The notes beneath the pieces are model-generated. The model ran no database searches. It worked only from the letters and a program-made list of their open reading frames with translations, and had not been told where the DNA came from. A DNA stretch of 64,000 bases, from contig CAYRJZ010000004.1 in NCBI GenBank assembly GCA_964424775.1, forward strand, positions 3,262-67,261, read 5' to 3'. This document shows, piece by piece, positions 1 to 64,000 of the stretch; positions within the stretch are counted from its first letter, which is position 1; the number at the start of each line of letters is the position of its first letter. The stretch comes from an uncultured Gammaproteobacteria bacterium (GTDB taxonomy: Bacteria > Patescibacteriota > Microgenomatia > Levybacterales > UBA12049). The position numbers were made by a program, and so were the translations under genes.

Positions 1-93
1 TTGGTTTTGATAAAAAAGTTCCACCATTAGGATACATTCAATAAAACCTTCCTCTTTCTTTATTTATTCTGCCATTTCGATATAATAACGTAT

Positions 94-1245
94 ATGAAGA
101 TTGCTATTATTAACCCACTTGAGAGAAAAGTATTACCCAAAACTTCAGGTGGTGGAGAAACGTGGACTTCACAATTCACACTTGAACTTACAAAGCGTCA
201 AACATTTGTTGACCTATATGCAGTAAAAGGCTCATTAGATAATCCTCCATTAATAAATCTCCATATTCTTCTTGATCAAGGTACTGATGACATTACTCAA
301 ATAGAATTTTTTAAAGAAAAAAATGATTTTGATCGTAAACTCACTAAGTTTGTTGCAACTCATACGACAAAAGCATTACTGATGATAAAAGAGAAAGAAA
401 AAAATTATGACCTTGTAATCGATAGTTCAACTAATTTCCAAGTCTCAGCAAATTGGCCACTTTTCAATCCTCCACTTATTGTCATTGGACACCTACCAAC
501 AACGTATACTTATATTGATTATTTCAATTCTTTTCAACTTCCACCTAATGTTTATTTCGTATTCCCAAGCATGTACCAATTTAGAAGGGCAACAAATATT
601 CCTGATAAACAAAAATTTTTTATTCCTCATGGAATTGATATCACAGACATATCACCACAATTAGATAATGCAGGAAACTCAATAACATGGGTAGGAAGAA
701 TTCTCAGAAAAAATAATAAAGGACTTCGTGAAGCAGTACTAGCTTGTCAGGATTCCGATAAACCAATGAATGTTTATTGCTACATAGAAGACCAAGAATA
801 TTACCAAGAAATAAAAAACTTAATTCATAAAAATAATATTACTTTTATTGAAGGCGAATCGGATAAAAAATTAATGTATCAACACGCAAAATTATTTATA
901 TTCCCTACACAGTGGGAGGAAGCCTTTGGGCTCGTCCTCCTTGAAGCAATGGCATCAGGTACTCCAGTTGTCGCTTTTGCGCGAGGAGCTATTCCAGAGA
1001 TAGTGAAAGACGGTGTAACTGGATTTATTGTGAATCCGACAGATGATGATATTCGTGGGGATTGGATCGTTAAAAAAACAGGCATTGATGGATTAAGTGA
1101 GGCTATTGAAAAAATTTATTCTATGTCCAAAGACGAATATCGCTTGATGAGACAGAATGCGAGACAACATGTGGAAGATAATTTTACTATTCAAAAAATG
1201 GTCGATAATTATGAAAATATTTTCAAAAAGATATTAAAAAGGTAA
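94..1245 (+). CDS. Glycosyltransferase family 1 (GT-B, GT4-like)
   Basis: Complete 383-aa ORF. C-terminal EAFGLVLLEAMASGTPVVAF motif (E-x7-E) is typical of retaining GT1/GT4 enzymes. Confidence 0.8.
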   Translation: MKIAIINPLERKVLPKTSGGGETWTSQFTLELTKRQTFVDLYAVKGSLDNPPLINLHILLDQGTDDITQIEFFKEKNDFDRKLTKFVATHTTKALLMIKEKEKNYDLVIDSSTNFQVSANWPLFNPPLIVIGHLPTTYTYIDYFNSFQLPPNVYFVFPSMYQFRRATNIPDKQKFFIPHGIDITDISPQLDNAGNSITWVGRILRKNNKGLREAVLACQDSDKPMNVYCYIEDQEYYQEIKNLIHKNNITFIEGESDKKLMYQHAKLFIFPTQWEEAFGLVLLEAMASGTPVVAFARGAIPEIVKDGVTGFIVNPTDDDIRGDWIVKKTGIDGLSEAIEKIYSMSKDEYRLMRQNARQHVEDNFTIQKMVDNYENIFKKILKR

Positions 1246-1279
1246 AAAAGTCTAAGAATATTTTGTCGTATGAGTGTAA

Positions 1280-1981
1280 TTATTTAGGAGTTACGAAATA
1301 CTCGCCAGTTGCTTCAGTATATACTCCATACTGATCTACAGCGTGTACCCACCATGCTATACCTCGTCCTCGTGCTGCTTTGAACTGAAAAAATGTTTCA
1401 GTCATTTTGTTGCGAAGGTGATCTCCATCATTAAGATTTTCTTGGTCACCATTCCAAGGAGTTGCGGTATTATCTACACGAATTGCATAATATTTTGCAC
1501 CTGGAACGGGGTCCCACTTGAGAGTAACAGTTGGATAATCATAACTATGTGAAAGATTAGAAGGTTTTGCGATTTTTTGAACTGGGCATTGAAGATAACC
1601 ACTTTGTGCTGGTCCATAAACGCCATTTGCATCTACTCTATGGAACCACCATGCATACCATCGACCGGGAACGGGATTATCATAGATATATGCTGATCCT
1701 TTTACTGAGTTTTTGATATCATCTCCTGGAAGTGGTGCTGTAGGATTCCAGCCATTTGAAAGATCATCAAGTCGAACTGCAATAGTGCTACTTACTCCAC
1801 GTGGGTTCATATAAATGACAAGACGAGTACTTGTACATGAAGCATTTGGAAGCGGATCTTCATATCCTGCATATGCAGACGGTGTAGCGACCGCGATTGA
1901 AAAGACAGCTAACAGACTCAATAAAATTGCCTTTATCATAAGATTGAAAATCTTATAGCATATACTATGCGGATGTGTCAA
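1280..1981 (-). CDS. Secreted hypothetical protein with internal duplicated WW-H-VD-x-x-GVYG motif
   Basis: N-terminal signal-like hydrophobic segment ending AYA. Two copies of a WWxHxVDxxGVYG motif (GRWYAWWFHRVDANGVYG and GIAWWVHAVDQYGVYT). Confidence 0.5.
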   Translation of the reverse strand: MTHPHSICYKIFNLMIKAILLSLLAVFSIAVATPSAYAGYEDPLPNASCTSTRLVIYMNPRGVSSTIAVRLDDLSNGWNPTAPLPGDDIKNSVKGSAYIYDNPVPGRWYAWWFHRVDANGVYGPAQSGYLQCPVQKIAKPSNLSHSYDYPTVTLKWDPVPGAKYYAIRVDNTATPWNGDQENLNDGDHLRNKMTETFFQFKAARGRGIAWWVHAVDQYGVYTEATGEYFVTPK

Positions 1982-1985
1982 GGGA

Positions 1986-2567
1986 TTATACGGCTAATTT
2001 TTTAATTTTAGTGAAGTCCTCTAGCATTAAATGTTTAAATTTTCCGGGAAACCGCAAGACTGCAGCAGGATGATAAGTGAGAAAATATCTAATACCATCT
2101 CTCTCCTCTATTACTTGCCCGTGATCTTTCACAACAAAAACTTTCTTCTCAAGCACTCCTTCAGCAGCAACGCGGCCTAACAGAACTACTAGTTTTGGTT
2201 CTATTACAGCAAACTGTTTCATCAGATGATGCCTGCCATGCGAAATATCTGCTGATGTAGGCGTTCCACGATCTGGGAGATATTTAACGGGACTTGTTAT
2301 ATATACCTCATGTTCTTTGAGACCTATATCTCTAATAAAACCACGCAGTAATTGTCCTGATCTTCCGATAAATGGTCTTCCAATCAATGCTTCCTGCTTT
2401 CCTGGTGCTTCTCCAATGAAAACGACATGTGCGTCTGGATTACCTTCACCAGCAACAGCAACTCCACTCTTTCCCACCTTACATTCTTCACATCTCCTAA
2501 TTTCTTCCGTAATTGCATCAAGTTGTTGCTGTTTATCCATGTAAGTTATACTAACATAAATTAGCAC
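1986..2567 (-). CDS. Uracil-DNA glycosylase, family 4 (Fe-S type)
   Basis: GEGNPDAHVVFIGEAPGKQE...GRPFIGRSG motifs and N-terminal CEEC cysteines are characteristic of family-4 UDG. Confidence 0.8.
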   Translation of the reverse strand: MLIYVSITYMDKQQQLDAITEEIRRCEECKVGKSGVAVAGEGNPDAHVVFIGEAPGKQEALIGRPFIGRSGQLLRGFIRDIGLKEHEVYITSPVKYLPDRGTPTSADISHGRHHLMKQFAVIEPKLVVLLGRVAAEGVLEKKVFVVKDHGQVIEERDGIRYFLTYHPAAVLRFPGKFKHLMLEDFTKIKKLAV

Positions 2568-2636
2568 TCATATCACTGTTACAGATTGTCCTATTTACTC
2601 AAGATTTTTTGCTTGTTACAATACCCTCGAATACTC

Positions 2637-3695
2637 ATGCCAGAACGACAAGATCATTATCCTCTTCCAAGATCTACTCAAGAACTTTATGGCTCATTTC
2701 GTCGAAATCATATAGACTCCTCTTGTTTTGTTGTTCTCTCAGGACGAGGAAATGAATTACTTTCACGCCAAGTTGGTGGTTTACTTGATGTTGATGTTGA
2801 TTTTCCCTGCACTGATTTTAAAAATGGTGAGACCCGTGTAAAAATCGGTCCAAATGTTCGTGGTAAAGAAGTTTTCGTCATTAATTCCCTCCAGCCAAAT
2901 CCAAATACAGGAGTTCAGGAGACAGTCCTTATAGGAGATGCTATCAAAAGAGCTGATGCAAGACAGGGCAAAATTACTGCTATGTTACCAAAAATTGCCT
3001 ATGACCGACAGGACCGTAAACCTGAATCACGCACGCCTATAAGTATTGCTGCAGTTGCCGCACAACTCAGATATGCAGGTGAATATAGCAGACTTTTTAC
3101 CATTGATGTCCATGCAGAACAATCCGTTGGATCATTCCCAAATGCCTGGGACAATGTTTATGGGAGTAAAGTTCTTATTCCAGCTATTCAAGACTTACAA
3201 CTTGAAACTCCAGTCATTCTAGCTCCGGATGCCGGAAGTGGAAAAAGAGCTGAGGTGTACGGTAAAAAATTAGGCAGTGAAGATCTCGCTTTTGTTCATA
3301 AAAGACGAGATAAAGATGATCCGTCAAAATCTGAATCTCTCAAACTTGTCGGGGATGTGCAAGGACGTGATGTCCTCATTGTGGATGACGTTATCGGCTC
3401 AGGTAGTACACTTGTTGATGCTGCACGCCTTGCTAAAGAAAGTGGAGCTCAGCGTGTTATTGCTGCTGCCACTCATGCTGAATTTGTACCAGATAAAGAG
3501 GGTATTACCTTGCCTGAGAAGTTAAAAGCTCCAAATGCACCAATTGACCGACTCCTTATAACTGATACTATTTTTCAGGCTGATGAAATAAGAGAAAATG
3601 ACAGAATTGATGTCGTAAGCGTGGCCCCTGTTCTTGCAGTAGCAATACTCTGTTACTTAACCGATAATTCAATTAGTCAAAGACTCATTAAATAA
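2637..3695 (+). CDS. prs: Ribose-phosphate pyrophosphokinase (PRPP synthetase)
   Basis: DVHAEQ, RQDRK and PRPP-binding VLIVDDVIGSGSTLVDAA motifs. The ORF opens at 2586; the in-frame ATG at 2637 (MPERQ) is the more plausible start. Confidence 0.8.
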   Translation: MPERQDHYPLPRSTQELYGSFRRNHIDSSCFVVLSGRGNELLSRQVGGLLDVDVDFPCTDFKNGETRVKIGPNVRGKEVFVINSLQPNPNTGVQETVLIGDAIKRADARQGKITAMLPKIAYDRQDRKPESRTPISIAAVAAQLRYAGEYSRLFTIDVHAEQSVGSFPNAWDNVYGSKVLIPAIQDLQLETPVILAPDAGSGKRAEVYGKKLGSEDLAFVHKRRDKDDPSKSESLKLVGDVQGRDVLIVDDVIGSGSTLVDAARLAKESGAQRVIAAATHAEFVPDKEGITLPEKLKAPNAPIDRLLITDTIFQADEIRENDRIDVVSVAPVLAVAILCYLTDNSISQRLIK

Positions 3696-4235
3696 TTATC
3701 TCTTTGGCAGATGTCTCATGACTTCATAGAGAACTATCCCCAATGAAACCATAACATTAAGAGATATATTTACACCCCACATTGGTAACTCAACAATTGC
3801 ATCAGAAACAGCCATTGCTTCCTCACTCACACCATCTGATTCATGTCCGACAACAATAGCTACTGGCAAGGAATACTCTACTTCATCATAAGGAACACTT
3901 CTATTATCTAACTCTACTGAATATATTTTTATTCCTGGCACTTCTGATCGCAAGTCATCAATCGCTTTTACTGCTGATTCTTTATATTCCCAAGGTACCC
4001 ATTCGGTTGTGTTAATAGATGCTTTTTTAATTCGAGTATGTGGAGGTGTCTCAGAGTTTCCGCATAAAATTACTCGCTCTGCTGCCACCGCATCCGCAAG
4101 TCTAAAGATTGCCCCAATATTGTACGTATCCAGAACATTGTCAATTATTATATAGACAGGATTCCTTTTAATTTTTTTTACTTCAACTGGATCAACTTCT
4201 GTTGTCCGAAGATCTGCTGCACCAAGTTTTATCAT
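3696..4235 (-). CDS. SpoU/TrmH-family RNA 2'-O-methyltransferase
   Basis: NIGAIFRLADAVAAERVIL and C-terminal SLNVMVSLGIVLYE SPOUT-knot motifs. Confidence 0.75.
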   Translation of the reverse strand: MIKLGAADLRTTEVDPVEVKKIKRNPVYIIIDNVLDTYNIGAIFRLADAVAAERVILCGNSETPPHTRIKKASINTTEWVPWEYKESAVKAIDDLRSEVPGIKIYSVELDNRSVPYDEVEYSLPVAIVVGHESDGVSEEAMAVSDAIVELPMWGVNISLNVMVSLGIVLYEVMRHLPKR

Positions 4236-4236
4236 A

Positions 4237-4953
4237 TTACTCTGCTCTGAATTCTCTTCCCCCTCTCTTGAGATTTTCTAATGACAAATCATACAATTCC
4301 TTGTACCTCACTGCCAAATGGAATGCCTGACTTTCGGCTCGGGTAGGCTGAGCAATATGTGAGAGAAACTGCATTACTTGTCTTACATCAAATCGATCTA
4401 TCTCAAAAAACAATACCGTATCTTTCTCCTCATTCAGGCAGTAATCAGTTGGGTCATCTGCAGGAAAACCAACTCCAATTTCAGAAGCTCCTCTTGCAAA
4501 TGCCAATGCACGTTTCTCAAGAGAGTTATTGAGATGATATTCTCTATGGTTTCTACATACCTCGCATTCACACACATTATTTTTTTGATGATTTACATCT
4601 ACACCAGTATGTTGAGAAAAGATAGCATGATCAGAAGATACTGGAGCCATCTGACTTATTTGTCGAATTGTGGGAGATATATGTGGACCTTCATCCACTT
4701 CAGGTCTATCGATAACTGTCCCGACAACAGTAATTGTATTATCTGGCAAAAGAAGAGATGCAATTTTATGTTTATAAAAAAGTCGGGCAAATAATAACTC
4801 ATCCCTACTATAATCTACCTTTACTAAATCACCATTCGGGAAAGCTATCCTCTCTCTTTTTGATGAATAAAAAACATCATTTCTTAAACCATGACTGAAA
4901 AGCTCATATGACATAGGAGAGGTATTATACAAGATTCTACTGTGTTGCTGCAT
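4237..4953 (-). CDS. Hypothetical protein with CxCxxC metal-binding cluster
   Basis: 238-aa ORF tightly packed between neighbours. CECEVCRNH cluster. No family recognised. Confidence 0.45.
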   Translation of the reverse strand: MQQHSRILYNTSPMSYELFSHGLRNDVFYSSKRERIAFPNGDLVKVDYSRDELLFARLFYKHKIASLLLPDNTITVVGTVIDRPEVDEGPHISPTIRQISQMAPVSSDHAIFSQHTGVDVNHQKNNVCECEVCRNHREYHLNNSLEKRALAFARGASEIGVGFPADDPTDYCLNEEKDTVLFFEIDRFDVRQVMQFLSHIAQPTRAESQAFHLAVRYKELYDLSLENLKRGGREFRAE

Positions 4954-5902
4954 CTGAGGACTCTATTTCGCGTTGTTCTCTCAAGGCTTTCAATTCTTCT
5001 TTACGTGCCTCTTGTAATTTCTTTGCTGCCTCTTGCGCTTCTTTTACTATTTTTCTCACTTCTTCAATTTGTTTTTTACGTTGTTCCTGTAATTTTTTGA
5101 GCTGAGCCTTTTTCTGTTCTAATACCTTCTCACGCTCAAGTTGATACTTACTTTTTATTTCTTTTTTGACAGTTTTGTTTTTCTCTTTTAACTCTTTCTC
5201 TGCTCTCTTTTCTGCTGAACGGCTCGCATTTCGTTCAAATGTTGTAAGTCTTTTTTCAAGTTTTTGGGATTGTGTTGAGACACCAAGAACTGTTCTATCT
5301 AACTCATCCTCAATTACTTGTGCAATTTCATTCTCCTGATCTTCAGCTGGCAACACTCCCACTGCAAGCAATTGAGCATCACGAACTGAATTCGCAGTAA
5401 TATATATTTTTTCACCAATACTTGTTTCAGTCATTTGAGATGCAACATCATACAGAACACTCTGATGTCGTCGTAAAGTTTCGTTTATGTCACTCGCTAG
5501 TTGCTTGATATTTCTTCCTTGAGCTGATGCATCTTTTAACTCATTCGCAGCAGCTAAAGACTCATGTGAAAGTTCAAAAAGAGCTGAATCTATACCTTTC
5601 GTATTATTACGGTGCATCATAACTCGAAGCTCAGCCAATCGTTCTCCAGCAATCTGATTATGAAGTCTCGCACGATTATCAGCGGTAAAAATAAGTGCAA
5701 GTCGAATACGCTGATAGACTTTATCTAATGAGTAAAACGGACTATCAGGGAGAATAAATCCTGGACCTGAGGTAACTGATGGAAAGTTAATGTCTTGTTG
5801 CCCTGTACTATCTCCAAGTACTTCTGAGATTGGATTGGCATAAACGGAGGTTGGAAGAATAAGAACAAATGCTAGAGAAATAACACCTATAAGCGTTTTC
5901 AT
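4937..5902 (-). CDS. Secreted coiled-coil protein (Lys/Glu-rich C-terminus)
   Basis: Internal start MKTLIGVISLAFVLILPTSVYA looks like a signal peptide. C-terminal about 120 aa is a K/E-rich heptad-like coiled coil. Start placed at the ATG at 5902 rather than the ORF start at 6073. Confidence 0.5.
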   Translation of the reverse strand: MKTLIGVISLAFVLILPTSVYANPISEVLGDSTGQQDINFPSVTSGPGFILPDSPFYSLDKVYQRIRLALIFTADNRARLHNQIAGERLAELRVMMHRNNTKGIDSALFELSHESLAAANELKDASAQGRNIKQLASDINETLRRHQSVLYDVASQMTETSIGEKIYITANSVRDAQLLAVGVLPAEDQENEIAQVIEDELDRTVLGVSTQSQKLEKRLTTFERNASRSAEKRAEKELKEKNKTVKKEIKSKYQLEREKVLEQKKAQLKKLQEQRKKQIEEVRKIVKEAQEAAKKLQEARKEELKALREQREIESSDAATQ

Positions 5903-5987
5903 AATTAAATTGTGTACTTGTTTTGAAGAGTTGTCAAGAGAGAGTGATGACCTTGTTACTGCTGTTCTACATTTGTATACTATTACT

Positions 5988-6437
5988 ATGACAGCAACTG
6001 GACACGCACTTATTGGACTTGCACTTGCTGCACAAATTCCAAATCCAGTCATTGGTATTCCTCTTGCTATCATTTCTCATATTGCAGCGGACGCTTTTCC
6101 ACACTGGGATACTGGAACCAACATTAAGAAAAAATCAAAATTAAAATTTGTAGCTGGATCATTTCTCGATCTTGGGATTAGTTTTTTCCTTCCATTCATT
6201 CTCCTTTTCCTCTTCTTCCCGACAGTCAATCCACTTTATGCATTTATTATGATCATTGCTGCACAAGGATTTGATTGGGGTACTGCGCCGTATGTTTTTT
6301 TGAAATGGCATTTTCCACCATTCAGTTGGATTTATACTGCACAAAAAGCATTTGATCATAGACTTGATAAACCCTGGGGAGTTATTGGACAAACCGGAGT
6401 TGTTTTGAGTTTTCTCGCTCTTGCCTATTTTATATAG
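5988..6437 (+). CDS. Membrane-bound metal-dependent hydrolase (YdjM/DUF457-like)
   Basis: Multi-TM protein. HIAADAFPHWD motif near the N-terminus. Start placed at MTATGH, the internal ATG at 5988. Confidence 0.45.
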   Translation: MTATGHALIGLALAAQIPNPVIGIPLAIISHIAADAFPHWDTGTNIKKKSKLKFVAGSFLDLGISFFLPFILLFLFFPTVNPLYAFIMIIAAQGFDWGTAPYVFLKWHFPPFSWIYTAQKAFDHRLDKPWGVIGQTGVVLSFLALAYFI

Positions 6438-6438
6438 T

Positions 6439-6690
6439 ATGGAAAAACATCCCTCTAGACCTCATCATTTTTTCACACACCGAATCTGGGTACTTCTCAT
6501 TCTTTTTCTCGCGACAGCTCTCTTTTCACTTATTTATGCTGTTATGGTGCTTCCTAATGCACAAGAGGTTAAATACAAAATAAAATCATCTCATAACGCC
6601 AAAGCATGTACCGAAGAAGCAAAAATATGTCCTGATGGATCAAGTGTTGGAAGAACTGGTCCGACGTGCGAATTTACTCCTTGTCCATAG
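6439..6690 (+). CDS. Small membrane protein with Cys-rich C-terminal tail
   Basis: One TM helix followed by CTEEAKICPDG...PTCEFTPCP (4 Cys). Confidence 0.35.
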   Translation: MEKHPSRPHHFFTHRIWVLLILFLATALFSLIYAVMVLPNAQEVKYKIKSSHNAKACTEEAKICPDGSSVGRTGPTCEFTPCP

Positions 6691-6864
6691 GCCTTACTAA
6701 CCTCATTAACATTATGGTAATAAAAATTTTAAAATCCAAACTAATACCGACAATTTTATGGATATAAGGTTTTTTTCTCGCTTCAGTTAACCTTTTTTAC
6801 CCTGCTTTTAACAGGAATTTTGGAGAAATAATATCAATTGGACAATATAAAACTCTCTAAAAAA

Positions 6865-8940
6865 TTAGATTGTCCCACTTCCTGGTGTATCTGTCTCTAT
6901 AGATGTAGCACTTTTTTCTCCTTTTATATCTTCCAATTTCCAGGCAGCAAATGTGCAATTTGGATAATTTGAGCATCCAAAGAACTTTCTCCCCTTTTTC
7001 GTTTTTTTAACTATAACTTTTCCTTTATCTTTCGGGCACAAAACATCAGTCTCTTCGACATAAGGCTTGGTAAATTTACAGTCTGGGAATCTATTACACG
7101 AATAAAATTTTCCAAATCTTCCCGTTCTCACCACTAAATGACCTTCTTTACAATCAGGACACTCTTCTGTTGTCTCCTCTACTTCTATTTTCACTCGCTC
7201 TGCACTTTTCACCGTTCCTAATTTTTTTTCAAATGGTGAATAAAATTCCTTCATCATACTCACCCAATCCTTTTCACCTTGCGCAACAGTATCAAGACTG
7301 TCTTCCATTTCTGCAGTGAAAGGAATGTCATCAATATCGGAAAAGTTTTTTACTAAAAAGTCATTCACTGCATTTCCAATTGCTGTTGGTATAAACTTTC
7401 TCTCAACTCTCTCAACATAGGCTCTATCGACAATAGTTGAAATAATCGCAGCATATGTTGATGGACGTCCAATTCCCTTTTCTTCAAGCGTTGCAATAAT
7501 AGATGCGTCATTGTATCGGGGTGGAGGCGGAGTTTCATGTTCATCGCTCTTCACATCATTCAGATCAAGATTCTCTCCTTCTACAAATTTTGGTAACTTT
7601 GTATCCTGAAGTGCTTGAGGATTTATCTTCAAAAACCCATCAAAAATAAGCACTGACCCATTTGCTTTCAGTCTATAGTGCTTACCTTCTTTATCAGAGT
7701 CAGCGTATACAGTTGTTGATTCAATGATCGCATCTGCCATCTGTGACCCAACAGCTCTTCTCCAGATAAGTTCATAAAGCTTGGAGCAGTCTCGCCCTAA
7801 CTCTGCCTCAACTTTTTTTGATTGACCTGAGGAGAGTGAGTCAAACTTCGTTGGTCTAATCCCCTCATGAGCTTCTTGTGCAGACTTTTGTTTGGCTGAG
7901 TAAACTCGATTTGATACAGGGACGTATTTCTCCCCATACTCGCTTTTTATAAAGGCGCGAATTTGATTGACGGCAACGGGAGAAAGTGTGACCGAATCAG
8001 TTCTATGATACGTAATGTAACCTTCTTCATATAACTTTTGTGCGAGACTCATTGTTCTTTTTCCTGAATACCCAAACCGCCGAGAAGCATCCTGTTGCAG
8101 CGTTGATGTTGTAAATGGTGGTAGCGGAGCTCTCTTTCCTTGCTTTTCAAGAACCTGTGCAACAATATAACTCTTCATCTTTAGATCAGCTACTACTTCT
8201 TCTGCTTTCTCAAGAGTATCAAGTAATGTTTTGGAAATTTTATAAGTCCCGTCATATAACTCGTATGATTCCGAAAGCTCGATTCTCTTTGCATCAATCT
8301 CAATGAGTTCAAAAGGAGTTTGAAGTTGGTCTCCTTCTCTTTTACTCATCAAAGTGAGGATCTTCCAGTATTTACTCTTTTGAAACTTCTCTATCTCACG
8401 TTCTCTCTCAACAATGAGTCTAAGTGCAATACTCTGGACCCGTCCAGCAGAAAGACCACGGCGAACTTTCTGCCATAATAATGGAGAAAGTTTATAACCA
8501 ACTAATCGGTCAAGAACACGACGCGCAGTCTGCGCATTAACTAAATTTTCATCAACATCACGAGGATGCTCAACAGCAGCTTTTATTGCTCCTTCTGTTA
8601 TTTCATGAAAGACAATTCTGGAAAATTTTTTCTGATTTTTCGTATTCCCTAAAATTTCTTTTATGTTAGCTGCAATTGCTTCACCTTCACGATCAGGATC
8701 TGTTGCGAGAATTATTCTATCTGCGTTTTTGGCTGCATTTCGAAGTTCAGTAATAATTTTTTTCTTGTCACCAATAACTTCGTATTGAGGAGTGAAATCT
8801 TTCTCGACATCTACCCCAAGGGTACTTTTGGGAAGATCCATGATATGACCCATTGAAAATTTAATATCAAAATCAGATCCAAGATACTTTCCAATTGTCT
8901 TAGCTTTTGTAGGTGATTCAACAATGACTAGATTTTTCAT
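6865..8940 (-). CDS. topA: DNA topoisomerase I
   Basis: N-terminal Toprim MKNLVIVESPTKAKTIGKYLG. Catalytic Tyr region (YITYHRTDS). C-terminal zinc-ribbon repeats (CPDCKEG..., CNRFPDC, CSNYPNC). Confidence 0.9.
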   Translation of the reverse strand: MKNLVIVESPTKAKTIGKYLGSDFDIKFSMGHIMDLPKSTLGVDVEKDFTPQYEVIGDKKKIITELRNAAKNADRIILATDPDREGEAIAANIKEILGNTKNQKKFSRIVFHEITEGAIKAAVEHPRDVDENLVNAQTARRVLDRLVGYKLSPLLWQKVRRGLSAGRVQSIALRLIVEREREIEKFQKSKYWKILTLMSKREGDQLQTPFELIEIDAKRIELSESYELYDGTYKISKTLLDTLEKAEEVVADLKMKSYIVAQVLEKQGKRAPLPPFTTSTLQQDASRRFGYSGKRTMSLAQKLYEEGYITYHRTDSVTLSPVAVNQIRAFIKSEYGEKYVPVSNRVYSAKQKSAQEAHEGIRPTKFDSLSSGQSKKVEAELGRDCSKLYELIWRRAVGSQMADAIIESTTVYADSDKEGKHYRLKANGSVLIFDGFLKINPQALQDTKLPKFVEGENLDLNDVKSDEHETPPPPRYNDASIIATLEEKGIGRPSTYAAIISTIVDRAYVERVERKFIPTAIGNAVNDFLVKNFSDIDDIPFTAEMEDSLDTVAQGEKDWVSMMKEFYSPFEKKLGTVKSAERVKIEVEETTEECPDCKEGHLVVRTGRFGKFYSCNRFPDCKFTKPYVEETDVLCPKDKGKVIVKKTKKGRKFFGCSNYPNCTFAAWKLEDIKGEKSATSIETDTPGSGTI

Positions 8941-9029
8941 AATTTTGCCGTTCTCCTATTGTTACATTCTCAGAAAAGAAAAAGCAATCAATAAACAGCA
9001 TTCCATTATACAAGCGCTGTCAAGAGATC

Positions 9030-10100
9030 TTAGAAATTTTTTAGTAAAAATGTTCCCTTTGACGTTCTCATGATGAGTTGTTTAATCTCCATTTGAGATA
9101 AAACAAGCGAAAGCGCTCTGAGGGAAATATGTGTTTCTTTAACAAGCTGATCTACAGTCCTCTCTTCAATAATAAGCAAATCAACTATTCTTTTTTCTTC
9201 AGGTGACAATTCCGGTAAATTATTCAATCTGATTTTATTTGTGAGAGTAATATCTTCGGGTTTGGTTACAAGACGAGCGCCTTGTTGAATTAAATAATAA
9301 GGACCTTCAGAAAGAGATGATGTTATGGGGCCAGGCACTGCGAATACTCTTCTCTTCAGACTAAGTGCAATCTCTGCAGTAATAAGTGAGCCACTTTTTC
9401 TCATGCCTTCCGTTACTAAAAGAACATGTGAGAGAGCGGCAATTATCCTATTTCTTGCAGGAAAGGAGCCCACACTTGGCTGAACATTGAGGGGGTATTC
9501 AGAGACGATTGTTCCACCGTTTTCAAGAATTCTGAAATACAACTTTTCGTTTGCTCTTGGAAAACAAATATTTACCCCATTCCCAAGAACAGCAATTGTT
9601 TTACCAATAGAATTCAGTGACGCTTCATGCGCAGCTGCATCTACTCCAAGTGCAAGTCCAGAAATAATAGTATAACCAGCTCTTCCCAAATACTCTGCGA
9701 AATGCTGTGTTACAGTCCTCCCATAACTACTCATTTTCCGTGTACCAACAATGCCAGCAATTTGTGAGGAATGCAGAAGCTCTTTATTTCCTTTTCCGAA
9801 AATGACAAGGGGTGGATTTTCTAAATCCTTTAACTGTACTGGATAATCCTTATCACAAAATGCTAAATACCATACATCGCTCTTTGAAAGTGTTGAGATA
9901 TAATGCTCTATTGAGAAATTTGTACGAAATTTTATAAACGACTCTCTAAGTCGTTTTGGGAAACCCAACTCTTCTAACTCTCGCTCACTAGCTCGCCATA
10001 AAAAGTCCACACTACCATTTTCTTTTTTAATTTTTTGAATGGTGACAGGACCGACTCCTGGAAAAAGAGAAAATCCTAAATAAACTTCACGCTCACTCAT
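9030..10100 (-). CDS. dprA: DNA processing protein DprA (Smf)
   Basis: GIVGTRKMSSYGR and LALGVDAAAHEASL Rossmann-like DprA motifs. C-terminal winged-helix region. Confidence 0.85.
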   Translation of the reverse strand: MSEREVYLGFSLFPGVGPVTIQKIKKENGSVDFLWRASERELEELGFPKRLRESFIKFRTNFSIEHYISTLSKSDVWYLAFCDKDYPVQLKDLENPPLVIFGKGNKELLHSSQIAGIVGTRKMSSYGRTVTQHFAEYLGRAGYTIISGLALGVDAAAHEASLNSIGKTIAVLGNGVNICFPRANEKLYFRILENGGTIVSEYPLNVQPSVGSFPARNRIIAALSHVLLVTEGMRKSGSLITAEIALSLKRRVFAVPGPITSSLSEGPYYLIQQGARLVTKPEDITLTNKIRLNNLPELSPEEKRIVDLLIIEERTVDQLVKETHISLRALSLVLSQMEIKQLIMRTSKGTFLLKNF

Positions 10101-10150
10101 AATTCAAATATGACATTGCTTAGATCTTTATCATTTACTAGAGTTGAAGT

Positions 10151-11467
10151 ATGTACAAATTTCTTCTGGTATTTGTATTCCTTGCTTTTTTTATTGCTCT
10201 CCATATATTTATTAACACAGTTGCCTATCCCAACACAAAAGTTGGAACGATGGATGTATCGTTTAAAAATAAAAAGGAAATTCAAAAACTTTTGGAGAAA
10301 GAAGAAAAAAAGAACATCGTACTCTCAGCAAAAGAAAGAAAATATACTATTCCACTTCTTTCAATTGGTGTCCACCTTAATAAAAAATCTATACTTGATA
10401 CAGTCTTTACAGAAAACAACAAGCCTTTTCCACGGAATTACCTCTCTTTTTTCAAATCTTTTTATAAAAAAAGAATTATCTCCCCTACACTCACATTTAC
10501 ACCTGAATTTAGACAACGACTTGATATGATGACTTTTGATTTTACAAAAGAAGATGATGTGATCACATTTAATGAAAGTGAAAAATCCTTTGAATTATTC
10601 GACAATCAACAAAAATACAAAATAGATACAACAAGATTTCAGTTCGATATAATTTCAGCCTTCGGAAAAAGTAATACGATAATTACAGCATATTTAACGA
10701 AGATTCCATCAAATAGCAAATTTGAACAAGTAGCAGAATATAATAAAAAACTAGCTTTAGTCTACAGCAAACCTGTATCAATCACCATTGATGGAACTGA
10801 TAAAAAAGTTGAGCTATCACCTCCTGAACTTAAAAGTGTCTTAGGAGCAAGTTACAAAGTAGAAGAAAAAAATATTGATTTGGCAATTGATGAGAATAAA
10901 GTATCAGAACTTCTCAAAAATAAGGAACTAGAAAGAAGAAATGGTGATAGAAGTATTGATCTTGAAAAAGTTAAAACATCTCTCCTTTCTCTTCTTAAAG
11001 AAAGATTTGCTGGACAAGAACAAAATAGTGTAACTGCTTCAATGACATTCTCACCCAACACAGATGGAAGTGTTGCTAGAAAATATATTGAAGTAGATAT
11101 CTCTCAACAAAGAATGTATCGTTTTGAAAATGGCAAAATTATTGCAGAACATGTTGTATCGACAGGACTCTATTATCCAACTCCGACTGGAAAATTTAAA
11201 ATCCTTAATAAAGCAAAAAATGCTTTTTCCGATATTTACAATGTTTGGATGCCTTACTGGATGGCAATTTATTTTGACCCTAAAGTGAAAGCATATATTG
11301 GTATACATGAGCTCCCCTACTGGTACTCAGGAGGTGGAATACAACGAAGACCGCGTGAATTTCTTGGCACCCCTCGAACAGGTGGGTGTATTTCACTTGA
11401 CATGGGCACTGCAAAGGAAGTGCAGGACTGGTCGGAGATAGGCATGCCGGTTCATGTTTACAACTAA
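10151..11467 (+). CDS. L,D-transpeptidase domain protein (YkuD family), membrane-anchored
   Basis: N-terminal TM. C-terminal GIHELPYW...TGGCISLDMGTAKEV catalytic Cys motif of L,D-transpeptidases. Confidence 0.65.
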   Translation: MYKFLLVFVFLAFFIALHIFINTVAYPNTKVGTMDVSFKNKKEIQKLLEKEEKKNIVLSAKERKYTIPLLSIGVHLNKKSILDTVFTENNKPFPRNYLSFFKSFYKKRIISPTLTFTPEFRQRLDMMTFDFTKEDDVITFNESEKSFELFDNQQKYKIDTTRFQFDIISAFGKSNTIITAYLTKIPSNSKFEQVAEYNKKLALVYSKPVSITIDGTDKKVELSPPELKSVLGASYKVEEKNIDLAIDENKVSELLKNKELERRNGDRSIDLEKVKTSLLSLLKERFAGQEQNSVTASMTFSPNTDGSVARKYIEVDISQQRMYRFENGKIIAEHVVSTGLYYPTPTGKFKILNKAKNAFSDIYNVWMPYWMAIYFDPKVKAYIGIHELPYWYSGGGIQRRPREFLGTPRTGGCISLDMGTAKEVQDWSEIGMPVHVYN

Positions 11468-13246
11468 TTATCGCTTTCGTGAAAACCACTCATCCAAAAT
11501 TTCTTTTGCAACAGGACCTGCCTCAGCTGACCCTTCTCCTCGTTCTTCGGCAAGAACTGTCACAATAATTTCTGGATCAAAGGCTGGTGCCATGAGCGTT
11601 ATCCATGCATGAGGAAGTGTTTCTTCACCCCCATGTTGTGCCGTACCTGTTTTGCATGCAACTGTAATTTTCTTCATACCAACTTTAGCTGATCCTGATG
11701 ATTCTTTCACATCAATAATGTTTTTCCCGTCTGCCTTCAGCGTGTCATTCTTTACTGCAAAATTGAAAAGTGGATATGCTGTTCCCCCATCACTACACGC
11801 ACGAATCATCCCCTCTCGAATAAGAGCAACTGTTTTGTCTTGTAATTTACTATCTACTACTAATTGCGGATCTGAATCTTTCACAAGATGAGGAGAATAA
11901 ATCTTTCCCTTATTGGCAATTGCTTGAGTGAACGCATTTACTTGAAGTGGCGTTGTAAGGAGGTATCCTTGTCCAATTCCATAATGATAATTATCTCCCA
12001 AATACCACTGCTCCCCAACATTTGTTATTTTCCACTTTTTTGTCGGAAGAACACCTTTTGCTTCTCCTGCTAAATCAATTCCCAAAACTCGTCCAATACC
12101 CATCTGCCCAGCTGTTTCTGAAAGTCTGTCTACTCCAATTTTCCCGGCAAGTAAATAATAAAAGATATCATTTGAACGAGCCAGTGCTTTCACAACATCT
12201 ACCTCGCCATCCGTTCTTCCATACTGAGTATAAAACCAGTTTGCAAAACTGAATTCACCTATCCGCACTACTCCTGTATCTTCTACTTTATATCTCTCAT
12301 CAATTATTTTTTGATTGAGTCCTGCTGCTGAAGTGATAATTTTAAAAGTTGATCCGGGAGGATAAACACCACTGATTGCCCTATCCAGCAACGGTAAATT
12401 CTTCCCATCCAGAACAACTTCCTCTGCTGATTGATAGCCACTTGTTGATGCTTTATATGATTCATCAAGAGTAAAAAGATTTGGATCAAATGAAGGTTTG
12501 GAGATAAGAGTGAGAACTTCTCCTTTTGGATTGGTCACAATAACTGCACCTTTGGGATTGTCGCGCATTGCATTGAAAGATGCTTGCTGTAATTTTACAT
12601 CAAGTGTCAGTGTTATATTATTTCCTGGAATTGGATCTGTCTGTCCTAACACCCGCACTTCCTGCCCAGTGGCATTTACTTCGATAAGCTGTTTGCCATT
12701 GATTCCTTTTAAGAATGGCTCATACTGCCACTCCAAACCTGTCTTACCTACCCAGTCAGTAATAAGATACTCTGCATACCTTTCACTTTCTAACTCTTCC
12801 TTTGTTATCTGTCCAACATACCCGAGCACATGAGCAAATGCATCTTTATAGGGATAACTTCGCATGGAATCAATAAGAATACTTTCATCTCCATTTGCAA
12901 TTCCTTCGAGTGCTTTTTCCCGACTTACAAGTGCAGTTTTCTCTCCTTGAATCTTTCTAAATCCAGGAGCATTAATTACTAATGGAACATTATTTCTATC
13001 AAAAAGAACTCCACGGGGTGCGAAAATTATCTTTGTTCTAATTCTATTTGAGTCAGAAAGAGTTCGATAATATGCTCCTTTCACAACTTGAAGATTAATG
13101 AGTTGGAATGAGAGTATCAACAATCCTATTCCTAATATAATAAGGAGAAAAAAGCCACGAGGTTTGTTATTCTCTTCTTCAGTATATTTTCGACGATATA
13201 CTTTTTCTGTCTTGATATGATCCCCAAACGCAATTCCAGTTTTCAT
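11468..13246 (-). CDS. mrdA: Penicillin-binding protein 2 (peptidoglycan D,D-transpeptidase)
   Basis: N-terminal TM. STFK (PPGSTFKIITSAAGL) and KTGTAQ motifs. Located downstream of mreBCD. Confidence 0.85.
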   Translation of the reverse strand: MKTGIAFGDHIKTEKVYRRKYTEEENNKPRGFFLLIILGIGLLILSFQLINLQVVKGAYYRTLSDSNRIRTKIIFAPRGVLFDRNNVPLVINAPGFRKIQGEKTALVSREKALEGIANGDESILIDSMRSYPYKDAFAHVLGYVGQITKEELESERYAEYLITDWVGKTGLEWQYEPFLKGINGKQLIEVNATGQEVRVLGQTDPIPGNNITLTLDVKLQQASFNAMRDNPKGAVIVTNPKGEVLTLISKPSFDPNLFTLDESYKASTSGYQSAEEVVLDGKNLPLLDRAISGVYPPGSTFKIITSAAGLNQKIIDERYKVEDTGVVRIGEFSFANWFYTQYGRTDGEVDVVKALARSNDIFYYLLAGKIGVDRLSETAGQMGIGRVLGIDLAGEAKGVLPTKKWKITNVGEQWYLGDNYHYGIGQGYLLTTPLQVNAFTQAIANKGKIYSPHLVKDSDPQLVVDSKLQDKTVALIREGMIRACSDGGTAYPLFNFAVKNDTLKADGKNIIDVKESSGSAKVGMKKITVACKTGTAQHGGEETLPHAWITLMAPAFDPEIIVTVLAEERGEGSAEAGPVAKEILDEWFSRKR

Positions 13247-13677
13247 AGCCGTTGAAATGAAGTATGACTCTTCTTTTGTTGCATTTTTTTAATAAATGAA
13301 TATCCAGCCAGTGTTAAGGAAAATGTTACGAATATTTGAAATATAAGCGACGGAGTATCAAAATAAATTGCATAGAGAATATTTCCAACTACACTTAGGG
13401 TGAGAACAAAAGGTAAAGATAAAACTTCAAACTTTCGATCATATAATAAAACAATGAGGAGAAAAAGCAAATAAAAAATACTCGTACTCCCCATCATTCG
13501 CAAGAGCATTGAATCAAGTAAAATACCGCAGATAAAGGCAACAAAAAAAACATAAGGTTTTTTCGTAAATACAAAAAGTAATAACATCCCCGTTAATAGA
13601 AATGGAATAGAAGTAATCGAACTTTCCAGAAAAAGCGCTACTAAGAATAGGACGACAACAATTATTTTTTTAATCAT
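13243..13677 (-). CDS. mreD: Rod shape-determining protein MreD
   Basis: 144-aa polytopic hydrophobic protein between mreC and mrdA with a 4-nt overlap. Called on position and hydrophobicity. Confidence 0.55.
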   Translation of the reverse strand: MIKKIIVVVLFLVALFLESSITSIPFLLTGMLLLFVFTKKPYVFFVAFICGILLDSMLLRMMGSTSIFYLLFLLIVLLYDRKFEVLSLPFVLTLSVVGNILYAIYFDTPSLIFQIFVTFSLTLAGYSFIKKMQQKKSHTSFQRL

Positions 13678-13679
13678 TT

Positions 13680-14459
13680 TTACGGGAGTAAAACAAAAAC
13701 CATAGTTACTCGTGAAGAGTCTAAAAGAGGCGCAACTTCTGCTGTCTGAAACAAACTGCTAGGTTTTTTGTCAACAGACACAATTTTTCCTAGTACAAGT
13801 CCAGGCGGACTGCCAATACCTTCGCTATTTAATGAACCTTTCGTAACTACAAAATCATCTTTTTTTAAAGATTCAGATAAGATGACATTATCTAAGAGAA
13901 GAGACGAACCTTGCCCTTTTATCACCCCAAGTGCATTGGTGCCACTTGTGCGGGCAGTGATTGAAAATCCTTTTTTTGTCGATACCTCAACTATACTTAA
14001 GTTATGTGAGGTCTTTACTATTTTCCCAAAGAGAATATCTCCCACGACGACCATTTGCCCCACCTTTACACCATTCCTACTCCCTTTATCTATCGTGATT
14101 CTTTCCGGATTACCTACACCTGAAACAAATGATTCATATCCTACTATTTCGGCTGGTAAAAGGTTTTGGGATGGAGGCTCGCTTATTTTGAATTGATCTC
14201 TTAGTGCTTTAATTTCTCTCTCTTGTTCATCAATTTTTGTTTGTAGCAACCGCACTTGTTCATCTTCCTTCACCAGACTTTTCTCATTCGAGTTCACATC
14301 TGCATACGCTGTAAAAATTGCTCGTTGAAATGGAAGCAAGGTGGATTGAAAAATTGATCGTAGTGGTTCAGTTGCACCTGCAGTCGATAACAAGAGAAGA
14401 AAAACAGAGAGTACACTTAAAAAGAAAAAAGAGGAAAGATAAGGTGACCTTTTCTGCAT
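13680..14459 (-). CDS. mreC: Rod shape-determining protein MreC
   Basis: N-terminal TM, coiled coil (LQTKIDEQEREIKALRDQF), then beta-rich domain. Immediately downstream of mreB. Confidence 0.7.
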   Translation of the reverse strand: MQKRSPYLSSFFFLSVLSVFLLLLSTAGATEPLRSIFQSTLLPFQRAIFTAYADVNSNEKSLVKEDEQVRLLQTKIDEQEREIKALRDQFKISEPPSQNLLPAEIVGYESFVSGVGNPERITIDKGSRNGVKVGQMVVVGDILFGKIVKTSHNLSIVEVSTKKGFSITARTSGTNALGVIKGQGSSLLLDNVILSESLKKDDFVVTKGSLNSEGIGSPPGLVLGKIVSVDKKPSSLFQTAEVAPLLDSSRVTMVFVLLP

Positions 14460-14496
14460 GCAAGTATTGTAGCGCCGGTCATCCTTACAAGCAACC

Positions 14497-15633
14497 CTAC
14501 TTCAGTCCGCCAATAACTTTCACACGATTTAAAAGTGCTTCATCTTCCAGAGCCTTTCCTGTACCACGCACAACTGATGTTAATGAGTCATCCGAAACAA
14601 TAACAGGCATGTGTGTTCTCTCTACTATTAATTGATCAAGACCCGCTAAGTTTGCACCGCCACCTGTCACAAGGATTCCGCGTTCAAGAATGTCTCCTAG
14701 TAATTCAGGTGGTGCTTCCTCAATCACATCCGCTATTCCTTCAATAATCTGTCTGAGTACTGGAGCGAGTGCTTCCCTCACTTCTGATTCAGTAACTTTT
14801 ATACTTCGTGGTAGTCCTGTCTCGATGTCTCGTCCTCTTACAATAGCCATTTTCTCTGATCCTTCATACCCTTGATCTACTATTTCTCCATTTTCTTTAT
14901 TCTTCTCTTCTTTTGACGACTTTAATTTTGCCCTGGACTTGGCTGTTTTTTGATATGCGCTCCCGATTGTCATCTTCAAATCTTCTGCTGTCCGTTCTCC
15001 AAGAAGGATGCCATGTTTGAGTCTCATATAATGAAGAATTGCCTGATCCATATCATCTCCTGCTAATTTAATTGACCGGCTTACAACAATCCCTCCCAAT
15101 GAAATAACTGCAATCTCGGTCGTTCCTCCACCAATATCAACGACCATCACACCTGCTGACGCGTCTACGGTTACTCCTTCTCCTATTGCTGCTGCCATTG
15201 GCTCCTCTATAAGAAATGCCTCTCCTGCACCTGCACTCAATGCTGCTTCCCACACTGCCCGACGCTCAACTTCAGTGACTGATGAGGGGATACCTATTAC
15301 GACACGAGGTCTACTTAATAATGACTGAAAAGGTGATCCCATAGATAGGACTTGTTTCATATAGTAAGTAATCATAGCCTGGGTAGCATCAAAATCTGAA
15401 ATAACCCCCCCTTTCAAAGGACGAATTGTGAGAATACTCGCAGGTGTTTTTCCAACCATTTTTTTCGCTTCACTTCCAATGGCAATGACTTCCTTTGTCT
15501 TTTTTCGCATCGCGACAACAGATGGCTCACGAATAACTATTCCCTTTCCCTTAACAAAAACGAGTGTATTCGCAGTTCCCAGGTCAATTCCAACGTCAAC
15601 TGCGAAAAAACGAAATAACGAGGTGAGTCTCAT
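14497..15633 (-). CDS. mreB: Rod shape-determining protein MreB (actin homologue) with Lys-rich insertion
   Basis: IDLGTANTLVFVKGKGIV phosphate-1 motif and DIGGGTTEIAVIS phosphate-2 motif. About 25-aa K-rich insert (KTAKSRAKLKSSKEEKNKENGE) not present in canonical MreB. Confidence 0.9.
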   Translation of the reverse strand: MRLTSLFRFFAVDVGIDLGTANTLVFVKGKGIVIREPSVVAMRKKTKEVIAIGSEAKKMVGKTPASILTIRPLKGGVISDFDATQAMITYYMKQVLSMGSPFQSLLSRPRVVIGIPSSVTEVERRAVWEAALSAGAGEAFLIEEPMAAAIGEGVTVDASAGVMVVDIGGGTTEIAVISLGGIVVSRSIKLAGDDMDQAILHYMRLKHGILLGERTAEDLKMTIGSAYQKTAKSRAKLKSSKEEKNKENGEIVDQGYEGSEKMAIVRGRDIETGLPRSIKVTESEVREALAPVLRQIIEGIADVIEEAPPELLGDILERGILVTGGGANLAGLDQLIVERTHMPVIVSDDSLTSVVRGTGKALEDEALLNRVKVIGGLK

Positions 15634-15755
15634 ACCACCACTATTCTAACAACTCTATGCTCATGTGACTAGTGTTTCTATCCGATCCTTGTTCGTACAA
15701 TTTTGATGTGATAGGATGAGTACACTGAGCTAGTTCGATAACCTCAGATAATGAC

Positions 15756-17993
15756 ATGAAATCATCTTTCATTAATCTTTGCGAAAAAATAATCACCTTT
15801 TCCTTTTATGCACTTTTTGCACTCATCCCCATTGTGATGACAAATACCACATCAGAACTTTTTGAACTGAATAAAATGTGGCTCACCTGGGGACTTTCAA
15901 TTGTCATTCTTGCGTCATGGATAATAAAGATGATCCTTCAAAGAGAAATCTTTGTTCAGCGTACTCCTCTGGATATACCAATTATACTTTTTCTTCTCTC
16001 TCAAATAATCTCTACCATATTTTCTCTTGACTCTCGTGTCTCATGGTGGGGGTATTATTCACGTTTTAATGGTGGTCTTCTTTCTTTTCTCTCCTATGCA
16101 GCACTCTACTATGCATATGCGTCAAATATGTCACGGGGACAAATGTACACAACTATAAAAGTCATTCTAGCAACTGCAGTATTTGTTGCACTTTGGGGAT
16201 TACCATCACATTTTGGAGCAGATCCTTCATGTCTCTTATTTAGAGGGACACTTGACGTTTCATGTTGGACAGAAGCATTCCAACCAACAATTCGTATCTT
16301 CTCTACTCTCGGTCAGCCAGCTTGGCTCGCTGCCTATCTTGCGGCACTAATCCCACTTGCAGTCGCTTATTCCATTTCTCATGCAGAAAAAGAAAAACAG
16401 TCATCACCTATCTCCTCATTTACAGACTGGAAATTTATTTCCTATGTCATAATTACTGCAATTTTTTATCTTGATCTTGTTTATTCAAATACGAGAGGTG
16501 GATTTTTGGCATTCTGGGCAGCAAATATTCTTTTTTGGGGAGTTCTTTTTATACGACGAACATTTCATCTCAAAAAATTTATCCAATATGCACTTCTTTT
16601 TAATGTAATTTTTCTCATCATTAACTTTTTCTCTGGAACACCCATTCCACAACTTGATTCTTTTACTTTCTCCGGTATACAAAAGTTAGCTACACGCTCT
16701 GCTACTAACCCAACAACACCCCCAACAAATACTCCTGCCCAACCAGCAGCAGGAGGTACAGAATCAGGTAATATCAGACTCTATGTCTGGAAAGGTGCAA
16801 TTGATGCGTGGAAGGCAAATCCAATTTTTGGAACAGGAGTCGAGACGTTCGCTTTTGCTTATTACAAACACCGACCTGCTGGACACAATCTCACATCAGA
16901 ATGGGATTATCTCTATAACAAAGCACATAATGAGTATCTCAACTACCTCACAACAACTGGTATTGCCGGCCTCATTACTTATATCTCTATAATTACACTC
17001 TTTCTCTTTTATGCAACAAAATCTATGCTTCGTAAAAATGACGATGAAGAGACTAAAACTCTTATGCCTACTCTTTTCTCGCTTGCATTAGTAACTGGAT
17101 TTGTGAGTATTCTTATCTCAAATTTCTTTGGATTCTCAGTCGTCATGATGAACGTTTTTCTGTTCTTTTTCCCTCTTTTCTACTTTTTTATCAATAAACA
17201 CATCCAAACTAAAAAAGCATTAAACTTCTCTTTCACTTCTCACAAATACGACAAAAATTATATTGATCCATATCAGTGGACTGGAATAATTCTTATATTT
17301 CTCGTTTCATTTTATTCACTTTTTCTCTTGATGAGATTCTGGCAAGCTGATAAGGCGTATGCACTCGGATACAATCTCTCACGAGCAGGTGACATTCAAG
17401 GTGCTTACACAAACCTCACTGAAGCGGTACGACTCCGTTCAGCAGAACCAGTTATAAAAGATGAATATGCGGTCAATCTTGCAACAATAGCCACTGCACT
17501 CCAACAGAATAATGAAGCAAGTAATGCCGCTCAATTTGCGCAGCAGGCAGTTCTTCTTTCAGACGAAATCGTTTCGAACCATCCTAATAATGTTACATTC
17601 TGGAAAAGCCGAGTCCGCATTTTCTATCTATTAAGTCAAACTGATCCACGCTATAATACGGAATCTCTCAAGGCAATTGAAAAAGCATCCGAACTTGCCC
17701 CAACAGATGCAAAGGTCTTGTATAATCTAGGAGTCATTGCAGGTCAAAATGGTAACCCGAAACGAGGAATAGAAGTACTTACAAAAACCATTCAACTCAA
17801 ACCTGATTATAGAGATCCTTACTATGCTCGAGGATTATTTTATAGACAGCTTGCAGTAGATCAAAATGATAGAGTGATTAATAACGATATGCAACAGAAA
17901 GCTATAAATGATATGAAATATATTTTAGAAAATATGAGCAAAGATGATGAAGCTGCTCAAACCGCCCTGAAAGGATGGGGTGTTACTCTCTAG
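15756..17993 (+). CDS. O-antigen ligase (Wzy_C) domain membrane protein with C-terminal TPR repeats
   Basis: Polytopic N-terminal region. HNEYLNYLTTTGIAGL matches the O-antigen ligase H-N-x-[YF]-L signature. C-terminal about 250 aa are TPR-like. Confidence 0.65.
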   Translation: MKSSFINLCEKIITFSFYALFALIPIVMTNTTSELFELNKMWLTWGLSIVILASWIIKMILQREIFVQRTPLDIPIILFLLSQIISTIFSLDSRVSWWGYYSRFNGGLLSFLSYAALYYAYASNMSRGQMYTTIKVILATAVFVALWGLPSHFGADPSCLLFRGTLDVSCWTEAFQPTIRIFSTLGQPAWLAAYLAALIPLAVAYSISHAEKEKQSSPISSFTDWKFISYVIITAIFYLDLVYSNTRGGFLAFWAANILFWGVLFIRRTFHLKKFIQYALLFNVIFLIINFFSGTPIPQLDSFTFSGIQKLATRSATNPTTPPTNTPAQPAAGGTESGNIRLYVWKGAIDAWKANPIFGTGVETFAFAYYKHRPAGHNLTSEWDYLYNKAHNEYLNYLTTTGIAGLITYISIITLFLFYATKSMLRKNDDEETKTLMPTLFSLALVTGFVSILISNFFGFSVVMMNVFLFFFPLFYFFINKHIQTKKALNFSFTSHKYDKNYIDPYQWTGIILIFLVSFYSLFLLMRFWQADKAYALGYNLSRAGDIQGAYTNLTEAVRLRSAEPVIKDEYAVNLATIATALQQNNEASNAAQFAQQAVLLSDEIVSNHPNNVTFWKSRVRIFYLLSQTDPRYNTESLKAIEKASELAPTDAKVLYNLGVIAGQNGNPKRGIEVLTKTIQLKPDYRDPYYARGLFYRQLAVDQNDRVINNDMQQKAINDMKYILENMSKDDEAAQTALKGWGVTL

Positions 17994-17994
17994 T

Positions 17995-18555
17995 ATGCTT
18001 AAAATTGTTCAAGCTCCTCTTCCAGTTCTTGCTAAAAAGGCCGAAAAGATAAATAAAATTGACCAAAGTACTTTAGATTTGATTGATGAGATGACTGTGA
18101 CTCTTGAGAACGCTCGTGATCCAGAGGGAGTCGGGCTTGCAGCGCCACAGGTTGGAAAGTCTCTCCAACTCTTTATTGTTAAAGAGTCGAAAAAAGCCAA
18201 GCTTCAGGTATTTATAAATCCTGTTCTTTCAATACCAGCAGGACAAAAATTGTCATACACTGAGACACCGAAAAATGATGAAAAAAAAGAAGTAAAACTT
18301 GAAGGGTGTCTGTCCCTTCAAGATATTTGGGGAATTGTTGAAAGATATGAGAAAGTTCAGCTTACTTATCAAGATGAAAAAGGGACAACTCATACCCAAC
18401 ATTTTGATGGTTTTCTTGCAACCATAATTCAACATGAAGTTGACCATTTGAATGGCATCCTTTTCCCACAGAGAGTTTTAGAACAAAATGGCAAACTCTA
18501 CAAATCCCATGTTAATAAAGATGGCGAGATGGAGTTTGATGAAATTACCGTATGA
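17995..18555 (+). CDS. def: Peptide deformylase
   Basis: EGCLS and HEVDHLNG metal-binding motifs. Start placed at MLKIV, the ATG at 17995. Confidence 0.85.
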   Translation: MLKIVQAPLPVLAKKAEKINKIDQSTLDLIDEMTVTLENARDPEGVGLAAPQVGKSLQLFIVKESKKAKLQVFINPVLSIPAGQKLSYTETPKNDEKKEVKLEGCLSLQDIWGIVERYEKVQLTYQDEKGTTHTQHFDGFLATIIQHEVDHLNGILFPQRVLEQNGKLYKSHVNKDGEMEFDEITV

Positions 18556-19415
18556 TTCGTATAGTCTTTTTTGGGACACCTCACTTCGTTGTTCCGATTC
18601 TCACATCACTCGCAACACAATTTGAAATTGTCGGCGTGGTCACAGCCCCAGATGCACCAGTAGGAAGAGGAAACAACATGACTCCTTCACCTGTGAAAAA
18701 AGCTGTATTAGAAATATCCCCAGATATAAAAATATTTACACCAGAAAAATTAAATACTTCGATTATTTCTGACCTTAGCAGCCTTAATCCCGATTTATTT
18801 GTCGTTGCAGCATATGGAAAAATAATTCCTTTAAATATCCTTTCTATTCCTCGTTTTGGCTCTCTTAATGTTCACCCCTCTCTCCTTCCAGAACTTCGAG
18901 GACCCTCTCCTATCCAAACCGCAATTCGTGATGGAAAAAAAATCTCAGGAATCTCAATTATAAAAATGGATGAGAAAATGGATCATGGTCCACTCATTGC
19001 TCAGTGGGAATTTCCTCTATCGTCAGAAGATACTTTCGAATCACTTCAGAAAAGCATGTTCGCCTTTAGTGCAGAAAAACTTCCAGAGACTATTACACGA
19101 TATATAAAAGGGGAAATCGTACCAATACCTCAAGATGAATCAAAAGTGAGTTTTTGCGAGTTAATTAAAAAAGAAGATGGATATATTGACCTTCAAAAAG
19201 ATATTGATCCTGAAGAGTTAGATCGAAAAATAAGAGCGTTTTTCCCATGGCCAACTGTCTGGACAAAAGTAAAAACCAAGACGAATGAAGAAAAAATCCT
19301 CAAATTACTCCCAAATAAAATGATACAGATTGAAGGAAAAAATCAGATGACCATGAAAGACTTTTTTAATGGATATCCTGAACTTAAGCAGATACTGGAG
19401 AGACTTCTGGTGTAA
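18552..19415 (+). CDS. fmt: Methionyl-tRNA formyltransferase
   Basis: IVFFGTPHFVVPIL and NVHPSLLPELRGPSPIQTAI motifs. Overlaps def by 4 nt. Confidence 0.85.
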   Translation: MIRIVFFGTPHFVVPILTSLATQFEIVGVVTAPDAPVGRGNNMTPSPVKKAVLEISPDIKIFTPEKLNTSIISDLSSLNPDLFVVAAYGKIIPLNILSIPRFGSLNVHPSLLPELRGPSPIQTAIRDGKKISGISIIKMDEKMDHGPLIAQWEFPLSSEDTFESLQKSMFAFSAEKLPETITRYIKGEIVPIPQDESKVSFCELIKKEDGYIDLQKDIDPEELDRKIRAFFPWPTVWTKVKTKTNEEKILKLLPNKMIQIEGKNQMTMKDFFNGYPELKQILERLLV

Positions 19416-19617
19416 TTACTTCTTCTTCGATAGCAGTAACTTTCTTATACATTCTCAAACACTTTGTGCAGAGTTTGACTCTTTTTGCTGTTCCATCCAC
19501 AACAACACGAGTCGAATGGAGATTGGGTTTGAAAACCCTTCCAGTTCGTCGTTTTGAGTGAGAAACGTTGTGTCCATATAGAACACCTTTTCCACATGAT
19601 GCACATTTCATTGCCAT
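19384..19617 (-). CDS. rpmB: 50S ribosomal protein L28
   Basis: MAMKCASCGKGVLYGHNVSHSKRRTGRVFKPNLH matches L28. Converges on fmt and overlaps its 3' end. Confidence 0.8.
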   Translation of the reverse strand: MAMKCASCGKGVLYGHNVSHSKRRTGRVFKPNLHSTRVVVDGTAKRVKLCTKCLRMYKKVTAIEEEVITPEVSPVSA

Positions 19618-19724
19618 ATTTACCTCTTTGAATTGCTAGTATACTAAAAAATAGCTATAATTACAAATAGATAATACTCAAAGCTTCTCAATCATCAAAT
19701 TAAAGCTTTGAGATTTATTGTATT

Positions 19725-20378
19725 ATGGATGGAATTTTTAGCCCTGTAGGACTGTTAACCCTTGGTATACTCATTTATTCAGCTATTCTTCATGAGATAG
19801 CGCATGGATACGTAGCTGAGCGACTCGGCGATCCAACAGCACGACTTTTAGGAAGACTTACCCTCAATCCTCGACCACATATTGATCTCTTTATGAGTAT
19901 CATTCTTCCTCTTCTTCTCTTCCTTTCAAATACTGGTATCATCTTTGGAGGAGCAAAACCAGTTCCAGTTGATCCGTTCAATCTTAAAGAAGGACGAAAA
20001 GATATTGCTCTTGTCTCACTTGCAGGTCCTGCAACAAATATACTTCTTGTACTCATTGGAACAGCTATCTTTAAAGTGTTTAGTCTTGGCGATCTCCAAA
20101 CTTCAACTCTTGGTCTGATCTCATCTCTTGTAGTTGGAACAATAATAAAAGTAAACCTCTCCCTAGCTATCTTTAACTTACTTCCAATTCCTCCTCTTGA
20201 TGGATCAAAGGTATTCGCACTTCTTCTTCCTGAAAAAATGGCAGATACCTATCTTTCCCTCAGTTCAATCGGTACTTTACTCCTTCTTATTCTTCTCATG
20301 TTCCCAATTGGTGGCTTTTCACTTATGAACCTTGTGAGTAGTCTTTACATTTTCTCACTCAACTTACTCGGCTTTTAA
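19725..20378 (+). CDS. Site-2 protease family zinc metalloprotease (peptidase M50)
   Basis: HEIAHG zinc motif in a TM helix. Polytopic. LPIPPLDGSKV second motif. Confidence 0.75.
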   Translation: MDGIFSPVGLLTLGILIYSAILHEIAHGYVAERLGDPTARLLGRLTLNPRPHIDLFMSIILPLLLFLSNTGIIFGGAKPVPVDPFNLKEGRKDIALVSLAGPATNILLVLIGTAIFKVFSLGDLQTSTLGLISSLVVGTIIKVNLSLAIFNLLPIPPLDGSKVFALLLPEKMADTYLSLSSIGTLLLLILLMFPIGGFSLMNLVSSLYIFSLNLLGF

Positions 20379-20412
20379 TTTAACGAGATTTTCACGATAA
20401 AAGACTATATAC

Positions 20413-20447
20413 CTTGACACTCCTTAATGATCCACATATACTGAGGC
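20413..20447 (+). promoter_or_regulatory. Near-consensus sigma70 promoter (TTGACA-N17-TATACT)
   Basis: ttgaca ctccttaatgatccaca tatact read directly from the sequence. No protein gene follows on this strand before the terminator at 20634. Confidence 0.6.
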
Positions 20448-20453
20448 TGCTCT

Positions 20454-20662
20454 TTGATACTTGAGTTGATCGTAATATTTTTTCTCTACAAATTTTCATA
20501 ACTTTGAGGTATCCGTCATTGACGGAGACAAGGTGGGGTTCTTAAGCCTGCGGGTAAAAGACAGCCTCCCTATTTTTTTACTCAGAGGAAATGAACGATC
20601 TATGACTCGGTATTCAAAGAGCAGAATTTATTAAAAAGCTACAGAATTCTGTAGCTTTTTAA
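20454..20662 (+). ncRNA. Candidate small non-coding RNA (about 200 nt) between consensus promoter and palindromic terminator
   Basis: Bounded by the promoter at 20413-20447 and the terminator at 20634-20662. Contains internal hairpins (e.g. ccgtc-att-gacgg). No ORF over 10 codons. Confidence 0.4.
20634..20662. terminator. Bidirectional rho-independent terminator (A-run, perfect palindrome agctacagaattctgtagct, T-run)
   Basis: aaaaagctacagaattctgtagcttttt. Lies between convergent units. Confidence 0.7.
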
Positions 20663-21435
20663 ATATTTCTCCTTAAATAATTAGCAATAGGATTGACTAC
20701 AGGTAGCAAAGTAGTTCTAATCGTTTGAGGTAAAACAGCTCTGTAAATTGACTGCATCTCTCTCAAACGCCTTGCTCCGGGATATTTTTTAATACTCAGT
20801 TCTGACAACTCATGAAAAGGCTCAAAAAGATCATCTGGTAAGTGGCTTACCTTTCTCATTTTTCTTCCAAAATCTAACAAATTAAAAAAATCTTTTTTCC
20901 TCACATAGCCAAATAGTAATGTAAGGTGAAATTGTGTCATTGGATCAAAAGTTACTACTTCACTATCATATAAATTTCCTTTTACAGGCTTCAGAACATC
21001 GGGAGATACTGATATCTCAATATCTCTATATGATATTTCTGCCTCATTTCCATCATAAAACAAAGCATTTGGACAAAGAATATCTACTTTTTGATCTGAC
21101 ACATGTGCGTTAGCATAACTCTCAATTTTTTTAAATGACACTGGCTCTTTATTTGAACGAACAATAGCTATATCAATATCCCGCAAACTTGCTGGCTCAC
21201 CTGAATATGCAGACAATGTTCGATCAGAAATAGAAGATGCTCTCCCGTATGATCCAACAAGTCTTGTATCATAACCCACATTTCCTAAAGTAGATTGTGC
21301 CTGTAATACATTTTTTGTAACAATGAGTCTTGCTTCATTTTCCGGAAGTCTTCTATTTTCCATGCGCAACATTATACAATTGAAAGGGGTTGCTGGTGAA
21401 GAGGAAGTTTTGATACAATGAGGCGTACTATTCAT
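20659..21435 (-). CDS. Hypothetical protein
   Basis: 258-aa ORF. Weak resemblance to a nucleotidyltransferase fold (GSYGR...DIDIAIV), not convincing. Confidence 0.4.
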   Translation of the reverse strand: MNSTPHCIKTSSSPATPFNCIMLRMENRRLPENEARLIVTKNVLQAQSTLGNVGYDTRLVGSYGRASSISDRTLSAYSGEPASLRDIDIAIVRSNKEPVSFKKIESYANAHVSDQKVDILCPNALFYDGNEAEISYRDIEISVSPDVLKPVKGNLYDSEVVTFDPMTQFHLTLLFGYVRKKDFFNLLDFGRKMRKVSHLPDDLFEPFHELSELSIKKYPGARRLREMQSIYRAVLPQTIRTTLLPVVNPIANYLRRNI

Positions 21436-21437
21436 TT

Positions 21438-21511
21438 GCCGACTTAGCTCAGCGGTAGAGCAGTTGTTTTGTAAACATCAGGTCGCCAGTTCAAATCTGG
21501 CAGTCGGCTCA
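21438..21511 (+). tRNA. tRNA-Thr (anticodon UGU)
   Basis: Cloverleaf folded by hand. Acceptor GCCGACT/AGTCGGC. Anticodon loop TTTGTAA. T-loop TTCAAAT. CCA not encoded. Confidence 0.8.
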
Positions 21512-21528
21512 GATTCCCATTATTCCAA

Positions 21529-21612
21529 GCTGGGTTGGCAGAGCAGCAATTGCACGTGGCTGTAGACCACGCGGTCGAAAGGCCTCCGGGGGTGCAAGTC
21601 CCTCATCCAGCA
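21529..21612 (+). tRNA. tRNA-Tyr (anticodon GUA), long variable arm
   Basis: Acceptor GCTGGGT/ATCCAGC (one G-U). Anticodon stem CGTGG/CCACG with loop CTGTAGA. Long variable arm. T-arm GGGGG-TGCAAGT-CCCTC. Confidence 0.75.
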
Positions 21613-21672
21613 CATTTTCTAAAGCGTATGGCAATGGCATATGACCATAGCTATACGCTTTTTTTTGAAGCT

Positions 21673-21744
21673 GCCGATGTGGCTCAGTGGTAGAGCACGT
21701 TCTTGGTAAGAACGGGGTCACGGGTCCGATTCCCGTCATCGGCT
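21673..21744 (+). tRNA. tRNA-Thr (anticodon GGU)
   Basis: Acceptor GCCGATG/CATCGGC. Anticodon stem CGTTC/GAACG with loop TTGGTAA. T-loop TCCGATT. Confidence 0.8.
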
Positions 21745-21801
21745 CACGTATTTCATTTCTGCCTCAAATCATGTATAATATGGCTCTGAAGGAAAAAATC
21801 T

Positions 21802-21978
21802 ATGGCAAAAAAGGGTGAACATCGAATAACTTTGGGTCTCAAATGCTCTGTTTGTAAAAACAGAAATTATGTTACGACAAAAAATAAAATGGAGACTCCA
21901 GAGAAATTAAAACTCAAAAAATTCTGCAATACATGCCGAAAAGTGACTGAGCACACTGAAGTTGAAAAATTAAAGTAA
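21802..21978 (+). CDS. rpmG: 50S ribosomal protein L33
   Basis: 58-aa ORF, below the ORF-track length cutoff. MAKKGEHRITLGLKCSVCKNRNYVTTKNKMETPEKLKLKKFCNTCRKVTEHTEVEKLK. Two CxxC pairs typical of L33. Confidence 0.85.
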   Translation: MAKKGEHRITLGLKCSVCKNRNYVTTKNKMETPEKLKLKKFCNTCRKVTEHTEVEKLK

Positions 21979-21997
21979 TTTAAATTCAACTTAGCAG

Positions 21998-22030
21998 GCG
22001 TAGAGAAAGCTGTTTTCTCTACGCTTTTTT
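21998..22030 (+). terminator. Rho-independent terminator after rpmG
   Basis: gcgtagagaaagctgttttctctacgc followed by tttttt. Confidence 0.6.
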
Positions 22031-22048
22031 AGTATAATGGGTCAACAA

Positions 22049-22119
22049 AGGGGTGTGGTGAAATGGTATCACAGCAGTCTCCAAAACTGCTTTTCACGGT
22101 TCGAGTCCGTGCGCCCCTG
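22049..22119 (+). tRNA. tRNA-Trp (anticodon CCA)
   Basis: Acceptor AGGGGTG/CGCCCCT (with G-U pairs). Anticodon stem GCAGT/ACTGC with loop CTCCAAA. T-arm CACGG-TTCGAGT-CCGTG. Preceded by a TATAAT box. Confidence 0.75.
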
Positions 22120-22166
22120 CACATCTCTCTGAACCCCACATCTTTAGGCTCTGTTACAATTACATC

Positions 22167-22592
22167 ATGAACTCCTCTATTACTCTTGTTCCTGAACTCA
22201 GTATAAATGACTTTGAAAAAAGTCTTCATTTCTATACAGAAATTTTAGGATTTAGCATTAAGTATCAAAGACCAGATGAAGGATTTGCATATTTATCTCA
22301 CGGAAATGCGGAAATTATGATAGATCAGATAGGTAAAGGACGTACGTGGCAGACAGGAAATTTTGAGTATCCATTGGGTCGTGGTATCAACTTTCAAATT
22401 GAAGTTGAGAGTATCTCTCCTATCCTTTCACGGCTGAAAGAAAATAACATTCCTCTTTTTCTTGAAGTCGAAGAAAATTGGTATCGAAAAGGCAATAAAG
22501 AAGCCGGAAATAAGCAATTTCTCGTCCAAGATCCAGATGGCTATCTCCTCCGCTTTACTGAAAATTTAGGTGAAAGACCTCTAGAAAAATAA
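22167..22592 (+). CDS. VOC-family (glyoxalase/bleomycin-resistance fold) protein
   Basis: LHFYTEILGFSIKY and HGNAEIMIDQ segments typical of the VOC superfamily. Confidence 0.7.
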   Translation: MNSSITLVPELSINDFEKSLHFYTEILGFSIKYQRPDEGFAYLSHGNAEIMIDQIGKGRTWQTGNFEYPLGRGINFQIEVESISPILSRLKENNIPLFLEVEENWYRKGNKEAGNKQFLVQDPDGYLLRFTENLGERPLEK

Positions 22593-22642
22593 GATCTATC
22601 TTACAAATAACAAGTAAAAAATAAGGTACTATTTACATAAGT

Positions 22643-23284
22643 ATGAATAAAAAGATACTAATACCGTTAACTATTATTTTCCTTGCAGCGATTGGATTCT
22701 TTGTTTTTACCCAGACTAAAACCACCCAATCAACAAATTCATCAACTGTCACTGATTCAGAGTCTACAGAAACTTCTTCTAACTCCATAACTCCAGCATC
22801 ATCTGATGCAGTAGCAGAGCTACGAGCTGGTGGAAGTAGTTATATAGACCCTAAAGGTGTATTTAGTTTTATCTATCCTAATGACTATCAACTAGACACT
22901 CAAGATAAACAACATATAAGAATCTTTAAGCAAGGTGCAACACAAAGAGGACAAACTGAGATGTATGATGGAGTTTTGATTGTATTTGAAAGTATAGATT
23001 TAGGAGAAAAAACCTTAAGTGAGCATCTTGATAAAGTAATTGAGGATGCGACCTCAAATGGAATGTCTCAAATAGTAAAAGAAAAAACTCAAACCACTCT
23101 TAATAGCTATCCTGGATATGTTTATTCGCTTCAAGGATTAGGAACAAGTGAATACATTGTTATCCAAAAAGACGCATCATCCAAATCCGCTGTAAGTATA
23201 AGTATGTCTATACAAGATCCAGAAAATGTAGGATTTCAAGAAGAGGTTAACGCAACAATTAGCACACTCCAATTATTGAAGTAA
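22643..23284 (+). CDS. Membrane-anchored hypothetical protein (Ser/Thr-rich linker)
   Basis: N-terminal TM. S/T-rich low-complexity segment followed by a globular domain. Confidence 0.45.
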   Translation: MNKKILIPLTIIFLAAIGFFVFTQTKTTQSTNSSTVTDSESTETSSNSITPASSDAVAELRAGGSSYIDPKGVFSFIYPNDYQLDTQDKQHIRIFKQGATQRGQTEMYDGVLIVFESIDLGEKTLSEHLDKVIEDATSNGMSQIVKEKTQTTLNSYPGYVYSLQGLGTSEYIVIQKDASSKSAVSISMSIQDPENVGFQEEVNATISTLQLLK

Positions 23285-23608
23285 TCAAGAAGATTCAACA
23301 ATACTCATCTCTCCCCATTTCCTTCCCATCTTTACATCAACTGGAACGCTAAAGGATAAACATAACACATAATATCCTTATCCTTAATAACTTGCTCGTT
23401 ACATGAGTCTCATCTGGGTTGTCATTTACTTCAAATACCAAATCATCTTGTATCTGGAGTAGTAATTTAATGAAGTATATTTTTGGTTATTACTTCTTTC
23501 TGTACTTCTACCATCCCCTTTTCATATTCCATCATTACATATCTCAAGTACAAAAATATTTTTCTCCTTAACTTTCAAAGAAAGAATAGACGCCACAAAT
23601 TGGGAGGA

Positions 23609-24151
23609 TTAATAAGGATACCCTTTAAGGCCTTGTATTCCTTTAAGGACTGAGACCTCACCAATTATCTGGTTCATATGACTGATTAGCATTGCATGTA
23701 TCACAGATGCCACAGTTCTTTTTCCCATTCCGAACATACTCATATCGATATCTTTTGTTAAATCCTCATCTGTTAATGACTCAAGATATTTTTCACTTTC
23801 TGCATAGACTGCCTTGGCATATTTTCCCATTTGCTCAATATCTACATTTACTTCTCGCAGCCACTTCGGGTATGCTGTTTCCCACTCAGTTGGCTGAATT
23901 TCACTCGCACCTGTTTTATCTTTCCATCGCGTATCAAATAAAGTTGGTTTTCCTTGAAGAAGTCCATGGACAAAAAAATCTTCCGACATGACAACATGTG
24001 CATATGTTCCAGCAATGGGATTTGCCTTTCCTTCTGGCTGATATGCAGCAATTTCATTTGTGACGCCATCGAGTGTCTTGTCTAAATTACTGTGGGCTTC
24101 TTTTAATTGGTCTAGAAGAAGTGTAACAGCAAAATTATTATTCATTACCAA
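23609..24151 (-). CDS. DinB/YfiT-like four-helix-bundle protein (tentative)
   Basis: 180-aa ORF with His-containing helices (AHVVMSEDFFVHGL, HAMLISHMNQ). Assignment weak. Confidence 0.35.
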   Translation of the reverse strand: MVMNNNFAVTLLLDQLKEAHSNLDKTLDGVTNEIAAYQPEGKANPIAGTYAHVVMSEDFFVHGLLQGKPTLFDTRWKDKTGASEIQPTEWETAYPKWLREVNVDIEQMGKYAKAVYAESEKYLESLTDEDLTKDIDMSMFGMGKRTVASVIHAMLISHMNQIIGEVSVLKGIQGLKGYPY

Positions 24152-24214
24152 CTTACTTTAATGAATATACATACAAAAATCAATATTGACTTACTTATTT
24201 TGAAATGAAATACT

Positions 24215-25246
24215 TTGCGAGTGACTCATAGAATTTCCTGGATAGACATCTGTAAAGGGATTGGCATACTCTGTGTTCTCTATGCTCACGGACTTGATTC
24301 AAATTCAATTCGATATCTTTTTTATTCATTTCACATTCCCCTCTTTTTCTTTCTATCGGGTGTTGTATTTCACCATAAAAACCACGAGAACTTTATTTAC
24401 AGTTTTAAAAAAGCACTTAAAGGAATAATCAAGCCATATCTTTTATTTACTCTCGGAAGTTTAGCAATTTGGTACATCATGAGAGGGCTTCCAATTCTCA
24501 CGATTGATTTTTTTATTGAACAAATTAAATACATCACGTACGGAAACGGGAGTTCAAATCAATATTTTTATAATGTCGTCCTCTGGTTTCTTCCTTGTCT
24601 TTTTGCCACTCGACTTCTTTTCACCTCCTTCCTTTCGCTAACCCAACAAAAAAAACATTTGCTCGCTCTTGTTGGAATATCTGCCGTAACCGGATATCTA
24701 CTATCAATAATTACTCCTGAGCTCAAACTCCCTTTAGGGCTTGAAACAGCTTTTAGCGCAGTTGTATTTTTTGGTACCGGATATTTATGGAATAGTAATC
24801 ACGGACAAATCAAAAATATGATCCATCCGAAAGCAGCTAGGATTTTTATTTTTTCACTCATTCTTTGGATAATTATTGCATCGATTAATTTCCATCTATC
24901 AGGACGTCAGATTGATATGCGGCTCAATTATTTCAGTAATATTTTCCTTTTTTACCCAGCAGCATTTTTAGGAATACTCTCCTCAATTTCTCTAAGTCAT
25001 TTACTTGAAGAAAACAAATTTCTTGAATATCTAGGCAAACACTCTATGCAGCTTTTTATCTGGCACTTATTCATCTTTTCTTTCCTCAGTAAGATACTTC
25101 TTATTTTCATGTCATCAAATTTTCTGGAAGAAATTCGAAATACACTTTTGGCACCATTTTATACAGTGATTTCAAGTGTCATAATATTAATTCTCTATAA
25201 AATGATTAGACGAGTAAAAGAAAATATTGCTAAACAAGCGGTGTAA
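24215..25246 (+). CDS. Acyltransferase family 3 (OafA-like) membrane protein
   Basis: ISWIDICKGIGILCVLYAHG motif. About 10 TM segments. Confidence 0.75.
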   Translation: MRVTHRISWIDICKGIGILCVLYAHGLDSNSIRYLFYSFHIPLFFFLSGVVFHHKNHENFIYSFKKALKGIIKPYLLFTLGSLAIWYIMRGLPILTIDFFIEQIKYITYGNGSSNQYFYNVVLWFLPCLFATRLLFTSFLSLTQQKKHLLALVGISAVTGYLLSIITPELKLPLGLETAFSAVVFFGTGYLWNSNHGQIKNMIHPKAARIFIFSLILWIIIASINFHLSGRQIDMRLNYFSNIFLFYPAAFLGILSSISLSHLLEENKFLEYLGKHSMQLFIWHLFIFSFLSKILLIFMSSNFLEEIRNTLLAPFYTVISSVIILILYKMIRRVKENIAKQAV

Positions 25247-26732
25247 AACTCTTGAGGCTTCCCCATTTTTTTCCAACTTTTACGCCTACTTCGACTGGAA
25301 CAGAAAGAGGAAAAACATCAATCATAACTTTCTGTATCTCATGCACTGTTTCATCTACTCTTTTTTCATTATCTTCATCAATCTCAAAAACAAGTTCATC
25401 ATGAATTTGCAATAATAATTTAAGGTCGTCTCTATTTTTAAGAACTTTTTCATACACTGCGATCATTGCCATTTTAGTTAGCTCTGCTGCACTTCCCTGG
25501 ATAGGATAATTCATCAGGACGCGTCGTGTTGCATTATCAAGGAATTTTTGTCCTGGATAAGCAAATACAAATCGTCTTCTCCCAAGCATAGTTTCAGCAT
25601 ATTTTTGTACCTGAGCATTTTTCATATATGTATCATAGTATGATTTTATTTTGGGATATGTTTTATAAAATTCCTTAATGAACTTTTCTGCTTCCTCAAT
25701 TGGAATTTGTAATCCTTCACTCATTCCATAACTACTCATGCCGTAGACAATACCGAAATTTATTGTTTTTGCGATACTTCGTTGTTCTTTGGTAACTTTT
25801 TCATAATCAACTTTAAAAATTTGTGACGCTGTTGTTTTATGAATATCCTGATTATTGTTAAAAGCATCTATGAGACGTTCTTCCTGAGACAAATGAGCCA
25901 GAATTCGAAGTTCTTGTTGTGAATAATCAAATGACAGAAGTATTTTTCCTATACTTGCAACAAAACATTCTTTTATTTTCCTTCCTTGTTCAGTAGCAAC
26001 GGGAATATTCTGAAGGTTTGGATTTGATGATGACAATCTTCCCGTGTTAACACCAACCAGACTGTATGTCGTATGGACACGGCTGAACTCATCAACTTTT
26101 GAAATCAAACTATCTATATACGTTGATTTAATTTTTGTTAACTCTCTATAAGTTAGAAGGGTTTCAATAATCGGGAACTGTCCCTGGTATTTTAGTAGCT
26201 CCTGTTCATTTGTTGCATACTGACCTGTTTTTGTTTTTGCAAGTGGTACCCCTTCTTTTTCTGCAAGGAATGTACCCATTTGTGCTGGTGAAGAGATATT
26301 TATTTCGTACCCAACTACATCTAAGATTTTTTCTTTAATCTTGACTAATGCAGTATCGATGTCTGCGCCAACTTTTTTAAGACATTCACAATCGAGTTCT
26401 ATACCGTTTTTCTCCATGGTAATAAGAATGGGTATAAGTGGAATCTCAATCTCATGAAGCAACTTTGATAAAGTGGGTAAATCTTGTAGCAGAAGTTGTT
26501 GCTTCTTACCCAGCTCTTCAAGCGTAGAGACTTTGTATTTCTCAAGTGTCTTTTCTTTCTCAGGTGTCCCTCTTCCATCACTCAAAAGATATTCAGCAAT
26601 AAAACAATCGAAAATTTCTTTTGGATCTTCATTTTCGTATGATTGCTTCCAGTCCCAAACGTATTTCATACCAGCTCGATTATACCCAGTGAAATCAATT
26701 CTGTACAGGAAGACATTATTTGCCAAGCTCAA
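25230..26732 (-). CDS. polA: DNA polymerase I (family A) polymerase domain without 5'-3' exonuclease domain
   Basis: Motif B KTINFGIVYGMSSYG and motif C LLLQIHDELVFE. Only 500 aa, so it lacks the N-terminal 5'-3' exonuclease domain. Confidence 0.85.
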   Translation of the reverse strand: MSLANNVFLYRIDFTGYNRAGMKYVWDWKQSYENEDPKEIFDCFIAEYLLSDGRGTPEKEKTLEKYKVSTLEELGKKQQLLLQDLPTLSKLLHEIEIPLIPILITMEKNGIELDCECLKKVGADIDTALVKIKEKILDVVGYEINISSPAQMGTFLAEKEGVPLAKTKTGQYATNEQELLKYQGQFPIIETLLTYRELTKIKSTYIDSLISKVDEFSRVHTTYSLVGVNTGRLSSSNPNLQNIPVATEQGRKIKECFVASIGKILLSFDYSQQELRILAHLSQEERLIDAFNNNQDIHKTTASQIFKVDYEKVTKEQRSIAKTINFGIVYGMSSYGMSEGLQIPIEEAEKFIKEFYKTYPKIKSYYDTYMKNAQVQKYAETMLGRRRFVFAYPGQKFLDNATRRVLMNYPIQGSAAELTKMAMIAVYEKVLKNRDDLKLLLQIHDELVFEIDEDNEKRVDETVHEIQKVMIDVFPLSVPVEVGVKVGKKWGSLKSFTPLV

Positions 26733-26762
26733 CTATTTAAGATACTATGTTTATGAAAGGAG

Positions 26763-27170
26763 GTGAACTTAATGAACATTTTACCTATTATCATTTCAGT
26801 TGTTTTAAGCATGGTTATTGGTTTTATTTGGTATGGACCACTTTTTGGCAAATCATGGATGGAACTTGTCGGTCTTACAAAAAAAGATATTGAAGACGCA
26901 AAAGATAAAATGCTAGTAACATATGCTGGTATGATGCTAACAAGTCTTGTACAGACAGTTATTCTTTCCCAATTTATTTCTTCACAGAACGCAGTCGGAG
27001 TTTTGGGAGGAATTATGGTGAGTTTCTTTGCCTGGCTTGGATTTACTGCAGCATTTGGCTTTAGTTCTGTCCTTTTTTCAAAAAAACCATTAAAGCTTTT
27101 TGCTATTGAAGCAGGATATCAACTCGTCTTTCTCATAGTAGCTGGGTCACTCATAGCGTCTTGGCAGTAA
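26763..27170 (+). CDS. Small membrane protein (DUF1761-like)
   Basis: 4 TM helices. GFIWYGPLFGKSWMEL N-terminal motif. Confidence 0.45.
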   Translation: MNLMNILPIIISVVLSMVIGFIWYGPLFGKSWMELVGLTKKDIEDAKDKMLVTYAGMMLTSLVQTVILSQFISSQNAVGVLGGIMVSFFAWLGFTAAFGFSSVLFSKKPLKLFAIEAGYQLVFLIVAGSLIASWQ

Positions 27171-27326
27171 ACATTTAAGAATAGTCTGTGATATAGTTTT
27201 AAGGTGGAAAAGAAGAAATTTAACTTTACTGAATTACGCATTATTGCAATCAGTTTGAGTATTCTTTCTTTTGGACTTGCGATTGCCTATATTGGCCTAC
27301 TCCTCTTTTTAAATAAATAAAAGTAA

Positions 27327-27845
27327 CTATGGCCGAATTGAATTTCTTTTCAGTTCTAGGATCTCTTTCTTTAAAAGGGCCATATCGTCAGTAATTCGAG
27401 ACAAATGATTCTCAATGACATTCATCGGATCCTCAGTTGACTCAACAAAATTTACATCACTTATTTTATCCTCCACCTGCATTCGTTCAAGGTCATCTGA
27501 AATGTCCTCTACCTCTTCCTGAATCTCAACAAAGTCACCTTCAATTCCTTCTACATCTTCCTGAATTTCATCAATATCCTGTTCGACATCTTTCAAACTT
27601 TTTGTATTTCTGTTAACCGTAATTTGTATAAAAAGGGAAAGATATATTGCTTCAAGTGAAACAACTGTTGTCAGTATGAGCATAACTTGATCCGGTTCTA
27701 TACCAAAAATCGTTAAAACAAATATCCCAATAAAAAAGACCGTATGAAGCAAAAGAGATTCAGTTGTTCCCAACCAATTAGGGGCAATTATTGCTAATTT
27801 CTCAAGAAAGGATGTTTTGTTTTTCTTTACGTGAAGTTCTGCCAC
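27327..27845 (-). CDS. Membrane protein with acidic coiled C-terminal tail (DUF1003-like)
   Basis: Two TM helices followed by a D/E-rich repetitive tail (EDVEGIEGDFVEIQEEVEDISDD). Confidence 0.45.
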   Translation of the reverse strand: MAELHVKKNKTSFLEKLAIIAPNWLGTTESLLLHTVFFIGIFVLTIFGIEPDQVMLILTTVVSLEAIYLSLFIQITVNRNTKSLKDVEQDIDEIQEDVEGIEGDFVEIQEEVEDISDDLERMQVEDKISDVNFVESTEDPMNVIENHLSRITDDMALLKKEILELKRNSIRP

Positions 27846-27948
27846 AACTCCATTGTTTCACTCCTTTCATAATTAAGTCAACAGTGTTAAAAGTAAGAAT
27901 ATGCTTGTCAAACTTGACCAAATTGTAATTTACTGAAATACTAAAAAA

Positions 27949-28629
27949 GTGCTTCAGAAAAAAAACATCTATACCGTTGGATTTGCAAAAACAGTAACAC
28001 TCCTTATTCTTGCATTGCTCTTTCTCGTCTTAGGAGCGAGTGCCTATTTCCTCTCTAAGAACAATCAGACAAATTCTCCTCAGTCTCCTACACCAATAAG
28101 AACTATTCAAAATACCTCTCATGAGACATCATCAGATCATCTTATCTACTCAAACACCAAGCAAAATTTTAAATTTACCTATCCATCAGACTGGGTAGTT
28201 CGTATTACAGCCGAAGAAGAAAACTATATAACTGGAGTTGTTAGTAGTCCTTCGAATTTAAGTGTTGCTTTTCTTGTTGGCCCCCCAGGGGTTGGAGGTC
28301 GATGTGAAGTAAATCCAAATGCTGACCAAGGCCATGAACAAATTAAAGTATTTAACTCAGATCTTTACCTTCATTATTATGGAGACAAAAAAAATAATAC
28401 TATCTCTTATGCGTATATCATCAAAGACAATTTCCAGTGTCCAAATATCGCTTTTTTCACGATACCTGATACTTTCCAAACACCTGATGGGATGAGTTTG
28501 GAAAAGTTAGCAAGCTTCAAGGTTACCCATGCAACTTCGAATCTTAAAGTATCTGATTTTAAATCATCAGAATTTCAAGTCGCAAAAGAAATCATTAAGT
28601 CTTTTTCGCTTTTATCCTCACAAAAATAG
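27949..28629 (+). CDS. Membrane-anchored/secreted hypothetical protein
   Basis: N-terminal TM and a PGVGGRCE-containing globular domain. Confidence 0.45.
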   Translation: MLQKKNIYTVGFAKTVTLLILALLFLVLGASAYFLSKNNQTNSPQSPTPIRTIQNTSHETSSDHLIYSNTKQNFKFTYPSDWVVRITAEEENYITGVVSSPSNLSVAFLVGPPGVGGRCEVNPNADQGHEQIKVFNSDLYLHYYGDKKNNTISYAYIIKDNFQCPNIAFFTIPDTFQTPDGMSLEKLASFKVTHATSNLKVSDFKSSEFQVAKEIIKSFSLLSSQK

Positions 28630-28769
28630 TCTTATAGTTTCACATTTCCCTTCAGTTGTGTTATAGTTCCTGCATCAGAAATGGAAAGTGGCACGAGCGC
28701 CTCTTCTCCAGTTCTCACTCTGTGCCACATGGTACAGAATCGCACCTTAACTCTAGGAGGATGGTCGTG

Positions 28770-29306
28770 ATGACCGACAGTCTCAAACCCTTATACGGTG
28801 AAGTGAATCCTTTTCTGGCTGTCATGATCAGCCTGCTCTTCGGATTCGCTGGGGTCATGCTCATGCGGATCGTGGTTGAGCAGGACTTCTACCTGCTACG
28901 CTGGAAAGCGTTCGTGATCGGCGATTCAATCGCCTTCTCTCTCTTCGCTTTCTTCGCATCTCGCGGTTTACAAAGGTATACTCCCCAAGGGAGATGGTAT
29001 GACCAACGCTGGTTCATACTCGTTCTCATGCTGCTCGGAGTCCTCATCGGCATCTACCTATTGCGTGATGCGATGCAGACCCGGCAAGTATCTTGGGAAG
29101 AGGTAAAAAAGCCGAGCGAACTCTTCCACACGTTCATCACCTACCCCGCGCTCATGGCATTGATCGCCCGAAGCGCCATCATCCTCTTCTTCGTGTCCGA
29201 CGCACCTCGCGTCGACAAGATAGGAGCAGCTGCTGGCCTTCTCATCTACGCTGCTGCGCTTGCTTATGACATGAGTCCTCTTCAGGACCATGGACCGGGG
29301 CGATGA
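28770..29306 (+). CDS. Hypothetical 4-TM membrane protein encoded in a high-GC island
   Basis: Local GC about 55% against about 35% in flanks. AGGAGG 9 nt upstream of ATG 28770 (the ORF opens at 28656). Four hydrophobic helices. Confidence 0.5.
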   Translation: MTDSLKPLYGEVNPFLAVMISLLFGFAGVMLMRIVVEQDFYLLRWKAFVIGDSIAFSLFAFFASRGLQRYTPQGRWYDQRWFILVLMLLGVLIGIYLLRDAMQTRQVSWEEVKKPSELFHTFITYPALMALIARSAIILFFVSDAPRVDKIGAAAGLLIYAAALAYDMSPLQDHGPGR

Positions 29307-29317
29307 CCTAGAGTCAA

Positions 29318-29345
29318 CGTTCTGGCGTCCCGCATATGCGGGACG
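29318..29345. terminator. GC-rich perfect hairpin (ctggcgtcccgc-atat-gcgggacgccag) between convergent genes
   Basis: 12-bp perfect stem. Lies between the + gene ending 29306 and the - gene ending 29363. No strong U-tract. Confidence 0.5.
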
Positions 29346-29362
29346 CCAGACACACAAAATTC

Positions 29363-31657
29363 TTATTTATATAACGGCAGAGAAAAGAAAAATGTAGATC
29401 CATGTCCTTCTTTACTTTGTACCCACATCTCTCCTCCATTCCTTTTTATAATCTCGTTTGAAATATGAAGACCAATTCCGAGACCACCTGCTGACTTCCC
29501 GTTTTCTTGTATTTGATAAAATCGATCGAATATTTTGTTTATATGCTCCTTACTTATCCCTTGACCATAATCCCGAACACTTACAATGACACTGGATTCT
29601 TGTACTTTAAAAGTAATTACTATTTTTTCTTGAACAGGAGAATACTTTACTGCATTCGTTAACAAATTAATAAGTACTTGTGTGACTCTTTCCTTATCAG
29701 CATAGACGGTGATATTTTTCGTCACTCTAAAAATAAGCTGATGAGATGTAGTTGCTTGAATGCTCTCTACCACTTCTTGTGTGACTTCCGTTAATGAAAA
29801 TACTGCAGGACGAATATACAACTTCCCTGCTTGAATACGAGAAAGATCAAGAAGATCTCCAATCAAATTCGTTAATCTATCAATTTGATTATTCATCTTT
29901 TCAAGAGCGTGCTCTGCACCTTTTTCATTTAGGTTTGAGAACTGTTTTTTCAGCAATTGTGTATACAGTTTCAAACTCGTTACTGGAGTCTTTAACTCGT
30001 GTGAGGCCATACTGATAAAATCATCTTTTCTTTTTTCAAGTTCAATTCGTTCCGTAATATTTCGCCCTATTCCAATAAGTCCTATTAAGTCTCCATTCTC
30101 AAAATACGGAGTACTTCTAAACTCACCTATAATTACTCGTCCTCTTTGTGTCATGATCCGGATATGATATGGCTCTTTCAATGGTATTTTTAATCCAGAA
30201 ATAAATCTTTCTTTGGCATACTCGACATCATCTGGATGAACAAGTCCCAAAAAGTGCTTCCCAACCCAATCCTTCACTTTCCATCCAGTTAATACCTCAA
30301 AAGATGGGCTGAGGGAGACAAGCTTTCCTTCAAGATCAATACTATAAATGACATCAGGTGCTAACTGAACAAGATTTCTATATTTTGCCTCACTAATTTG
30401 AAGTGCATCGTCAGCCATTTTGCTTTGAGTGATATCCATCGTTACTCCACGCATACCTATCGCCTTCCCTGAGCTATCAACGATAACTGAAGAATGAGCA
30501 TCTACCCAAATCACTTTCCCTTTTTTTGTTATCCAACGAAATCTATTGATACCACTTTGTTTTTTCTCAAATTTATCATTTGCAACTGCTGCTGCTTTTT
30601 CACGATCTTCTGGATGTACTATCTTCAACCAAAAATTTGGAGTATTCAACCAATCACTCACAGAATATCCAAGCATTTTTTTCACATAGCCACTCACAAA
30701 ATTTATTCTTTGACTTTGTTGGTCTGGCTTTCCATACGCCTCCCAAATTATTCCAGGGACATCATTGATAATATCGTTAAGACGCTTTCGTTGATATTGA
30801 ACTTCAGAGAGGAGCCAATTTCTTTCATCTTCTGATTTCTTTTTATCAGTGACATTTCTATTTAAAGCAACCACACCAATCATTTCTCCTTTATCATCAG
30901 TTACCGTACTCACTGTTCCTAAAACATGAATAGCAACCCCATCTTTATTATGTTGAATTACTTCACCACTCCATTTTCCTATTTTTTTTAAAGACTCTCT
31001 ATATTCTTTTAGTGAGGAGGTAACAAATTCTTTAACAGGAATAACATCTGATATGAATTTCCCTATGACATCATCTTGTTTCCACCCGTAAAGTATTTCA
31101 GCGCCTATGTTCCAACTCATTATTTTCTTATCTAGATCAATTGAGATGACAGCATCAGTAATATTCTCAAGTAGCCGAGAATGATGATATAACCGTTCTT
31201 CAAGGATACGCTGTTTGGTAACATCTCGCTGCGTCCCCCATGCTCGAAGTATCTTGCCGCTTTCGATAATTCCGACTAAATTATTTATGAAGTAATGCAC
31301 CTCACCATGTCGGTCATACTCTTTTGTCTCCGCCTCAGTTAGTCGATACCCAGACTGAATAAAATGTGTTAAATATTCAACATTTGCTTTTTCAGATCGA
31401 GGAAGCATGTCACCTAAACGTGTACCCACCATTTCTTCACAGCTTTTCATTCCATACATGTGGGCGAGTGCATCATTGCACTCTGCAAGATAAGCATATT
31501 TGTAAATGAGATTTATTTGTTTACGAATTGAAAGGCTGGTGGAAATTGGTTCATCCAGCTCAAATCGCCAGATTGCCTCACTACTTGTTGCAAGAAAAGC
31601 CTTATATCTTTCAATCGCAATATCCGCCTCTGATACCACTGTTTTCTTTTTCTTCAT
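29363..31657 (-). CDS. Multi-PAS sensor histidine kinase (cytoplasmic)
   Basis: H-box SHELKTPVTSLK. G-boxes GGLGIGLHIS...GHGSTFFFSLP. Several PAS/PAC-like repeats (e.g. NRNVTDKKKSEDE, GRNITERIELE). No TM segments. Confidence 0.85.
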   Translation of the reverse strand: MKKKKTVVSEADIAIERYKAFLATSSEAIWRFELDEPISTSLSIRKQINLIYKYAYLAECNDALAHMYGMKSCEEMVGTRLGDMLPRSEKANVEYLTHFIQSGYRLTEAETKEYDRHGEVHYFINNLVGIIESGKILRAWGTQRDVTKQRILEERLYHHSRLLENITDAVISIDLDKKIMSWNIGAEILYGWKQDDVIGKFISDVIPVKEFVTSSLKEYRESLKKIGKWSGEVIQHNKDGVAIHVLGTVSTVTDDKGEMIGVVALNRNVTDKKKSEDERNWLLSEVQYQRKRLNDIINDVPGIIWEAYGKPDQQSQRINFVSGYVKKMLGYSVSDWLNTPNFWLKIVHPEDREKAAAVANDKFEKKQSGINRFRWITKKGKVIWVDAHSSVIVDSSGKAIGMRGVTMDITQSKMADDALQISEAKYRNLVQLAPDVIYSIDLEGKLVSLSPSFEVLTGWKVKDWVGKHFLGLVHPDDVEYAKERFISGLKIPLKEPYHIRIMTQRGRVIIGEFRSTPYFENGDLIGLIGIGRNITERIELEKRKDDFISMASHELKTPVTSLKLYTQLLKKQFSNLNEKGAEHALEKMNNQIDRLTNLIGDLLDLSRIQAGKLYIRPAVFSLTEVTQEVVESIQATTSHQLIFRVTKNITVYADKERVTQVLINLLTNAVKYSPVQEKIVITFKVQESSVIVSVRDYGQGISKEHINKIFDRFYQIQENGKSAGGLGIGLHISNEIIKRNGGEMWVQSKEGHGSTFFFSLPLYK

Positions 31658-31669
31658 AGGCAGTAATTA

Positions 31670-33829
31670 TTAGGATCCTGTAGGTAACTCAACAATAAAT
31701 GTTGATCCTTTTTTAGGTATACTTTGAAGCTGAATTGACCCACCATGAGCTTTTACAATCGAATTGACCATATAAAGTCCGACTCCAAGTCCTTTTTGTG
31801 ATGATCGAACATCACCTCGCTCAAATCGATCAAAAATCCTCTTTTGTTGATCTTGCGCAATACCCATCCCGTTATCCTTGACTGCAAGCTTAGCAATTTT
31901 GTTGCTATTTGATAATCGAACTTCAATCGGCTTGCCATTACCATACTTAATAGCATTCGTAATGAGATTAATGATGACCTGTTCTATTCTGACTTTATCG
32001 AATGATCCTTTGATAATCTTTTCTGCATGAAATTCTATCGAACTTCCTGCTTTCTGTGCTTGTTCTTCCATCCTTGTTATCACATCTTTTACTATTGGAT
32101 TGAGATCAATTTCCTCTTTCTCTAAATTCATTCGACCTGTTGTTATAAGTGAAATATTCAATAAATCATTAACTAATTTTGTTAAACGTTTACTTTGATT
32201 TATCGTACTCTCAAGCATTGTTACTGTCTTATCAATCGAAAAGTTGGCAAGAGATTCATTTTTTATACTATGTAAAACACTTTGTAGTTGTAATAACATT
32301 GATGTTAAAGGCGTTTTCAATTCATGTGATGCTATCGAGAGGAATTCATCTCTCGCCTGTACGGCTTCACGTACCTCTTCATAGAGGCGTGCATTCTCAA
32401 GTGAAATAGAGACACGTCCTGCTATTTCTTTTGCAACAAGAAAATCATTCTCTGAATAATAATGCTCTTGTTCGCTGAGTCCGAATGTCATTACACCAAT
32501 AGTTTCTCGTCCTATCTTTAACGGAACAACGATAAGTGAGTGCACTTGCAATCGACTTAATAATTTTAAATGCGTTTGATCAACCGTTACATCCTTTACC
32601 CAATCAGGCTCTAATTGTTGTGACAGGAGGGCTTTTCCTGATTTCATTACCTGTCCACTGGGACGCTTTATTGCTTCATGGGGTGGATATTTTTCTGCAA
32701 TTTCACGAAGTATCCTTTCTTTCTCCTTTCGAACCGCAGCGACTTCAACTAACTGAGTCTTACCACCTTTTCTCTGTACGTATATTTCGCTGAGATCAGC
32801 AAATTGTGGAACGAGAGACTTCACGACATTGGAAAGCGCTTTCTTCGGATCAAGGGTTGAAGAGACTTCTGTACTTGCAGTGGCGATGACCTCAAGTGCT
32901 TTTCGTGATTCCTTTCTCTCAATTGTAGTTTGAAGAACATTTGCTATTGATTCTACAAAAGTAATTTCATCTCTTGAAATTGATCGTTTTTCCTTTGAAT
33001 ACACACTTAATACTCCATAATTTTGAGGTGCTCCTCGAAGTGGAATACTTATCCCGCTGTAAATAGAATATTCTTCAAGAAAATTCTTATCACTGAATGT
33101 ATTAAACTTTCTCCCACGATTGAAATGAACTATTTCTCCTTCTTCTAACACTGCTCCTACATGTGAGTCAGATGTGTTTTGTACTCGGATTTTTTTATTT
33201 CCACTTCCCCATCCCGCACCTGTTCTGAGTCTAATTGTCTGACCACTAGGCTCAATCTCCCAAAATGCAACGTAGTCTACCCCAAGTGTTTGTTGTATAG
33301 CTCTTATACTTCTACTCAGAAGGAGTTGAAGTGATTGATGTTCAAGACCAAACTGACCAAGAGTTGCAATTACAGCTTGCTGTGCTGTTTGGCGCTTCAT
33401 ACGAGCATAGGCAGTATTCTTTAAATGAATTATTCCAGTGATGAATATTCCTTCTACGCAGTAAAGAAATAGTCTAAATAGTTCATTTAAATTCTGTGTG
33501 TTAAACGAATTAACGGGAGAAATAAAAAGAAAAACAAAAATAAAAGCAGTAACAACAGTCGTTAAAATACCTGGCCCAAACCCAGCAAACCAGGCAACAA
33601 TAAATATTGCTGGAAGTCCAATCATAAATTCTGGATCCTCATTCAGGAATGGAATCAAACTTGTTCTTAAAAGTAAAAAAAGAAGACTTATTACAATTGC
33701 AAAGAGGTATCTTACTATACCTGATCTACTCCGAGTTAAAGCTATAGCATCATCAAGACGCGTAAAAAAAGAATTTGTTTTTTTTCTTTGAGGTTTTAAT
33801 CTTTCTTTAATGCTTAAATTCTTTACCAT
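31670..33829 (-). CDS. Membrane sensor histidine kinase with GAF domains
   Basis: N-terminal 4-TM sensor module. H-box SHELKTPLTSM. N-box NLITNAIKYG. G-box GLGVGLYMV...GSTFIVELP. Two GAF-like regions. Confidence 0.85.
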   Translation of the reverse strand: MVKNLSIKERLKPQRKKTNSFFTRLDDAIALTRSRSGIVRYLFAIVISLLFLLLRTSLIPFLNEDPEFMIGLPAIFIVAWFAGFGPGILTTVVTAFIFVFLFISPVNSFNTQNLNELFRLFLYCVEGIFITGIIHLKNTAYARMKRQTAQQAVIATLGQFGLEHQSLQLLLSRSIRAIQQTLGVDYVAFWEIEPSGQTIRLRTGAGWGSGNKKIRVQNTSDSHVGAVLEEGEIVHFNRGRKFNTFSDKNFLEEYSIYSGISIPLRGAPQNYGVLSVYSKEKRSISRDEITFVESIANVLQTTIERKESRKALEVIATASTEVSSTLDPKKALSNVVKSLVPQFADLSEIYVQRKGGKTQLVEVAAVRKEKERILREIAEKYPPHEAIKRPSGQVMKSGKALLSQQLEPDWVKDVTVDQTHLKLLSRLQVHSLIVVPLKIGRETIGVMTFGLSEQEHYYSENDFLVAKEIAGRVSISLENARLYEEVREAVQARDEFLSIASHELKTPLTSMLLQLQSVLHSIKNESLANFSIDKTVTMLESTINQSKRLTKLVNDLLNISLITTGRMNLEKEEIDLNPIVKDVITRMEEQAQKAGSSIEFHAEKIIKGSFDKVRIEQVIINLITNAIKYGNGKPIEVRLSNSNKIAKLAVKDNGMGIAQDQQKRIFDRFERGDVRSSQKGLGVGLYMVNSIVKAHGGSIQLQSIPKKGSTFIVELPTGS

Positions 33830-33898
33830 TCTATCTCTTCAAGGATGCGTACCATACTAGCTTTTTTCTTACGAAAAAACAATATGTTCTCTCACAAT

Positions 33899-34591
33899 TT
33901 ATGAGGCAGGTTTACTATGCGGTAAAATTTTTTTCATGTAATGAAGAGTCGATTTTGATAAAACAAATGAGAGACCAAGAAGTGAAAGACCAAGAGCAAG
34001 AAGTGTACCGCCAATGACATCTGTCATCCAATGTTCTCCAAGATATGGCCTTGACATGAGCATTATACTCACAAAGACAAAAACTCCTCCACTCAGTATT
34101 CCTTTAAGAAGTAATGGAAGCCGTTTGCTATGCCATATAATATAAAGAACAATAACAGAAATAAAAACAGTTCTCCCACTATGTCCTGATGGATATGATG
34201 ATTCTGATCGAACATGGAATTGAGGAAATTCAAAAGGATGTTCTGTCCTCAGCATAAATTGAGGTGGAGGTGGATGATCGACATAAAACTTTCCAAATAG
34301 CTCAATGATATGAAATAAGCCAAAACTTCCAAAAAGGACTATACCCGCAACTAATTTACGAAGTCCTAAAAGAAGAATAACAAGAACAACAGTCAGTACC
34401 TCAAAGTTCCCCATGATACTGAAAGTAGAAAAGAGAGAGTCAAATCGTCTGCTAATGTTATCCTGCAGCCTGACAGTGACATCAAAATCATTTTGTGTAA
34501 AAACGTTTTTATGAACTAAATAAGAGTAACCAATGAAAAGAAAGACGAAGAATATTCCACCAATTAAATACCAAAAATTCTTTTTGGACAT
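33899..34591 (-). CDS. PAP2-family membrane phosphatase
   Basis: PSGHS and SRPYLGEHWMTD (SR-x5-H-x3-D) PAP2 motifs. Polytopic. Confidence 0.75.
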   Translation of the reverse strand: MSKKNFWYLIGGIFFVFLFIGYSYLVHKNVFTQNDFDVTVRLQDNISRRFDSLFSTFSIMGNFEVLTVVLVILLLGLRKLVAGIVLFGSFGLFHIIELFGKFYVDHPPPPQFMLRTEHPFEFPQFHVRSESSYPSGHSGRTVFISVIVLYIIWHSKRLPLLLKGILSGGVFVFVSIMLMSRPYLGEHWMTDVIGGTLLALGLSLLGLSFVLSKSTLHYMKKILPHSKPAS

Positions 34592-34628
34592 ACATTACAT
34601 AATACAAGAGAAGAGTTATGGGAGCAAA

Positions 34629-35510
34629 TTAAAGGGAGAGACTTTTAAGATAATTTCGGAATTCTTCACTAATCTCAGGATGTGTCAGTGCAAGATCCAC
34701 TGCAGTTTTCATATACTCCAATTTATTGCCAGTGTCATAATATTTTCCATTTTCAATTTCAACTGCATATATCGGAACACCATCATCTCGAAGTAAATTA
34801 ATAGCATCAGTTAGCCAGATCTCTCCACCTTTTCCTGGCTTAAGACTCTTCAGCGCTCCAAAAATCTCCGGTGGAACAATATATGCCCCATGAGTTGCCA
34901 AGTTTGATGGTGCTGATTCAGGATCAGGCTTTTCAACTATTGATTTAATCTTTGAAACATTACCTTCCACAGGTTCTATGTCTGCAATACCGTATCGCTT
35001 CAAGTCCTCCTTCTTCTCGATTTTTACTCCTGATATAACTACTCCACCATATTTCTCATAGACAGCTTTCATTTGTGCGAGGCGTGGTGGATTGGAATAG
35101 ATAAATTCATCTCCCCATAGCACAGCAAATGCCTCATTCTCAATGACAGGCTCTGCTGCAAGAACAGGTGTCCCGTTCCCATAAGGGCCTTTCTGTCTCA
35201 CATAAATAAAGTTCGCCATCTCTGAAATTTTTCTTGTTGCTTCTAGAAGAGCTTGTTTTCCACCTGCTTCCAAGTTTTGAATAAGGTCTGCGTTTGGAAC
35301 ATCAAAATGATCTTCAATTGCTCTTTTGAGTGCTCCTGTGACGATAACAACATCTTCAATTCCTGAATTCACTGCCTCTTCAACGACATACTGAATAACT
35401 GGCTTATCAACAATTGGGAGCATTTCTTTGGGCATTGCTTTTGTCTGAGGAAGAAATCGAGTACCAAATCCGGCTGCGGGGATAACTGCTTTACGAATAG
35501 TATTTGCCAT
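34629..35510 (-). CDS. galU: UTP--glucose-1-phosphate uridylyltransferase
   Basis: N-terminal KAVIPAAGFGTRFLPQTKAMPKEMLPIVDKPVIQYVVEEA nucleotide-binding signature. Confidence 0.85.
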   Translation of the reverse strand: MANTIRKAVIPAAGFGTRFLPQTKAMPKEMLPIVDKPVIQYVVEEAVNSGIEDVVIVTGALKRAIEDHFDVPNADLIQNLEAGGKQALLEATRKISEMANFIYVRQKGPYGNGTPVLAAEPVIENEAFAVLWGDEFIYSNPPRLAQMKAVYEKYGGVVISGVKIEKKEDLKRYGIADIEPVEGNVSKIKSIVEKPDPESAPSNLATHGAYIVPPEIFGALKSLKPGKGGEIWLTDAINLLRDDGVPIYAVEIENGKYYDTGNKLEYMKTAVDLALTHPEISEEFRNYLKSLSL

Positions 35511-35678
35511 AGGATGTGATTATAGGAGTGGATTTCCTAAAATGCAACTGTACTGTCATTGTAGAGCCCTCCTCTTTACATGTCAATGAGGATTTGGTAG
35601 AATACTTTGAGGCTATCTTGATCCCAACTAGCTTGGGATCTTTCTCTTTTTGAGAAAAATGAAGACTTTGCATCATTT

Positions 35679-35861
35679 ATGAGTTCACCTGTAACATTTT
35701 TTCAACAAACATATGATGAACTCAAAAAAGTTACCTGGCCGAGTAGAAATGATATTATTCGCTTAACAGCAATAGTTCTATTCATCAGCGTTGCAGTAGG
35801 ACTTTATATAGGAGCGATAGACTTTATTTTGACAAAGATAACTGAAGTACTATTAAAATAA
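35679..35861 (+). CDS. secE: Preprotein translocase subunit SecE
   Basis: 60 aa with one C-terminal TM helix. KVTWPSRNDI motif. Immediately upstream of nusG. Confidence 0.75.
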   Translation: MSSPVTFFQQTYDELKKVTWPSRNDIIRLTAIVLFISVAVGLYIGAIDFILTKITEVLLK

Positions 35862-35863
35862 TT

Positions 35864-36457
35864 ATGGATCAACCAACAACACCTCCACAGAATGGAGCAA
35901 CTGAAGAACAAATTAAAGAAGCTGCAGCATCACCCGATGCGAAGTGGTACATCGTACATACGTATGCTGGTCACGAGAATAAAGTTGCTCGCAACCTCAA
36001 ACAGCGACTTGAAACAATGGGTTTTGAAACTCGAATTTTCGATATTATTGTTCCAACTCGCAGTACTATAAAAGTACAAGGCGGAAAGAAAGAAGAAGTT
36101 CAAGAAAAAATATTTCCAGGATATGTTCTCGTGAAGATGATCCTTGATGATGAATCTTGGCTTCTCGTTCGAACAACTCAAGGAGTTACTGCTTTTATCG
36201 GCGCAGGAAACAAACCAACTCCGATCTCTGAAAAAGAAGTTGAAGCGATTCAACAATTCATGAAGCAAGAAGAGCCTCTTTACAAGACAGCATTTGTCGT
36301 TGGTGAAGCTGTTAAGATCGTTGATGGTCCATTTGCAGATTTCTTAGGCACTATTGATAATATTGATGAAACTCGAGGTAAACTCCGGGTCCTCGTCAGT
36401 ATTTTCGGTCGTGAAACCCCCGTTGAGCTTGATTTCCTTCAAGTTCAGAAGATCTAA
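35864..36457 (+). CDS. nusG: Transcription antitermination factor NusG
   Basis: NGN domain KWYIVHTYAGHENKV. C-terminal KOW (GEAVKIVDGPFADFLGTI). Confidence 0.9.
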   Translation: MDQPTTPPQNGATEEQIKEAAASPDAKWYIVHTYAGHENKVARNLKQRLETMGFETRIFDIIVPTRSTIKVQGGKKEEVQEKIFPGYVLVKMILDDESWLLVRTTQGVTAFIGAGNKPTPISEKEVEAIQQFMKQEEPLYKTAFVVGEAVKIVDGPFADFLGTIDNIDETRGKLRVLVSIFGRETPVELDFLQVQKI

Positions 36458-36594
36458 AGCTAATCAGCTTGTATTTAGGGGAAAAATTGATATAATGAGT
36501 TGAATCATATGGGAGAGTGAAACTCGATTGTACCTGTGATTGATAGATATACTTCTTCGAAAGTTCCTCTTTCAATCCATCTCCCTTTAAAAAT

Positions 36595-37017
36595 ATGGCA
36601 AAAAAAATAAAAGCATTAGTAAAAGTTAATATTCCAGCTGGAGCAGCAACTCCTGCACCTCCGGTTGGTACTGCGCTTGGACCTCATGGAATCCAGATCA
36701 TGGAATTTGTGAAGGCTTTCAATGATAAGACAGCTGATCAAAGAGGAAATATTATTCCTGCAGTTATTACAATCTATGAGGATAGAACATTCTCATTCAT
36801 TACGAAAAAACCACCTATCTCAGAGATGATTAAGAAAGCTCTTGGTCGTGGAGGATCACAAAAACCAGGAAAAGAAAAAGCAGGGACACTTTCTGCGTCC
36901 CAAGTTGAACAAATCGCAAAAGACAAGCTGGAAGATCTTAATACTGACGATGTTGCGGCTGCATCTAAAATTGTTGCAGGGGTTGCACGAAGTATGGGCG
37001 TGGAGGTAGCAAGTTAA
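36595..37017 (+). CDS. rplK: 50S ribosomal protein L11
   Basis: KVNIPAGAATPAPPVGTALGPHGI matches the L11 N-terminal domain. Confidence 0.9.
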   Translation: MAKKIKALVKVNIPAGAATPAPPVGTALGPHGIQIMEFVKAFNDKTADQRGNIIPAVITIYEDRTFSFITKKPPISEMIKKALGRGGSQKPGKEKAGTLSASQVEQIAKDKLEDLNTDDVAAASKIVAGVARSMGVEVAS

Positions 37018-37018
37018 T

Positions 37019-37831
37019 ATGGGAAAAATTAGAGTTAAAGCAATTGGAGATGAAGAATTAGAAAAACAGCAAGCAGAGGAAGCAAAAAAAAGATCTGCTG
37101 CAAAGAAAGCTGATAAAGAAGAAACTCAAGTCGAATCTCCTGATAATCAGGGAGAGGAAGCTGTTGACGCTCCAGTTAAAAAGACAAAAAAAGAGAAATT
37201 CCAAAAAGAAGCATTAAGTAAAAGATCTAAATCTTATACTGCAACAGCACAACTCATCGACAAAACTAAAAACTACACCCTGTCAGAAGCAGTAAAAGTA
37301 CTCCCAACACTTAAACGGGCTAAATTTGACGAAACAGTTGAACTTCACTTTACTCTCACTGAGGGAAGTATGTCTGGAAGTGTTGTTCTTCCACATGGAA
37401 CAGGCAAACAAACTCGCGTTGCAATCGCAGATGGAAGTGACGCAAAAGCAGTTGAAGACTTAGTTAAAAAAATTGAAGGCGGAACACTCGATTTTGATGT
37501 TCTTATCGCAACACCTGATGCTATGCCAAAACTCGCTCGAGTCGCTCGCGTTCTTGGACCACGAGGTCTTATGCCAAATCCAAAAAATGGGACAGTTACA
37601 CCAAAGCCACAAGAGGCTGCTGAAAAGTATGCTGGTGGACAAATGAATTATAAAAGTGAAGCAAAATTCCCTCTTCTTCATGTCGCAATTGGAAAAGTTT
37701 CATTTAGTGAAGATAAGATATTAGATAATGCAAAAAGTCTTATTGCATCTCTTGATAAGAAAAAGATTAAAAAAGCAACTTTAAAGAGCACTATGTCCCC
37801 TGCTCTCCATCTGGATATCACAAGTCTCTAA
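37019..37831 (+). CDS. rplA: 50S ribosomal protein L1 with about 70-aa K/E-rich N-terminal extension
   Basis: Core L1 motifs (FDETVELHF, GPRGLMPNPKNGTV). Canonical L1 is about 230 aa; the extra K/E-rich N-terminal segment makes this 270 aa. Confidence 0.85.
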   Translation: MGKIRVKAIGDEELEKQQAEEAKKRSAAKKADKEETQVESPDNQGEEAVDAPVKKTKKEKFQKEALSKRSKSYTATAQLIDKTKNYTLSEAVKVLPTLKRAKFDETVELHFTLTEGSMSGSVVLPHGTGKQTRVAIADGSDAKAVEDLVKKIEGGTLDFDVLIATPDAMPKLARVARVLGPRGLMPNPKNGTVTPKPQEAAEKYAGGQMNYKSEAKFPLLHVAIGKVSFSEDKILDNAKSLIASLDKKKIKKATLKSTMSPALHLDITSL

Positions 37832-37870
37832 TTTTGACTTCGTTTACCCCTTTTCATACAATATCTGTGT

Positions 37871-40210
37871 ATGTCTGAACAACTAAAATCCATTGAAAAT
37901 AGACCTAATCATGCTACTGCTTTTGATGGAGGTGTATTTACTATTGAATACTTCACCTCTGATCCCAAAGGACTTGAAGTCATAACTCGAAATAGTCTTC
38001 CTAGACGTGACAGAGTTCCTGAAGGTGATTCCCAACTTGCCGGAAGAAATGTTCGACCACTCGATATGAGTCAAATTGACAAAGAATTACTCAAAGAAGG
38101 CATGCAATCAGAAGCAGGAAAATTTGGATATAAGGCTGATTTTCCTCGTGAGCTAGTAAGACCAGAGTCAAGCCCTCTTGCAAAACTCCGCAGACAGCAA
38201 CTTAAAGGCGCAACGACAGAAGATCCACTTAAACCATACGTTCCAACAGAAGCTGAACTTCCTTTACTACAACAACGACAGGAATTAATTGAACAAGCCA
38301 AACTCCGCGATACTCTTGGTCTAAAAGTTGGTATTGAAGCAGCCCAGCTTATTGGAAATGCTCTCCATATTGACACTCGGCCGGTCAGTTATCCAGCATA
38401 TGGGAAACTTTCCCGTCCTGGAATGAATTCAGAAGTTGAAGATATTAGTAGCGCAACTGGTGTATGTGCCATTGTGAGAACTGCTGATAATAAATTTCTT
38501 TTGCAATATCGAGCAGAATTAAAAGTAGAAGAAATAGATGGTGTAAAAAAGACTTCTGGAAATGCTTCATATGGCGGAATACCAGGTGCGAGTGTAGCGG
38601 GATTATTGGACGGAAAGTTGGATCATGATAAAACACGAATCGATAGTCAAGGACAAACTGTTCATGACCGAGGCAAACTTCAGCCTGTAACGACACAGAC
38701 AATTCATCAGCGTATTACTGAAGAAGGATCACAAGAAATTGGACTTGGAGAAGGTCAAGTTGAATATAGAATTGTTGGACTTGCCCATGATAAAACCAAA
38801 CCTCACCATGAATTCCTTCTCCTTGGTTCAACAAAACTTACTGCTGAAGATGTATTAAAACAAGCTCGTCAAACAAAAAAAAATCAAAAACTCTCGGAAA
38901 AAGATTTCGAAGAAAAATTTGTCCCAATTGATGCAACAGCAGAAGCAATCGAAATTCTGCTTACAAAAGTGAAATGCCCACTTCCTCCTACCCATTTGGC
39001 AGCCTACGTTGCTGCAGGGTATGCATTGGTCCTTGAACAAGGAGGAAAAGAAGCAGCCGAAGTATGGAAAAAAGAGATGCAAGTAAAAATTGCTGAGAAC
39101 TATACTGATATAAATAAACAAGTTATGACTCACTATCAAAAACATCCAGAACTTCTTGAAAAAAAAGATGATAAGAGACCTCCTCGTAATTCACAAGGAT
39201 ATTCTGCTGATTACACACCATCCGAACAAGGACTTCCGACATTTGATGCAGAAGTTATTCGTACAAGACTTGTCAAACCTGAAATGTCTGAACAAATAGA
39301 AGTAGATAAATTCGAAAAGACATCCAAGCCAGATAAAATATGGATGCTCGATATTGACGGTGTTATTACTAACGCAACTTCTCACGAAATTGAGCAGCCA
39401 ATTATCATTGACACCATACTCAAGTCTCTCCGCAATGGTGAGCCCGTTGCACTCAATACAGGACGCACATTGAATTTCGCTCTCCAACATGTTGTACCAG
39501 AACTTCTGAATGCAGGACTTACAGATGAAGAATTTGCAAATTTTTACGCAGTTGGAGAAAAAGGAGCTACGACACTTTGGTATAAAGATGGAAAATTCCA
39601 TATGTGGCGTGATAAAGATCTTGTCGTCGATGAATCACTCCGGGGCGATCTAGATAAATTTGTTACTACGCTAGTTGGAGATACTATGTTTCCTGGTGAA
39701 CCCAAACCTTCAATGTTATCTCCACAGCTCAAAGAAAAACTTTCTCCTGATCTCGTAGAAAAATTCGATAATGAAGATCATATGAAGGTCTATCTTTATG
39801 CCAAAGCACTTATTGAAAGTAAAGGACTTCAAAATATTTATAGAGTTGATAAGACAAAGATTGCAGTAGATATTGAACACGCTCGTATGGGAAAACAATT
39901 AGGAGCACAAAGGATACTTGATTGGCTCTCAAGACGAAATATGGAGCCCAAGCATTTTATAGGAGTTGGAGATAGTGGCTCTGATGCACAAATGGCAGAT
40001 GAAGTATATAAAGAAATGCAGAAAAGAAGTCGATTTGGGAGACCGACAGTTCAATTTATTTTTGCAGGAAATAGAGAGTCATTCACCAAATATCTCGTCA
40101 GCCAAGACATACCTACTCCTCAATATTCCGTTGTCTATACAGCTCCAGATAGTGAAAAAAAGCCGGTAACAGATAAAAGTTTTGCAGACTATCTTGCTTC
40201 TCAACACTAA
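37871..40210 (+). CDS. Large multidomain hypothetical protein with C-terminal HAD-superfamily phosphatase domain, inserted between rplA and rplJ
   Basis: HAD motif I DIDGVIT (about 39350-39370), motif II LNTGR, motif IV GVGDSGSDAQ (about 39962-39997). A middle region has a weak Nudix-like signature (FLLQYRA...GGIPG...QRITEEGSQEIG). N-terminal about 200 aa unassigned. Confidence 0.6.
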   Translation: MSEQLKSIENRPNHATAFDGGVFTIEYFTSDPKGLEVITRNSLPRRDRVPEGDSQLAGRNVRPLDMSQIDKELLKEGMQSEAGKFGYKADFPRELVRPESSPLAKLRRQQLKGATTEDPLKPYVPTEAELPLLQQRQELIEQAKLRDTLGLKVGIEAAQLIGNALHIDTRPVSYPAYGKLSRPGMNSEVEDISSATGVCAIVRTADNKFLLQYRAELKVEEIDGVKKTSGNASYGGIPGASVAGLLDGKLDHDKTRIDSQGQTVHDRGKLQPVTTQTIHQRITEEGSQEIGLGEGQVEYRIVGLAHDKTKPHHEFLLLGSTKLTAEDVLKQARQTKKNQKLSEKDFEEKFVPIDATAEAIEILLTKVKCPLPPTHLAAYVAAGYALVLEQGGKEAAEVWKKEMQVKIAENYTDINKQVMTHYQKHPELLEKKDDKRPPRNSQGYSADYTPSEQGLPTFDAEVIRTRLVKPEMSEQIEVDKFEKTSKPDKIWMLDIDGVITNATSHEIEQPIIIDTILKSLRNGEPVALNTGRTLNFALQHVVPELLNAGLTDEEFANFYAVGEKGATTLWYKDGKFHMWRDKDLVVDESLRGDLDKFVTTLVGDTMFPGEPKPSMLSPQLKEKLSPDLVEKFDNEDHMKVYLYAKALIESKGLQNIYRVDKTKIAVDIEHARMGKQLGAQRILDWLSRRNMEPKHFIGVGDSGSDAQMADEVYKEMQKRSRFGRPTVQFIFAGNRESFTKYLVSQDIPTPQYSVVYTAPDSEKKPVTDKSFADYLASQH

Positions 40211-40257
40211 AATTTTACTTGTATCCTCCGCTGTAAAGATTAATAATAGATATATTC

Positions 40258-41397
40258 ATGTCCGCTTTTTGCATTTTTAAATGTCTTTCTGGACGAGCAG
40301 ATGCATATGTACTTCTTCTCGTTGGAGCTGCGATGGCAGCTGGAGCATTTATGGTAGGGGGAGTTCTGCCGGAGAATAGAAAATCTGCTAATCAAGCCGC
40401 TACAATTACCCCCTCACCTATTTCTCAAGAAATAGAAGATTCAAATACGTATGAGTCGGATATTTTCCTTCAAGAAAACCTGTCTACTGTCTCTTCTGGA
40501 GAAGCTGATCTTGTAGTCGTAAATTTTTCACTTACCGACCGCAATGGTATCGTTAAAACAACTTTTGATCCCGGTGAACGGATTTATCCAAAAGTTACAT
40601 ACAATAATATTGGATCAGCTCGTATTCTCTCTGAATCAGGATATATCAATAGTCAAATATATGATAATCAACAGACTCCTGCACAGCAAAATCAACAATC
40701 AGATGTCAATGTCTGGATGAGGAATGGTAGATATGGTGTTCAGTACATAAAAACCTATGAGGCTCGACCCGATGGGCTCAACAGCGCTTTTTACAAGGGA
40801 GAAAGGTACTGGATAAGAAATCGTTCTGGGACATTTACCGCCCGAGTGTATTTAAATTATGATCACGGTGGAATAGAAACAAACTTTGAAAATAACCAAC
40901 GTACTGTTACGTATACTATCCGCAATCTCCCTTCACCTACTCCAACAAAAAAACCTACCCCAACGCCAACAAAAACAGCAAGTAATGTAGGAGATGTAAA
41001 TGCTGCACCGAATAGTAATAGCTGTGGTGGAAAATATAGTTTTAACAACCCGATTGGATTGAACTTTGGTGACCCAGCTTGTACTTTCACAAAAGACAAA
41101 CTCTATTCCCTCCTCAAACAACACGATTCACAAAATGCTGATTACTGGTTTTACACTGTTATCCCTTGTGAAAGTCCAGGATACAATGCTAATTTGTATT
41201 ACCGATGCGGACCGGCAGGATGTACACCTGATCCCTCAGGTGCATGGGGACTTTTCCAAATGGGACGAGGAAGAAACGGTCAATATGATCATGGTGATGT
41301 CGCTTGGCCAAGACAAGTTACAAATGCAACAACTTATAGACAAAATATTGGCTGGGGCGGCTGGAGGTACTGGGCGTGTGCTCAATCTCGGTGGTAA
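40258..41397 (+). CDS. Secreted protein with PT-rich linker and C-terminal lysozyme/transglycosylase-like Cys-rich domain (tentative)
   Basis: N-terminal TM/signal. PSPTPTKKPTPTPTKT linker. C-terminal CESPGYN ... GAWGLFQM resembles the catalytic E-S ... G-L-x-Q arrangement of SLT/Rpf-like transglycosylase domains. 8 Cys. Confidence 0.45.
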   Translation: MSAFCIFKCLSGRADAYVLLLVGAAMAAGAFMVGGVLPENRKSANQAATITPSPISQEIEDSNTYESDIFLQENLSTVSSGEADLVVVNFSLTDRNGIVKTTFDPGERIYPKVTYNNIGSARILSESGYINSQIYDNQQTPAQQNQQSDVNVWMRNGRYGVQYIKTYEARPDGLNSAFYKGERYWIRNRSGTFTARVYLNYDHGGIETNFENNQRTVTYTIRNLPSPTPTKKPTPTPTKTASNVGDVNAAPNSNSCGGKYSFNNPIGLNFGDPACTFTKDKLYSLLKQHDSQNADYWFYTVIPCESPGYNANLYYRCGPAGCTPDPSGAWGLFQMGRGRNGQYDHGDVAWPRQVTNATTYRQNIGWGGWRYWACAQSRW

Positions 41398-41930
41398 TTA
41401 TGAATATATTTAATAAAATACGATCATACCTTTTGACACTGAATCCATTTATTTGGATAGGGATTTCACTCCTTCTTCTTGGTGGCATTTTTTTCTTTTC
41501 ATTTCAAACAGATATACCAACTCCTATAACAGAGACAAAGACCATTTCTCCTTCTACTTCTTCTCCTCTTATCTATCCTCGTGACAAGACAGAAAAGTTA
41601 CTAGAAATTGTTGGAAAAAGAAAATCTCTTGACGCAGTAGATCAGGAAATACGAGATGAACTTATATCGTCTCTTGGTTCCGTGTCAGGTATTCTTTATC
41701 AGACAAAAGAATTCAGTATTGAATATGTAAAAGAGCCGGATACTTTTATGGTCGGCATACTCACAACAAATATTATTCCTGCACAACAACAAGCAGTTGA
41801 ATGGCTGAAAGAAAAAGGTATAAGTTATCAGGGCATTTGCCACCTCCCTGTTATTTTCTACCCTTCTTTTCCAAAAGAAGACATTAAAGTTGATTCTCTT
41901 TTATTTAATCCAATTCCTGAGGGATGTTGA
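41376..41930 (+). CDS. Membrane-anchored hypothetical protein
   Basis: N-terminal TM, then a globular domain. Overlaps the upstream gene by 22 nt. Confidence 0.4.
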   Translation: MCSISVVIMNIFNKIRSYLLTLNPFIWIGISLLLLGGIFFFSFQTDIPTPITETKTISPSTSSPLIYPRDKTEKLLEIVGKRKSLDAVDQEIRDELISSLGSVSGILYQTKEFSIEYVKEPDTFMVGILTTNIIPAQQQAVEWLKEKGISYQGICHLPVIFYPSFPKEDIKVDSLLFNPIPEGC

Positions 41931-41940
41931 TCGTTCCGCG

Positions 41941-41969
41941 TTGACTCTCCCTTACTTTTCTGGTATGAT
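41941..41969 (+). promoter_or_regulatory. Sigma70-like promoter (TTGACT-N17-TATGAT) for rplJ-rplL
   Basis: ttgact ctcccttacttttctgg tatgat read from the sequence. Placed just after the inserted genes. Confidence 0.55.
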
Positions 41970-41985
41970 ACGTGAGTCCTAAGAC

Positions 41986-42136
41986 AGTAAGCATACAAAT
42001 AAGTCTTACCGAGGAGAAGCATCTATTTACTTGCACTCCTCGTGGAGTGTTTTTTTATGGAACGGAGACCGAAGGTCGAGTTCACTTGCGAATAAAATGA
42101 GACAAGTGTGGATAGAAAAATAAAACATTTTTCTTA
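41986..42136 (+). promoter_or_regulatory. rplJ (L10) leader with attenuator-like hairpin plus U-tract
   Basis: cgaggag-N19-ctcctcg followed by tggagtgttttttt (42010-42057). Autoregulatory L10 leaders occupy this position in many bacteria (established knowledge). Confidence 0.45.
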
Positions 42137-42700
42137 GTGAGAAAAATATACATTATGAACAACGATACAAAAAAAGTCAGTCAAAATAGACAAAAGAAAG
42201 AAACCCTTGTAGGTGAACTTTCTGAGAGAGTTGAGAGATCAAAGGCATTTGTTTTTACAAATTACCAAGGTCTTACTCATCAGCAAATTGAAGGTCTTAA
42301 AAGAGCCTCAAAGAAAATTAATGCTGAGTATGTTGTCGTCAAAAACACCCTCATGCTTCGAGCTCTTGATAAATTTAACTTATCACCGGAGGACAAAAAA
42401 CATTTTGAGCAACCAACTGCAACTCTCTTTATTTATGACGATGTCATTGAACCTCTTAAGGAGCTTCAGAATGTCGTCAAACAATTCCAACTTCCAGCTG
42501 TAAAAATGGGAATTTTTGAAAATCACCCAATTTCTGCAGAAGAGGTTGTAAAATTATCCAATCTTCCACCACTTCCAGTTCTTCGTGGACAACTTCTCGG
42601 CATGATGATGTCACCAGTACAAGGACTTCATCGAGCACTTACCTGGAATATGCAATCTCTCGTTATGACACTGAATGCAATCGCCCAGAAAAAGGGTTAA
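42137..42700 (+). CDS. rplJ: 50S ribosomal protein L10
   Basis: [22 protein letters not shown]10 N-terminal signature. Precedes rplL. Confidence 0.85.
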
Positions 42701-42719
42701 AGGAGGTGAACAGATACAT

Positions 42720-43109
42720 ATGGCAAAACTAACTAAAGAAGAATTAATGCAAGCAATTGAAGAAATGTCTGTTCTCGAACTTTCTGATCTCGTTAAAGCG
42801 CTCGAGGAAAAATTTGGCGTTTCTGCAGCAGCAATGGCTGTAGCAGCAGCACCAGCAGCAGGTCCAGCAGCAGATGCAGCACCAGCTGAAGAAAAGACTT
42901 CATTCAATGTTGTTCTTGCTAGTGCAGGTGGAAACAAGATCGCAGTTATTAAAGCTATTCGAGAACTCGTTCCAACACTTGGTCTTAAAGAAGCTAAGGA
43001 TCTTGCTGACACAGCACCTAAAGAAGTTCTTACAGGCGTTAATAAGCAGACTGCTGATGAAGCAAAGGAAAAACTTACTGCAGCAGGCGCAACTGTTGAA
43101 CTCAAGTAA
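42720..43109 (+). CDS. rplL: 50S ribosomal protein L7/L12
   Basis: [34 protein letters not shown], an Ala-rich hinge, and C-terminal [20 protein letters not shown]. Confidence 0.9.
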
Positions 43110-43110
43110 C

Positions 43111-43167
43111 AAAAAACCTCGTCCTCATTATTATCTCAGATATAAGAAGGTCGAGGTTTTTTTTGTG
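43111..43167 (+). terminator. Rho-independent terminator after rplL
   Basis: aacctcgtcctc ... gaaggtcgagg followed by ttttttttg. Confidence 0.6.
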
Positions 43168-43209
43168 GTTAGTTGACGATGAATTACCAATCATTTAGGC
43201 TAAATATAC

Positions 43210-44532
43210 ATGATATTTTTTCACAAAAAAGAAATTTATATTATCGTATTTTTTGTCCTTTGTATTGCATTGTTGACTTTATTAACAAAAAATTCACTAG
43301 AGACTCGAAGCAAAGCATCCGACTCAACTCACATACTTGAAGCAGAGTCTGGCATTATTTCTTCCTCCTCCGAACTTATTACTGACTCATCAGCTTCAGG
43401 AGGAAAAGCAGTGAGATTTTTCGGTCAACAGATAACATCTACTCCCACTCCATCTCCTTCTTTGCCTACATCATATGGGCCACAAGGAACACCGATCTCA
43501 TGTGACACCATACCTCATTCCCGTAGAGTTCCAGTTACAACGTTTGAATCTCTTCAGTCATCTATCAACACCGCTCTCCCAGGCGACCTTATCGTTCTTG
43601 CTCCCGGCACATATACAGGTCAATATCTCCGTATTAGTGGTAAAAAAGGTACCGCAACCCAACCCATAACAATTTGTGGAACAAAAAATGCAACAGTTGA
43701 GGCAACTGCCCAGGAAGGAAATTCGCATGGTATATGGCTCCAAAATTCAGCAAATATAACTTTATATAACTTCAATATTCGTAAAGGAAATTTTAGTATC
43801 TTTATCGAATGGAGTGATAATATAACTCTAAATTACATGGATGTAGGATTCTCAGGACTTGCCCTCATTCATGCATGGAAAGATAGCAAGAATTTGAAAG
43901 TTACTAACTCTATTCTTCATGACGCAGGGATAAAAGATTCAGAAGTTGGTGAAGGAATATACCTTGGTTCTAATAATTGGTGGTGGGATGATCCAGGATT
44001 TGAGTCACCTGATAAAAATGATAATTTTGAATTTATGTATAACAAATGTTTTAACATCACAGCTGAGTGTGTTGATATCAAGGAAGGAGTAACCGGAGGA
44101 ATAATAAAAGGGAATTATTTCGATGGATCAGGCATGATAGGGATGAATGCTCCCTCCTCCTGGTCTAGAGATGGAACGAGTGATGACAATTATATTGACT
44201 CTTGGGTAGATATTAAAGGAAATTCTATTATTATCTCAGAAAACTATGGTGACTGGCTCCCCTTTTCTGATACCAATAATGATGCAAAAACAGAATCAGA
44301 TGGCTTTGAAGTTACCGGTAGTATTTCCGGTTGGGGCCAAAAAAATATATTTTCAAAAAATTATGGGAATGGTCGAACTATTACTCAGTATAGAAGTGGC
44401 CTGACACGTCCAGCAGGACCAAGCCGAACAGGAGTCTGGTATACCGATAATGTAACAAATGTCGGGAATAAGATTACCTGTGACAATATTTTTGTAAATT
44501 TCCAAAATAGTTCACGAATACCTTGCCAATAA
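43210..44532 (+). CDS. Secreted right-handed parallel beta-helix (pectin-lyase-fold) protein
   Basis: N-terminal TM/signal. Successive NITLYNFNI / NITLNYMDV / VTNSILHDAG beta-helix repeat pattern. Confidence 0.55.
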   Translation: MIFFHKKEIYIIVFFVLCIALLTLLTKNSLETRSKASDSTHILEAESGIISSSSELITDSSASGGKAVRFFGQQITSTPTPSPSLPTSYGPQGTPISCDTIPHSRRVPVTTFESLQSSINTALPGDLIVLAPGTYTGQYLRISGKKGTATQPITICGTKNATVEATAQEGNSHGIWLQNSANITLYNFNIRKGNFSIFIEWSDNITLNYMDVGFSGLALIHAWKDSKNLKVTNSILHDAGIKDSEVGEGIYLGSNNWWWDDPGFESPDKNDNFEFMYNKCFNITAECVDIKEGVTGGIIKGNYFDGSGMIGMNAPSSWSRDGTSDDNYIDSWVDIKGNSIIISENYGDWLPFSDTNNDAKTESDGFEVTGSISGWGQKNIFSKNYGNGRTITQYRSGLTRPAGPSRTGVWYTDNVTNVGNKITCDNIFVNFQNSSRIPCQ

Positions 44533-45629
44533 TGAAAAAAATATTATTCTTTTTCCTTTTACACCTTTTTCTATTTGTACCCTTTTCTCATACTCCTGTA
44601 TTTAGTCAAACTACTTGTCCGCAAGTGTCTTCAGCAACTGGATCAGTACTTTTACATTTTAATATCACAACATCAGGTCAATATGCATTCTGGAGTAGAT
44701 TAAAAACAGATAGTAACTTGAATAATTCTTACTACCTTCAAGTGGATAATCAGTGTGCAATAAATGTTGGAGATGGTTCTCTTTCGTCGACTGAATACAC
44801 GTGGATTAACTTTAAAGATGGCAATCCTGCCAGTAAAATACTCCTTTCACTCACCACCGGTTCACATACACTCAAATTAATAGGAAAAGATCCTGGAGTT
44901 ATTGTTGATAATGTTCTAATTACTTCTGATCTTAAGTGTACACCAACTGGTCTAGGTGGAAATTGCCAGCAAATTACTACTACACCAACAGTGTACACCA
45001 CTCCGACACCGACACGCACACCGACTCCAACTCCTGCTATTATTCCAACAAGCACCCTCGCTCCCACACCTACTCCGGTAGTAAATGGAATAACTTTCAA
45101 TCTCGAACTCAAATTACAAGGGATAGGTAAAGGAGGTGATAACGCCAATCCAGTGTCTATTGGAAATATGAATCCTATTCATCCGCAAAGAAATATCACA
45201 ATTCAACTTTTTGATGCCAACGGAAAAAAGATTTCAGAAGGAAGCGGAACAGCAAATTTTATTTGGGATAACGGATCTTTCTTCGGGAGAATTTCACTTG
45301 TTCAACGTCCCCCAGTTGGTAATTACCTTGCTGTCATTTCCAGCCCTCAGTTTTTAAATAGACGCTATCAAAAAATAATTTCATTAACTCAAAATCAAAA
45401 CGACGTTTATCTGGACACTGTTACTCTTATTGGCTCAGATGCTAATAATGACAATTCCGTTAATATACTTGACTATAATGTAATCGCTAGTTGTTACAGT
45501 GATCTTCTCCCTCCTATTGATTGTGATAATCTACGAAAATTACAAGCAGATATCACAGACGATGGAATTGTAAATCAATTCGATTACAATTTCTTTATGA
45601 GAAATGCTGGAAATTATCGAGGCGAGTAA
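44523..45629 (+). CDS. Secreted protein with TP-rich linker and C-terminal dockerin-like domain
   Basis: N-terminal signal. TPTPTRTPTPTPAIIPTSTLAPTPTP linker. Two dockerin-type Ca-binding repeats DANNDNSVNILDYNVI and DITDDGIVNQFDYNFF. Confidence 0.5.
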   Translation: MPIMKKILFFFLLHLFLFVPFSHTPVFSQTTCPQVSSATGSVLLHFNITTSGQYAFWSRLKTDSNLNNSYYLQVDNQCAINVGDGSLSSTEYTWINFKDGNPASKILLSLTTGSHTLKLIGKDPGVIVDNVLITSDLKCTPTGLGGNCQQITTTPTVYTTPTPTRTPTPTPAIIPTSTLAPTPTPVVNGITFNLELKLQGIGKGGDNANPVSIGNMNPIHPQRNITIQLFDANGKKISEGSGTANFIWDNGSFFGRISLVQRPPVGNYLAVISSPQFLNRRYQKIISLTQNQNDVYLDTVTLIGSDANNDNSVNILDYNVIASCYSDLLPPIDCDNLRKLQADITDDGIVNQFDYNFFMRNAGNYRGE

Positions 45630-45791
45630 TGTATTTATGAATGCTTCATTTTCTGCAAACATCATCAAAAACATCCGTCTTATGTGAGATTATATCTCCC
45701 TATTACACAATGTAAATTTCACTAATAGTGCAATTTAATTGACTAGTATTTTCTTGTTGCATATTTTACACTTTACTGTTATTCTTCATGT

Positions 45792-46802
45792 ATGGCAGCC
45801 CGAGTAGAACACCTACTCCCGCCCCCCGTTGAAACCAAACACCATCCACTTGGATTTTCTTTTGCCCTTTATGAACCGACGAACATCGTATGGAACACAG
45901 ATGATGTAAAAGCGAAAATTGGTGTAAGAAAAGTCAGACGAGCAAACTCTTTGGAAACGCCTGAGTATATGCTCGCTCACGTTGCAAAAAAATTATTCCA
46001 TTCAGATGAACAAATAGACCTTCTTGGGGTAGCATCAAGTTTTCCAGTTGGTGAAAATTTATCCGGCCTCATGATAGATGTTCTTGACCTAAACGTCAGG
46101 AATAATATTGATATTTATGCTGCATGCTCTGGCTATGCCCGTTTTCTTCTTCATATTGCTGAACTCGCACAAGACCAAGATCTTAATGGGTGGAATATTG
46201 GCTTTGCCTCCACTGAAAGATACTCACCTTTTCTTAAAAAAGGTACATTCGATACAGGGATCTTCACTGATGGAGCAATTGGCCTAAGTAATTTAAGATA
46301 TGGCGAGAATTTCCGTATCTTAAGCGCAGTAGGAAGATCTCTTGATCCTGAGACAAGTACTTCTTTGACAATGCCAGTTGATAGAACATTGATGGAACCT
46401 CCCTTTATTGAGGAGCCGGTTCCTCCTTCCTCTACTGGAATGTTTGAGATGAATGGCCCTGTTGTCTACAGAAACATCATCGATCCACAGCGCGGAGTGC
46501 CAACACTCATTAACGATGTACTTGAGGTAGCCGAGTGCACACCTGATGATATTGATTATCTTATTCCACATCAAGGGAGCAGTAAGACCAATAGAGGATT
46601 AATTCATGCTCTTCCTGAATTCGAAGGTAAAATCATAGAAGATATTACAGACGGCAATCTTTCCAGTGGATCAATTCCAAGAGCATTAAGTAGACTTACT
46701 CCGTCTCATGATCCTGTTCGAATACTCAATGTTGGTTTTGGTGCTGGCCTGTATGGTGTAGCAGCTATTACTGAGCACGGAAACCTTGCTTCACAAAGGT
46801 GA
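45792..46802 (+). CDS. Beta-ketoacyl-ACP synthase III (FabH)-like thiolase-superfamily enzyme
   Basis: Active-site AACSGY (Cys). FTDGAIG, IPHQGSSKTNRGLI (His), GNLSSGSIP (Asn) and NVGFGAGLYG segments match the FabH/KAS III pattern. Confidence 0.65.
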   Translation: MAARVEHLLPPPVETKHHPLGFSFALYEPTNIVWNTDDVKAKIGVRKVRRANSLETPEYMLAHVAKKLFHSDEQIDLLGVASSFPVGENLSGLMIDVLDLNVRNNIDIYAACSGYARFLLHIAELAQDQDLNGWNIGFASTERYSPFLKKGTFDTGIFTDGAIGLSNLRYGENFRILSAVGRSLDPETSTSLTMPVDRTLMEPPFIEEPVPPSSTGMFEMNGPVVYRNIIDPQRGVPTLINDVLEVAECTPDDIDYLIPHQGSSKTNRGLIHALPEFEGKIIEDITDGNLSSGSIPRALSRLTPSHDPVRILNVGFGAGLYGVAAITEHGNLASQR

Positions 46803-47212
46803 TACACTCTGACATAGAAATAATTCCCGACTTTTCCCCGTAACAACTCATCAATACGTCGTAGAAAATCTGAGAAATGACGCGTTATTTTTAAAGAAGC
46901 AAAATTCCCGAATGAACACATTTAATATCCAGAGATACGGCAAGTTGTGAAAAAATGATCAAATTTGCAAAATCTAAAATTTTAGATCTCCGAATTTCTT
47001 GTTCAAATTACTATAAAATGCGTCCGCATAATTCAAAAAACTTTTCAACATTTTGCATTTTATATGTGGAAATCCCCATTTTATCCACATACTTCAGGCT
47101 CCACTCCCCCAACCTTATAATGACAGACTATAGGGGAAACATATGAATGCATAGAGTATTATAGTATTTTACTTAAAGTCTCCCCTTCTCTCTATTCATC
47201 TTATATTAAATA

Positions 47213-47247
47213 AGGCCCTTGCAGGGCATCGTAGGGCCTCGTTTTTT
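47213..47247 (+). terminator. Terminator-like hairpin plus T-run in a 450-nt non-coding gap
   Basis: aggccct-tgcagggcatcgt-agggcct then cgtttttt. Overlaps the nominal TTG start of the next ORF. Confidence 0.4.
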
Positions 47248-47272
47248 AATAAGTTTTGCTATAATTCACTTA

Positions 47273-47677
47273 TTGGATTCTGTGTATATCGATAAAATTG
47301 CATTAGTTGATTTAAAAAACAGAAAATTTCTTGGAACACTCAGTCATGGAAAGGATGTATGGTATGTACCCGGTGGAAAAAGAGAAAAAGATGAGACTGA
47401 TGAAGCAACACTTGTACGGGAAATTCACGAAGAACTTGGAGTAGAAATTATTCCTGACACGCTCGAATTATTTGGTATTTTTAAGGCACAAGCACATGGA
47501 AAACCAAAGGGGACGTTCGTACGAAATACTTGTTATAGAGCTCAGTATAATGGAATTCCGCAACCTATGAGTGAGATTGCTAAAATTGGTTATTTTAACT
47601 CAAATGATGCCTCAAAATTCTCAGAGGTAAATCAGCAAATGATAAAAGACCTCTTATTAAAAGATCTTATCGACTAA
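47273..47677 (+). CDS. NUDIX hydrolase
   Basis: Complete Nudix box GGKREKDETDEATLVREIHEELGVEI (G-x5-E-x7-REUxEExGU). The start is uncertain (TTG at 47273 or GTG at 47282); the ORF-track start at 47219 lies inside the hairpin. Confidence 0.7.
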   Translation: MDSVYIDKIALVDLKNRKFLGTLSHGKDVWYVPGGKREKDETDEATLVREIHEELGVEIIPDTLELFGIFKAQAHGKPKGTFVRNTCYRAQYNGIPQPMSEIAKIGYFNSNDASKFSEVNQQMIKDLLLKDLID

Positions 47678-48058
47678 CTCTTTTTAGCACTCTTTTCCCA
47701 CCACTGTGAAAATTTTATTTTAAGTTTGGCTTTTCACACCAATCTTTTTTACTTTCAAGAACAATTATCAGAGACAGGTCCTTACTGCTAAAACCCCTCT
47801 GTTAATGCATTTTTTCTTTCAACTTTCAAAAGGGTGACACTTTATTCCATTTAATGACAGCATCCTCTCATATCTCATCATATTTTTCTTTCCAATCTTA
47901 CGTCACCATTTAAGAGATTGACTGTCACAACTTCTCATCACAGAGCAATTTACTTATAGGTTATTGACACTGATGTTCTAGTTTGTTACTTTAATAGAGG
48001 GTAATAATCACATTGATTAGAATAAGTCTTAAATGACCATCTAAGACCCACTTAACCT

Positions 48059-48274
48059 ATGGCAGAACAAAAAATGTCTATCAATGACCTTCCAGATCTT
48101 CTCACAGTTCGTGAAGTAGCTGAAGTACTTCGTGTTTCACCTCTTACTATCAAACGTTGGGGGAAAAGAGGAAAATTACCTGCAATTCGTATTAACAGTC
48201 GTGGTGATAGACGATATAAAAAAGAAGCCGTCCTCTGGCTTCTGGGTATTCAGGAAAAAGGCGGAACGGTTTAG
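48059..48274 (+). CDS. Excisionase/MerR-type helix-turn-helix DNA-binding protein
   Basis: 71 aa. LLTVREVAEVLRVSPLTIKRWGKRGKLPAIRI matches the HTH_17/Xis-like motif. Confidence 0.6.
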   Translation: MAEQKMSINDLPDLLTVREVAEVLRVSPLTIKRWGKRGKLPAIRINSRGDRRYKKEAVLWLLGIQEKGGTV

Positions 48275-48331
48275 CCTCATCTTTCTTGTTTTATTTCTCG
48301 ATGGCCTCTATAATCAAACACAATTCTCCCT

Positions 48332-49072
48332 ATGGTAGAACACCTTTCCAATTCTCTAGTAGTACAAGAAGAAAAAACAATACCAAATGAAACCCTTCCG
48401 ACCCACCCTGATGCAATAGCAATCCTCAGTGGAGGCATTATGAATCGTCCACGCTTTGGCAGCGATTGGTTTGAGCCTACTAACTTTGCCCACGGACTTG
48501 GTGGAAAAGCCCGCGTCATTGCTGCAACAGAACTTGCCAACCAATTCCCCAAAGCCAAATTACTGACTCTCAGCCATGTCAATCCTGAAGTTCCCTCTCA
48601 GGCAGATATCTACGCTTCAACTCTCACCCGCTTCGGTGTCAAACCTGAACGAATAGTGAAAGACTCACACGCACATAATACGTTTTCAGAGCTCGTTGCC
48701 ATTCATAATCAAGCCGTTGAACAAGGGTGGCAACATATTTATGTTGTGAGCAATTCGTATCACAAAAGGGCACCGTATATGATAGAACATCTCAAAGAAA
48801 TCATCGACCACTATCATGTTCATGATCCTCAACTTATAGGAAGTGTACAAAAAACTCTGACATTTATCGCAGCAGAAGATTTACTCCAAGAACGAAATAA
48901 CCGATATAGAAGATTGATTGATCAATGGAAAGAGTCTCCATCTTACGAACGGCTTCTTCAACTGGAAGCAAAAGGCTTGCAAGATCTTCAAAACGGAGTA
49001 TATCATTTCTCTTCCCGAAGCGAAGCTGTAAGGACAGGTATCCTTATAAAAAATGTTCTCACATCCCTTTAA
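48332..49072 (+). CDS. DUF218 (YdcF/SanA-like) domain protein
   Basis: DAIAILSGG ... motif and size typical of DUF218. Confidence 0.55.
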   Translation: MVEHLSNSLVVQEEKTIPNETLPTHPDAIAILSGGIMNRPRFGSDWFEPTNFAHGLGGKARVIAATELANQFPKAKLLTLSHVNPEVPSQADIYASTLTRFGVKPERIVKDSHAHNTFSELVAIHNQAVEQGWQHIYVVSNSYHKRAPYMIEHLKEIIDHYHVHDPQLIGSVQKTLTFIAAEDLLQERNNRYRRLIDQWKESPSYERLLQLEAKGLQDLQNGVYHFSSRSEAVRTGILIKNVLTSL

Positions 49073-49099
49073 CCGCACTTTTCATCACAAATTATTCTG

Positions 49100-49145
49100 A
49101 TGAAAAGAACGCGGCCCAGTCCTCCTGAACTGGGCCGATTCGTCT
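49100..49145 (-). terminator. Terminator unit 1 of high-GC island (hairpin with GGAGG loop plus U-tract on minus strand)
   Basis: Minus strand reads agagacgaatcggcccagttcaggaggactgggccgcgttctttt. Confidence 0.55.
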
Positions 49146-49171
49146 CTGTTTGGAATTTGATGAGACCAAAC

Positions 49172-49444
49172 TCATCCCATCACACTTCGGACCCGGGTAG
49201 TGTATGCATCTACCCGGCCGATGGCAAGACGTACGACTTTACCGTCATACGACTCAACATCCCTTTTAGAGATGAGATAATATCTATACGGCTCAGGTTG
49301 GACCCAAAAGTCCTTTCTGATAACAAGGTACGAATCTGTTGTGCGGGAAACTATCCCGACTCCCCAGAATCGTGCTCCTTTTGGCAGGACTTTTGTCCCT
49401 TTCGGTATCTGAGTGAGGTCAATTTCACATTCCTGACCGAACAT
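49172..49444 (-). CDS. Small hypothetical protein (high-GC island)
   Basis: 90 aa. AAAGGAGA RBS 5 nt upstream of ATG. High GC. Possible small beta-barrel, uncertain. Confidence 0.45.
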   Translation of the reverse strand: MFGQECEIDLTQIPKGTKVLPKGARFWGVGIVSRTTDSYLVIRKDFWVQPEPYRYYLISKRDVESYDGKVVRLAIGRVDAYTTRVRSVMG

Positions 49445-49627
49445 GAGATTCTCCTTTTCCTAAGCCTCCCCCTACACAATGCAGAGAGAATTCGCTAAGA
49501 GACGATCTCAAGACAATAAAACAGATGTCTAAAACGCCATTGTTTTTTATCCATGAAATTGTCTTGAAGTCCCTCTTAATGAATGAAAATAGTATTCCCT
49601 CTTTCATCATTATGCCTATTACATAAT

Positions 49628-49668
49628 GACAAAAGAACGGCCCCGATCCTCCGATCGGGGCATTCGTC
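49628..49668 (-). terminator. Terminator unit 2 of high-GC island (homologous to unit 1, with compensatory stem changes)
   Basis: Minus strand reads agagacgaatgccccgatcggaggatcggggccgttctttt. Confidence 0.55.
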
Positions 49669-49698
49669 TCTCGCCTTTCGGCCAAACTACTCAGGACG

Positions 49699-50433
49699 TC
49701 AGGCGTCCATCTTTCCCTTCGAACCGAACAGATTCAGCAGGTCGCCGAAATTTGGCAAGCTGCCAATCTTTCGGTCTCTCGCCGACGAAAGCACTCCGAT
49801 GATGATCGGACTCGTCTCGTTGCGGAGCAGGTCGTCGATCTTCTGGTTCAGCTGCCCGCGAACGTCCTGTTCTGCCTTCTTGATGGCAGCAGTATACTCC
49901 GCCGTTGCGAACTCAAAGCCGAAACCTCTCCTCTGGTCCAAGACGCTCCTCCGGATCTCATCCAGAACAGACATGACTGCCACACGGATTGAGGTGTCAC
50001 CGACAACCTCAAGATACTTCACGATCGCCTGCCTTGCAGGAAGCTCATACTGATCGATCTCATGAGGGTACGGCATCGTCATGCGTACGATGACGAAGCC
50101 GAATTCCGGCGCCTTCTTCATCACATACGCTGCAAGCTCCTCCTGCGTCAGCACGAGCTGACTCGAAGGAGTGAGAAGCCGCCGCTCACCCGCAAGTTCC
50201 ACCTCATGCCCGTTTATGAGGACGGACGTGACGTACTGATGGAAAGGAGTGGTATTCCGGAACGTAAATCCCGGCACCATTCCCTTTTGTGGGATCACAA
50301 CGAACGGATGACCAGATCCGCAGGCTGGACAGTTGTTCAGCTCCAGGACTGCATCATCCGCGGTCACGACGAGATCGAAGGTGTTCACGCCTGTGAAAGG
50401 CGTAAGAAGTTGATCCTTTTCGGACTCGGTCAT
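49699..50433 (-). CDS. Hypothetical protein, paralogue A with CPxCGxxHP motif (high-GC island)
   Basis: 244 aa. GGGAGA RBS 8 nt upstream. NNCPACGSGHPFVV motif shared with the neighbouring gene. No family recognised. Confidence 0.5.
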   Translation of the reverse strand: MTESEKDQLLTPFTGVNTFDLVVTADDAVLELNNCPACGSGHPFVVIPQKGMVPGFTFRNTTPFHQYVTSVLINGHEVELAGERRLLTPSSQLVLTQEELAAYVMKKAPEFGFVIVRMTMPYPHEIDQYELPARQAIVKYLEVVGDTSIRVAVMSVLDEIRRSVLDQRRGFGFEFATAEYTAAIKKAEQDVRGQLNQKIDDLLRNETSPIIIGVLSSARDRKIGSLPNFGDLLNLFGSKGKMDA

Positions 50434-50775
50434 TGAATTGTTCTCCCTTTCAAAAATGATCGGTCTACTCCCATTTGCTGCAAATGCAGCAGACTTGCCA
50501 TCCGGGCAAAAGTCATCAGAAATGGAAGGGTCTGGCTAACGCCCTTAAAAAGAGACAACTTCCCTCCTTAAGGCCATTAGCCAGTGTGTAGTTTCGTAAA
50601 GAGACGATTTCAGGACAACATCACATCAATTCAGAACGCAAATGTTCTTTCTCTTCATGAATTATCCTGAAATTCCTCTTTACGATTAATTGTTAAAGTA
50701 CACTCTAGAAATATTTTTTTCGAGAGGCCCGGAGAGATTCCCCGGGCCTCCTGTTTTGTCTTGTACGACTTGTAG

Positions 50776-51453
50776 CTAGTTGCCCAGAATCCTGGCCAGG
50801 AAGGAACGTCGCTCCGACCGATGAGGTGGGAGCTCACCCATGTTGTTCGCGATGGTGGTCATGGTCATCACCATCGTGATCTCGAAATCCTCGCCGAAAG
50901 GAACTTCGGCAAGAGCTTCTTCGTAGGCTTCCTCGCTCATGTAGCCGAGGTTGATCTGAAGTGGTCCCCTTGAGACCAACTCTTCGATCGCCTGGTCGGC
51001 TCCCTCGTCGGGGGACTGATGGCCGAGTGCGCGGTAGAGCTCTGCGAGAGCACTCCCGGCATTCATCTGAATTTCCGCGAACTCCTCGCTCTCGACCGGA
51101 TGAAGGACCACGGTTATGGGTCCAGCAAAAGGCAGCTCCCCGTCGGAGGGGCCAAGGTCTGCCGGAGAGACCTCTACGACCTCACCGGGTTCGACGATCC
51201 GCTCTGGCTCTCCCTCGAGATCTGCAGGGAGATCGTAGTGATACACGCTGATTGTAGCGCGCACACTGAGCGGATTTTGAACGAGGAGCGTGGGAACTTC
51301 ACCTGTCACGTAGACAGGATGATCCCCACACCTCGGACAGACAACTGCAGGAATTTCCTGACGATCAGGACCGAGCACCTGGATCCCATACGTGGGACCT
51401 TCGTATGCTCGACGCTCATCGCCTTCGGTCTGGGACATTTCCTCGTCGGTCAT
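50776..51453 (-). CDS. Hypothetical acidic protein, paralogue B with CPxCGxHP motif (high-GC island)
   Basis: 225 aa from ATG 51453 (GGAGG RBS upstream); the ORF opens at 51528. VVCPRCGDHPVYV motif. Very acidic. Confidence 0.5.
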   Translation of the reverse strand: MTDEEMSQTEGDERRAYEGPTYGIQVLGPDRQEIPAVVCPRCGDHPVYVTGEVPTLLVQNPLSVRATISVYHYDLPADLEGEPERIVEPGEVVEVSPADLGPSDGELPFAGPITVVLHPVESEEFAEIQMNAGSALAELYRALGHQSPDEGADQAIEELVSRGPLQINLGYMSEEAYEEALAEVPFGEDFEITMVMTMTTIANNMGELPPHRSERRSFLARILGN

Positions 51454-51722
51454 TTTCTTCCTCCGAAACGAAAAAACGAGAGAATCACACAGCGTGACTC
51501 TCCACCGATCTTCACCAGCTCTTTCCAAGCATGGCTTATAACCGGCTTTCTAGACACAATTATGTCCAGAAAACCAGCTATAAGCACTTATAATCTAGTC
51601 GTTATTCCTTATTGAGAAAAAATAAATTCGCTTTTGAAGAATTAGCTTTCACTAATAAGGATTTTTAATGAGCAAAACGATTAAAATTATACTCTTCGAG
51701 GCTAGGAAAGTCAACTATAGGA

Positions 51723-52610
51723 CTAAGAATGAGTGTGATACTCTGCTCTGTGATTTTCTTTGATCTTTTTATAATCAGGATCCTGGAAGTGGTCTTTCAG
51801 AAATGCCATCGTCTCTTTCGGTGGCTGAGTATTAACGAATACGCCAGTCCCCACCTCAAACCCTCCTGTTGTTTTCTCCCGCGGAATAAGCCGGATATAC
51901 CAGTCCCCTCCTGGGTAAATATAGAAGTTATATGGGAATTCATCACCATGTCGTGCACTCATTATTTTTATGAGTTTGGAAAAAATACCAGCAAAATCAT
52001 GGATCTCATCATCTGTTATTTCGCCAAAGAGACGTCCATGTCGTTTTGGTGCTATCCACACCTCATCCGGCCATGAAGAGTACTGAGGACAAAAAATTGA
52101 GAAATGGGAAGTCTGCACTCCTTTTTCATCATCATGTGCAACACTTTGAAGTCGTGGGATCTCCAGAAGGACTTTCTCCGGCACAACTGCTATCTGTGTA
52201 TGTGAATGCGGAATACTCTCCCCTGCTTTTGGGCCGTGATTGTGGAAAATATAGACCTGACCTTTGTGGGCATGTTCATTATATCGCTGCCTATAAACCT
52301 GAAAAATTAGCTCAATTTGTTCAAGTGAAAAAGCATCAAATGAGGTATGGTGATCAGGAGTATTGAGAACAAGCTCATGATGAGTGGTAAAGGGAAATTT
52401 GTTCGGAATAACCCGGACTTGCCAATGCATATCTCCTTTCTCTCCTCCTATCCGATAATATTCTTCCTCCCGGCTTTCCCGTCCGGGACAAAAAGGACAT
52501 GCTGGCTCTGTTCCATTGGCTACATCTGGTCTTTTTGCTCGCCTTGGAGCAGATATTACCCATTTTTTCGAAATTGGATTTTGAAGGAAAGAAAAGGACT
52601 TATCACTCAT
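51723..52610 (-). CDS. galT: Galactose-1-phosphate uridylyltransferase family (HIT-like nucleotidyltransferase)
   Basis: SAPRRAKRP, zinc-site ACPFCPG and active-site FHNHGPKAGESIPHSHTQI align with GalT's SPHRAKRP / C-x-x-C / HPHGQ motifs. Confidence 0.7.
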   Translation of the reverse strand: MSDKSFSFLQNPISKKWVISAPRRAKRPDVANGTEPACPFCPGRESREEEYYRIGGEKGDMHWQVRVIPNKFPFTTHHELVLNTPDHHTSFDAFSLEQIELIFQVYRQRYNEHAHKGQVYIFHNHGPKAGESIPHSHTQIAVVPEKVLLEIPRLQSVAHDDEKGVQTSHFSIFCPQYSSWPDEVWIAPKRHGRLFGEITDDEIHDFAGIFSKLIKIMSARHGDEFPYNFYIYPGGDWYIRLIPREKTTGGFEVGTGVFVNTQPPKETMAFLKDHFQDPDYKKIKENHRAEYHTHS

Positions 52611-53326
52611 TCTCTCTCCTCTACAAAATTAGTCATATCAATATTTCCCCACTCTGGTTCTGGAAGCCAAGCATTTCGAAAATGCTTCCACTCATTCCAC
52701 CCTACACCTAAAATTCGTACGTCTCTTCCATTTTTTCGAAGAATAAAAGCTACATCCTGTGTTATCTGTGAATCACGTGAATGAGCATAAAGAACGAAAG
52801 GCTTTTTCTTATCAAATGTTTTAATTTTTTCTTTTAGCTCTTTCTCATCTATCTTCCCATCTCTCATTTGATGGAAAGATGCATACATTGGAAGACTCAT
52901 AGCTTGACGAATATGCCCTTTTTCATATTCATCATCTGATCGAAGATCTACTAATGTATAAGGCAGATCTCCCTTCTTCAAATCCAGTAATAAAACATAC
53001 GGATCATGAACCATTGATGAATTTTGAGCAAAAAGAGAACCTGGAAAGCGTAAAAGTCCAGAAAAAATTGCAGATTGAGGAAGAATACTTCGAGTTGATG
53101 GGAGTGAAATATTAATAACAGATATTTGAAATAGAAGGAAAAGTGTTAGAGCAAGAGACACACACATGGGTATAATAAAGAATTTGAAAAATTCACCTTT
53201 TGTGATCTGCTCACGATTAGTCGTATATCTTTGCAACTTTCTCCTCCACTTTACAAGGAAAAGATGGTACTTTGAGGAATTCTCAAGAGAAGACTTCCTA
53301 TGTTGGGCAGTTTTTCGAGTCATAGA
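52607..53326 (-). CDS. Membrane-anchored rhodanese-like domain protein lacking catalytic Cys
   Basis: TM helix. VDLRSDDEYEKGHIRQAMSLP and VLYAHSRDS...GVGWNEWK rhodanese fold, with Ala/His where the catalytic Cys sits. Start placed at MTRKTAQ to avoid overlap with the upstream permease. Confidence 0.55.
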   Translation of the reverse strand, partial: SMTRKTAQHRKSSLENSSKYHLFLVKWRRKLQRYTTNREQITKGEFFKFFIIPMCVSLALTLFLLFQISVINISLPSTRSILPQSAIFSGLLRFPGSLFAQNSSMVHDPYVLLLDLKKGDLPYTLVDLRSDDEYEKGHIRQAMSLPMYASFHQMRDGKIDEKELKEKIKTFDKKKPFVLYAHSRDSQITQDVAFILRKNGRDVRILGVGWNEWKHFRNAWLPEPEWGNIDMTNFVEERE

Positions 53327-53342
53327 TTTATTGTACAAAATA

Positions 53343-55451
53343 TTATTCGTAGCGCAAAGCGTTGAGTGCTGATATTTTCTTCGCACGTCGCGCAGGATAG
53401 AGTCCAGTGAGGAGTCCAACAAAAAAAGATGATACAAGAATAAATATAATTAAAAAGGGCGGAATATAGGTGAGATTGAGAATTCCTTGCCCTTGTGTCA
53501 AGGCGATAAATGAGACAAGGAGTGAAAGAAATTTACCAATTATGTATCCAAGGATGAGTCCACCTATGCCACCTGTGAGCCCCATGAACATCGCTTCAGC
53601 TAAGAAAAGATCCTGAACTTCATCTGAGACCATTCCCATTGTTTTCATTCCTCCTATCTCTCGAGTTCTCTCCAAAAGTGAAACCGTTAGCGTATTAAAC
53701 ATACCAAGTGAAGCAACTCCAAGTGCTACAAGACCAAGAAGCCCTAGAACTATTCTCAGATTGGCAAAGAGTGACTCAATTTGCGCAACCGTATCAGCAG
53801 TACTTGCGGTTCTGAGTCCCAATGCTTCAACTTGTTTTCGTACCTTTGCTACATTTTCAAGACCAGCAAGAACAATTTTCATCTGTGAATAATTGTCTGC
53901 TCCTAATTTTTGTATATCTGATATAGGGACATAGAAATATGGCTGATCCACATCATCAATTACTCCAATAATTGTATACTCAACTTCTCTAGTCTTTGCT
54001 TTACCTTCAATCTCAGGAAAAAGATTTTTTGAAACAACAAAAGACACTTTGAATTTTGAATTTAGTGCTTTATCTTCTTTCATTCCTAATAAATTTAACA
54101 TTGATTGTGAGACGAGAGCCTGATAACTTGGTGTCCCTTTAAAATCAATTTCTTTTTGAGTTGTTACTTTTGCAGCAGTTGAGGCTTCAAGGTCAATGAG
54201 CTCAATTGATGCTGCAGAACTCGCTTCATCAAACTCAATAAGTTCTGCTGACTCTGAAGAGACAGCTTGGACTTCTTCATTAAGTGATGCACTTTCTGTT
54301 GCTTCGCCCAACACCTGTTGAAATGAAACTATATCCAAAATCTGAATACTACTTTTCTGAAGACATGCCTCTACCCATAAATGTCGTCCAGTGTCATCTA
54401 AGGCTGGTCTGTAAGAGTCTTCTGTGTTTTGGTAATATAAAGCCACTTTTCCTCTCACCCATTTTCCTAGAAAATCTCCGCGTTCAGTATCATACGCTGA
54501 TGCACCATCACCTGTGAATGGAGAATAATCACTTCCCCAGAACTCTTTTCCTGAATAACCTCCTTCTACATGCTGGACAAAACCTAATACTTTCGAATTA
54601 GTTGAACAGTCACTCCACGCTACTTGAGGTTTGTCAGGTGAAATATTAAAAAGTACTGATGTTGGGAGGATCGGATCGTTATATTTCGCAGAAGGCAGAT
54701 CACTTCTCGCTCCTGCAACATCTTTTTTTCCGCCATACCCAATTTGCATCTCATTCTGAGCAAAAAGTTTTCCTTGTTTTAGCTTTATCTTTACTTGCTC
54801 AAGATAACTATTCGGTGCGGCGAATACAACAACATCAGTATTTGCATTGTTAAAGGTGACACGACCTACAATTGAAATAAGTGGGATAACATCTTCTACT
54901 TCTGCAATCTTACGAATCTTCTCTCTTAATGAATTACTCAATCTCAGACTTGTATTTCCACCTGTTGAGACATCAACTATCTTCAATTCATCAAGACTTG
55001 CGACCTGACTAATAATAAGTCGCTCAATTCCATAACCGAGAGAGAGTAAGAGAACAATGATTCCTACTCCCACTGACATTCCTGCAATGGTAATAAGTGA
55101 CCGTGTCTTTTTAGATAACAAATTTCTGTACGCAACTGTAATCAGATACGTTCTTTTAATCTCAGATGTTTTTGTTTTATCAATTTTTGCTAAAAATGTA
55201 GTAAGTGGTTTATCCAGAGTTCTCGTCCAAAGATCAAAAAGTTTAGCTATTGGGATCTTCAAAAAAGGTATGTGGAGTCCCAGAGACAAAACTTTCGCAA
55301 ACATAAAAACAAAAAGAAGAATAAAAAACTTTGAAAATGATAGGAAAGTCGATCCTGCTTTAGGCCAAAACTTCACAAATGCAGGACCCACATTCTTCCA
55401 AAATTGAGGGTCTCTTATCTTATTTAAAATAATACTCAGTATTTTTTTCAT
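53343..55451 (-). CDS. ABC transporter permease, MacB/FtsX-like with large extracytoplasmic domain
   Basis: N-terminal TM, extracytoplasmic domain of over 400 aa, C-terminal FtsX-type 3-TM bundle (GGIGGLILGYIIGKFLS). Starts 4 nt inside the ATPase gene. Confidence 0.8.
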   Translation of the reverse strand: MKKILSIILNKIRDPQFWKNVGPAFVKFWPKAGSTFLSFSKFFILLFVFMFAKVLSLGLHIPFLKIPIAKLFDLWTRTLDKPLTTFLAKIDKTKTSEIKRTYLITVAYRNLLSKKTRSLITIAGMSVGVGIIVLLLSLGYGIERLIISQVASLDELKIVDVSTGGNTSLRLSNSLREKIRKIAEVEDVIPLISIVGRVTFNNANTDVVVFAAPNSYLEQVKIKLKQGKLFAQNEMQIGYGGKKDVAGARSDLPSAKYNDPILPTSVLFNISPDKPQVAWSDCSTNSKVLGFVQHVEGGYSGKEFWGSDYSPFTGDGASAYDTERGDFLGKWVRGKVALYYQNTEDSYRPALDDTGRHLWVEACLQKSSIQILDIVSFQQVLGEATESASLNEEVQAVSSESAELIEFDEASSAASIELIDLEASTAAKVTTQKEIDFKGTPSYQALVSQSMLNLLGMKEDKALNSKFKVSFVVSKNLFPEIEGKAKTREVEYTIIGVIDDVDQPYFYVPISDIQKLGADNYSQMKIVLAGLENVAKVRKQVEALGLRTASTADTVAQIESLFANLRIVLGLLGLVALGVASLGMFNTLTVSLLERTREIGGMKTMGMVSDEVQDLFLAEAMFMGLTGGIGGLILGYIIGKFLSLLVSFIALTQGQGILNLTYIPPFLIIFILVSSFFVGLLTGLYPARRAKKISALNALRYE

Positions 55452-56263
55452 AATTTTAGTTTCTTCAAAAAGTCAGGGTCGCGAACATTTGACTCTCCTG
55501 CTTCATTCCCAGCAATTTCTTTTTTCCCAGTAAAATCCTTAAATTTGTTCTTGTCATTTGGTGTGTACTCCTCAACAACAAGTCCATCAACCATATGAAA
55601 AATCTTAGTTGCATATTTCAGATACTCCAGATCATGAGTAACCATAATAATTGTCTTCCCTTCTTCAACAAGAGAAGTAAAAGTCTGAATGAGTTCTTTA
55701 CCAGAAACAGTATCAAGATTTCCTGTCGGCTCATCAGCAACGATTATAACCGGATCTGTCATCATCGCACGGGCAAGACTAATTTTCTGCTGTTGTCCTG
55801 AAGAAAGCTCTGTTGGAGTATATTCTGCCCATTGAGCGAGTCCAACTTTTTCAAGTGATGCCATAGCTTTTTTATGAATCTCCTCAGTTTCTTTATCCAG
55901 AAGATGGAGAGGAAAGGTAATATTGTCAAAAACATTAAAAGACCCTACCCACAATGCCTGCTGATAAATCATACCGACTTTATGTCGTCTAAATAGTGCA
56001 CGCTCATCATCAGTCATTCCATAGAAATCCTGTCCCTCAACCATGACTTTTCCTGATGTTGGCGGCTCAAGGCCTAACAGTGTGTGCAACATCGTTGATT
56101 TACCACATCCTGAAGGACCAAAAATAATCACAAATTCACCCGTTTTAATAGTAATGTTAATCCCTTTCAATACTTCAACAGGTCCAGTCCCAACCGTAAA
56201 GGACTTTCTTAAATCTTTTGTCTCAATGAGTACTCTTTTTTCAGTTGTCATATTAATTTGCAA
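55448..56263 (-). CDS. ABC transporter ATP-binding protein (MacB/LolD-type)
   Basis: Walker A GPSGCGKST, signature LSGGQQQKISLARAM, Walker B IIVADEPTGNLD. Confidence 0.9.
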   Translation of the reverse strand: MQINMTTEKRVLIETKDLRKSFTVGTGPVEVLKGINITIKTGEFVIIFGPSGCGKSTMLHTLLGLEPPTSGKVMVEGQDFYGMTDDERALFRRHKVGMIYQQALWVGSFNVFDNITFPLHLLDKETEEIHKKAMASLEKVGLAQWAEYTPTELSSGQQQKISLARAMMTDPVIIVADEPTGNLDTVSGKELIQTFTSLVEEGKTIIMVTHDLEYLKYATKIFHMVDGLVVEEYTPNDKNKFKDFTGKKEIAGNEAGESNVRDPDFLKKLKL

Positions 56264-59200
56264 ATGGCGCTAAGAATCCAAATGTCCTCGCCAGATTCTC
56301 AATAACTAAATTAAGAGCTGCTTTTGTTGATTTAGGAGTAATGACTACCGTGTCAAAAGATTGTCCACGATTATTACCTTTATCTTTAGAAATTGCTTGA
56401 AGATGATATATTTTTGAAGGTGCAAGCCCTGTTATTGTTACGATGTGATTGGTAGTGAGGGTCGTATCTTCCTGTGTGGTTTGCGAATAATTTGTTCCGG
56501 TTCCTTCTCCATACTGAACTTGCGTTGTTGCAGGTTCATCTGTATCCCAACTTACTACTACCTGAGCACGCGCCTGGTCTCCTACACCAACAATTGTACT
56601 CTCAACATTCATATTTATAATTTCAGGTGAACGAAGATCAACAGCTGTTTTAAGTGTTTGGGCTGGATAAACTGCTTCATTCCCAGCTGCATCTTTTCCT
56701 TTCATGATAATTGTATAATCAGTATCATCACGAAGGTCTTTTAAGAGAACATCATGATTTCTCTTTAAGGCGAGATTTATTTGATCTTTTGCACCTGTTG
56801 AATCATTTGTTGGATAATAGGTAACTATTGTTGAAATCGGTGCATTAGTGTTCCACAGAAGTCTCACTGTTGCAGTTGCAAGGCCAGCAATTTGTTGAAT
56901 TCTCACATTGCCAATCTTTGGAACTGGAAGCGTCTGGAAAGTATAGTCATCACCAGCAAAAGTATTACCATCTTCATCCTCAGCTACAATTTGGAAATGA
57001 TAGAGTGTTCCCTCGGTCAAATCATCAATAACGACATTATGATCTGCTTCGTCTTTTCCAACAGAGACAACTTCTGTGCCTCCATATGAAAGCGTCTTCC
57101 CATACTTAATCGTTATTTTATTTGCACTCTTTGAAGTAAAACCAATGTATGCCGAATAGAGACTGATATTTGTTGCCTTTACTCCTGAGATAAATGGTGC
57201 CGGATCTGTTGTAAAGGTGTATTCTTTTGATTCTCCCTTGTTCCCGTCTTCATCAGTCCATATAGCTTTGTAATAATACGTTGCCCCTGGTGCTAAATTC
57301 AAAAGTTTGATTGAGTGAGCAGCTACCTGTTCTGATGATCCAACCTCTGTATCGTAACTACCTGATTTTGTTCCGTATTTCACAAATGTATTACTCGTTC
57401 GATCTGTGGACCAAGTAATTGTTGCTGTCTTTGTCTTCACAGTTGCAGAGGGACTTGCTGTAAGGCCAGGAGCTGCTTCCCATTTTCCATCTGGGTACAT
57501 AGTGACAGTACTTGAAGCAGCAGAACAATTATTCGTGCTATCACACGCTTTCACACAGTAATAATGATCTACCTGATCAATATCTGTATCTACATAGGAT
57601 TTTCCAGTTGTAGATGCTTTATAGGAAAAATCACTAAAGTTCGTAGTACATGAAGCTTCTGGGACAGTTGAGCTATATACTTTGTATGTTGAAACACCTG
57701 ACCCTGACGACTCCGGAGCTTCCCATGACAGGGCTAATTTCCAACTTGAAAGAGATTTAACAGAGATATCAGCAATGTCTAATTTTGTTGGCACTCCAGG
57801 TGCTGATGTGTCAGCAGTAAAGGTCACAGAGGCGTAATTATGATAATCAATGTTTCCTGCTTCATCTTTTGCAACAACATACATGATATTTGCACCAGGA
57901 AGTGTGGCATATGCATCTGTTGCTAAGTTCGTTGTTGAAAGTCCAACAACATTCACATTTTGGGATGTTGGAAGAGCATTTATAGAATAGTAATAACGAA
58001 GTGATGATTGCGCTCCAAAATAGACAGCTGGCGGATCCCAGGAGAATGAAAATTGGTTGACAGTATTACTACTTGGACTTACTTCCAAATTCTGTGGTGC
58101 ACTCGGTGCAGTTGCACTATAATAATATGAAACGCTGGAATATGTTGACGGTTTGTTCCCAGCTGTGTCTTCTGATCTCACATAGAAAGTGCTCGCTCCA
58201 GTTCCTCCTGCTAATACCCCACTGATAGATGCAACATTTACTCCACATGTTTCAGCTCCAGCAAGAGCAGTCTTATAACAATAACTTGCAACTCCAGAAG
58301 ATGCATCACTTGCACCACTCCAAGCAAAGGCAAAACTATTAACAGCAGTGTATCCCGAAGGATCTGCTGTCACTGTTGTTGGGTTTTCAGGCGCAACGTT
58401 ATCAAATTTATAAGTAAATGCTGCCCAGTTAGAGACGGAGGTATTCCCCGCATCATCAACCGTTTTGATGCGTAAATAGTAGGAATTTCCTGAAGTAAGA
58501 TCTGAAGCAGTGAAGTTTGTTGTTGTTTGGAGCGTTCCAGACGTAGATGCATCCGCATTCTGATCAGTCCCGAAATAGACATAGTAGCCTGTTATTCCAG
58601 ATCCTGCAGTACCATCTGTTGCTCCACCTGTTGCTTCAGCTGCTGGCCATACAAAATATGGAGCAGAGTAGTTATACCAGGTATTAGTCGTGAGCGACGC
58701 AGCTTGAGTTGCTGTCGAGTATACTGAAAGAACTGATGGATTAACTGGTAAAGATGTGTCTGAGTAATACTTGACTGCATAATCCTGAACAACACCTGAA
58801 TAAATTCCATCTGATGAGGTAAATTCAAATTGAACTTGAATGTACTGATTGCCAGGTGAATTTATCTTGTATTCATAATTGGAGCCATTTTGCTTTACCT
58901 CACTCGCCTGTGCCCATGAACTCCAAGTACTATTATCAGCTGATGTTCTTGTCTTCACCCCAAGAGTAGCATTGGTAGCGGAAGTATAAGTAACGCTTAT
59001 ATTAGAGAATTTATACACGCCTCCCAAATCAATTGAGGGAGTTATAAAATTACCTGTCTCTTCAAAAGATGATGAGTCGGTTTGGAACACATAACTATAG
59101 AGCCCATTATTAAATGTATTTGTCCCTGCCCCAGCAATAACATACATCCGATCAACCCCGTTGCTTGCTGCAGAACCTCCAGCTGTTATATTCGCAGGAG

Positions 59201-62200
59201 CATTGGTAATTGTTGACCATGTATTCGTTGAAATAATGTACTGAAAACAGGTGACCGTGTTTGCACCCCTGCAGGCAAATAACCTATCACTTCCCCCATC
59301 AGCTAGAAATCCATCTGCACCGACAGTATTCCCTGTTGCCAAATCTGCAACTGCTGGATCTGACCATGTATTTGCCGAGATGTCGTATCTATAAAATCCA
59401 AGCTGTGAGTTTCCTCGTAATGCATAGATGTACCCTCCTTTTATAACCATCGATCCTCCTGCTCCAATTGCTGCAGGAGCTACAGTAAGACTACTCCAAC
59501 GGTTTCCATTACTTCCCTGTGTATCGTATCTATAAAATGTTGTTGTATTTCCTCCTCGAAGAAGATAAAGATATCTTGTCCCGTCAAATTTCATTGCAGA
59601 GCCTGCACCAGGCGCTGCGGGAACTGGATCAGTATGGTCTTCATACCAATAGTTATTTGTAATGTCATACACAAAAAAGCGTTGAAGAAGTGAACTTGTG
59701 AGCGCATATACCCGATTATTAACACTATCAAATGCCATGACTGCCCCTGTTGTCATACCATTTGGGATATCTTGAAGGTGTGTGACCGTCCCACTCTGAG
59801 CATTATATTTAATAAAAAGACTATCTACTCCTCCACGTGTAATAAAGTAGTCGTTTCCACTTCCTTTTACTATCTGTGCTCCTGTGGTAAATGTTCGAAG
59901 GTCTGATCCTCTAAAATTAGTTCCAAATAAATTATTATTCGGGATCTGCCAGGATGATTTTGCAATATTATATGTATAAAAATTTTGAGTTCCACCACCT
60001 CTGAGAATATAGAGAATGCCATCAACATTTCGCATTGCTGCAGACGTCGTCAATCCGATTGGTGCATCCGATAGCTCACTCCAAGTTTCTGATCCAATAT
60101 CATACTTATAAAAAGCCGTCTTAGCTCCTGCTGGGATATAGTACACAGCGTTACTTGTTTCATCATACTCAATTTGAGCGCCTTCAGCAGATGCGGCTGC
60201 TGGCAGATTAGGGAGTGAGGTCCATGAGTTGGTTGATATTGTATAGCGAGAAAAACCAGTTCTTCCACCGCCCTGGATGGCAAAAATAGTATCATCATCG
60301 ACAGATGACAAATTACCACCTGCACCAACGACATTATTTATCTGATTTGTCGGTGCACCAAAATCAGTATTTGTTAATGTCTCCCATGTATCTGTTTGGG
60401 TATCATAACGAAGGAAAGTATCATCTCCATTTCCTTTCAGTCCGTATATGTAGCGTGACCCATCATAAATAAGTGATGATCCTGTTGAAAAAGGTTGAGG
60501 AGCATCTGCAGCTGCCCCATCATCCCAGGTATTTGTTGTTGAATCATATCGCCAAAATGATGAAGTATTATTTCCCCGTGCTCCAAAAACATAGCCAGAA
60601 GGACCTGCTGCCAATGCTCCACCTGTTGTAACTGCAGCCGGCGCTACTGCGAGTGTCGTCCAGGTATCAGTTGCGATATCATATTCATAAAAGGTGGTCG
60701 TATTTCCTCCTCTGAATGTATAGAGCGTATCTGAATCTCTATCGTATGCCCAACCAGCGCCACTATTAACACCTGCTGGCGGAATACTTAGCCTATACTC
60801 AGTCCAAAAACCGCTTTTTGATGCTAATTTAATTTCATCATTAGCAACTGAAACATTCGTTGTTGTCCCGCCAGTAAAATCTGCTGTTGATGATTTTACC
60901 GTCTCAGAGACATCTACTCCTGAATAGACATACGTAAATGCTGCCAAAGTACTGCTCATGTTATTTTCTGCATCAACAGTTTTCAAACGGAGATAATAAG
61001 TATTGCCTGATGTAAGTGGGGTTGTAACAGTATAGGTACTCGATGTTTGAAGTGATCCAGATACAGCAGGGTCAGCAGAACTTGACGTTCCAAAATAGAC
61101 ATAATATCCAGCAACTGATGTTTCACTATCACTTGCGCCGCTCCAGGTAAAATAAGGATTTGCATAAGAATAGGTACTTCCAGAATTTAATGTGACACCT
61201 GAAATTGATTGGGAGTGACCTGTCACTGTTGAAGGATTGCTCGGGCTTGCTGTATCTCCTGAATAATTTATTGTTATGTCATGAAGGGTAGGAGTTTGGG
61301 TTTGACCGGTTGAAGACGTAAGAGTTGCTCGAACTTGCAAATATCTTCTTGCCGGAGACTGAATACTTCCACTAGAAAGAGATTGCCATGATGACCAGGA
61401 AGATCTATCCGTACTACTTCTTGTTTGAAATGAAATACTTGTATCAGAAGGAGTTGATGCTGTGGATGTCAACGTACTAAAACTTGAAACATATTCAAGA
61501 TCAAGTGTATCACTCGTCCAGGTACCCGAAGCGGGATAATTAGTACTTCCTATTGCATATGTCTGCCACCACAAACTATTTGCCCCGAAGGTAGAAAAAA
61601 GATTTCCTCCGCCATCGCTAGCAAGGGAAGCTCCATTATATGGCCCTTGGTCATATGCATATAGTGTCGCAATATCTGGAAGTCTTCTCCATTCATTACT
61701 TGAGAGAGTATACTCCCAAAACTCCTTTTTATAATAACCTGCCTGAACATATAACTTCCCATTGTAGTAATTCATATCAGTTCCGTAATAAACAGAAAAT
61801 GGAATATTAGAAAGATAACTCCATGTATCTGTTGCGACCGTATATTTCATTAGTCTTGATGTTCCGTTACCGCTTAAAAAATATATATCTGTTCCGTCAC
61901 TGATCAATCGAGAACCAATTCCAGCTACTGCATCTGATGGAAGGTTCGCAGCCCCTGCATCATCCCAAGTATCACCAGAAATACTATATCTGTAAAATGT
62001 TGATGTATTAAGTCCTCTTGTGATATAGAGATAATTACCTGATCCTGGATAGACAACACTTGACCCTCCCCCAAGTGATGCTGGAGACACTGCTAACGTG
62101 GTAAAACTATTACCTACTGGATCATAACGATAGAATGCAGTGGTACTGCTTCCCCGTGGATAATAGAGATAAGCCCCTGCTGATGCACCTTTTGTATCAT

Positions 62201-63416
62201 CTGCACGAGTTGCAGGAAAAGCTGCTAGTAAACCAGACCAAGTTCCATTTGCCAAATCATATCGATACAAATTAGTTGTTGAATTACCACGAGCATAATA
62301 GAGATATCCTTGATGATTAATGACGTCAGATCCTGTTCCGGGAGTATTAGGTAAATCCGTATTCCCAACAAAAGTATCAGAATCTATATCATACTTCCAA
62401 AACTCCTGTGTGTTATTCCCCCGAAAAACATACAGGTATCCATCTCCTGAATGATAAACAACTCCTACAAAACCAGTTGTTTGAGGGGTATTGGTAAGCG
62501 TGGACCAAGCGTTCGTAGATATTTGATAACGGTAGAAAGAATTTGTTGTTGATCCTCTCAAAACATAAATATAATCTCCGTTGACAGATATGTTGCCATC
62601 ACTATTGAGTGTCGCTGGAGCATTAGCCATTGTTGACCACGAATTGCCTGAAACATCATAGCGATAAAAAGTATTTGTATTTCCTCCACGTGGGGTATAG
62701 AAATACCCACCACTATAAATAAGACTTCCTCCGATACTTATCGTTGCAGGAGTTGAAGATACTGCATTCCATGAATTTGATGAAACAGTGTATTTCCAAA
62801 AATCTGTTGTGCCTGCACCTCGGGTAACAAAAATATTTGTACCATCCGTTCCCACTGATGCTCCTGCATAGACGAGATCTGGGAGATCAGCCAATCTTGT
62901 CCAGGTATTAAGAGAAATAGAGTACTTATAAAATTCTTTCTGATATCCTCCAAATATTGCATAAATATTATCACCGAGAATTTTCATATCACTTCCCTGA
63001 TAGGAATAGTACGGTGCACGAGCTAATTGTTTCCAAGAATTTGTTTGGGGATCATACCTCAGGAAAAGATTATCGCCACTTACTTTGACATATAAATACG
63101 ACCCATCACTGACGACAGATGTTTGGTCTCCGAGCGCAATATGGGGAGTTTTCCAGACTCGTGTATTCCAGCTTCCTGTCGCCTGAAGCCGCAACTCTGC
63201 TGAGCGACTAGAAGCTTCAGTTCCACTAAAATTCCCAGAGTTAAATTGTGTCGTTGAATTGATACTCATTGAGGCTGCAAACGCGGGCTGTAGGGAAAAT
63301 GAAAAAGTTGGAAGAATAATAAAAATACAGAAAAGTACGGCAACAATCTTTCTCATATTAATACTCCTATGAGCAAATTCAGATTCCTGCCTACTGAATA
63401 CGCTATTAATTAACAA
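56253..63416 (-). CDS. Giant secreted surface protein (2387 aa) with kelch-like beta-propeller repeat blocks and FN3 domains
   Basis: Signal peptide MRKIVAVLFCIFIILPTFSFSLQPAFAAS. More than 25 repeats of about 50 aa of the form N/T-x-F/W-Y-R/K-Y-D/S-x-x-x-N/D-x-W-x-x-L (e.g. NTFYRYDVSGNSWSTM, TNLYRYDLANGTWSGL). Interspersed FN3-like modules (GYYVYFGTSSSAD...YYLRLKTVD). Confidence 0.8.
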   Translation of the reverse strand: MLINSVFSRQESEFAHRSINMRKIVAVLFCIFIILPTFSFSLQPAFAASMSINSTTQFNSGNFSGTEASSRSAELRLQATGSWNTRVWKTPHIALGDQTSVVSDGSYLYVKVSGDNLFLRYDPQTNSWKQLARAPYYSYQGSDMKILGDNIYAIFGGYQKEFYKYSISLNTWTRLADLPDLVYAGASVGTDGTNIFVTRGAGTTDFWKYTVSSNSWNAVSSTPATISIGGSLIYSGGYFYTPRGGNTNTFYRYDVSGNSWSTMANAPATLNSDGNISVNGDYIYVLRGSTTNSFYRYQISTNAWSTLTNTPQTTGFVGVVYHSGDGYLYVFRGNNTQEFWKYDIDSDTFVGNTDLPNTPGTGSDVINHQGYLYYARGNSTTNLYRYDLANGTWSGLLAAFPATRADDTKGASAGAYLYYPRGSSTTAFYRYDPVGNSFTTLAVSPASLGGGSSVVYPGSGNYLYITRGLNTSTFYRYSISGDTWDDAGAANLPSDAVAGIGSRLISDGTDIYFLSGNGTSRLMKYTVATDTWSYLSNIPFSVYYGTDMNYYNGKLYVQAGYYKKEFWEYTLSSNEWRRLPDIATLYAYDQGPYNGASLASDGGGNLFSTFGANSLWWQTYAIGSTNYPASGTWTSDTLDLEYVSSFSTLTSTASTPSDTSISFQTRSSTDRSSWSSWQSLSSGSIQSPARRYLQVRATLTSSTGQTQTPTLHDITINYSGDTASPSNPSTVTGHSQSISGVTLNSGSTYSYANPYFTWSGASDSETSVAGYYVYFGTSSSADPAVSGSLQTSSTYTVTTPLTSGNTYYLRLKTVDAENNMSSTLAAFTYVYSGVDVSETVKSSTADFTGGTTTNVSVANDEIKLASKSGFWTEYRLSIPPAGVNSGAGWAYDRDSDTLYTFRGGNTTTFYEYDIATDTWTTLAVAPAAVTTGGALAAGPSGYVFGARGNNTSSFWRYDSTTNTWDDGAAADAPQPFSTGSSLIYDGSRYIYGLKGNGDDTFLRYDTQTDTWETLTNTDFGAPTNQINNVVGAGGNLSSVDDDTIFAIQGGGRTGFSRYTISTNSWTSLPNLPAAASAEGAQIEYDETSNAVYYIPAGAKTAFYKYDIGSETWSELSDAPIGLTTSAAMRNVDGILYILRGGGTQNFYTYNIAKSSWQIPNNNLFGTNFRGSDLRTFTTGAQIVKGSGNDYFITRGGVDSLFIKYNAQSGTVTHLQDIPNGMTTGAVMAFDSVNNRVYALTSSLLQRFFVYDITNNYWYEDHTDPVPAAPGAGSAMKFDGTRYLYLLRGGNTTTFYRYDTQGSNGNRWSSLTVAPAAIGAGGSMVIKGGYIYALRGNSQLGFYRYDISANTWSDPAVADLATGNTVGADGFLADGGSDRLFACRGANTVTCFQYIISTNTWSTITNAPANITAGGSAASNGVDRMYVIAGAGTNTFNNGLYSYVFQTDSSSFEETGNFITPSIDLGGVYKFSNISVTYTSATNATLGVKTRTSADNSTWSSWAQASEVKQNGSNYEYKINSPGNQYIQVQFEFTSSDGIYSGVVQDYAVKYYSDTSLPVNPSVLSVYSTATQAASLTTNTWYNYSAPYFVWPAAEATGGATDGTAGSGITGYYVYFGTDQNADASTSGTLQTTTNFTASDLTSGNSYYLRIKTVDDAGNTSVSNWAAFTYKFDNVAPENPTTVTADPSGYTAVNSFAFAWSGASDASSGVASYCYKTALAGAETCGVNVASISGVLAGGTGASTFYVRSEDTAGNKPSTYSSVSYYYSATAPSAPQNLEVSPSSNTVNQFSFSWDPPAVYFGAQSSLRYYYSINALPTSQNVNVVGLSTTNLATDAYATLPGANIMYVVAKDEAGNIDYHNYASVTFTADTSAPGVPTKLDIADISVKSLSSWKLALSWEAPESSGSGVSTYKVYSSTVPEASCTTNFSDFSYKASTTGKSYVDTDIDQVDHYYCVKACDSTNNCSAASSTVTMYPDGKWEAAPGLTASPSATVKTKTATITWSTDRTSNTFVKYGTKSGSYDTEVGSSEQVAAHSIKLLNLAPGATYYYKAIWTDEDGNKGESKEYTFTTDPAPFISGVKATNISLYSAYIGFTSKSANKITIKYGKTLSYGGTEVVSVGKDEADHNVVIDDLTEGTLYHFQIVAEDEDGNTFAGDDYTFQTLPVPKIGNVRIQQIAGLATATVRLLWNTNAPISTIVTYYPTNDSTGAKDQINLALKRNHDVLLKDLRDDTDYTIIMKGKDAAGNEAVYPAQTLKTAVDLRSPEIINMNVESTIVGVGDQARAQVVVSWDTDEPATTQVQYGEGTGTNYSQTTQEDTTLTTNHIVTITGLAPSKIYHLQAISKDKGNNRGQSFDTVVITPKSTKAALNLVIENLARTFGFLAPFAN

Positions 63417-63653
63417 TGCAATAAACAGAATCCTAAGATCCTGTTATATTTAGTTTGATTTTACAATTAAACTATCTCAACCATCATATCTTACAATTCT
63501 TACAAATGTCAACAAAAATGAGTGTTTTCTGTAAGAAGAAAAAGGATGAAAAATTTTACAAATATGAGTATACAATTGTATACAATATATTACATACACA
63601 TATAAAATTTGGATAAAGGGAAATTACTAAACAGATGAGTAATTGAAGCTAAA

Positions 63654-64000
63654 TTAGTTAGTATCAGCAAAAGACTTACCAAGGATTATAAGCATGTCTG
63701 TATTTTCTGGCTTTTCTTCTCCTGCTGGAAGAGTTCCTACTTTTCCTTTTACTCCATTTGCTAATTGTTGAGCAGCCTGACCGTTCTTTCCAGTCAAATC
63801 AATAACAAGAGATTCTGCATATTCGGAGGATTTTGCATTTTCCTTAGCTACAACTTCAACCTGAAGAGATGAAAGTGCAAGAAGTTGTCCTTCTGCCCTA
63901 CGAGTCAAACCTGTTGTTGTTGTTCCATTATAGAGTGCTACTTTTACTTTGAGATTTTGAACTTGAGATTGAGATGCTTCTTTGGGCTGATCAATGTTAA
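63654..64000 (-). CDS. LytR/CpsA/Psr-family protein, C-terminal LytR_C domain (partial; N-terminus lies beyond the window end)
   Basis: In-frame translation through 64000 gives VKVALYNGTTTTGLTRRAEGQ...VEVVAKENAKSSEYAESLVIDLTGKNGQAAQQL, typical of LytR_C. Confidence 0.5.
   Translation of the reverse strand, partial: NIDQPKEASQSQVQNLKVKVALYNGTTTTGLTRRAEGQLLALSSLQVEVVAKENAKSSEYAESLVIDLTGKNGQAAQQLANGVKGKVGTLPAGEEKPENTDMLIILGKSFADTN

Follow-up and report, generated by a model that had tools for sequence, protein, structure and literature searches.

Comparative sequence evidence indicates that a ~184-nt interval of the window (the whole 64,000-nt stretch of DNA analysed, AT-rich with a GC content of ~0.37) is a real, independently transcribed gene for a structured non-coding RNA that is strongly conserved in Levybacteria. 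We consider this RNA to be probably a very divergent 6S/SsrS-type RNA of Levybacteria, carrying an extra hairpin (P4). It was assigned to an independent gene because it had a conserved promoter, a strand-specific signal to its covariance model (R1), covarying helices, no conserved open reading frame (ORF) and a variable downstream neighbour. The first-pass annotation had proposed an independent, structured transcript of ~200 nt here, as opposed to the leader of an adjacent gene, and the comparative evidence (promoters in 71/71 homologues, covariation, varied neighbours) supported that proposal. The elements of the locus were as follows:

20414-20419, plus strand: -35 hexamer TTGACA; TTGAC[A/T/C] was kept in 67/71 homologues
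20437-20442, plus strand: -10 hexamer TATACT after a 17-nt spacer; exact TATACT in 57/71 homologues
20449-20632, plus strand: conserved RNA body of ~184 nt (R1 match at 20447-20636, 149 bits)
20449-20467 with 20604-20622, plus strand: terminal closing helix P1, 5' strand GCUCUUUGAUACUUGAGUU, nearly invariant in sequence
20468-20473 with 20595-20600, plus strand: helix P2, 5' strand GAUCGU; two-sided changes in 6/6 pairs
20480-20487 with 20584-20591, plus strand: helix P3, 5' strand UUUUCUCU, a weak A-U/G-U helix; 97% of cells paired
20488-20508, plus strand: central loop, 5' side (ACAAAUUUUCAUAACUUUGAG); by column conservation, C-N-ACAA is conserved and UGAGGUA invariant
20509-20529, plus strand: hairpin P4, GUAUCCGUCAUUGACGGAGAC, in the 5' loop strand; compensatory changes in 7/9 pairs
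20530, plus strand: linker of one nucleotide
20531-20567, plus strand: apical arm, P5 (AGGU/GCCU) and P6; 13/13 pairs with compensatory changes
20568-20583, plus strand: central loop, 3' side (CCCUAUUUUUUUACUC); conserved (U/A/C)CCU(A)AUU, the counterpart of ACCUgga in the Rfam 6S consensus
20584-20622, plus strand: 3' strands of P3 (20584-20591), P2 (20595-20600) and P1 (20604-20622), from covariation
20623-20632, plus strand: single-stranded 3' tail AGAAUUUAUU, consensus GAAUUUAUY, kept with or without a terminator hairpin
20631-20662, bidirectional: intrinsic terminator with a 14-bp stem, shared with a convergent ORF at 20659-21435

Homologues were gathered from 80 genome loci collected via the M50 protein, in which the closest relatives of the window were Levybacteria (Candidatus Levyibacteriota, Microgenomates, candidate phyla radiation). 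A sequence profile of 20400-20670 had a counterpart in ~45 of the 80 loci, and R1, built from 40 distinct RNA copies, found one copy each in 50 of 81 sources (the window and 49/80 related genome loci), scoring 87-168 bits in sense versus <29 bits in antisense orientation. The 21 remaining loci, searched with filters off, held no further members, and a pattern scan of metagenomes added 27 member contigs with one copy each. The same pattern gave 73 matches in viral contigs, and an association with phages was rejected, as none of the 73 was a true member. The interval downstream of the protease gene, singled out in the first-pass annotation for comparison with related genomes, kept the RNA, its promoter and its structure across dozens of them.

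The promoter TTGACA-N17-TATACT (20414-20442; 11/12 matches) was the top sigma-70-like site within 3 kb, bearing out an earlier call of a near-consensus sigma70 promoter whose range of 20413-20447 was slightly wide. Exact TTGACA-N17-TATAMT occurred once when both strands of the 64-kb window were scanned, and allowing up to 1 mismatch gave 3 occurrences versus 1.24 expected by chance. All 71 homologues with enough upstream sequence possessed the promoter, with a spacer of 16-18 nt and a fixed distance to the RNA: the -10 element always ended 6 nt ahead of an invariant G, equivalent to G20449 in the window. From this geometry, transcription is predicted to start (+1) at G20449. The probable 3' end was placed where conservation stops, with the conserved 3' tail included.

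The RNA was predicted to fold at -80.2 kcal/mol, versus -44.3 +/- 4.1 kcal/mol for shuffled sequences (z = -8.9; 0/200 shuffles as good). Across 69 distinct sequences, 94.4% of cells formed standard pairs and compensatory two-sided changes were seen in 33/43 pairs; as controls, 0/500 shuffles reached any of five covariation measures, and sliding the partners by 1-3 columns gave pairing of 44-52%. In this architecture, P1-P3 make up an interrupted closing arm of ~30 bp, which leads into a large central loop with 21 nt in its 5' and 16 nt in its 3' strand and then into an apical hairpin (P5/P6); the covarying P4 is inserted in the 5' loop strand beside the apical arm and makes the fold a three-way junction. 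The first nucleotide of the RNA was already paired in the model fold, where P1 begins at G20449, and helices 1-2 had 94-99% of cells paired, with compensatory changes present. P5 joined AGGU (20531-20534) to GCCU (20564-20567) by covarying Watson-Crick pairs, and the apical loop was conserved as C-YGNG-G (CUGCGG in the window, CCGUGG in most homologues). At the base of P4, G-C, U-A and A.G were conserved, and its top was variable and covaried freely; the hairpin was missing in a Shapirobacteria relative, in which 2 nt replaced 24 model positions. The motif CAA(A/G)U of the 5' loop strand recurred in RNAs of Shapirobacteria and Woesebacteria. Insertions of ~30-50 nt in the P4 loop were observed at two loci (L029:1229-1448 and L020:3773-4015), indicating that large expansions are tolerated there.

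Of two hairpins read by eye in the first-pass annotation, ccgtc/gacgg corresponds to P4 (20509-20529), but ggagaca...gacagcctcc is not a conserved pairing, its place being taken by AGGU/GCCU. Pairing of GAGG (20506-20509) with CCUY was likewise rejected as a conserved helix, as it overlaps P5 and breaks in precisely those 8 sequences whose outer P5 pair has changed to G-C; P5 retained 3/3 pairs in 16/16 variant sequences with a varied 3' strand. The GAGG/CCUY helix may have a transient role. In a mutual-information scan for pseudoknot or tertiary covariation, the top column pairs all lay in model helices and weaker pairs outside them were unconvincing. The 5' end CUCUUUGAUAUUGG was also likened to the 16S rRNA 5' end AGAGUUUGAUCMUGG; UUUGAU alone is common, and the resemblance was judged to be chance.

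The RNA region contained a GTG-start ORF of 33 codons (20533-20634, plus strand) and, on the minus strand, one of 35 codons, so that an earlier statement that no ORF there exceeds 10 codons holds for ATG starts but not for these. Neither was conserved: the start codon was found in ~21/73 homologues, and the longest ORFs of homologues differed in frame, strand and position. A protein-coding reading was rejected on these grounds.

The genes upstream of the RNA (15756-20378) all lie on the plus strand and comprise a 745-aa ORF, def (17980-18555), fmt (18552-19415) and the M50 peptidase gene (19725-20378). Downstream, the perfect-stem terminator proposed in the first-pass annotation was present, with its full stem at 20631-20662 and the earlier coordinates off by 1-2 nt; its palindrome AAAAAGCTACAGAATTCTGTAGCTTTTT occupies 20633-20660, and A and U runs flank the stem. 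The stop codon of the convergent 258-aa ORF (20659-21435, minus strand), for which no Pfam match was found, lies inside the 3' arm of the terminator. This ORF separates the RNA from tRNA genes for Thr, Tyr, Thr and Trp (21438-22120), whereas in most relatives the tRNA cluster lies directly 3' of the RNA. Among homologous loci, the RNA followed the tRNA-Thr/Tyr/Thr cluster more faithfully than it followed the M50 gene. A separate extended -10-type promoter, TGnTAAAAT, appeared to serve the tRNA-Thr/Tyr/Thr operon from a position between the RNA and the first tRNA gene; it was seen 10-30 nt upstream of tRNA-Thr in eight loci (L027, L030, L021, L012, L047, L055, L010 and L019).

Known RNA families were sought with Rfam 15, at gathering threshold in the window and 40 loci and in E-value mode on five short stretches. 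The window RNA had no match at gathering threshold and, as a 188-nt query, none at E<=10, and the 40 related loci yielded tRNAs and one TPP riboswitch, nothing else; the scan, which the first-pass annotation had put forward, assigned no known family, leader or attenuator to the RNA. The SRP, tmRNA, RNase P, Y RNA, riboswitch and T-box families were rejected, as none matched the RNA in the window or in the 40 homologous loci, and no tmRNA was called in either by covariance model or ARAGORN, in agreement with the earlier impression that the RNA has no obvious SRP or tmRNA match. SRP domain IV is marked by non-canonical loops and differs from P5 of the window RNA, which has covarying Watson-Crick pairs. 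A retron msr/msd RNA was rejected, there being no adjacent reverse transcriptase gene. Because Rfam finds nothing in the window, the earlier remark that no 6S RNA is recognizable by eye was correct for the sequence, but the architecture and the relatives in sister phyla point to a divergent 6S-type RNA.

6S RNA, a mimic of an open promoter that sequesters RNA polymerase, has been described as present in nearly all bacteria. It is defined as a rod-shaped RNA of 160-200 nt with a central bubble between closing and apical arms and a template for product RNA (PMC8414754, PMC8876501). The window RNA has a length of ~184 nt with its ends paired in a long interrupted arm, as evidenced by P1-P3 covariation; it also has the central loop (21/16 nt) and apical P5/P6 of a rod, but P4 turns the fold into a three-way junction.

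A transitive link to 6S was drawn because of a bridging RNA in Shapirobacteria and synteny. Two loci from sister phyla without a strong R1 match each contained an RNA next to the M50 peptidase gene; protein searches with this peptidase aimed at other phyla yielded for the most part close relatives or short contigs. In Shapirobacteria (L072), the RNA (4436-4603) is flanked by the M50 peptidase gene and a tRNA gene, a matching position, and is preceded by the promoter TTGACA-N17-TATTCT. With filters off, R1 matched it at 4442-4603 (32.7 bits, E=5e-5 in 64 kb), sharing P3, the CCGUGG loop, the loop strands and the 3' tail, with P4 deleted; it folds as a rod, and its sole significant Rfam match was 6S (RF00013), over the full model (27.6 bits, E=4.2e-4). 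The Woesebacteria RNA (L075, 3682-3836) lies within the 290 nt that separate the M50 gene from tRNA-Thr, has the same long closing helix and, like the 6S consensus, contains GGGAG and CACCCACCUGGA; its top Rfam match was again 6S (RF00013), over the whole model and sub-threshold (18.6 bits, E=0.061). Within Levybacteria, the member L017 (141 bits to R1) had 6S as its top Rfam match at full length, at a non-significant 13.1 bits (E=1), with GCCCACCU aligned to CCCACCU of the 6S consensus. All 6S matches in these relatives fell below the gathering score of 46.4 bits. At the bubble motif of the 6S consensus, Shapirobacteria have CCCCACCUGGA, Woesebacteria CACCCACCUGGA and L017 GCCCACCU; the bubble-flanking motifs of Levybacteria, AGG ... 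CCU-(U/A/C)CCU(A)AUU, compare with GGG ... CCC-ACCUgga in the 6S consensus, a short similarity. In the reciprocal test, R1 with filters off did not detect ssrS in the E. coli zapA-ssrS-fau region.

Like 6S/SsrS RNAs (RF00013; E. coli SsrS, B. subtilis 6S-1), the window RNA combines a long interrupted arm that pairs its ends with a large central loop and an apical hairpin, has 16-21 unpaired nucleotides per central-loop strand, is preceded by a strong housekeeping promoter, and places beside its 5' loop strand a weak helix, as expected for a duplex that is to be unwound. Its 184 nt compare with 183 nt in E. coli SsrS, each strand of the closing arm measures ~40 nt and the 3' loop strand 16-18 nt in both, and the 5' loop strand UUUUCAUAAC resembles AUUUCAUACC of E. 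coli. Directly after the apical helix, the 3' loop strand opens with (A/U/C)CCU in this family, as with CCC-ACCUgga in the 6S consensus. In contrast to 6S/SsrS, the window RNA has the additional covarying P4 in its 5' loop strand with the resulting three-way junction, its apical arm of ~13 bp is too short to provide the '-35-like' position, and sequence hardly varies across the family in the terminal helix, the apical loop and the 3' tail. The sequence of P1 and the 3' tail is conserved far beyond the needs of pairing, of which the 6S model gives no account. The gene neighbourhood also differs, with an M50 peptidase gene and a tRNA-Thr/Tyr/Thr cluster here versus zapA-ssrS-fau in E. coli.

Lineage-specific 6S RNAs have been modelled separately before, as with 6S-Flavo in Rfam. 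Together with the non-canonical 6S candidates of Weissella (PMC8414754), this offers a precedent for 6S RNAs missed by the general model and defined by their own alignments or synteny. 6S-Flavo itself gave no match in the E-value-mode Rfam scans, and no sequence relationship was detectable to it or to the Weissella candidates. Ms1 of actinobacteria, a 6S-like RNA of ~300 nt that binds core RNA polymerase (PMC9130861), is likewise a lineage-specific, 6S-shaped and abundant RNA found where canonical 6S was not detected; it differs in its length and in binding the core polymerase, where the window RNA would occupy the holoenzyme, and no sequence or covariance-model similarity between the two was seen.

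If the assignment is correct, the interval would encode the Levybacteria 6S (SsrS) as a stand-alone, stable ~184-nt non-coding RNA that is predicted to be highly expressed. By analogy with 6S, it would imitate an open promoter and occupy the cleft at the active site of the housekeeping holoenzyme of RNA polymerase, with transcription reduced under nutrient scarcity. P5/P6 would stand for the upstream duplex, the 3' loop strand for the non-template strand, the 5' loop strand with the 5' strand of P3 for the template, and P3-P1 for the downstream duplex. Upon a nutrient upshift, polymerase would use the 5' loop strand and the weak P3 as template, with P3 as the proposed main part of it. Synthesis of product RNA is predicted to begin near C20489, the second unpaired nucleotide, on a template spanning 20476-20489, with a product of approximately 5'-GUAGAGAAAAA-3'. 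The GC-richer P2 may limit product length by stopping synthesis there, and the short product would unzip P3 and release the polymerase. P4 sits in the strand expected to serve as the template strand of the bubble. No rearrangement induced by product RNA was apparent: in constrained consensus folds with the template blocked, the 3' bubble strand formed no hairpin and no helix collapsed the bubble, nor did any such helix covary, which is a further difference from 6S/SsrS.

The RNA might alternatively be a Microgenomates-specific structured housekeeping RNA that does not act on RNA polymerase, serving as a ribonucleoprotein scaffold or as a ligand-binding or catalytic RNA, with its 6S likeness convergent or an ancestral remnant. 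The junction nucleotides CNACAA, UGAGGUA, GAC and CCU-AUU are single-stranded and nearly invariant, whereas the flanking helices covary freely, a pattern typical of a tertiary core or protein site; the CCGUGG apical loop, the P1 sequence and the GAAUUUAUY tail are conserved in sequence, and the three-way junction, the lack of an Rfam match in the window and the failure of R1 to detect E. coli ssrS fit this reading as well. We nevertheless regard it as unlikely, given that 6S was the top Rfam family, in full-length alignments, for three relatives or members (L072, L075 and L017), that the size and loop dimensions fit 6S, that no candidate partner protein was consistently adjacent and that mutual information revealed no pseudoknot or tertiary covariation. 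A broader way of failing the 6S model also appears improbable to us, namely that the RNA is either a Microgenomates RNA that does not work as a 6S (possibly descended from one, with its invariant core, loop, helix and tail as a ribonucleoprotein, catalytic or ligand platform) or a 6S derivative blocked by P4, which inhibits polymerase without release through product RNA.

Two other readings were weighed against the 6S-type assignment. As a trans-acting, base-pairing regulator, the RNA could mask ribosome-binding sites through its conserved, unpaired pyrimidine motif CCUUCCU, which resembles an anti-Shine-Dalgarno sequence, or bind the 3' end of 16S rRNA through UGAGGU; its conserved unpaired motifs, (U/C)CCU and UGAGGUA, show complementarity to Shine-Dalgarno and anti-Shine-Dalgarno sequences, and it has its own promoter and, at many loci, a terminator. 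However, seed-type small RNAs do not typically have 184 nt, seven conserved helices and a 5' end that is fully paired; no target was identified; and part of the motif's CCU is tied up in P5, whose pairs persist where the 3' strand varies, making such a role very unlikely. If the RNA acted in cis, it would belong either to the M50 peptidase mRNA, as a structured 3' UTR, or to the tRNA-Thr/Tyr/Thr operon further downstream, as its leader or attenuator. No terminator was found between the M50 stop codon (20378) and the RNA promoter; the RNA lies 78-220 nt upstream of a co-oriented tRNA cluster in ~28 loci; and a comparable terminator directly follows the RNA in ~1/3 of homologues, the other ~2/3 of loci being without an obvious terminator hairpin. 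Yet the tRNA cluster is convergent in ~12 loci, an unrelated convergent ORF and a terminator intervene in the window, the RNA lies away from the M50 gene and on the opposite strand in L009, L012 and L027, and the tRNA operon has an apparent extended -10 element of its own. The varied gene context and the conserved consensus promoter in 71/71 loci therefore argue against a cis-regulatory role, which we consider extremely unlikely.

The standard Rfam model misses the window RNA completely, and we came across no publication dealing with 6S, or with structured RNAs, for the candidate phyla radiation. Should the 6S assignment be true, Levybacteria and, via their relatives, Microgenomates would keep a global brake on RNA polymerase despite genomes of ~1 Mb, and the alignment of 69 distinct sequences with its covariance model could be used to annotate such genomes. 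A stable hairpin in the template strand of a promoter mimic would then also be a natural test of what the polymerase cleft tolerates. Should the assignment prove incorrect, the RNA would represent a well-supported new class of structured RNA in a poorly understood, uncultured lineage.

Three further features were observed in the window and related loci. A segment of the window at 48001-52000 had a GC content of 0.45-0.49 versus ~0.37 elsewhere, with no Rfam match in that stretch. In one Levybacteria locus, a TPP riboswitch at Rfam gathering level was located ~660 nt downstream of the RNA (L062:4477-4586). Two distinct conserved motifs adjoin the -35 element (20405-20413 in the window) in homologues including L010, L019, L022, L009, L039, L200, L225 and L243: ACTATA(Y)A(Y)C lies next to it in ~17 homologues, the window included, and a perfect palindrome, TTGTCAAGTTGACAA, overlaps it in another subgroup. 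These motifs could represent an operator, an UP-like element or a divergent promoter.

Follow-up and report, generated by a model that had tools for sequence, protein, structure and literature searches.

A Nudix-fold/HAD-IIB fusion gene and a gene pair for predicted envelope proteins at the variable rplA-rplJ junction of a Candidatus Levybacteria chromosome

The locus lies in a 64,000-nucleotide stretch of chromosomal DNA (hereafter the window) from Candidatus Levybacteria (Patescibacteria/CPR), and its features are collected in Table 1. The secE-nusG-rplK-rplA block closes with rplA, the product of which carries a Lys/Glu-rich N-terminal extension. Between rplA and rplJ, the ORF listing and Pfam searches confirmed the three non-ribosomal genes on the same strand that had been described in a first-pass annotation of this DNA, here called ORF-A, ORF-B, and ORF-C. 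The end of rplA at 37831 stood; the start of rplJ, previously placed at an upstream GTG (42137), is most likely the ATG at 42155, judged from orthologue lengths, which agree (181 aa). Because of this shift, the rplA-rplJ gap measures 4323 nt. The length of 184 aa given earlier for the ORF-C product is obtained from a GTG; an 87%-identical orthologue has 176 aa and an ATG start.

Table 1. Positions of genes, domains, and regulatory features around the rplA-rplJ junction
Feature	Position	Strand	Description and evidence
secE	35679-35861		ORF listing, Pfam
nusG	35864-36457		ORF listing, Pfam
rplK	36595-37017		ORF listing, Pfam
rplA	37019-37831	+	L1, 270 aa; Pfam Ribosomal_L1, E 2.4e-35
Promoter-like element before ORF-A	37834-37862	+	TTGACT-N17-TACAAT; consensus scan, 10/12
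ORF-A	37871-40210	+	779 aa; Nudix-fold + HAD-IIB fusion
ORF-A Nudix-fold module	38318-39280	+	aa ~150-470
ORF-A HAD-IIB domain	39335-40210	+	aa 489-779; phosphatase/phosphomutase type
ORF-B	40258-41397	+	379 aa
ORF-B CARDB/Wzt-CBD-like beta-sandwich	40510-40920	+	aa 85-221; Foldseek CARDB 3idu, Wzt CBD 6o14
ORF-B six-Cys C-domain	41005-41394	+	aa 250-379; C304-E305-S306, GAWGLFQM
ORF-C	41400-41930	+	176 aa from ATG; 184 aa from GTG 41376
rplJ promoter	41941-41969	+	TTGACT-N17-TATGAT, extended TG; consensus scan, kept in relatives
L10 leader	41960-42064	+	Rfam RF00557, 29.6 bits, E 0.088 (gathering score 44)
Attenuator/terminator	42033-42057		GCACUCCUCGUGGAGUG + U7; terminator scan
rplJ	42155-42700	+	L10, 181 aa from ATG; Pfam Ribosomal_L10, E 1.5e-21
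rplL	42720-43109	+	L7/L12; Pfam
Hairpin terminator 3' of rplL	43111-43162		inverted-repeat scan

Ahead of rplJ, an L10-leader-like attenuator was indeed present, as an Rfam match below the gathering score with a terminator hairpin and T7. The leader holds GUCCUAAGACAG, a hairpin, and CCGAGG and is of the L10(L12)4-site type. Rfam matches were obtained at five loci, the orthologous leaders of L049 and L006 scoring 45.1 bits (at least the gathering score) and 41.1 bits, respectively, and both promoter and leader were conserved in all ten aligned relatives, the uninterrupted locus included. The promoter, which had been regarded as a fresh one, is thus ancestral, as is the leader. Because rplJL retains this promoter and the L10-leader attenuator, regulation of these ribosomal proteins would be independent of the island. 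The promoter-like element upstream of ORF-A ends 8 nt before the ATG, and therefore the ORF-A transcript would be leaderless or nearly so if the element functions as a promoter; no SD sequence is visible ahead of ORF-A. This element is kept with identical spacing in L005 and not in L004.

The content of the gap was compared among relatives with L11 proteins that are 74 to 100% identical. It consists of A-B-C in L005, of A and a reverse-strand gene for a 239-aa protein in L004 and L047, and, in L006, of separate genes for the HAD and N-modules, in that order. B-C-X630, without A, occupies the gap in L054, and B-C-X211-Nmod-HAD-X578 that in L055 and L057. In L049 the gap is empty, with 230 nt between rplA and rplJ, and the interruption is lineage specific. 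The view that it reflects one insertion did not hold, since the synteny comparison showed a reshuffled island in many relatives. Within this clade, the rplA-rplJ junction is a hot spot of variable content, and the island is lodged at a natural operon boundary.

ORF-A belongs to a rare and unannotated family, of which 35 homologues were retrieved. When its AlphaFold2 model (pLDDT 81) was compared with the PDB by Foldseek, human NUDT22 ranked first (E 4.8e-10 over ~300 aligned columns), and the next matches were HAD-IIB enzymes (T6PP, PMM/alpha-PGM, and PH1421). The bounds of the Nudix-fold module are approximate and were taken from the secondary structure of the model, not from the Foldseek alignment. 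The module contains a G-loop (PGASVAG, aa 238-244) and a Nudix helix (ITEEGSQEIGL; family consensus ILKEAGEELGL) with E285 and E289 invariant in 30 family members and the pattern K-E-x-x-E-E-x-G-U present in 26 of these. An invariant CPLPPTH motif (aa 369-375) overlaps a long helix (aa 373-424), and further polar residues invariant in the 30 sequences are Q212, R214, N231, H312, E314, E348, and H375. The middle region that had been called degenerate and Nudix-like therefore has a Nudix fold by structural comparison, but none of the 30 members matched Pfam NUDIX at E 0.01, and family profiles searched against PDB sequences did not retrieve NUDT22. The Nudix box departs from the usual pattern in its first half, where a loop of 20 to 35 residues is inserted, and the first Glu of the EE pair, a metal-ligand position, is Gln in the window and its closest relatives.

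The C-terminal HAD signature (DIDGVIT and GDSGSD) reported earlier is present, and motifs I (D494-x-D496), II (T530, in NTGR), III (K675), and IV (GDSGSD, 700-705) are intact in all 30 family members. TIGR01484 (HAD-IIB) matched ORF-A below its threshold (E 1.8e-6), and Hydrolase_3 was matched by 14 of the 30 members. In the HAD region, the family profile matched 1wr8 and 4qjb in the PDB, and Foldseek returned 5dxl, 4bnd, and 1wr8. By sequence, the domain may be either a phosphatase or a mutase. The two modules also occur as a permuted fusion (P0130 and P0162) and as separate adjacent genes; this combination of fused, permuted, and adjacent arrangements argues for a coupled function. Elsewhere, GDP-mannose 4,6-dehydratase/epimerase genes flank ORF-A homologues in six independent contexts (L001/L002, L003, L009, L012, L016, and L060), to which varied sets of genes for glycosyltransferases, Wzm/Wzt exporters, a mannose-6-P-isomerase-like cupin, and small Nudix proteins are added. 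About half of the non-ribosomal contexts had no glycan tie (UvrC/SBP5, FtsZ, Mur ligase, and competence genes). ORF-A looks like a hydrolase of sugar nucleotides joined to a phosphatase of sugar phosphates, and not like a ribosome-linked alarmone enzyme.

It is conceivable, though unlikely, that the Nudix-fold module, instead of hydrolysing NDP-sugars, acts on another diphosphate-linked substrate (ADP-ribose, CDP-glycerol/alcohols, capped RNA, or a lipid-linked intermediate) or serves as a non-catalytic, ligand-binding regulator of the HAD phosphatase. The atypical Nudix box without a Pfam match and the Gln in the window's clade would fit this, as would a GDPD (glycerophosphodiester phosphodiesterase) gene that adjoins the homologue in L001 and L003 and hints at glycerol-phosphate chemistry, and the substrate range of Nudix enzymes is broad, as exemplified by YzgD (PMC5627462). 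However, the top structural match is specifically NUDT22 and not an ADP-ribose or cap hydrolase, and the association with GDP-mannose dehydratase is recurrent. The two Nudix-helix Glu residues and the many polar residues that are invariant across 30 sequences argue for catalysis.

In ORF-B, an N-terminal transmembrane/signal anchor (aa 15-36) and then a disordered stretch precede the beta-sandwich, a PT linker (aa 222-245), and the six-Cys C-domain, which was modeled with a pLDDT above 90 (77 for the whole protein). The earlier description as a secreted protein that combines a PT linker and a Cys-rich domain was upheld (the protein is membrane-anchored or secreted), and the domain bears ES...GLFQM motifs; the likeness to lysozymes or transglycosylases is sub-threshold. 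All SLT matches of the C-domain in family members fell below threshold, hhalign against human lysozyme gave a probability of 21%, and Foldseek searches of the PDB and BFVD with ORF-B returned beta-sandwich matches only, none of them lysozyme-like. The C-domain is modular in CPR proteins, where it is fused to DUF11, S8, M15, and amidase_3 domains. ORF-C is membrane anchored, as predicted earlier, with an N-terminal transmembrane anchor, a Pro/Thr/Ser-rich linker, and a domain of ~110 aa ending in NPIPEGC. Only five homologues were found, and their genes always lie directly 3' of a B-type gene (L005, L053, L054, L055, and L057); in L053 the pair is located inside a PrgI/TraC/VirB4-like (T4SS-like) cluster.

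Downstream of rplA, the B-C pair is combined with A components in two orders (window/L005 versus L055/L057), and a functional link beyond co-lodging is thus possible. A, B, and C, with an X~600 protein in relatives, might then form one cell-envelope module, in which A adjusts how much nucleotide sugar is supplied for a glycan of the wall or surface and B-C binds and remodels this glycan. We consider this reading rather unlikely. The co-occurrence in two orders spans identities of ~31% (A) and 56% (B), the ORF-B beta-sandwich is similar to the O-antigen-binding domain of Wzt, and ORF-A homologues elsewhere adjoin Wzm/Wzt exporters. Yet no B or C was found within 8 kb of A in L001 and L003, no A was found near the B-domain gene and C gene of L053, L054 has B-C but lacks A, and the reverse is true of L004 and L006.

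The first-pass annotation had suggested that the fusion is co-transcribed with translation genes and has a nucleotide or alarmone housekeeping role coupled to ribosome synthesis. ORF-A starts 39 nt past rplA on the same strand, the scan found no terminator-like hairpin from rplA to the rplJ promoter, adjacency to rplA persists at 51% protein identity (L004 and L006), and a role in nucleotide supply is conceivable since NUDT22 feeds pyrimidine salvage (PMC10101856). Nevertheless, this role is improbable: at ~35% identity, none of the homologues at the 16 loci examined lay beside ribosomal genes, and they were often found in GDP-mannose dehydratase, glycosyltransferase, or Wzm/Wzt clusters. The gap content varies to the point that L054 lacks A, ORF-A has its own promoter-like element, and it resembled neither known (p)ppGpp hydrolases nor MutT-type nucleotide sanitisers. 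Moreover, sugar phosphates are the typical substrates of HAD-IIB domains. Recent horizontal acquisition of the island as a mobile element or prophage remnant, to which the variable gene content and the B-type domain and C in a T4SS-like cluster (L053) might point, is very improbable, as G+C content does not differ from that of the flanks, searches revealed no direct or inverted repeats flanking the island, no tRNA gene in the junction, and no match to integrase or transposase families in the three proteins, and the island is common to relatives with a divergence comparable to that of the flanking ribosomal genes.

We therefore favor, with a probability of about 60%, the reading that genes for nucleotide-sugar turnover and the cell wall have lodged at an operon boundary. 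The junction would be a permissive hot spot between two transcription units, secE-nusG-rplK-rplA and rplJ-rplL, the latter with an ancestral promoter and an L10-leader attenuator of its own, and would carry a changing, reshuffled non-ribosomal set, which in the window is A-B-C. The NUDT22-like module most likely would split UDP- or GDP-hexose into NMP and sugar-1-phosphate, and the HAD-IIB module most likely would dephosphorylate or isomerise the released sugar phosphate; jointly, they may drain, recycle, or regulate nucleotide-sugar pools for envelope glycans. ORF-B would be extracytoplasmic and combine a putative glycan- or cell-surface-binding beta-sandwich with a disulfide-rich domain bearing lysozyme/lytic-transglycosylase-type motifs, and ORF-C would be its obligate membrane-anchored partner, which may regulate or inhibit it.

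Among known systems, human NUDT22, a UDP-glucose/UDP-galactose hydrolase with an atypical Nudix domain (5lor/5lf9), resembles the ORF-A N-module with a TM score of 0.50 on the target, and in sequence both NUDT22 and the ORF-A family stand apart from the rest of the Nudix superfamily. NUDT22 converts UDP-glucose to UMP and glucose-1-P (PMC10101856), and a reaction of this kind (NDP-hexose to NMP and hexose-1-P) is in keeping with the glycan clusters that hold ORF-A homologues. However, identity is only 14 to 15%, with no detectable sequence-profile relationship, and unlike the animal NUDT22, the bacterial (CPR) ORF-A, whose activity is predicted, has ~150 extra N-terminal residues, CPLPPTH, the long helix, and the HAD-IIB fusion. 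A Nudix-like/HAD fusion had been thought undescribed, but there is precedent in YzgD of Paenibacillus thiaminolyticus, which, according to PMC5627462 (citing Tirrell et al. 2006), combines a HAD pyridoxal phosphatase and a Nudix hydrolase in one polypeptide, with diphosphatase activity on NDP-sugars and alcohols. The YzgD Nudix domain is recognisably of the Nudix family and is so annotated in PMC5627462, whereas ORF-A has no Pfam NUDIX match; YzgD also differs in context (a thiamin/thiaminase operon) and is unrelated to the NUDT22-like family of ORF-A. The HAD-IIB comparators (trehalose-6-P phosphatase, eukaryote-type phosphomannomutase, Lactococcus alpha-PGM 4bnd, PH1421/phosphoglycolate phosphatase, and Cof) share with ORF-A the four HAD motifs, including Asp+2, and the C2B-cap fold (Foldseek E 1e-9 to 1e-8; TM up to 0.70, 1wr8); unlike them, the ORF-A domain is sub-threshold on curated cutoffs and part of a 779-aa fusion. 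In enterobacterial colanic-acid clusters, the GDP-mannose mannosyl hydrolase Gmm/NudD (WcaH) is encoded next to gmd-fcl and is thought to regulate GDP-sugar supply. This placement of a Nudix enzyme beside GDP-mannose 4,6-dehydratase resembles the setting of the ~35%-identity ORF-A homologues; the likeness is one of context. Gmm itself, small and of the canonical Nudix type, cleaves the glycosidic bond and has no HAD domain.

The ORF-B C-domain resembles the SLT/lysozyme-like superfamily (PF01464; VirB1-type specialised transglycosylases) in the ES motif that closes a long helix and in the beta-hairpin and GLFQM motif that come next, exactly where the weak SLT matches of family members fall, and in the occurrence of a B-type domain in a T4SS-like cluster; it differs in its three predicted disulfides and compact size of 130 aa. 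The leader shares the AAGACAG...CCGAGG motif and terminator with the transcription-attenuation-type L10 leader RF00557, but the window copy has ~98 nt extra between terminator and start codon. In known insertions into the ribosomal/RNAP cluster, unrelated genes lodge between transcription units, as here. In Mycobacterium tuberculosis, mmaA and other envelope genes presumably separate rplK-rplA from rplJ-rplL. Once an insertion has occurred, synteny tends to decay further, and L055 and L057 show this here. Genes known to have been inserted at operon boundaries in this conserved cluster include tusDCB, bfd-bfr, nrdHEF, and ilv-leu (PMC8046335); the present case differs in phylum (CPR) and in gene set, which is reshuffled.

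The organization of the secE-nusG-rplKA-rplJL region was assessed by ORF mapping and Pfam searches. As the first-pass annotation had reported, rplA was not directly 5' of the rplJ leader and rplJ, and three non-ribosomal genes, ORF-A, ORF-B and ORF-C, were confirmed in the gap (Table). The motifs on which that annotation relied (DIDGVIT, GDSGSD, the PT linker and the cysteines) were all found, as were its TTGACT-N17-TATGAT element and the hairpin followed by T7 upstream of rplJ. Its start for rplJ is better placed at the ATG at 42155, since this gives the 181-aa length of the orthologues, which sets the rplA-rplJ gap at 4323 nt. The G+C content of the window was 0.37 to 0.43 throughout, without a step at the borders of the island; a repeat search found no repeats flanking the island, and no tRNA was found at its site. 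With no integrase among the island proteins either, a mobile element was rejected. The ORF map and Pfam placed neither rpoB nor rpoC 3' of rplL in the window. Directly after rplL lay a hairpin terminator and then two secreted-protein genes, the first encoding 440 aa with a weak Chondroitinase_B/pectate-lyase-type match and the second encoding 368 aa that include a PT linker and match dockerin near threshold. A FabH-like gene preceded a small canonical Nudix hydrolase gene 4 kb 3' of rplL, and the same pair followed rplL in the relatives L004 and L005.

Features of the window and their coordinates
Feature	Position	Strand	Basis or content
tRNA cluster	21438-22119	+	four tRNAs, Rfam matches
GalU-like and PAP2 phosphatase genes	33899-35510	-	divergent upstream of secE
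secE	35679-35861	+	ORF map; SecE Pfam on L005 orthologue
nusG	35864-36457	+	ORF map; NusG Pfam on L005 orthologue
rplK	36595-37017	+	ORF map; L11 Pfam on L005 orthologue
rplA	37019-37831	+	Pfam Ribosomal_L1, E 2.4e-35
ORF-A promoter-like element	37834-37862		TTGACT-N17-TACAAT
ORF-A	37871-40210	+	779 aa, ORF map
ORF-B	40258-41397	+	379 aa, ORF map
ORF-C	41400-41930	+	176 aa; 184 aa with GTG start at 41376
rplJ promoter	41941-41969		TTGACT-N17-TATGAT
rplJ leader hairpin and T7	42033-42057
Spacer before rplJ	42058-42154
rplJ	42155-42700	+	Pfam Ribosomal_L10, E 1.5e-21
rplL	42720-43109	+	Pfam L12 domains
Terminator and two secreted-protein genes	43110-45629		terminator at 43111-43162
FabH-like gene	45792-46802
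Small Nudix hydrolase gene	47219-47677		MutT-like matches
GalT-like gene	51723-52610
MacB/FtsX-type permease gene	53343-55451
Giant ORF	56253-63416	-	2387 aa; many Kelch repeats and FN3 domains

The content of the junction was compared among loci with L11 74 to 100% identical to that of the window, a survey limited by the metagenome scan with L10, which returned 6 loci only. In the window and L005, rplA was followed by ORF-A, ORF-B and ORF-C; in L004 and L047 by an ORF-A gene and a reverse-strand 239-aa gene; in L006 and L007 by a HAD gene and then a gene for the N-module (the NUDT22-like Nudix-fold part of ORF-A); and in L054 by ORF-B and ORF-C homologues and X630, an unannotated 630-aa protein. 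The order in L055 and L057 was ORF-B, ORF-C, X211, N-module, HAD, X578 (X211 and X578 being proteins of 211 and 578 aa), with no rplJ within >6 kb, and L050 and L051 carried different genes again upstream of rplJ. The junction was empty in L049 (rplA-230 nt-rplJ), which supports a lineage-specific island. A single insertion is unsupported, since ORF-A, ORF-B, ORF-C, N-module and HAD genes occurred in differing orders and subsets among relatives. All insertions sat between the rplA stop codon and the rplJ promoter, and this junction is a hot spot. An unannotated family of ~575 to 630 aa, absent from the window, recurred in the island downstream of rplA (L054 7990-9882, L055 7460-9196 and L057 8155-9882), with 34 to 36% identity between L054 and L055/L057; the L054 copy had no Pfam or NCBIfam match.

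The rplJ promoter had been described as fresh. This is rejected, as the leaders of 10 relatives aligned with the same elements: wherever sequence was available, rplJ was preceded by a promoter (consensus TTGAC.-N17-TAT.AT), a leader motif (GUCCUAAGACAG-hairpin-CCGAGG) and a terminator (GCACUCCUC..GGAGUGU7), motif and terminator being kept in 10/10 aligned relatives. Against the Rfam L10_leader model (RF00557, gathering threshold 44 bits), the uninterrupted L049 scored 45.1 bits, at or above gathering, and L006, L004, L054, L005 and the window scored 41.1, 33.2, 32.7, 29.9 and 29.6 bits, respectively. Because the same elements precede rplJ in relatives, L049 included, promoter and leader are the ancestral rplJL control region. 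In the window about 98 nt separated the leader terminator from the rplJ ATG, and this spacer opened, directly after the T-run, with a 12-codon mini-ORF (ATGGAACGG...TAA). The spacer was absent in L005 (91% identity) and most other relatives, in which the U-tract of the terminator (TTTTTTTATGG) runs directly up to the rplJ ATG without a Shine-Dalgarno sequence; L050 had a similar extra spacer. ORF-A has a promoter-like element of its own, ending 8 nt 5' of the ATG, with the same spacing in L005 and not conserved in L004. An origin of this element by duplication of the rplJ promoter was rejected, by eye only the hexamers being in common. No Shine-Dalgarno sequence was present before ORF-A (37834-37870), and the sequence suggests an mRNA that may be leaderless or near-leaderless. 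A terminator scan found no terminator-like hairpin on the + strand between rplA and 41941, and read-through from rplKA into the island is possible.

The HAD domain that had been noticed in ORF-A was confirmed by its four motifs and by structural matches to HAD-IIB proteins. ORF-A matched PF08282 with E 0.062 (13.5 bits against a cutoff of 20.9) and TIGR01484 (HAD-IIB) with E 1.8e-6 (28.2 bits against 41.8), both sub-threshold, and PF08282 was matched by 14/30 relatives (best E 1.2e-6). A search of 5.8 billion proteins returned 35 homologues, one of them 91% identical, three 51 to 52% identical and from Levybacteria or Patescibacteria, and the others ~33 to 37% identical and mostly of 650 to 760 aa, apart from a few of ~430 to 480 aa covering the N-terminal ~60% only. 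In a 30-sequence alignment of the family, the motifs D494xD496 (D494-I-D496 in the window), T530 (NTGR), K675 and GDSxSD at 700-705 (G700-D-S-G-S-D705), all in the domain at aa 489-779, were invariant (30/30). A predicted structure built on this alignment (AlphaFold2, mean pLDDT 81) gave the HAD module a Rossmannoid core into which a C2B cap is inserted in the segment separating motif II from motif III.

The Nudix-like middle region held up by predicted structure but not by sequence profile. Pfam NUDIX (PF00293) did not match ORF-A at E 0.1 or any of the 30 family members at E 0.01 (0/30). Across the family this region follows the consensus PGASVAG...(loop)...ILKEAGEELGL, so that, against GX5EX7REUXEEXGU, the first half of the Nudix box is split by a loop of 20 to 35 residues and the second half (R/K-E-U-x-E-E-x-G-U) is near-canonical in 26/30 (K-E-A-G-E-E-L-G-L). 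ORF-A of the window reads ITEEGSQEIGL, with Gln for the first Glu of "EE," and retains the family-invariant E285 and E289. A CPLPPTH motif (aa 369-375) and many polar residues are invariant in the family, which argues that the N-module is probably a catalytic domain. Foldseek placed human NUDT22 first among solved structures (5lor_A; E 4.8e-10, probability 1.0, about 300 aligned columns, 15% identity), followed by trehalose-6-P phosphatase 5dxl, the PMM-like alpha-phosphoglucomutase 4bnd, ISN1 and PH1421 (1wr8; TM 0.70), and a Nudix alpha/beta/alpha fold at aa ~150-470 is supported by the model. NUDT22, itself a sequence outlier among Nudix proteins, converts UDP-glucose to UMP and glucose-1-phosphate (PMC10101856). 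Against PDB sequences, the family profile gave HAD matches only and the N-module profile nothing relevant; NUDT22 was not detectable by sequence.

A search of 1.84 billion proteins with the N-module profile recovered no more than 236 cluster representatives at E <= 1e-3; the family members obtained were mostly from CPR/Patescibacteria MAGs. The module occurred alone (about 350 to 480 aa), fused to HAD (about 650 to 790 aa) and in permuted single chains with the HAD domain N-terminal (P0130 and P0162). Elsewhere the modules were adjacent genes, a 285-aa HAD gene and then a 465-aa N-module gene in L006 (7091-9398), and in the order N-module, HAD in L055 and L057. Fusion in both orders and occurrence as separate adjacent genes argue strongly for two activities on one pathway. 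Genes for GDP-mannose 4,6-dehydratase/epimerase (PF16363, up to 524 bits) flanked homologues in six independent contexts (L001/L002, L003, L009, L012, L016 and L060), which also held, in various combinations, GT2/GT4 glycosyltransferases, a Wzm/Wzt ABC exporter, small canonical Nudix genes, a mannose-6-P-isomerase-type cupin and a GDPD gene. Other neighborhoods were unrelated (UvrC/SBP5 twice, FtsZ, racemase/Mur ligase, competence genes and TyrRS). None of the homologues of ~35% identity lay beside ribosomal genes (0/16 loci examined), and, as their contexts are often those of glycan genes, the alarmone or ribosome-coupled role first proposed for ORF-A is unsupported. The NUDT22 fold, the HAD-IIB (sugar-phosphate) domain and the glycan contexts together make a nucleotide-sugar mechanism the best supported, in which ORF-A would hydrolyze a nucleotide sugar, we infer a UDP- or GDP-hexose, and then dephosphorylate or isomerize the sugar phosphate. 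The GalU-like UTP-glucose-1-P uridylyltransferase of the window (TIGR01099, 307.6 bits against a cutoff of 326.8) formed with the PAP2 gene a pair kept in L005, L006 and L054. As GalU-like and GalT-like genes are both present, the organism makes UDP-hexoses, which are candidate substrates of ORF-A.

Pfam and NCBIfam searches of the three proteins gave sub-threshold HAD matches for ORF-A and no match for ORF-B or ORF-C. The ORF-B model (pLDDT 77; above 90 in the C-domain) had an N-terminal hydrophobic helix (aa 15-32) and a disordered segment, then a beta-sandwich (aa 85-221), for which Foldseek returned CARDB 3idu, the Wzt carbohydrate-binding domain 6o14 and GH3 accessory domains, and finally a PT linker and a 130-aa six-Cys domain (aa 250-379). 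In the six-Cys domain, the predicted helix 279-305 ends in C304-E305-S306 and is followed by beta-hairpins with GAWGLFQM and two helices, a modeled arrangement (Glu-Ser at the helix end, beta-hairpin, G-L-x-Q) in the style of lysozyme and SLT; G331, L332, Q334 and M335 were >=90% conserved in 57 sequences. At least 57 CPR proteins carry the domain, fused to N-terminal parts as varied as DUF11, subtilase, M15 peptidase, amidase_3 and phosphoesterase. SLT (PF01464) did not match the C-domain of the window; in other family members its matches were all sub-threshold (E 0.0044 to 0.18) and in several covered exactly the ES...GLxQ stretch. With single reference sequences, hhalign gave a probability of 21.6% for human lysozyme, with ES-GYN and G(I/L)FQ(I/M) aligned, 0.3% for HEWL and 1.4% for T4 lysozyme, so that the motif alignment is at most suggestive. 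The best 50 Foldseek matches of the model in PDB and BFVD included no lysozyme, and the ORF-B profile left the C-domain without a match among PDB sequences. The lysozyme/transglycosylase-like domain claimed for ORF-B is supported by its motifs but not by a significant profile or structure match, and a lysozyme-like C-domain is a plausible candidate assignment. ORF-C had five detectable homologues, all built from a TM anchor, a linker of low complexity and a ~110-aa domain whose last residues are ...P(I/L)P(E/D/N)GC, and a C-type gene lay directly 3' of a B-type gene in every case examined (L005, L053, L054, L055 and L057). In L053 (1-9974), the gene of a 728-aa protein ending in an ORF-B-type Cys-rich domain, then an ORF-C homologue and then five small genes without annotation lay immediately 3' of genes for PrgI, TraC-like and VirB4-like (AAA_10/TraG P-loop) proteins next to dnaN-dnaA; the cluster resembles a T4SS-like apparatus that has its own dedicated, putatively muralytic enzyme.

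The closest relatives of the three proteins were MAG proteins labeled Candidatus Levybacteria/Levyibacteriota or Patescibacteria, and the lineage of the window is inferred from these labels. Many MAG records with the ORF-A-type family or HAD-only relatives (L013, L014, L018, L020 and others) are titled "uncultured Gammaproteobacteria bacterium," which, from their gene content, looks like a placeholder or wrong taxonomy. The remaining genes of the window were ordinary chromosomal ones, among them topoisomerase I, PBP2, a family-A polymerase and an O-antigen-ligase-like gene. A cluster of four tRNAs was also present, and the giant Kelch/FN3 ORF adjoined the permease gene.

A Nudix/HAD fusion as such has a precedent in YzgD, a bifunctional HAD and Nudix protein (PMC5627462). 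What appears new is a family with a NUDT22-like fold, without a Pfam model for its N-module and obligatorily coupled to HAD-IIB, as does the presence of this family at the rplA-rplJ junction of a single CPR clade. The most novel interpretation, that ORF-A belongs to an undescribed bacterial family of NUDT22-like NDP-hexose hydrolases and HAD-IIB phosphatases or phosphomutases serving growth-coupled nucleotide-sugar salvage in CPR, is unlikely as a whole, with a probability of about 0.15. CPR cells, to our knowledge, lack de novo nucleotide synthesis. If the reading is true, ORF-A would recover UMP or GMP plus hexose from own or host nucleotide sugars, much as human NUDT22 was recently given a role in pyrimidine salvage, and its recurrence next to rplKA within a single Levybacteria clade would be the outcome of selection for expression coupled to growth. 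The compact unannotated enzyme family flagged here, with its domain coupling and glycan-cluster contexts, leads to a testable hypothesis of nucleotide-sugar turnover or salvage in organisms of minimal metabolism; flagged alongside it is a putative muralytic domain, Cys-rich, CPR-specific and widespread, that comes with a membrane partner of its own. Current understanding is not overturned by any of these findings.

The secE-nusG-rplKA-rplJL block can open at an internal operon boundary and then keep changing there. In mycobacteria, envelope-lipid genes separate rplKA from rplJL. At operon boundaries of the ribosomal/RNAP cluster in Gammaproteobacteria and Bacilli, a few unrelated genes (tusDCB, bfd-bfr, nrdHEF and ilv-leu) are inserted, after which synteny erodes further (PMC8046335), and the opened rplA-rplJ junction mirrors such previously described junctions, now in CPR.

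Follow-up and report, generated by a model that had tools for sequence, protein, structure and literature searches.

The locus at 49-52 kb of the window (the 64,000-nt stretch of contig CAYRJZ010000004.1, GCA_964424775.1, that was analysed) raises the question of how three short genes outside any recognised family came to lie between two core genes, and what the long spacers between them are for. In a small Levybacteria clade (candidate phyla radiation, CPR), a GC-rich array of fast-evolving orphan genes occupies the space between these core genes.

The array and its flanks

Three minus-strand genes form the array, each with a Shine-Dalgarno (SD) sequence and with the lengths given in the initial annotation: B (50776..51453; 225 aa from an ATG behind GGAGGAAG), A (49699..50433; 244 aa) and C (49172..49444; 90 aa, with a strong SD and a terminator). 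Their spacers, described earlier as unusually long, measure 269, 342 and 254 nt.

Measured in 300-nt windows, GC content is 0.31-0.44 in the flanks and 0.42-0.50 across C and the spacers, and rises as high as 0.55-0.61 in the bodies of A and B. Of all 1-kb bins in the window (mean ~0.38), those that cover 49-52 kb are the three highest (GC 0.48-0.51), which reproduces the reported rise. The A and B genes have 55-58% GC and a GC3 of 0.63-0.67, against 0.25-0.35 in neighbouring genes, which gives the region a foreign-looking composition; the GC content of C is 0.48. The island thus consists of two GC-rich gene bodies and a third gene with moderately raised GC, while the spacers between them are ordinary in composition; the description as a 2.5-kb high-GC island fits the bodies of A and B, but neither the spacers nor, fully, C.

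On the left, the array is bounded by a galT-like (DUF4931/GalP_UDP_transf) core gene (51723..52610, minus strand), which has 93.5% amino acid identity to its counterpart in L001 and a dN/dS of 0.04. The right anchor is a small, highly conserved core gene of the HTH_17/MerR type (BldC/excisionase-type; 48059..48274, plus strand), convergent with the array. A DUF218 gene (48332..49072, plus strand) lies between the HTH gene and the array in the window and in L002; only a ~190-nt remnant of the homologous region is left in L001.

Sharp GC steps at the gene borders could be explained by an assembly artefact, in which a contaminant GC-rich fragment was misjoined into an AT-rich MAG contig. However, identical junctions are found in two independent Logan assemblies from other samples, L001 and L002 (galT-like gene/leader/B, and A-terminator/HTH gene or B-terminator/DUF218), so the locus is not a chimera. 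In addition, five GTDB species genomes have related GC-rich arrays in the same slot. The clade is present in samples such as SRR27712898 and SRR24011136. The probability of an artefact is negligible.

In seven related CPR contigs the galT-like and HTH genes lie 21-145 nt apart, without the island; hence the array is an insertion. A deviant composition and an insertion relative to related genomes, the marks of a genomic island, are therefore both present. The hallmarks of a mobile island are absent: the locus shows no mobility genes, no tRNA or direct-repeat insertion site and no identifiable donor. No integrase, transposase or recombinase was found among the ORFs at ~38-63 kb (Pfam scan of ORFs of at least 130 aa and of the immediate neighbours), which agrees with the first report of no integrase and extends it to about 10 kb around the array. 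The tRNAs of the window are all located at 21.4-22.1 kb. Homologs outside the clade were not found in protein clusters, IMG/VR, or phage and plasmid collections. One further locus, L073, has 5 kb between its galT-like and HTH genes; this segment contains ordinary AT-rich genes without leader motifs and is a different element.

The HTH gene had been called Xis-like. It does have an excisionase-type domain (TIGR01764 at 36.2 bits, cut-off 28.8; HTH_17 at 41.4 bits), but no integrase accompanies it and it also occurs without the island; it is a core regulator whose cluster at 90% identity has 938 members across Microgenomates. A recent horizontal origin is contradicted by substitution rates. The dS of A and B (0.6-0.84) is like that of the flanks (0.38-0.92), and GC3 shows no net decay: it is ~0.6 in three lineages, and GC>AT and AT>GC changes are balanced. 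With dS like that of the flanks and GC3 at steady state, acquisition was not recent; judged by these comparisons, the insertion is an old one that has been inherited with its flanks. GC3 of ~0.6 has apparently been kept over ~1 substitution per synonymous site while neighbours stand at ~0.3, which argues for selection or biased gene conversion, not for leftover foreign composition. A compositional island beside a gene of Xis-like type need not be a recent mobile element.

Leaders, promoter and terminators

By sequence conservation, constraint at the locus is strongest in the long spacers, a feature missed in the initial annotation. The leaders (250-340 nt) are 90-95% identical at a dS of 0.6-0.9 and are found again in at least eight species, where the ORFs behind them are not homologous.

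Transcription of the array is likely to begin at promoter P1 (51686..51721, minus strand), which follows directly on the galT-like stop codon and consists of CCTATAG and TTGACT-17 nt-TATAAT, an 11/12 match to the sigma-70 consensus. Its motif, CCTATAGTTGAY, is present in L001-L005 and visible in L008 and L012. A promoter scan identified none for A or C.

Three hairpins lie in the B leader (5' UTR; 51454..51685, minus strand): one of 23 bp (51534-51585), a small one, and one of 11 bp (51479-51503) that is terminator-like, with a U-tract able to pair with the SD GGAGGAAG. Its mean column identity to L001 is 95% (blastn 89.6%), conserved blocks are found in L002, and its consensus fold shows changes from G.U to Watson-Crick pairs. 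The A leader (50434..50722, minus strand) consists of block I (~50661-50699; TTTAACA..GTAAAGAGGAAT), block II (50593-50618; ..AATCGTCTCTTTACGAA), a covarying long hairpin (50530-50586) and the SD AAAGGGAGAA (50441-50450). It has 90% mean column identity to L001 (blastn 84%), and the same blocks are found in L005, L008 and L012. In the C leader (49445..49630, minus strand), the two blocks of the A leader are present as a paralogous copy, with block II at 49497-49516, but the long hairpin is missing; the two leaders form a 61-nt direct repeat of 70% identity, and an exact 20-mer motif occurs twice, against 0.04 expected. The P1 motif with blocks I and II also occurs in L003-L005, L008 and L012, where the ORFs that follow have no detectable homology. 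Promoter and leaders are thus under strong purifying selection and are common to species with unrelated ORFs.

The leader hairpins (20-25 bp) show strong, strand-specific covariation. Ten instances have folding energies of -24 to -51 kcal/mol (excerpts); 94% of cells are paired and 11 of 15 pairs have changed on both sides; none of 500 shuffles matches this, and slid controls yield 17-50%. Across 1.42 Mb, a covariance model detects the hairpin in these arrays and nowhere else, with scores of 37-51 bits on the sense strand and 19-27 bits on the antisense strand. Since the covariation and the G.U pairs fit the sense strand only, the hairpin acts as RNA. Rfam scans gave only sub-threshold miRNA noise at 48-52.5 kb, only tRNAs in the whole window and nothing in seven related loci; an rRNA leader was found neither in the window nor in the six GC-patch loci scanned for Rfam families. 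Leader peptides upstream of A and C were rejected, as neither the start codon nor the frame of the small uORFs there is conserved. A possible ECF-type or sigma-70 promoter at block II shows no conserved -35 at a fixed spacing.

The CU-rich box of the leaders resembles the 3' end of 16S rRNA (putative anti-SD mimicry, GGAUCGUCUCUUUA). In minimum free energy folds, block II pairs with the SD in five of eight slot-2 leaders (in L008 with a pseudo-SD instead), and the SD is also paired in the B-leader consensus. Compared with shuffled CU-rich controls, the block II-SD duplex has the better energy at the 1% level in L001 alone; in the window, the leaders of A and C are marginal (7-9%). From the folds we infer SD sequestration, with a cognate duplex that in most leaders does not rise above the shuffled CU-rich controls.

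The initial annotation gave each gene its own terminator. This is correct for A (49631..49661, minus strand; 9-bp stem, GGAG loop, CGTTCTTTT; conserved in L001) and for C (49103..49137, minus strand; 11-bp stem, CGTTCTTTT), but B is followed by a GC-rich hairpin without a U-tract (50723..50750, minus strand). The stem of the latter is kept in L001 and L002 by changes that preserve pairing; it may be a weak terminator or a 3' stabiliser. The A and C terminators form a direct repeat and bound an indel of the C unit, which is missing as a whole from L001 and L002; in L001, positions 9696-9765 match both downstream sequences. Units are thus gained and lost at similar terminators.

The proteins and the metal-site question

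A, B and C have no match above library threshold in Pfam, PHROGs, PADLOC or NCBIfam; all are orphans, in line with the earlier statement that none belongs to a recognised family. A collection of 5.8 billion protein clusters contains a single relative for A (its ortholog in L001, 69% identity), two or three for B and none for C. An exhaustive HMMER search with the B profile over 1.84 billion representatives gave only a marginal extra match to a TIG/IPT-like repeat protein (E 8e-4). C has no homologue in the protein collections searched, its exact sequence is absent from them, and it was not called in the source annotation; its coding status is without comparative support. L001 carries A and B without C, and L002 carries B without A or C. 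L003 has four tandem divergent B-like paralogs.

B is very acidic (pI 4.2, net charge -30, no Lys) and C is basic (pI 9.6). None of the three has a signal peptide or transmembrane segment. Residues ~20-120 of B are predicted to form a 7-8-stranded PapD/MSP-like beta-sandwich, followed by a helical/beta C-terminal part; by structure it comes closest to pilus chaperones and MSP/VAP domains, as generic Ig-like matches of low Z. A has a beta-rich N-terminal domain, a helical C-terminal half and a conserved C-terminal tail (SLPNFGxLLxLFGxKGKMDA); it has a weak Pfam match to PapD_C, and its AF2 model is unusable (pLDDT 42). Comparison of A with the eight-member B family (hhalign, 73 columns) gave an E-value of 2.3e-4 at a probability of 44%. 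The proposed paralogy of A and B is therefore probable, as a distant relationship of the N-terminal domains only, and A and B probably share the PapD/MSP-like N-domain.

Codon-position differences in A and B follow the order 3>1>2. With only two or three orthologs per protein, dN/dS is 0.22-0.32 at a dS of 0.6-0.84 between the window and L001 (dS up to 1.9 against L002), with A at 0.32; the galT-like and HTH genes have values of 0.04-0.05. The ORFs of the array thus either differ between species or diverge fast (dN/dS ~0.3 against 0.04 in the flanks), and these orphan, putatively PapD/MSP-like families evolve ~7x faster than their neighbours. On these comparisons, a dN/dS of ~0.3 indicates relaxed purifying selection overall; it does not demonstrate positive selection. 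That the GC-rich ORFs are structured RNAs was rejected, since their differences follow codon position, dN/dS stays below 1, an indel keeps the reading frame, and the ORF is retained in three genomes.

A and B had been described as a pair sharing a CPxCGxHP half-knuckle. Each does have one CxxC and exactly two Cys (CPAC and CPRC motifs), but the motif is absent or altered in most relatives of B. It reads CPTCRDHA in L001 and E-C-W-C-R-T-H-S in L002, and among the four L003 paralogs the CxxC is missing from three, with CPFC kept only in L003:16504. Across the B family, CxxC is intact in three of eight members and is CWC in two; four conserved Cys/His ligands are not found. Conservation of C-x2-C-x2/3-H...H is limited to the closest orthologs of each protein. 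Loss or alteration of the CxxC in most B relatives and the occurrence of B without A leave the heterodimeric 4-Cys site unsupported. An intramolecular C-x2-C-x2/3-H...H site would be at least as plausible, with C39, C42, H45 and H72 of B and C35, C38, H42 and H65 of A as candidate ligands.

As a whole, the initial picture is of a recent high-GC island accompanied by an Xis-like gene, with A and B heterodimerising so that their CxxC pair forms one 4-Cys site. It draws on the single CPxCG..HP motif and two Cys of each protein, the probable homology of the N-terminal domains, the foreign-looking composition and the excisionase-type HTH gene nearby. Against this stand the altered CxxC of L002 and its loss from most L003 paralogs, the presence of B without A in L002, and the conservation, among each protein's close orthologs, of His residues with which an intramolecular site could be completed. 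The dS values and steady GC3 argue against recent acquisition, and the HTH gene is a core gene that occurs without the island and without an integrase. We regard this picture as very improbable.

Proposed model and comparison with known systems

The explanation we prefer, given slightly less than an even chance, is a variable accessory-gene array between convergent core genes, restricted to a subclade of Candidatus Levybacteria and vertically inherited, with leader-gated translation and immunity-like proteins. The units are co-oriented, and in each a structured leader precedes a GC-rich orphan ORF that is followed by a hairpin or terminator. Transcription would start at P1, possibly with further starts. 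In each leader, the SD may be kept paired with a CU-rich box upstream of it (the U-tract in the case of B, otherwise block II), and the long hairpin could be an RNase III-type processing or stabilising site, or a protein-binding site, that releases translation. A and B may be cytosolic binding modules of the PapD/MSP-like beta-sandwich type that act independently; most likely they would bind and neutralise partners in conflict (immunity-like or anti-effector), as in orphan-immunity arrays. Searches with A, B and C in Pfam, PHROGs, PADLOC and NCBIfam, and with ten ORFs of related arrays in Pfam and PHROGs, gave no usable match and none to known immunity, defence or toxin families. Because there is no family match, the functional class is read from architecture and evolutionary pattern only.

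A bolder form of the model, which we think rather unlikely, is a recombinase-independent 'expression slot' array in CPR. Here the selectable unit would be the RNA scaffold and not the proteins: a near-invariant, undescribed cis-regulatory RNA leader (16S-3'-end-like CU box and 20-25 bp covarying hairpin) would stay in place while its cargo is exchanged or diverges beyond recognition, with GC3 actively held at twice that of the genome, in a conflict or immunity-like locus.

Very few regulatory RNAs and variable accessory loci have been described from the CPR, whose genomes are tiny. The leader hairpin, conserved before non-homologous genes, is a candidate new family of cis-regulatory RNA. If the locus is immunity-like or serves host interaction, it would provide a handle on how episymbiotic CPR bacteria cope with antagonists. 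As an expression signal, the leader would be portable and of use in CPR genetics.

The leaders recall T7 early mRNA, the lambda N leader and anti-SD platforms in that a transcript of several genes has near-perfect long intergenic hairpins, a CU-rich box can pair with the SD, and the B SD has a terminator-like hairpin just upstream. They differ from RNase III and SD-sequestering leaders in that there is no sequence relationship and no Rfam match, and the same leader is reused before non-homologous genes across species. Block II (CGTCTCTTTACGAA) and a B-leader motif (TGCTCATTAAAAA) may also resemble the boxA of rrn operons and lambda, (T/C)GCTCTTTAACAA. Such likenesses would fit a rival explanation, in which the locus is what a phage or another mobile element left behind after domestication, resembling an early region with a strong promoter, RNase III-type hairpins, a nut-like boxA plus hairpin and an acidic anti-restriction-like protein. 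The consensus promoter would fit, as would the acidity of B, which is like that of DNA-mimic proteins, and the orphan status of all the ORFs, which is typical of phage early genes. However, IMG/VR has neither relatives of A or B nor the block II motif, and INPHARED phages and PLSDB plasmids have no DNA match. There is no significant PHROG match and there are no structural, replication or integration genes; the array occupies the same chromosomal slot in at least eight species, with divergence equal to that of the flanks. A phage remnant is accordingly an improbable source.

A similarly low probability is given to an integrase-less integron cassette array (CALIN), in which the hairpins would be attC sites folded from single-stranded DNA and the ORFs mobile cassettes. 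The array shares with integrons diverse, co-oriented orphan ORFs of deviant GC that lie between hairpin sites and vary between species at the same slot, and hairpins that keep structure rather than sequence. attC sites are imperfect hairpins with R''/L''-L'/R' boxes, and their consensus, found at cassette borders, is RYYYAAC...GTTRRRY. The basal arms of the hairpins (GGCTAAT...GTTAGCC) are loosely like this, with 3' arms of GTTAGCC, GTTGGTC or GTCGGTC in which GT is invariant. Unlike integrons, the array has no IntI, which a CALIN does not need, or any recombinase within about 10 kb, and its stems are near-perfect, without extrahelical bases or an unpaired central spacer. The sole mapped unit border, that of C, is at terminators and not at a hairpin, which the C unit lacks. 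The hairpins lie 24-100 nt or more upstream of the next start and ~170-190 nt past the previous stop. Promoter, blocks I and II and SD around the hairpin are conserved whatever the adjacent ORF, in contrast to independent cassettes, and the G.U pairs and strand asymmetry fit an mRNA element.

At the protein level, the predicted N-domain of B, and probably that of A, may be like PapD and MSP domains in being a 7-8-stranded Ig-like sandwich. At the level of the whole locus, the likeness is to rAID (recombinase-associated acquired interbacterial defence), the orphan-immunity arrays of Bacteroidales. Both are chromosomal arrays of short genes in one orientation, each ~100-300 codons long, with conserved intergenic motifs, deviant GC, divergent tandem paralogs and rapid protein evolution (bioRxiv 10.1101/2025.05.03.651265). 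Unlike rAID, the array described here has no tyrosine recombinase at its head, and A, B and C have no homologs among known immunity proteins in Pfam, NCBIfam or PADLOC, nor any immunity domain that can be recognised, for example SUKH. The host belongs to the CPR, bacteria thought to have no outer membrane and for which T6SS attack is not established. GC deviates upward here and downward in rAID, and the intergenic element of this array is a demonstrated covarying RNA hairpin.

Composition, surroundings and origin of the array

Three minus-strand orphan genes lie between a galT-like gene (51723-52610, -) and an HTH gene (48059-48274, +): B (50776-51453; 225 aa, counted from the ATG behind GGAGGAAG), A (49699-50433; 244 aa) and C (49172-49444; 90 aa). 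Sliding GC and ORF calls bear out the high-GC island and three ORFs described in the initial annotation. In 300-nt windows, GC is 0.55-0.61 in the gene bodies of two ORFs, against 0.31-0.44 in the flanks, with values of 0.42-0.50 in the spacers and the remaining ORF; 49-52 kb contains the three GC-highest 1-kb bins of the 64-kb window (mean ~0.38). GC3 is 0.63 in B, 0.67 in A and an intermediate 0.46 in C; in six neighbour genes it is 0.25-0.35. The spacers, described as unusually long, measure 269, 342 and 254 nt. Canonical terminators, alike in their GGAG loop and CGTTCTTTT tail, end A and C. The hairpin that follows B is GC-rich and conserved but lacks a U-tract; the claim of one terminator per gene therefore holds for A and C and fails for B.

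The galT-like anchor is found at 70 loci in GTDB genomes (best 71% identical), nearly all from Candidatus Levybacteria/Levyibacteriota or unclassified Patescibacteria, which places the window in a Levybacteria genome (CPR, Microgenomates). The HTH anchor has >400 relatives in JGI metagenomes. In seven JGI metagenome contigs the two genes are convergent, with just 21-145 nt between them. The simplest candidate ancestral arrangement is this direct adjacency, and the array would then be an insertion; relative to these contigs the island is indeed inserted. A phage or plasmid origin of the inserted array finds no support in IMG/VR, INPHARED or PLSDB.

The HTH gene (HTH_17/MerR) was initially described as Xis-like. 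Clustered at 90% identity, its product groups with proteins from Levybacteria, Daviesbacteria and other Microgenomates (938 members in all), and the gene adjoins galT-like genes without any array in the seven contigs. The gene encodes a core regulator of the BldC/excisionase type and not an Xis carried by the island; it is probably a nucleoid or developmental-type regulator in this CPR group. The 71-aa protein is 96% identical at dS 0.38-0.80.

No recombinase was found from ~38 to 63 kb, in agreement with the earlier failure to see an integrase. Neighbours in this span are rplJ, rplL, FabH-like, NUDIX, DUF218, rhodanese and ABC transporter genes and a giant Kelch/FN3 gene. The last (56253-63416, -), downstream of an ABC transporter/FtsX-like pair, encodes a 2387-aa, probably cell-surface protein with many Kelch repeats, FN3 domains and a purple-acid-phosphatase N-domain. 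Directly upstream of rplJ/rplL are three large ORFs (37871-41930, +; 779, 379 and 184 aa) with no Pfam matches; the same three lie between rplA and rplJ in the syntenic L001 assembly (13906-17964). They are an orphan insertion within the usually compact rplKAJL cluster. The only tRNA genes of the window (Thr-TGT, Tyr-GTA, Thr-GGT and Trp-CCA; 21438-22120, +) are far from the array and are not its insertion site.

Contiguity and evolutionary rate

Relatives of A and B are present in two independent Logan assemblies, L001 and L002. Gene order is galT-like, B, A, then HTH and NUDIX in L001, and galT-like (3' end), B, then DUF218 and HTH in L002. By blastn, the window and L001 are colinear over 2979 nt (81% identity), between the galT-like gene and the A terminator inclusive. 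The GC-rich segment is thus contiguous with AT-rich flanks in three assemblies; the assembly artefact (chimera) considered in the initial annotation is ruled out. The DUF218 gene (48332-49072, +), also found in L002 (1141-1872), is the fastest-evolving flank gene (dN 0.53 vs L002). In L001 ~190 nt are left (9696-9887), comprising the C-terminator region and the DUF218 3' end (window 48948-49147).

Differences between the window and L001 are most frequent at third codon positions, then first, then second, and include an in-frame indel. Nei-Gojobori dN/dS for this pair is 0.28 for B (dS 0.84), 0.32 for A (dS 0.60), 0.04 for the galT-like gene (dS 0.92) and 0.05 for HTH (dS 0.38). A and B are therefore real genes, co-inherited with their flanks, but they accept amino-acid change at about seven times the rate. 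In three lineages, B has a GC3 of 0.63, 0.56 and 0.60. At third positions, polarised changes balance out (GC>AT 10 and 16 vs AT>GC 13 and 10), although counts are small and sites partly saturated; within these limits nothing indicates a decay toward the 0.3 of the host, so GC-richness looks maintained. Inheritance with the flanks (dS 0.60-0.84 vs 0.38-0.92) and stable GC3 speak against a recent acquisition.

A conserved non-coding scaffold

Between the window and L001, the B leader (the conserved 5' untranslated stretch) has 95% mean column identity (89.6% by blastn) and the B-A spacer 90% (84% by blastn); the genes beside them have dS of 0.6-0.9. When two related loci with a galT-like anchor, L003 and L004, are compared by blastn, spacers align and ORFs do not. 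It is the non-coding scaffold of the locus that is conserved.

Four elements are shared between species. The first is a promoter immediately behind the stop codon of the galT-like gene, CCTATAG-TTGACT-17 nt-TATAAT (11/12 consensus positions), whose motif is present in seven other arrays. Block I is TTTAACA..(C/T)ATAAAGAG(T/G)WAT. Block II, GGATCGTCTCTTTAYGA, follows ~85-95 nt beyond; its exact 20-mer occurs twice in the window (0.04 expected), and the block is also present in L001 and in the related loci L005 (twice), L008 and L012. A long hairpin lies 10-25 nt after block II or, in L003 and L004, after a promoter of the type preceding the B leader. In the C leader, blocks I and II are present as a paralogous copy, and the hairpin is missing.

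Ten leader excerpts form near-perfect 20-25 bp stems (total dG -24 to -51 kcal/mol). In a nine-sequence alignment the 15 basal pairs are 94% paired, with both sides changed in 11 pairs (27 cells); none of 500 shuffles reaches this level, and slid controls give 17-50%. Over 1.42 Mb of Levybacteria/CPR sequence, a covariance model recovers only the nine training copies and one in the L004 slot-1 leader. G.U pairs are frequent, and scores are 37-51 bits in sense vs 19-27 bits in antisense, so the structure is one of the gene-strand transcript. Promoter-leader elements have no Rfam matches; the array includes a candidate new cis-regulatory RNA motif as well as new orphan protein families.

Block II is CU-rich and matches 9-12 of 14 positions of the universal 16S 3' end, GGAUCACCUCCUUA, which may not be this organism's; in the best-matching copies mismatches are nearly all transitions. 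In MFE folds it pairs with the Shine-Dalgarno (SD) region of the downstream ORF in five of eight leaders, and with a pseudo-SD instead in L008. The consensus fold of the B leader has a 23-bp hairpin (51534-51585), a small hairpin and an 11-bp terminator-like hairpin (51479-51503) whose U-tract pairs with GGAGGA. These pairings suggest that the ribosome-binding site would be sequestered by default. Set against shuffled CU-rich sequences, the cognate duplex energy is better at the 1% level in L001 alone and marginal (7-9%) for the window leaders of A and C; on these weak statistics, leaders may sequester the SD. A boxA/nut-like reading is possible, as CGTCTCTTTACGAA in block II and TGCTCATTAAAAA in the B leader can be set against TGCTCTTTAACAA; neither the window nor the six loci scanned yielded an rRNA leader. 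Alongside SD sequestration, the long hairpin could be a site of RNase III-type processing or of stabilisation, or could bind a protein.

Orphan proteins, related arrays and known analogues

A, B and C have no above-threshold matches in Pfam, PHROGs, PADLOC or NCBIfam, consistent with their initial description as unrecognised, and no signal peptide or hydrophobic segment. Among 5.8 billion protein clusters, A has one relative (69%) and B two (61% and 49%); an exhaustive profile search added nothing convincing. C has none there, and its exact sequence is absent, so C was not called as a gene in that collection. B is very acidic, as noted earlier (pI 4.2, net charge -30; R 5.3%, D+E 18.7%), and has no lysine codon in 225 residues; its L001 and L002 orthologs contain a few, so the trait is specific to the window genome.

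A and B alone are not significantly similar (BLASTP E 0.017 over 26 residues; hhalign probability 1.5%). Aligned with an eight-member B family, A reaches E 2.3e-4 at a probability of 44%, the 73 columns pairing A 26-103 with B 30-103; their N-terminal domains are therefore probably homologous. C is unrelated to both, as is a 164-aa slot-2 ORF of L003/L004. A and B each have only two cysteines, both in the CPxC motif, from which a heterodimeric 4-Cys site had been proposed. The motif position reads CPTCRDHA in L001 B and E-C-W-C-R-T-H-S in L002 B, Cys is missing in three of four L003 B-like paralogs, and L002 has B without A. CPxCGxHP is thus not a family feature. Among close orthologs, each of the two proteins keeps a C-x2-C-x2/3-H...H set; any metal site would as likely be intramolecular as intermolecular. 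From the original interpretation, the island and a distant paralogy survive; the heterodimeric site and Xis-linked recent acquisition do not.

GC-rich sequence also follows the galT-like gene (61-71% identical to the window's) in L003, L004, L005, L008 and L012. The slot spans 1.6-6.4 kb where the contig reaches HTH; the L004 contig stops before it. ORFs of these five arrays are also orphans, most without homology to A, B or C. The exception is L003, with four tandem B-like paralogs (14106-17127, +) at 22-24% identity to B; jackhmmer recovers two of the four and the alignment accommodates all. Their GC is 0.41-0.47, near genome background and unlike B and A, so GC-richness is not intrinsic to the B family. 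Small conserved ORFs of 57-67 aa occur in L003 (13210-13928), L004 (13175-13950) and L008 (~4045-4390). They form three orphan families: MSGQSYH..IRLDRIAEGRMLAAANAAAS; AFASLVETFR..YxxTxW, with a member in L008 as well; and one with an acidic tail, ..QPDRHDxxDFG. In a further related locus, L073, the slot is filled by ordinary AT-rich genes and the leader motifs are absent, so the element is confined to a subclade. The C unit is missing in L001, and this indel is bounded by two similar terminators, where units appear to be gained or lost.

The locus is most likely an array of self-contained expression units that is variable, restricted to one lineage and inherited vertically. The regulatory RNA scaffold would be the selected, conserved part, and the cargo fast-evolving or exchanged cytosolic orphan proteins, here predicted PapD/MSP-like binding modules. 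The array is relevant to CPR biology and RNA regulation, with a tiny phylogenetic range. Evolutionary pattern and architecture suggest an immunity-like or anti-effector role for the A/B proteins.

An integron/CALIN array is one analogue, as the hairpins loosely recall attC cores; however, the stems are perfect, their flanking sequences are conserved, the mapped unit border is at terminators and the structure bears an RNA-strand signature. The closest architecture is that of the rAID orphan-immunity arrays of Bacteroidales, whose defining traits are co-oriented genes of 100-300 codons, intergenic motifs that are conserved and a deviant GC content (bioRxiv 10.1101/2025.05.03.651265). In contrast to these, the present locus lacks both a recombinase and any recognisable immunity domain, and the deviation of its GC is upward. 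A variable accessory-gene array is a known kind of locus; what is new here is the candidate cis-regulatory RNA motif and the orphan protein families.
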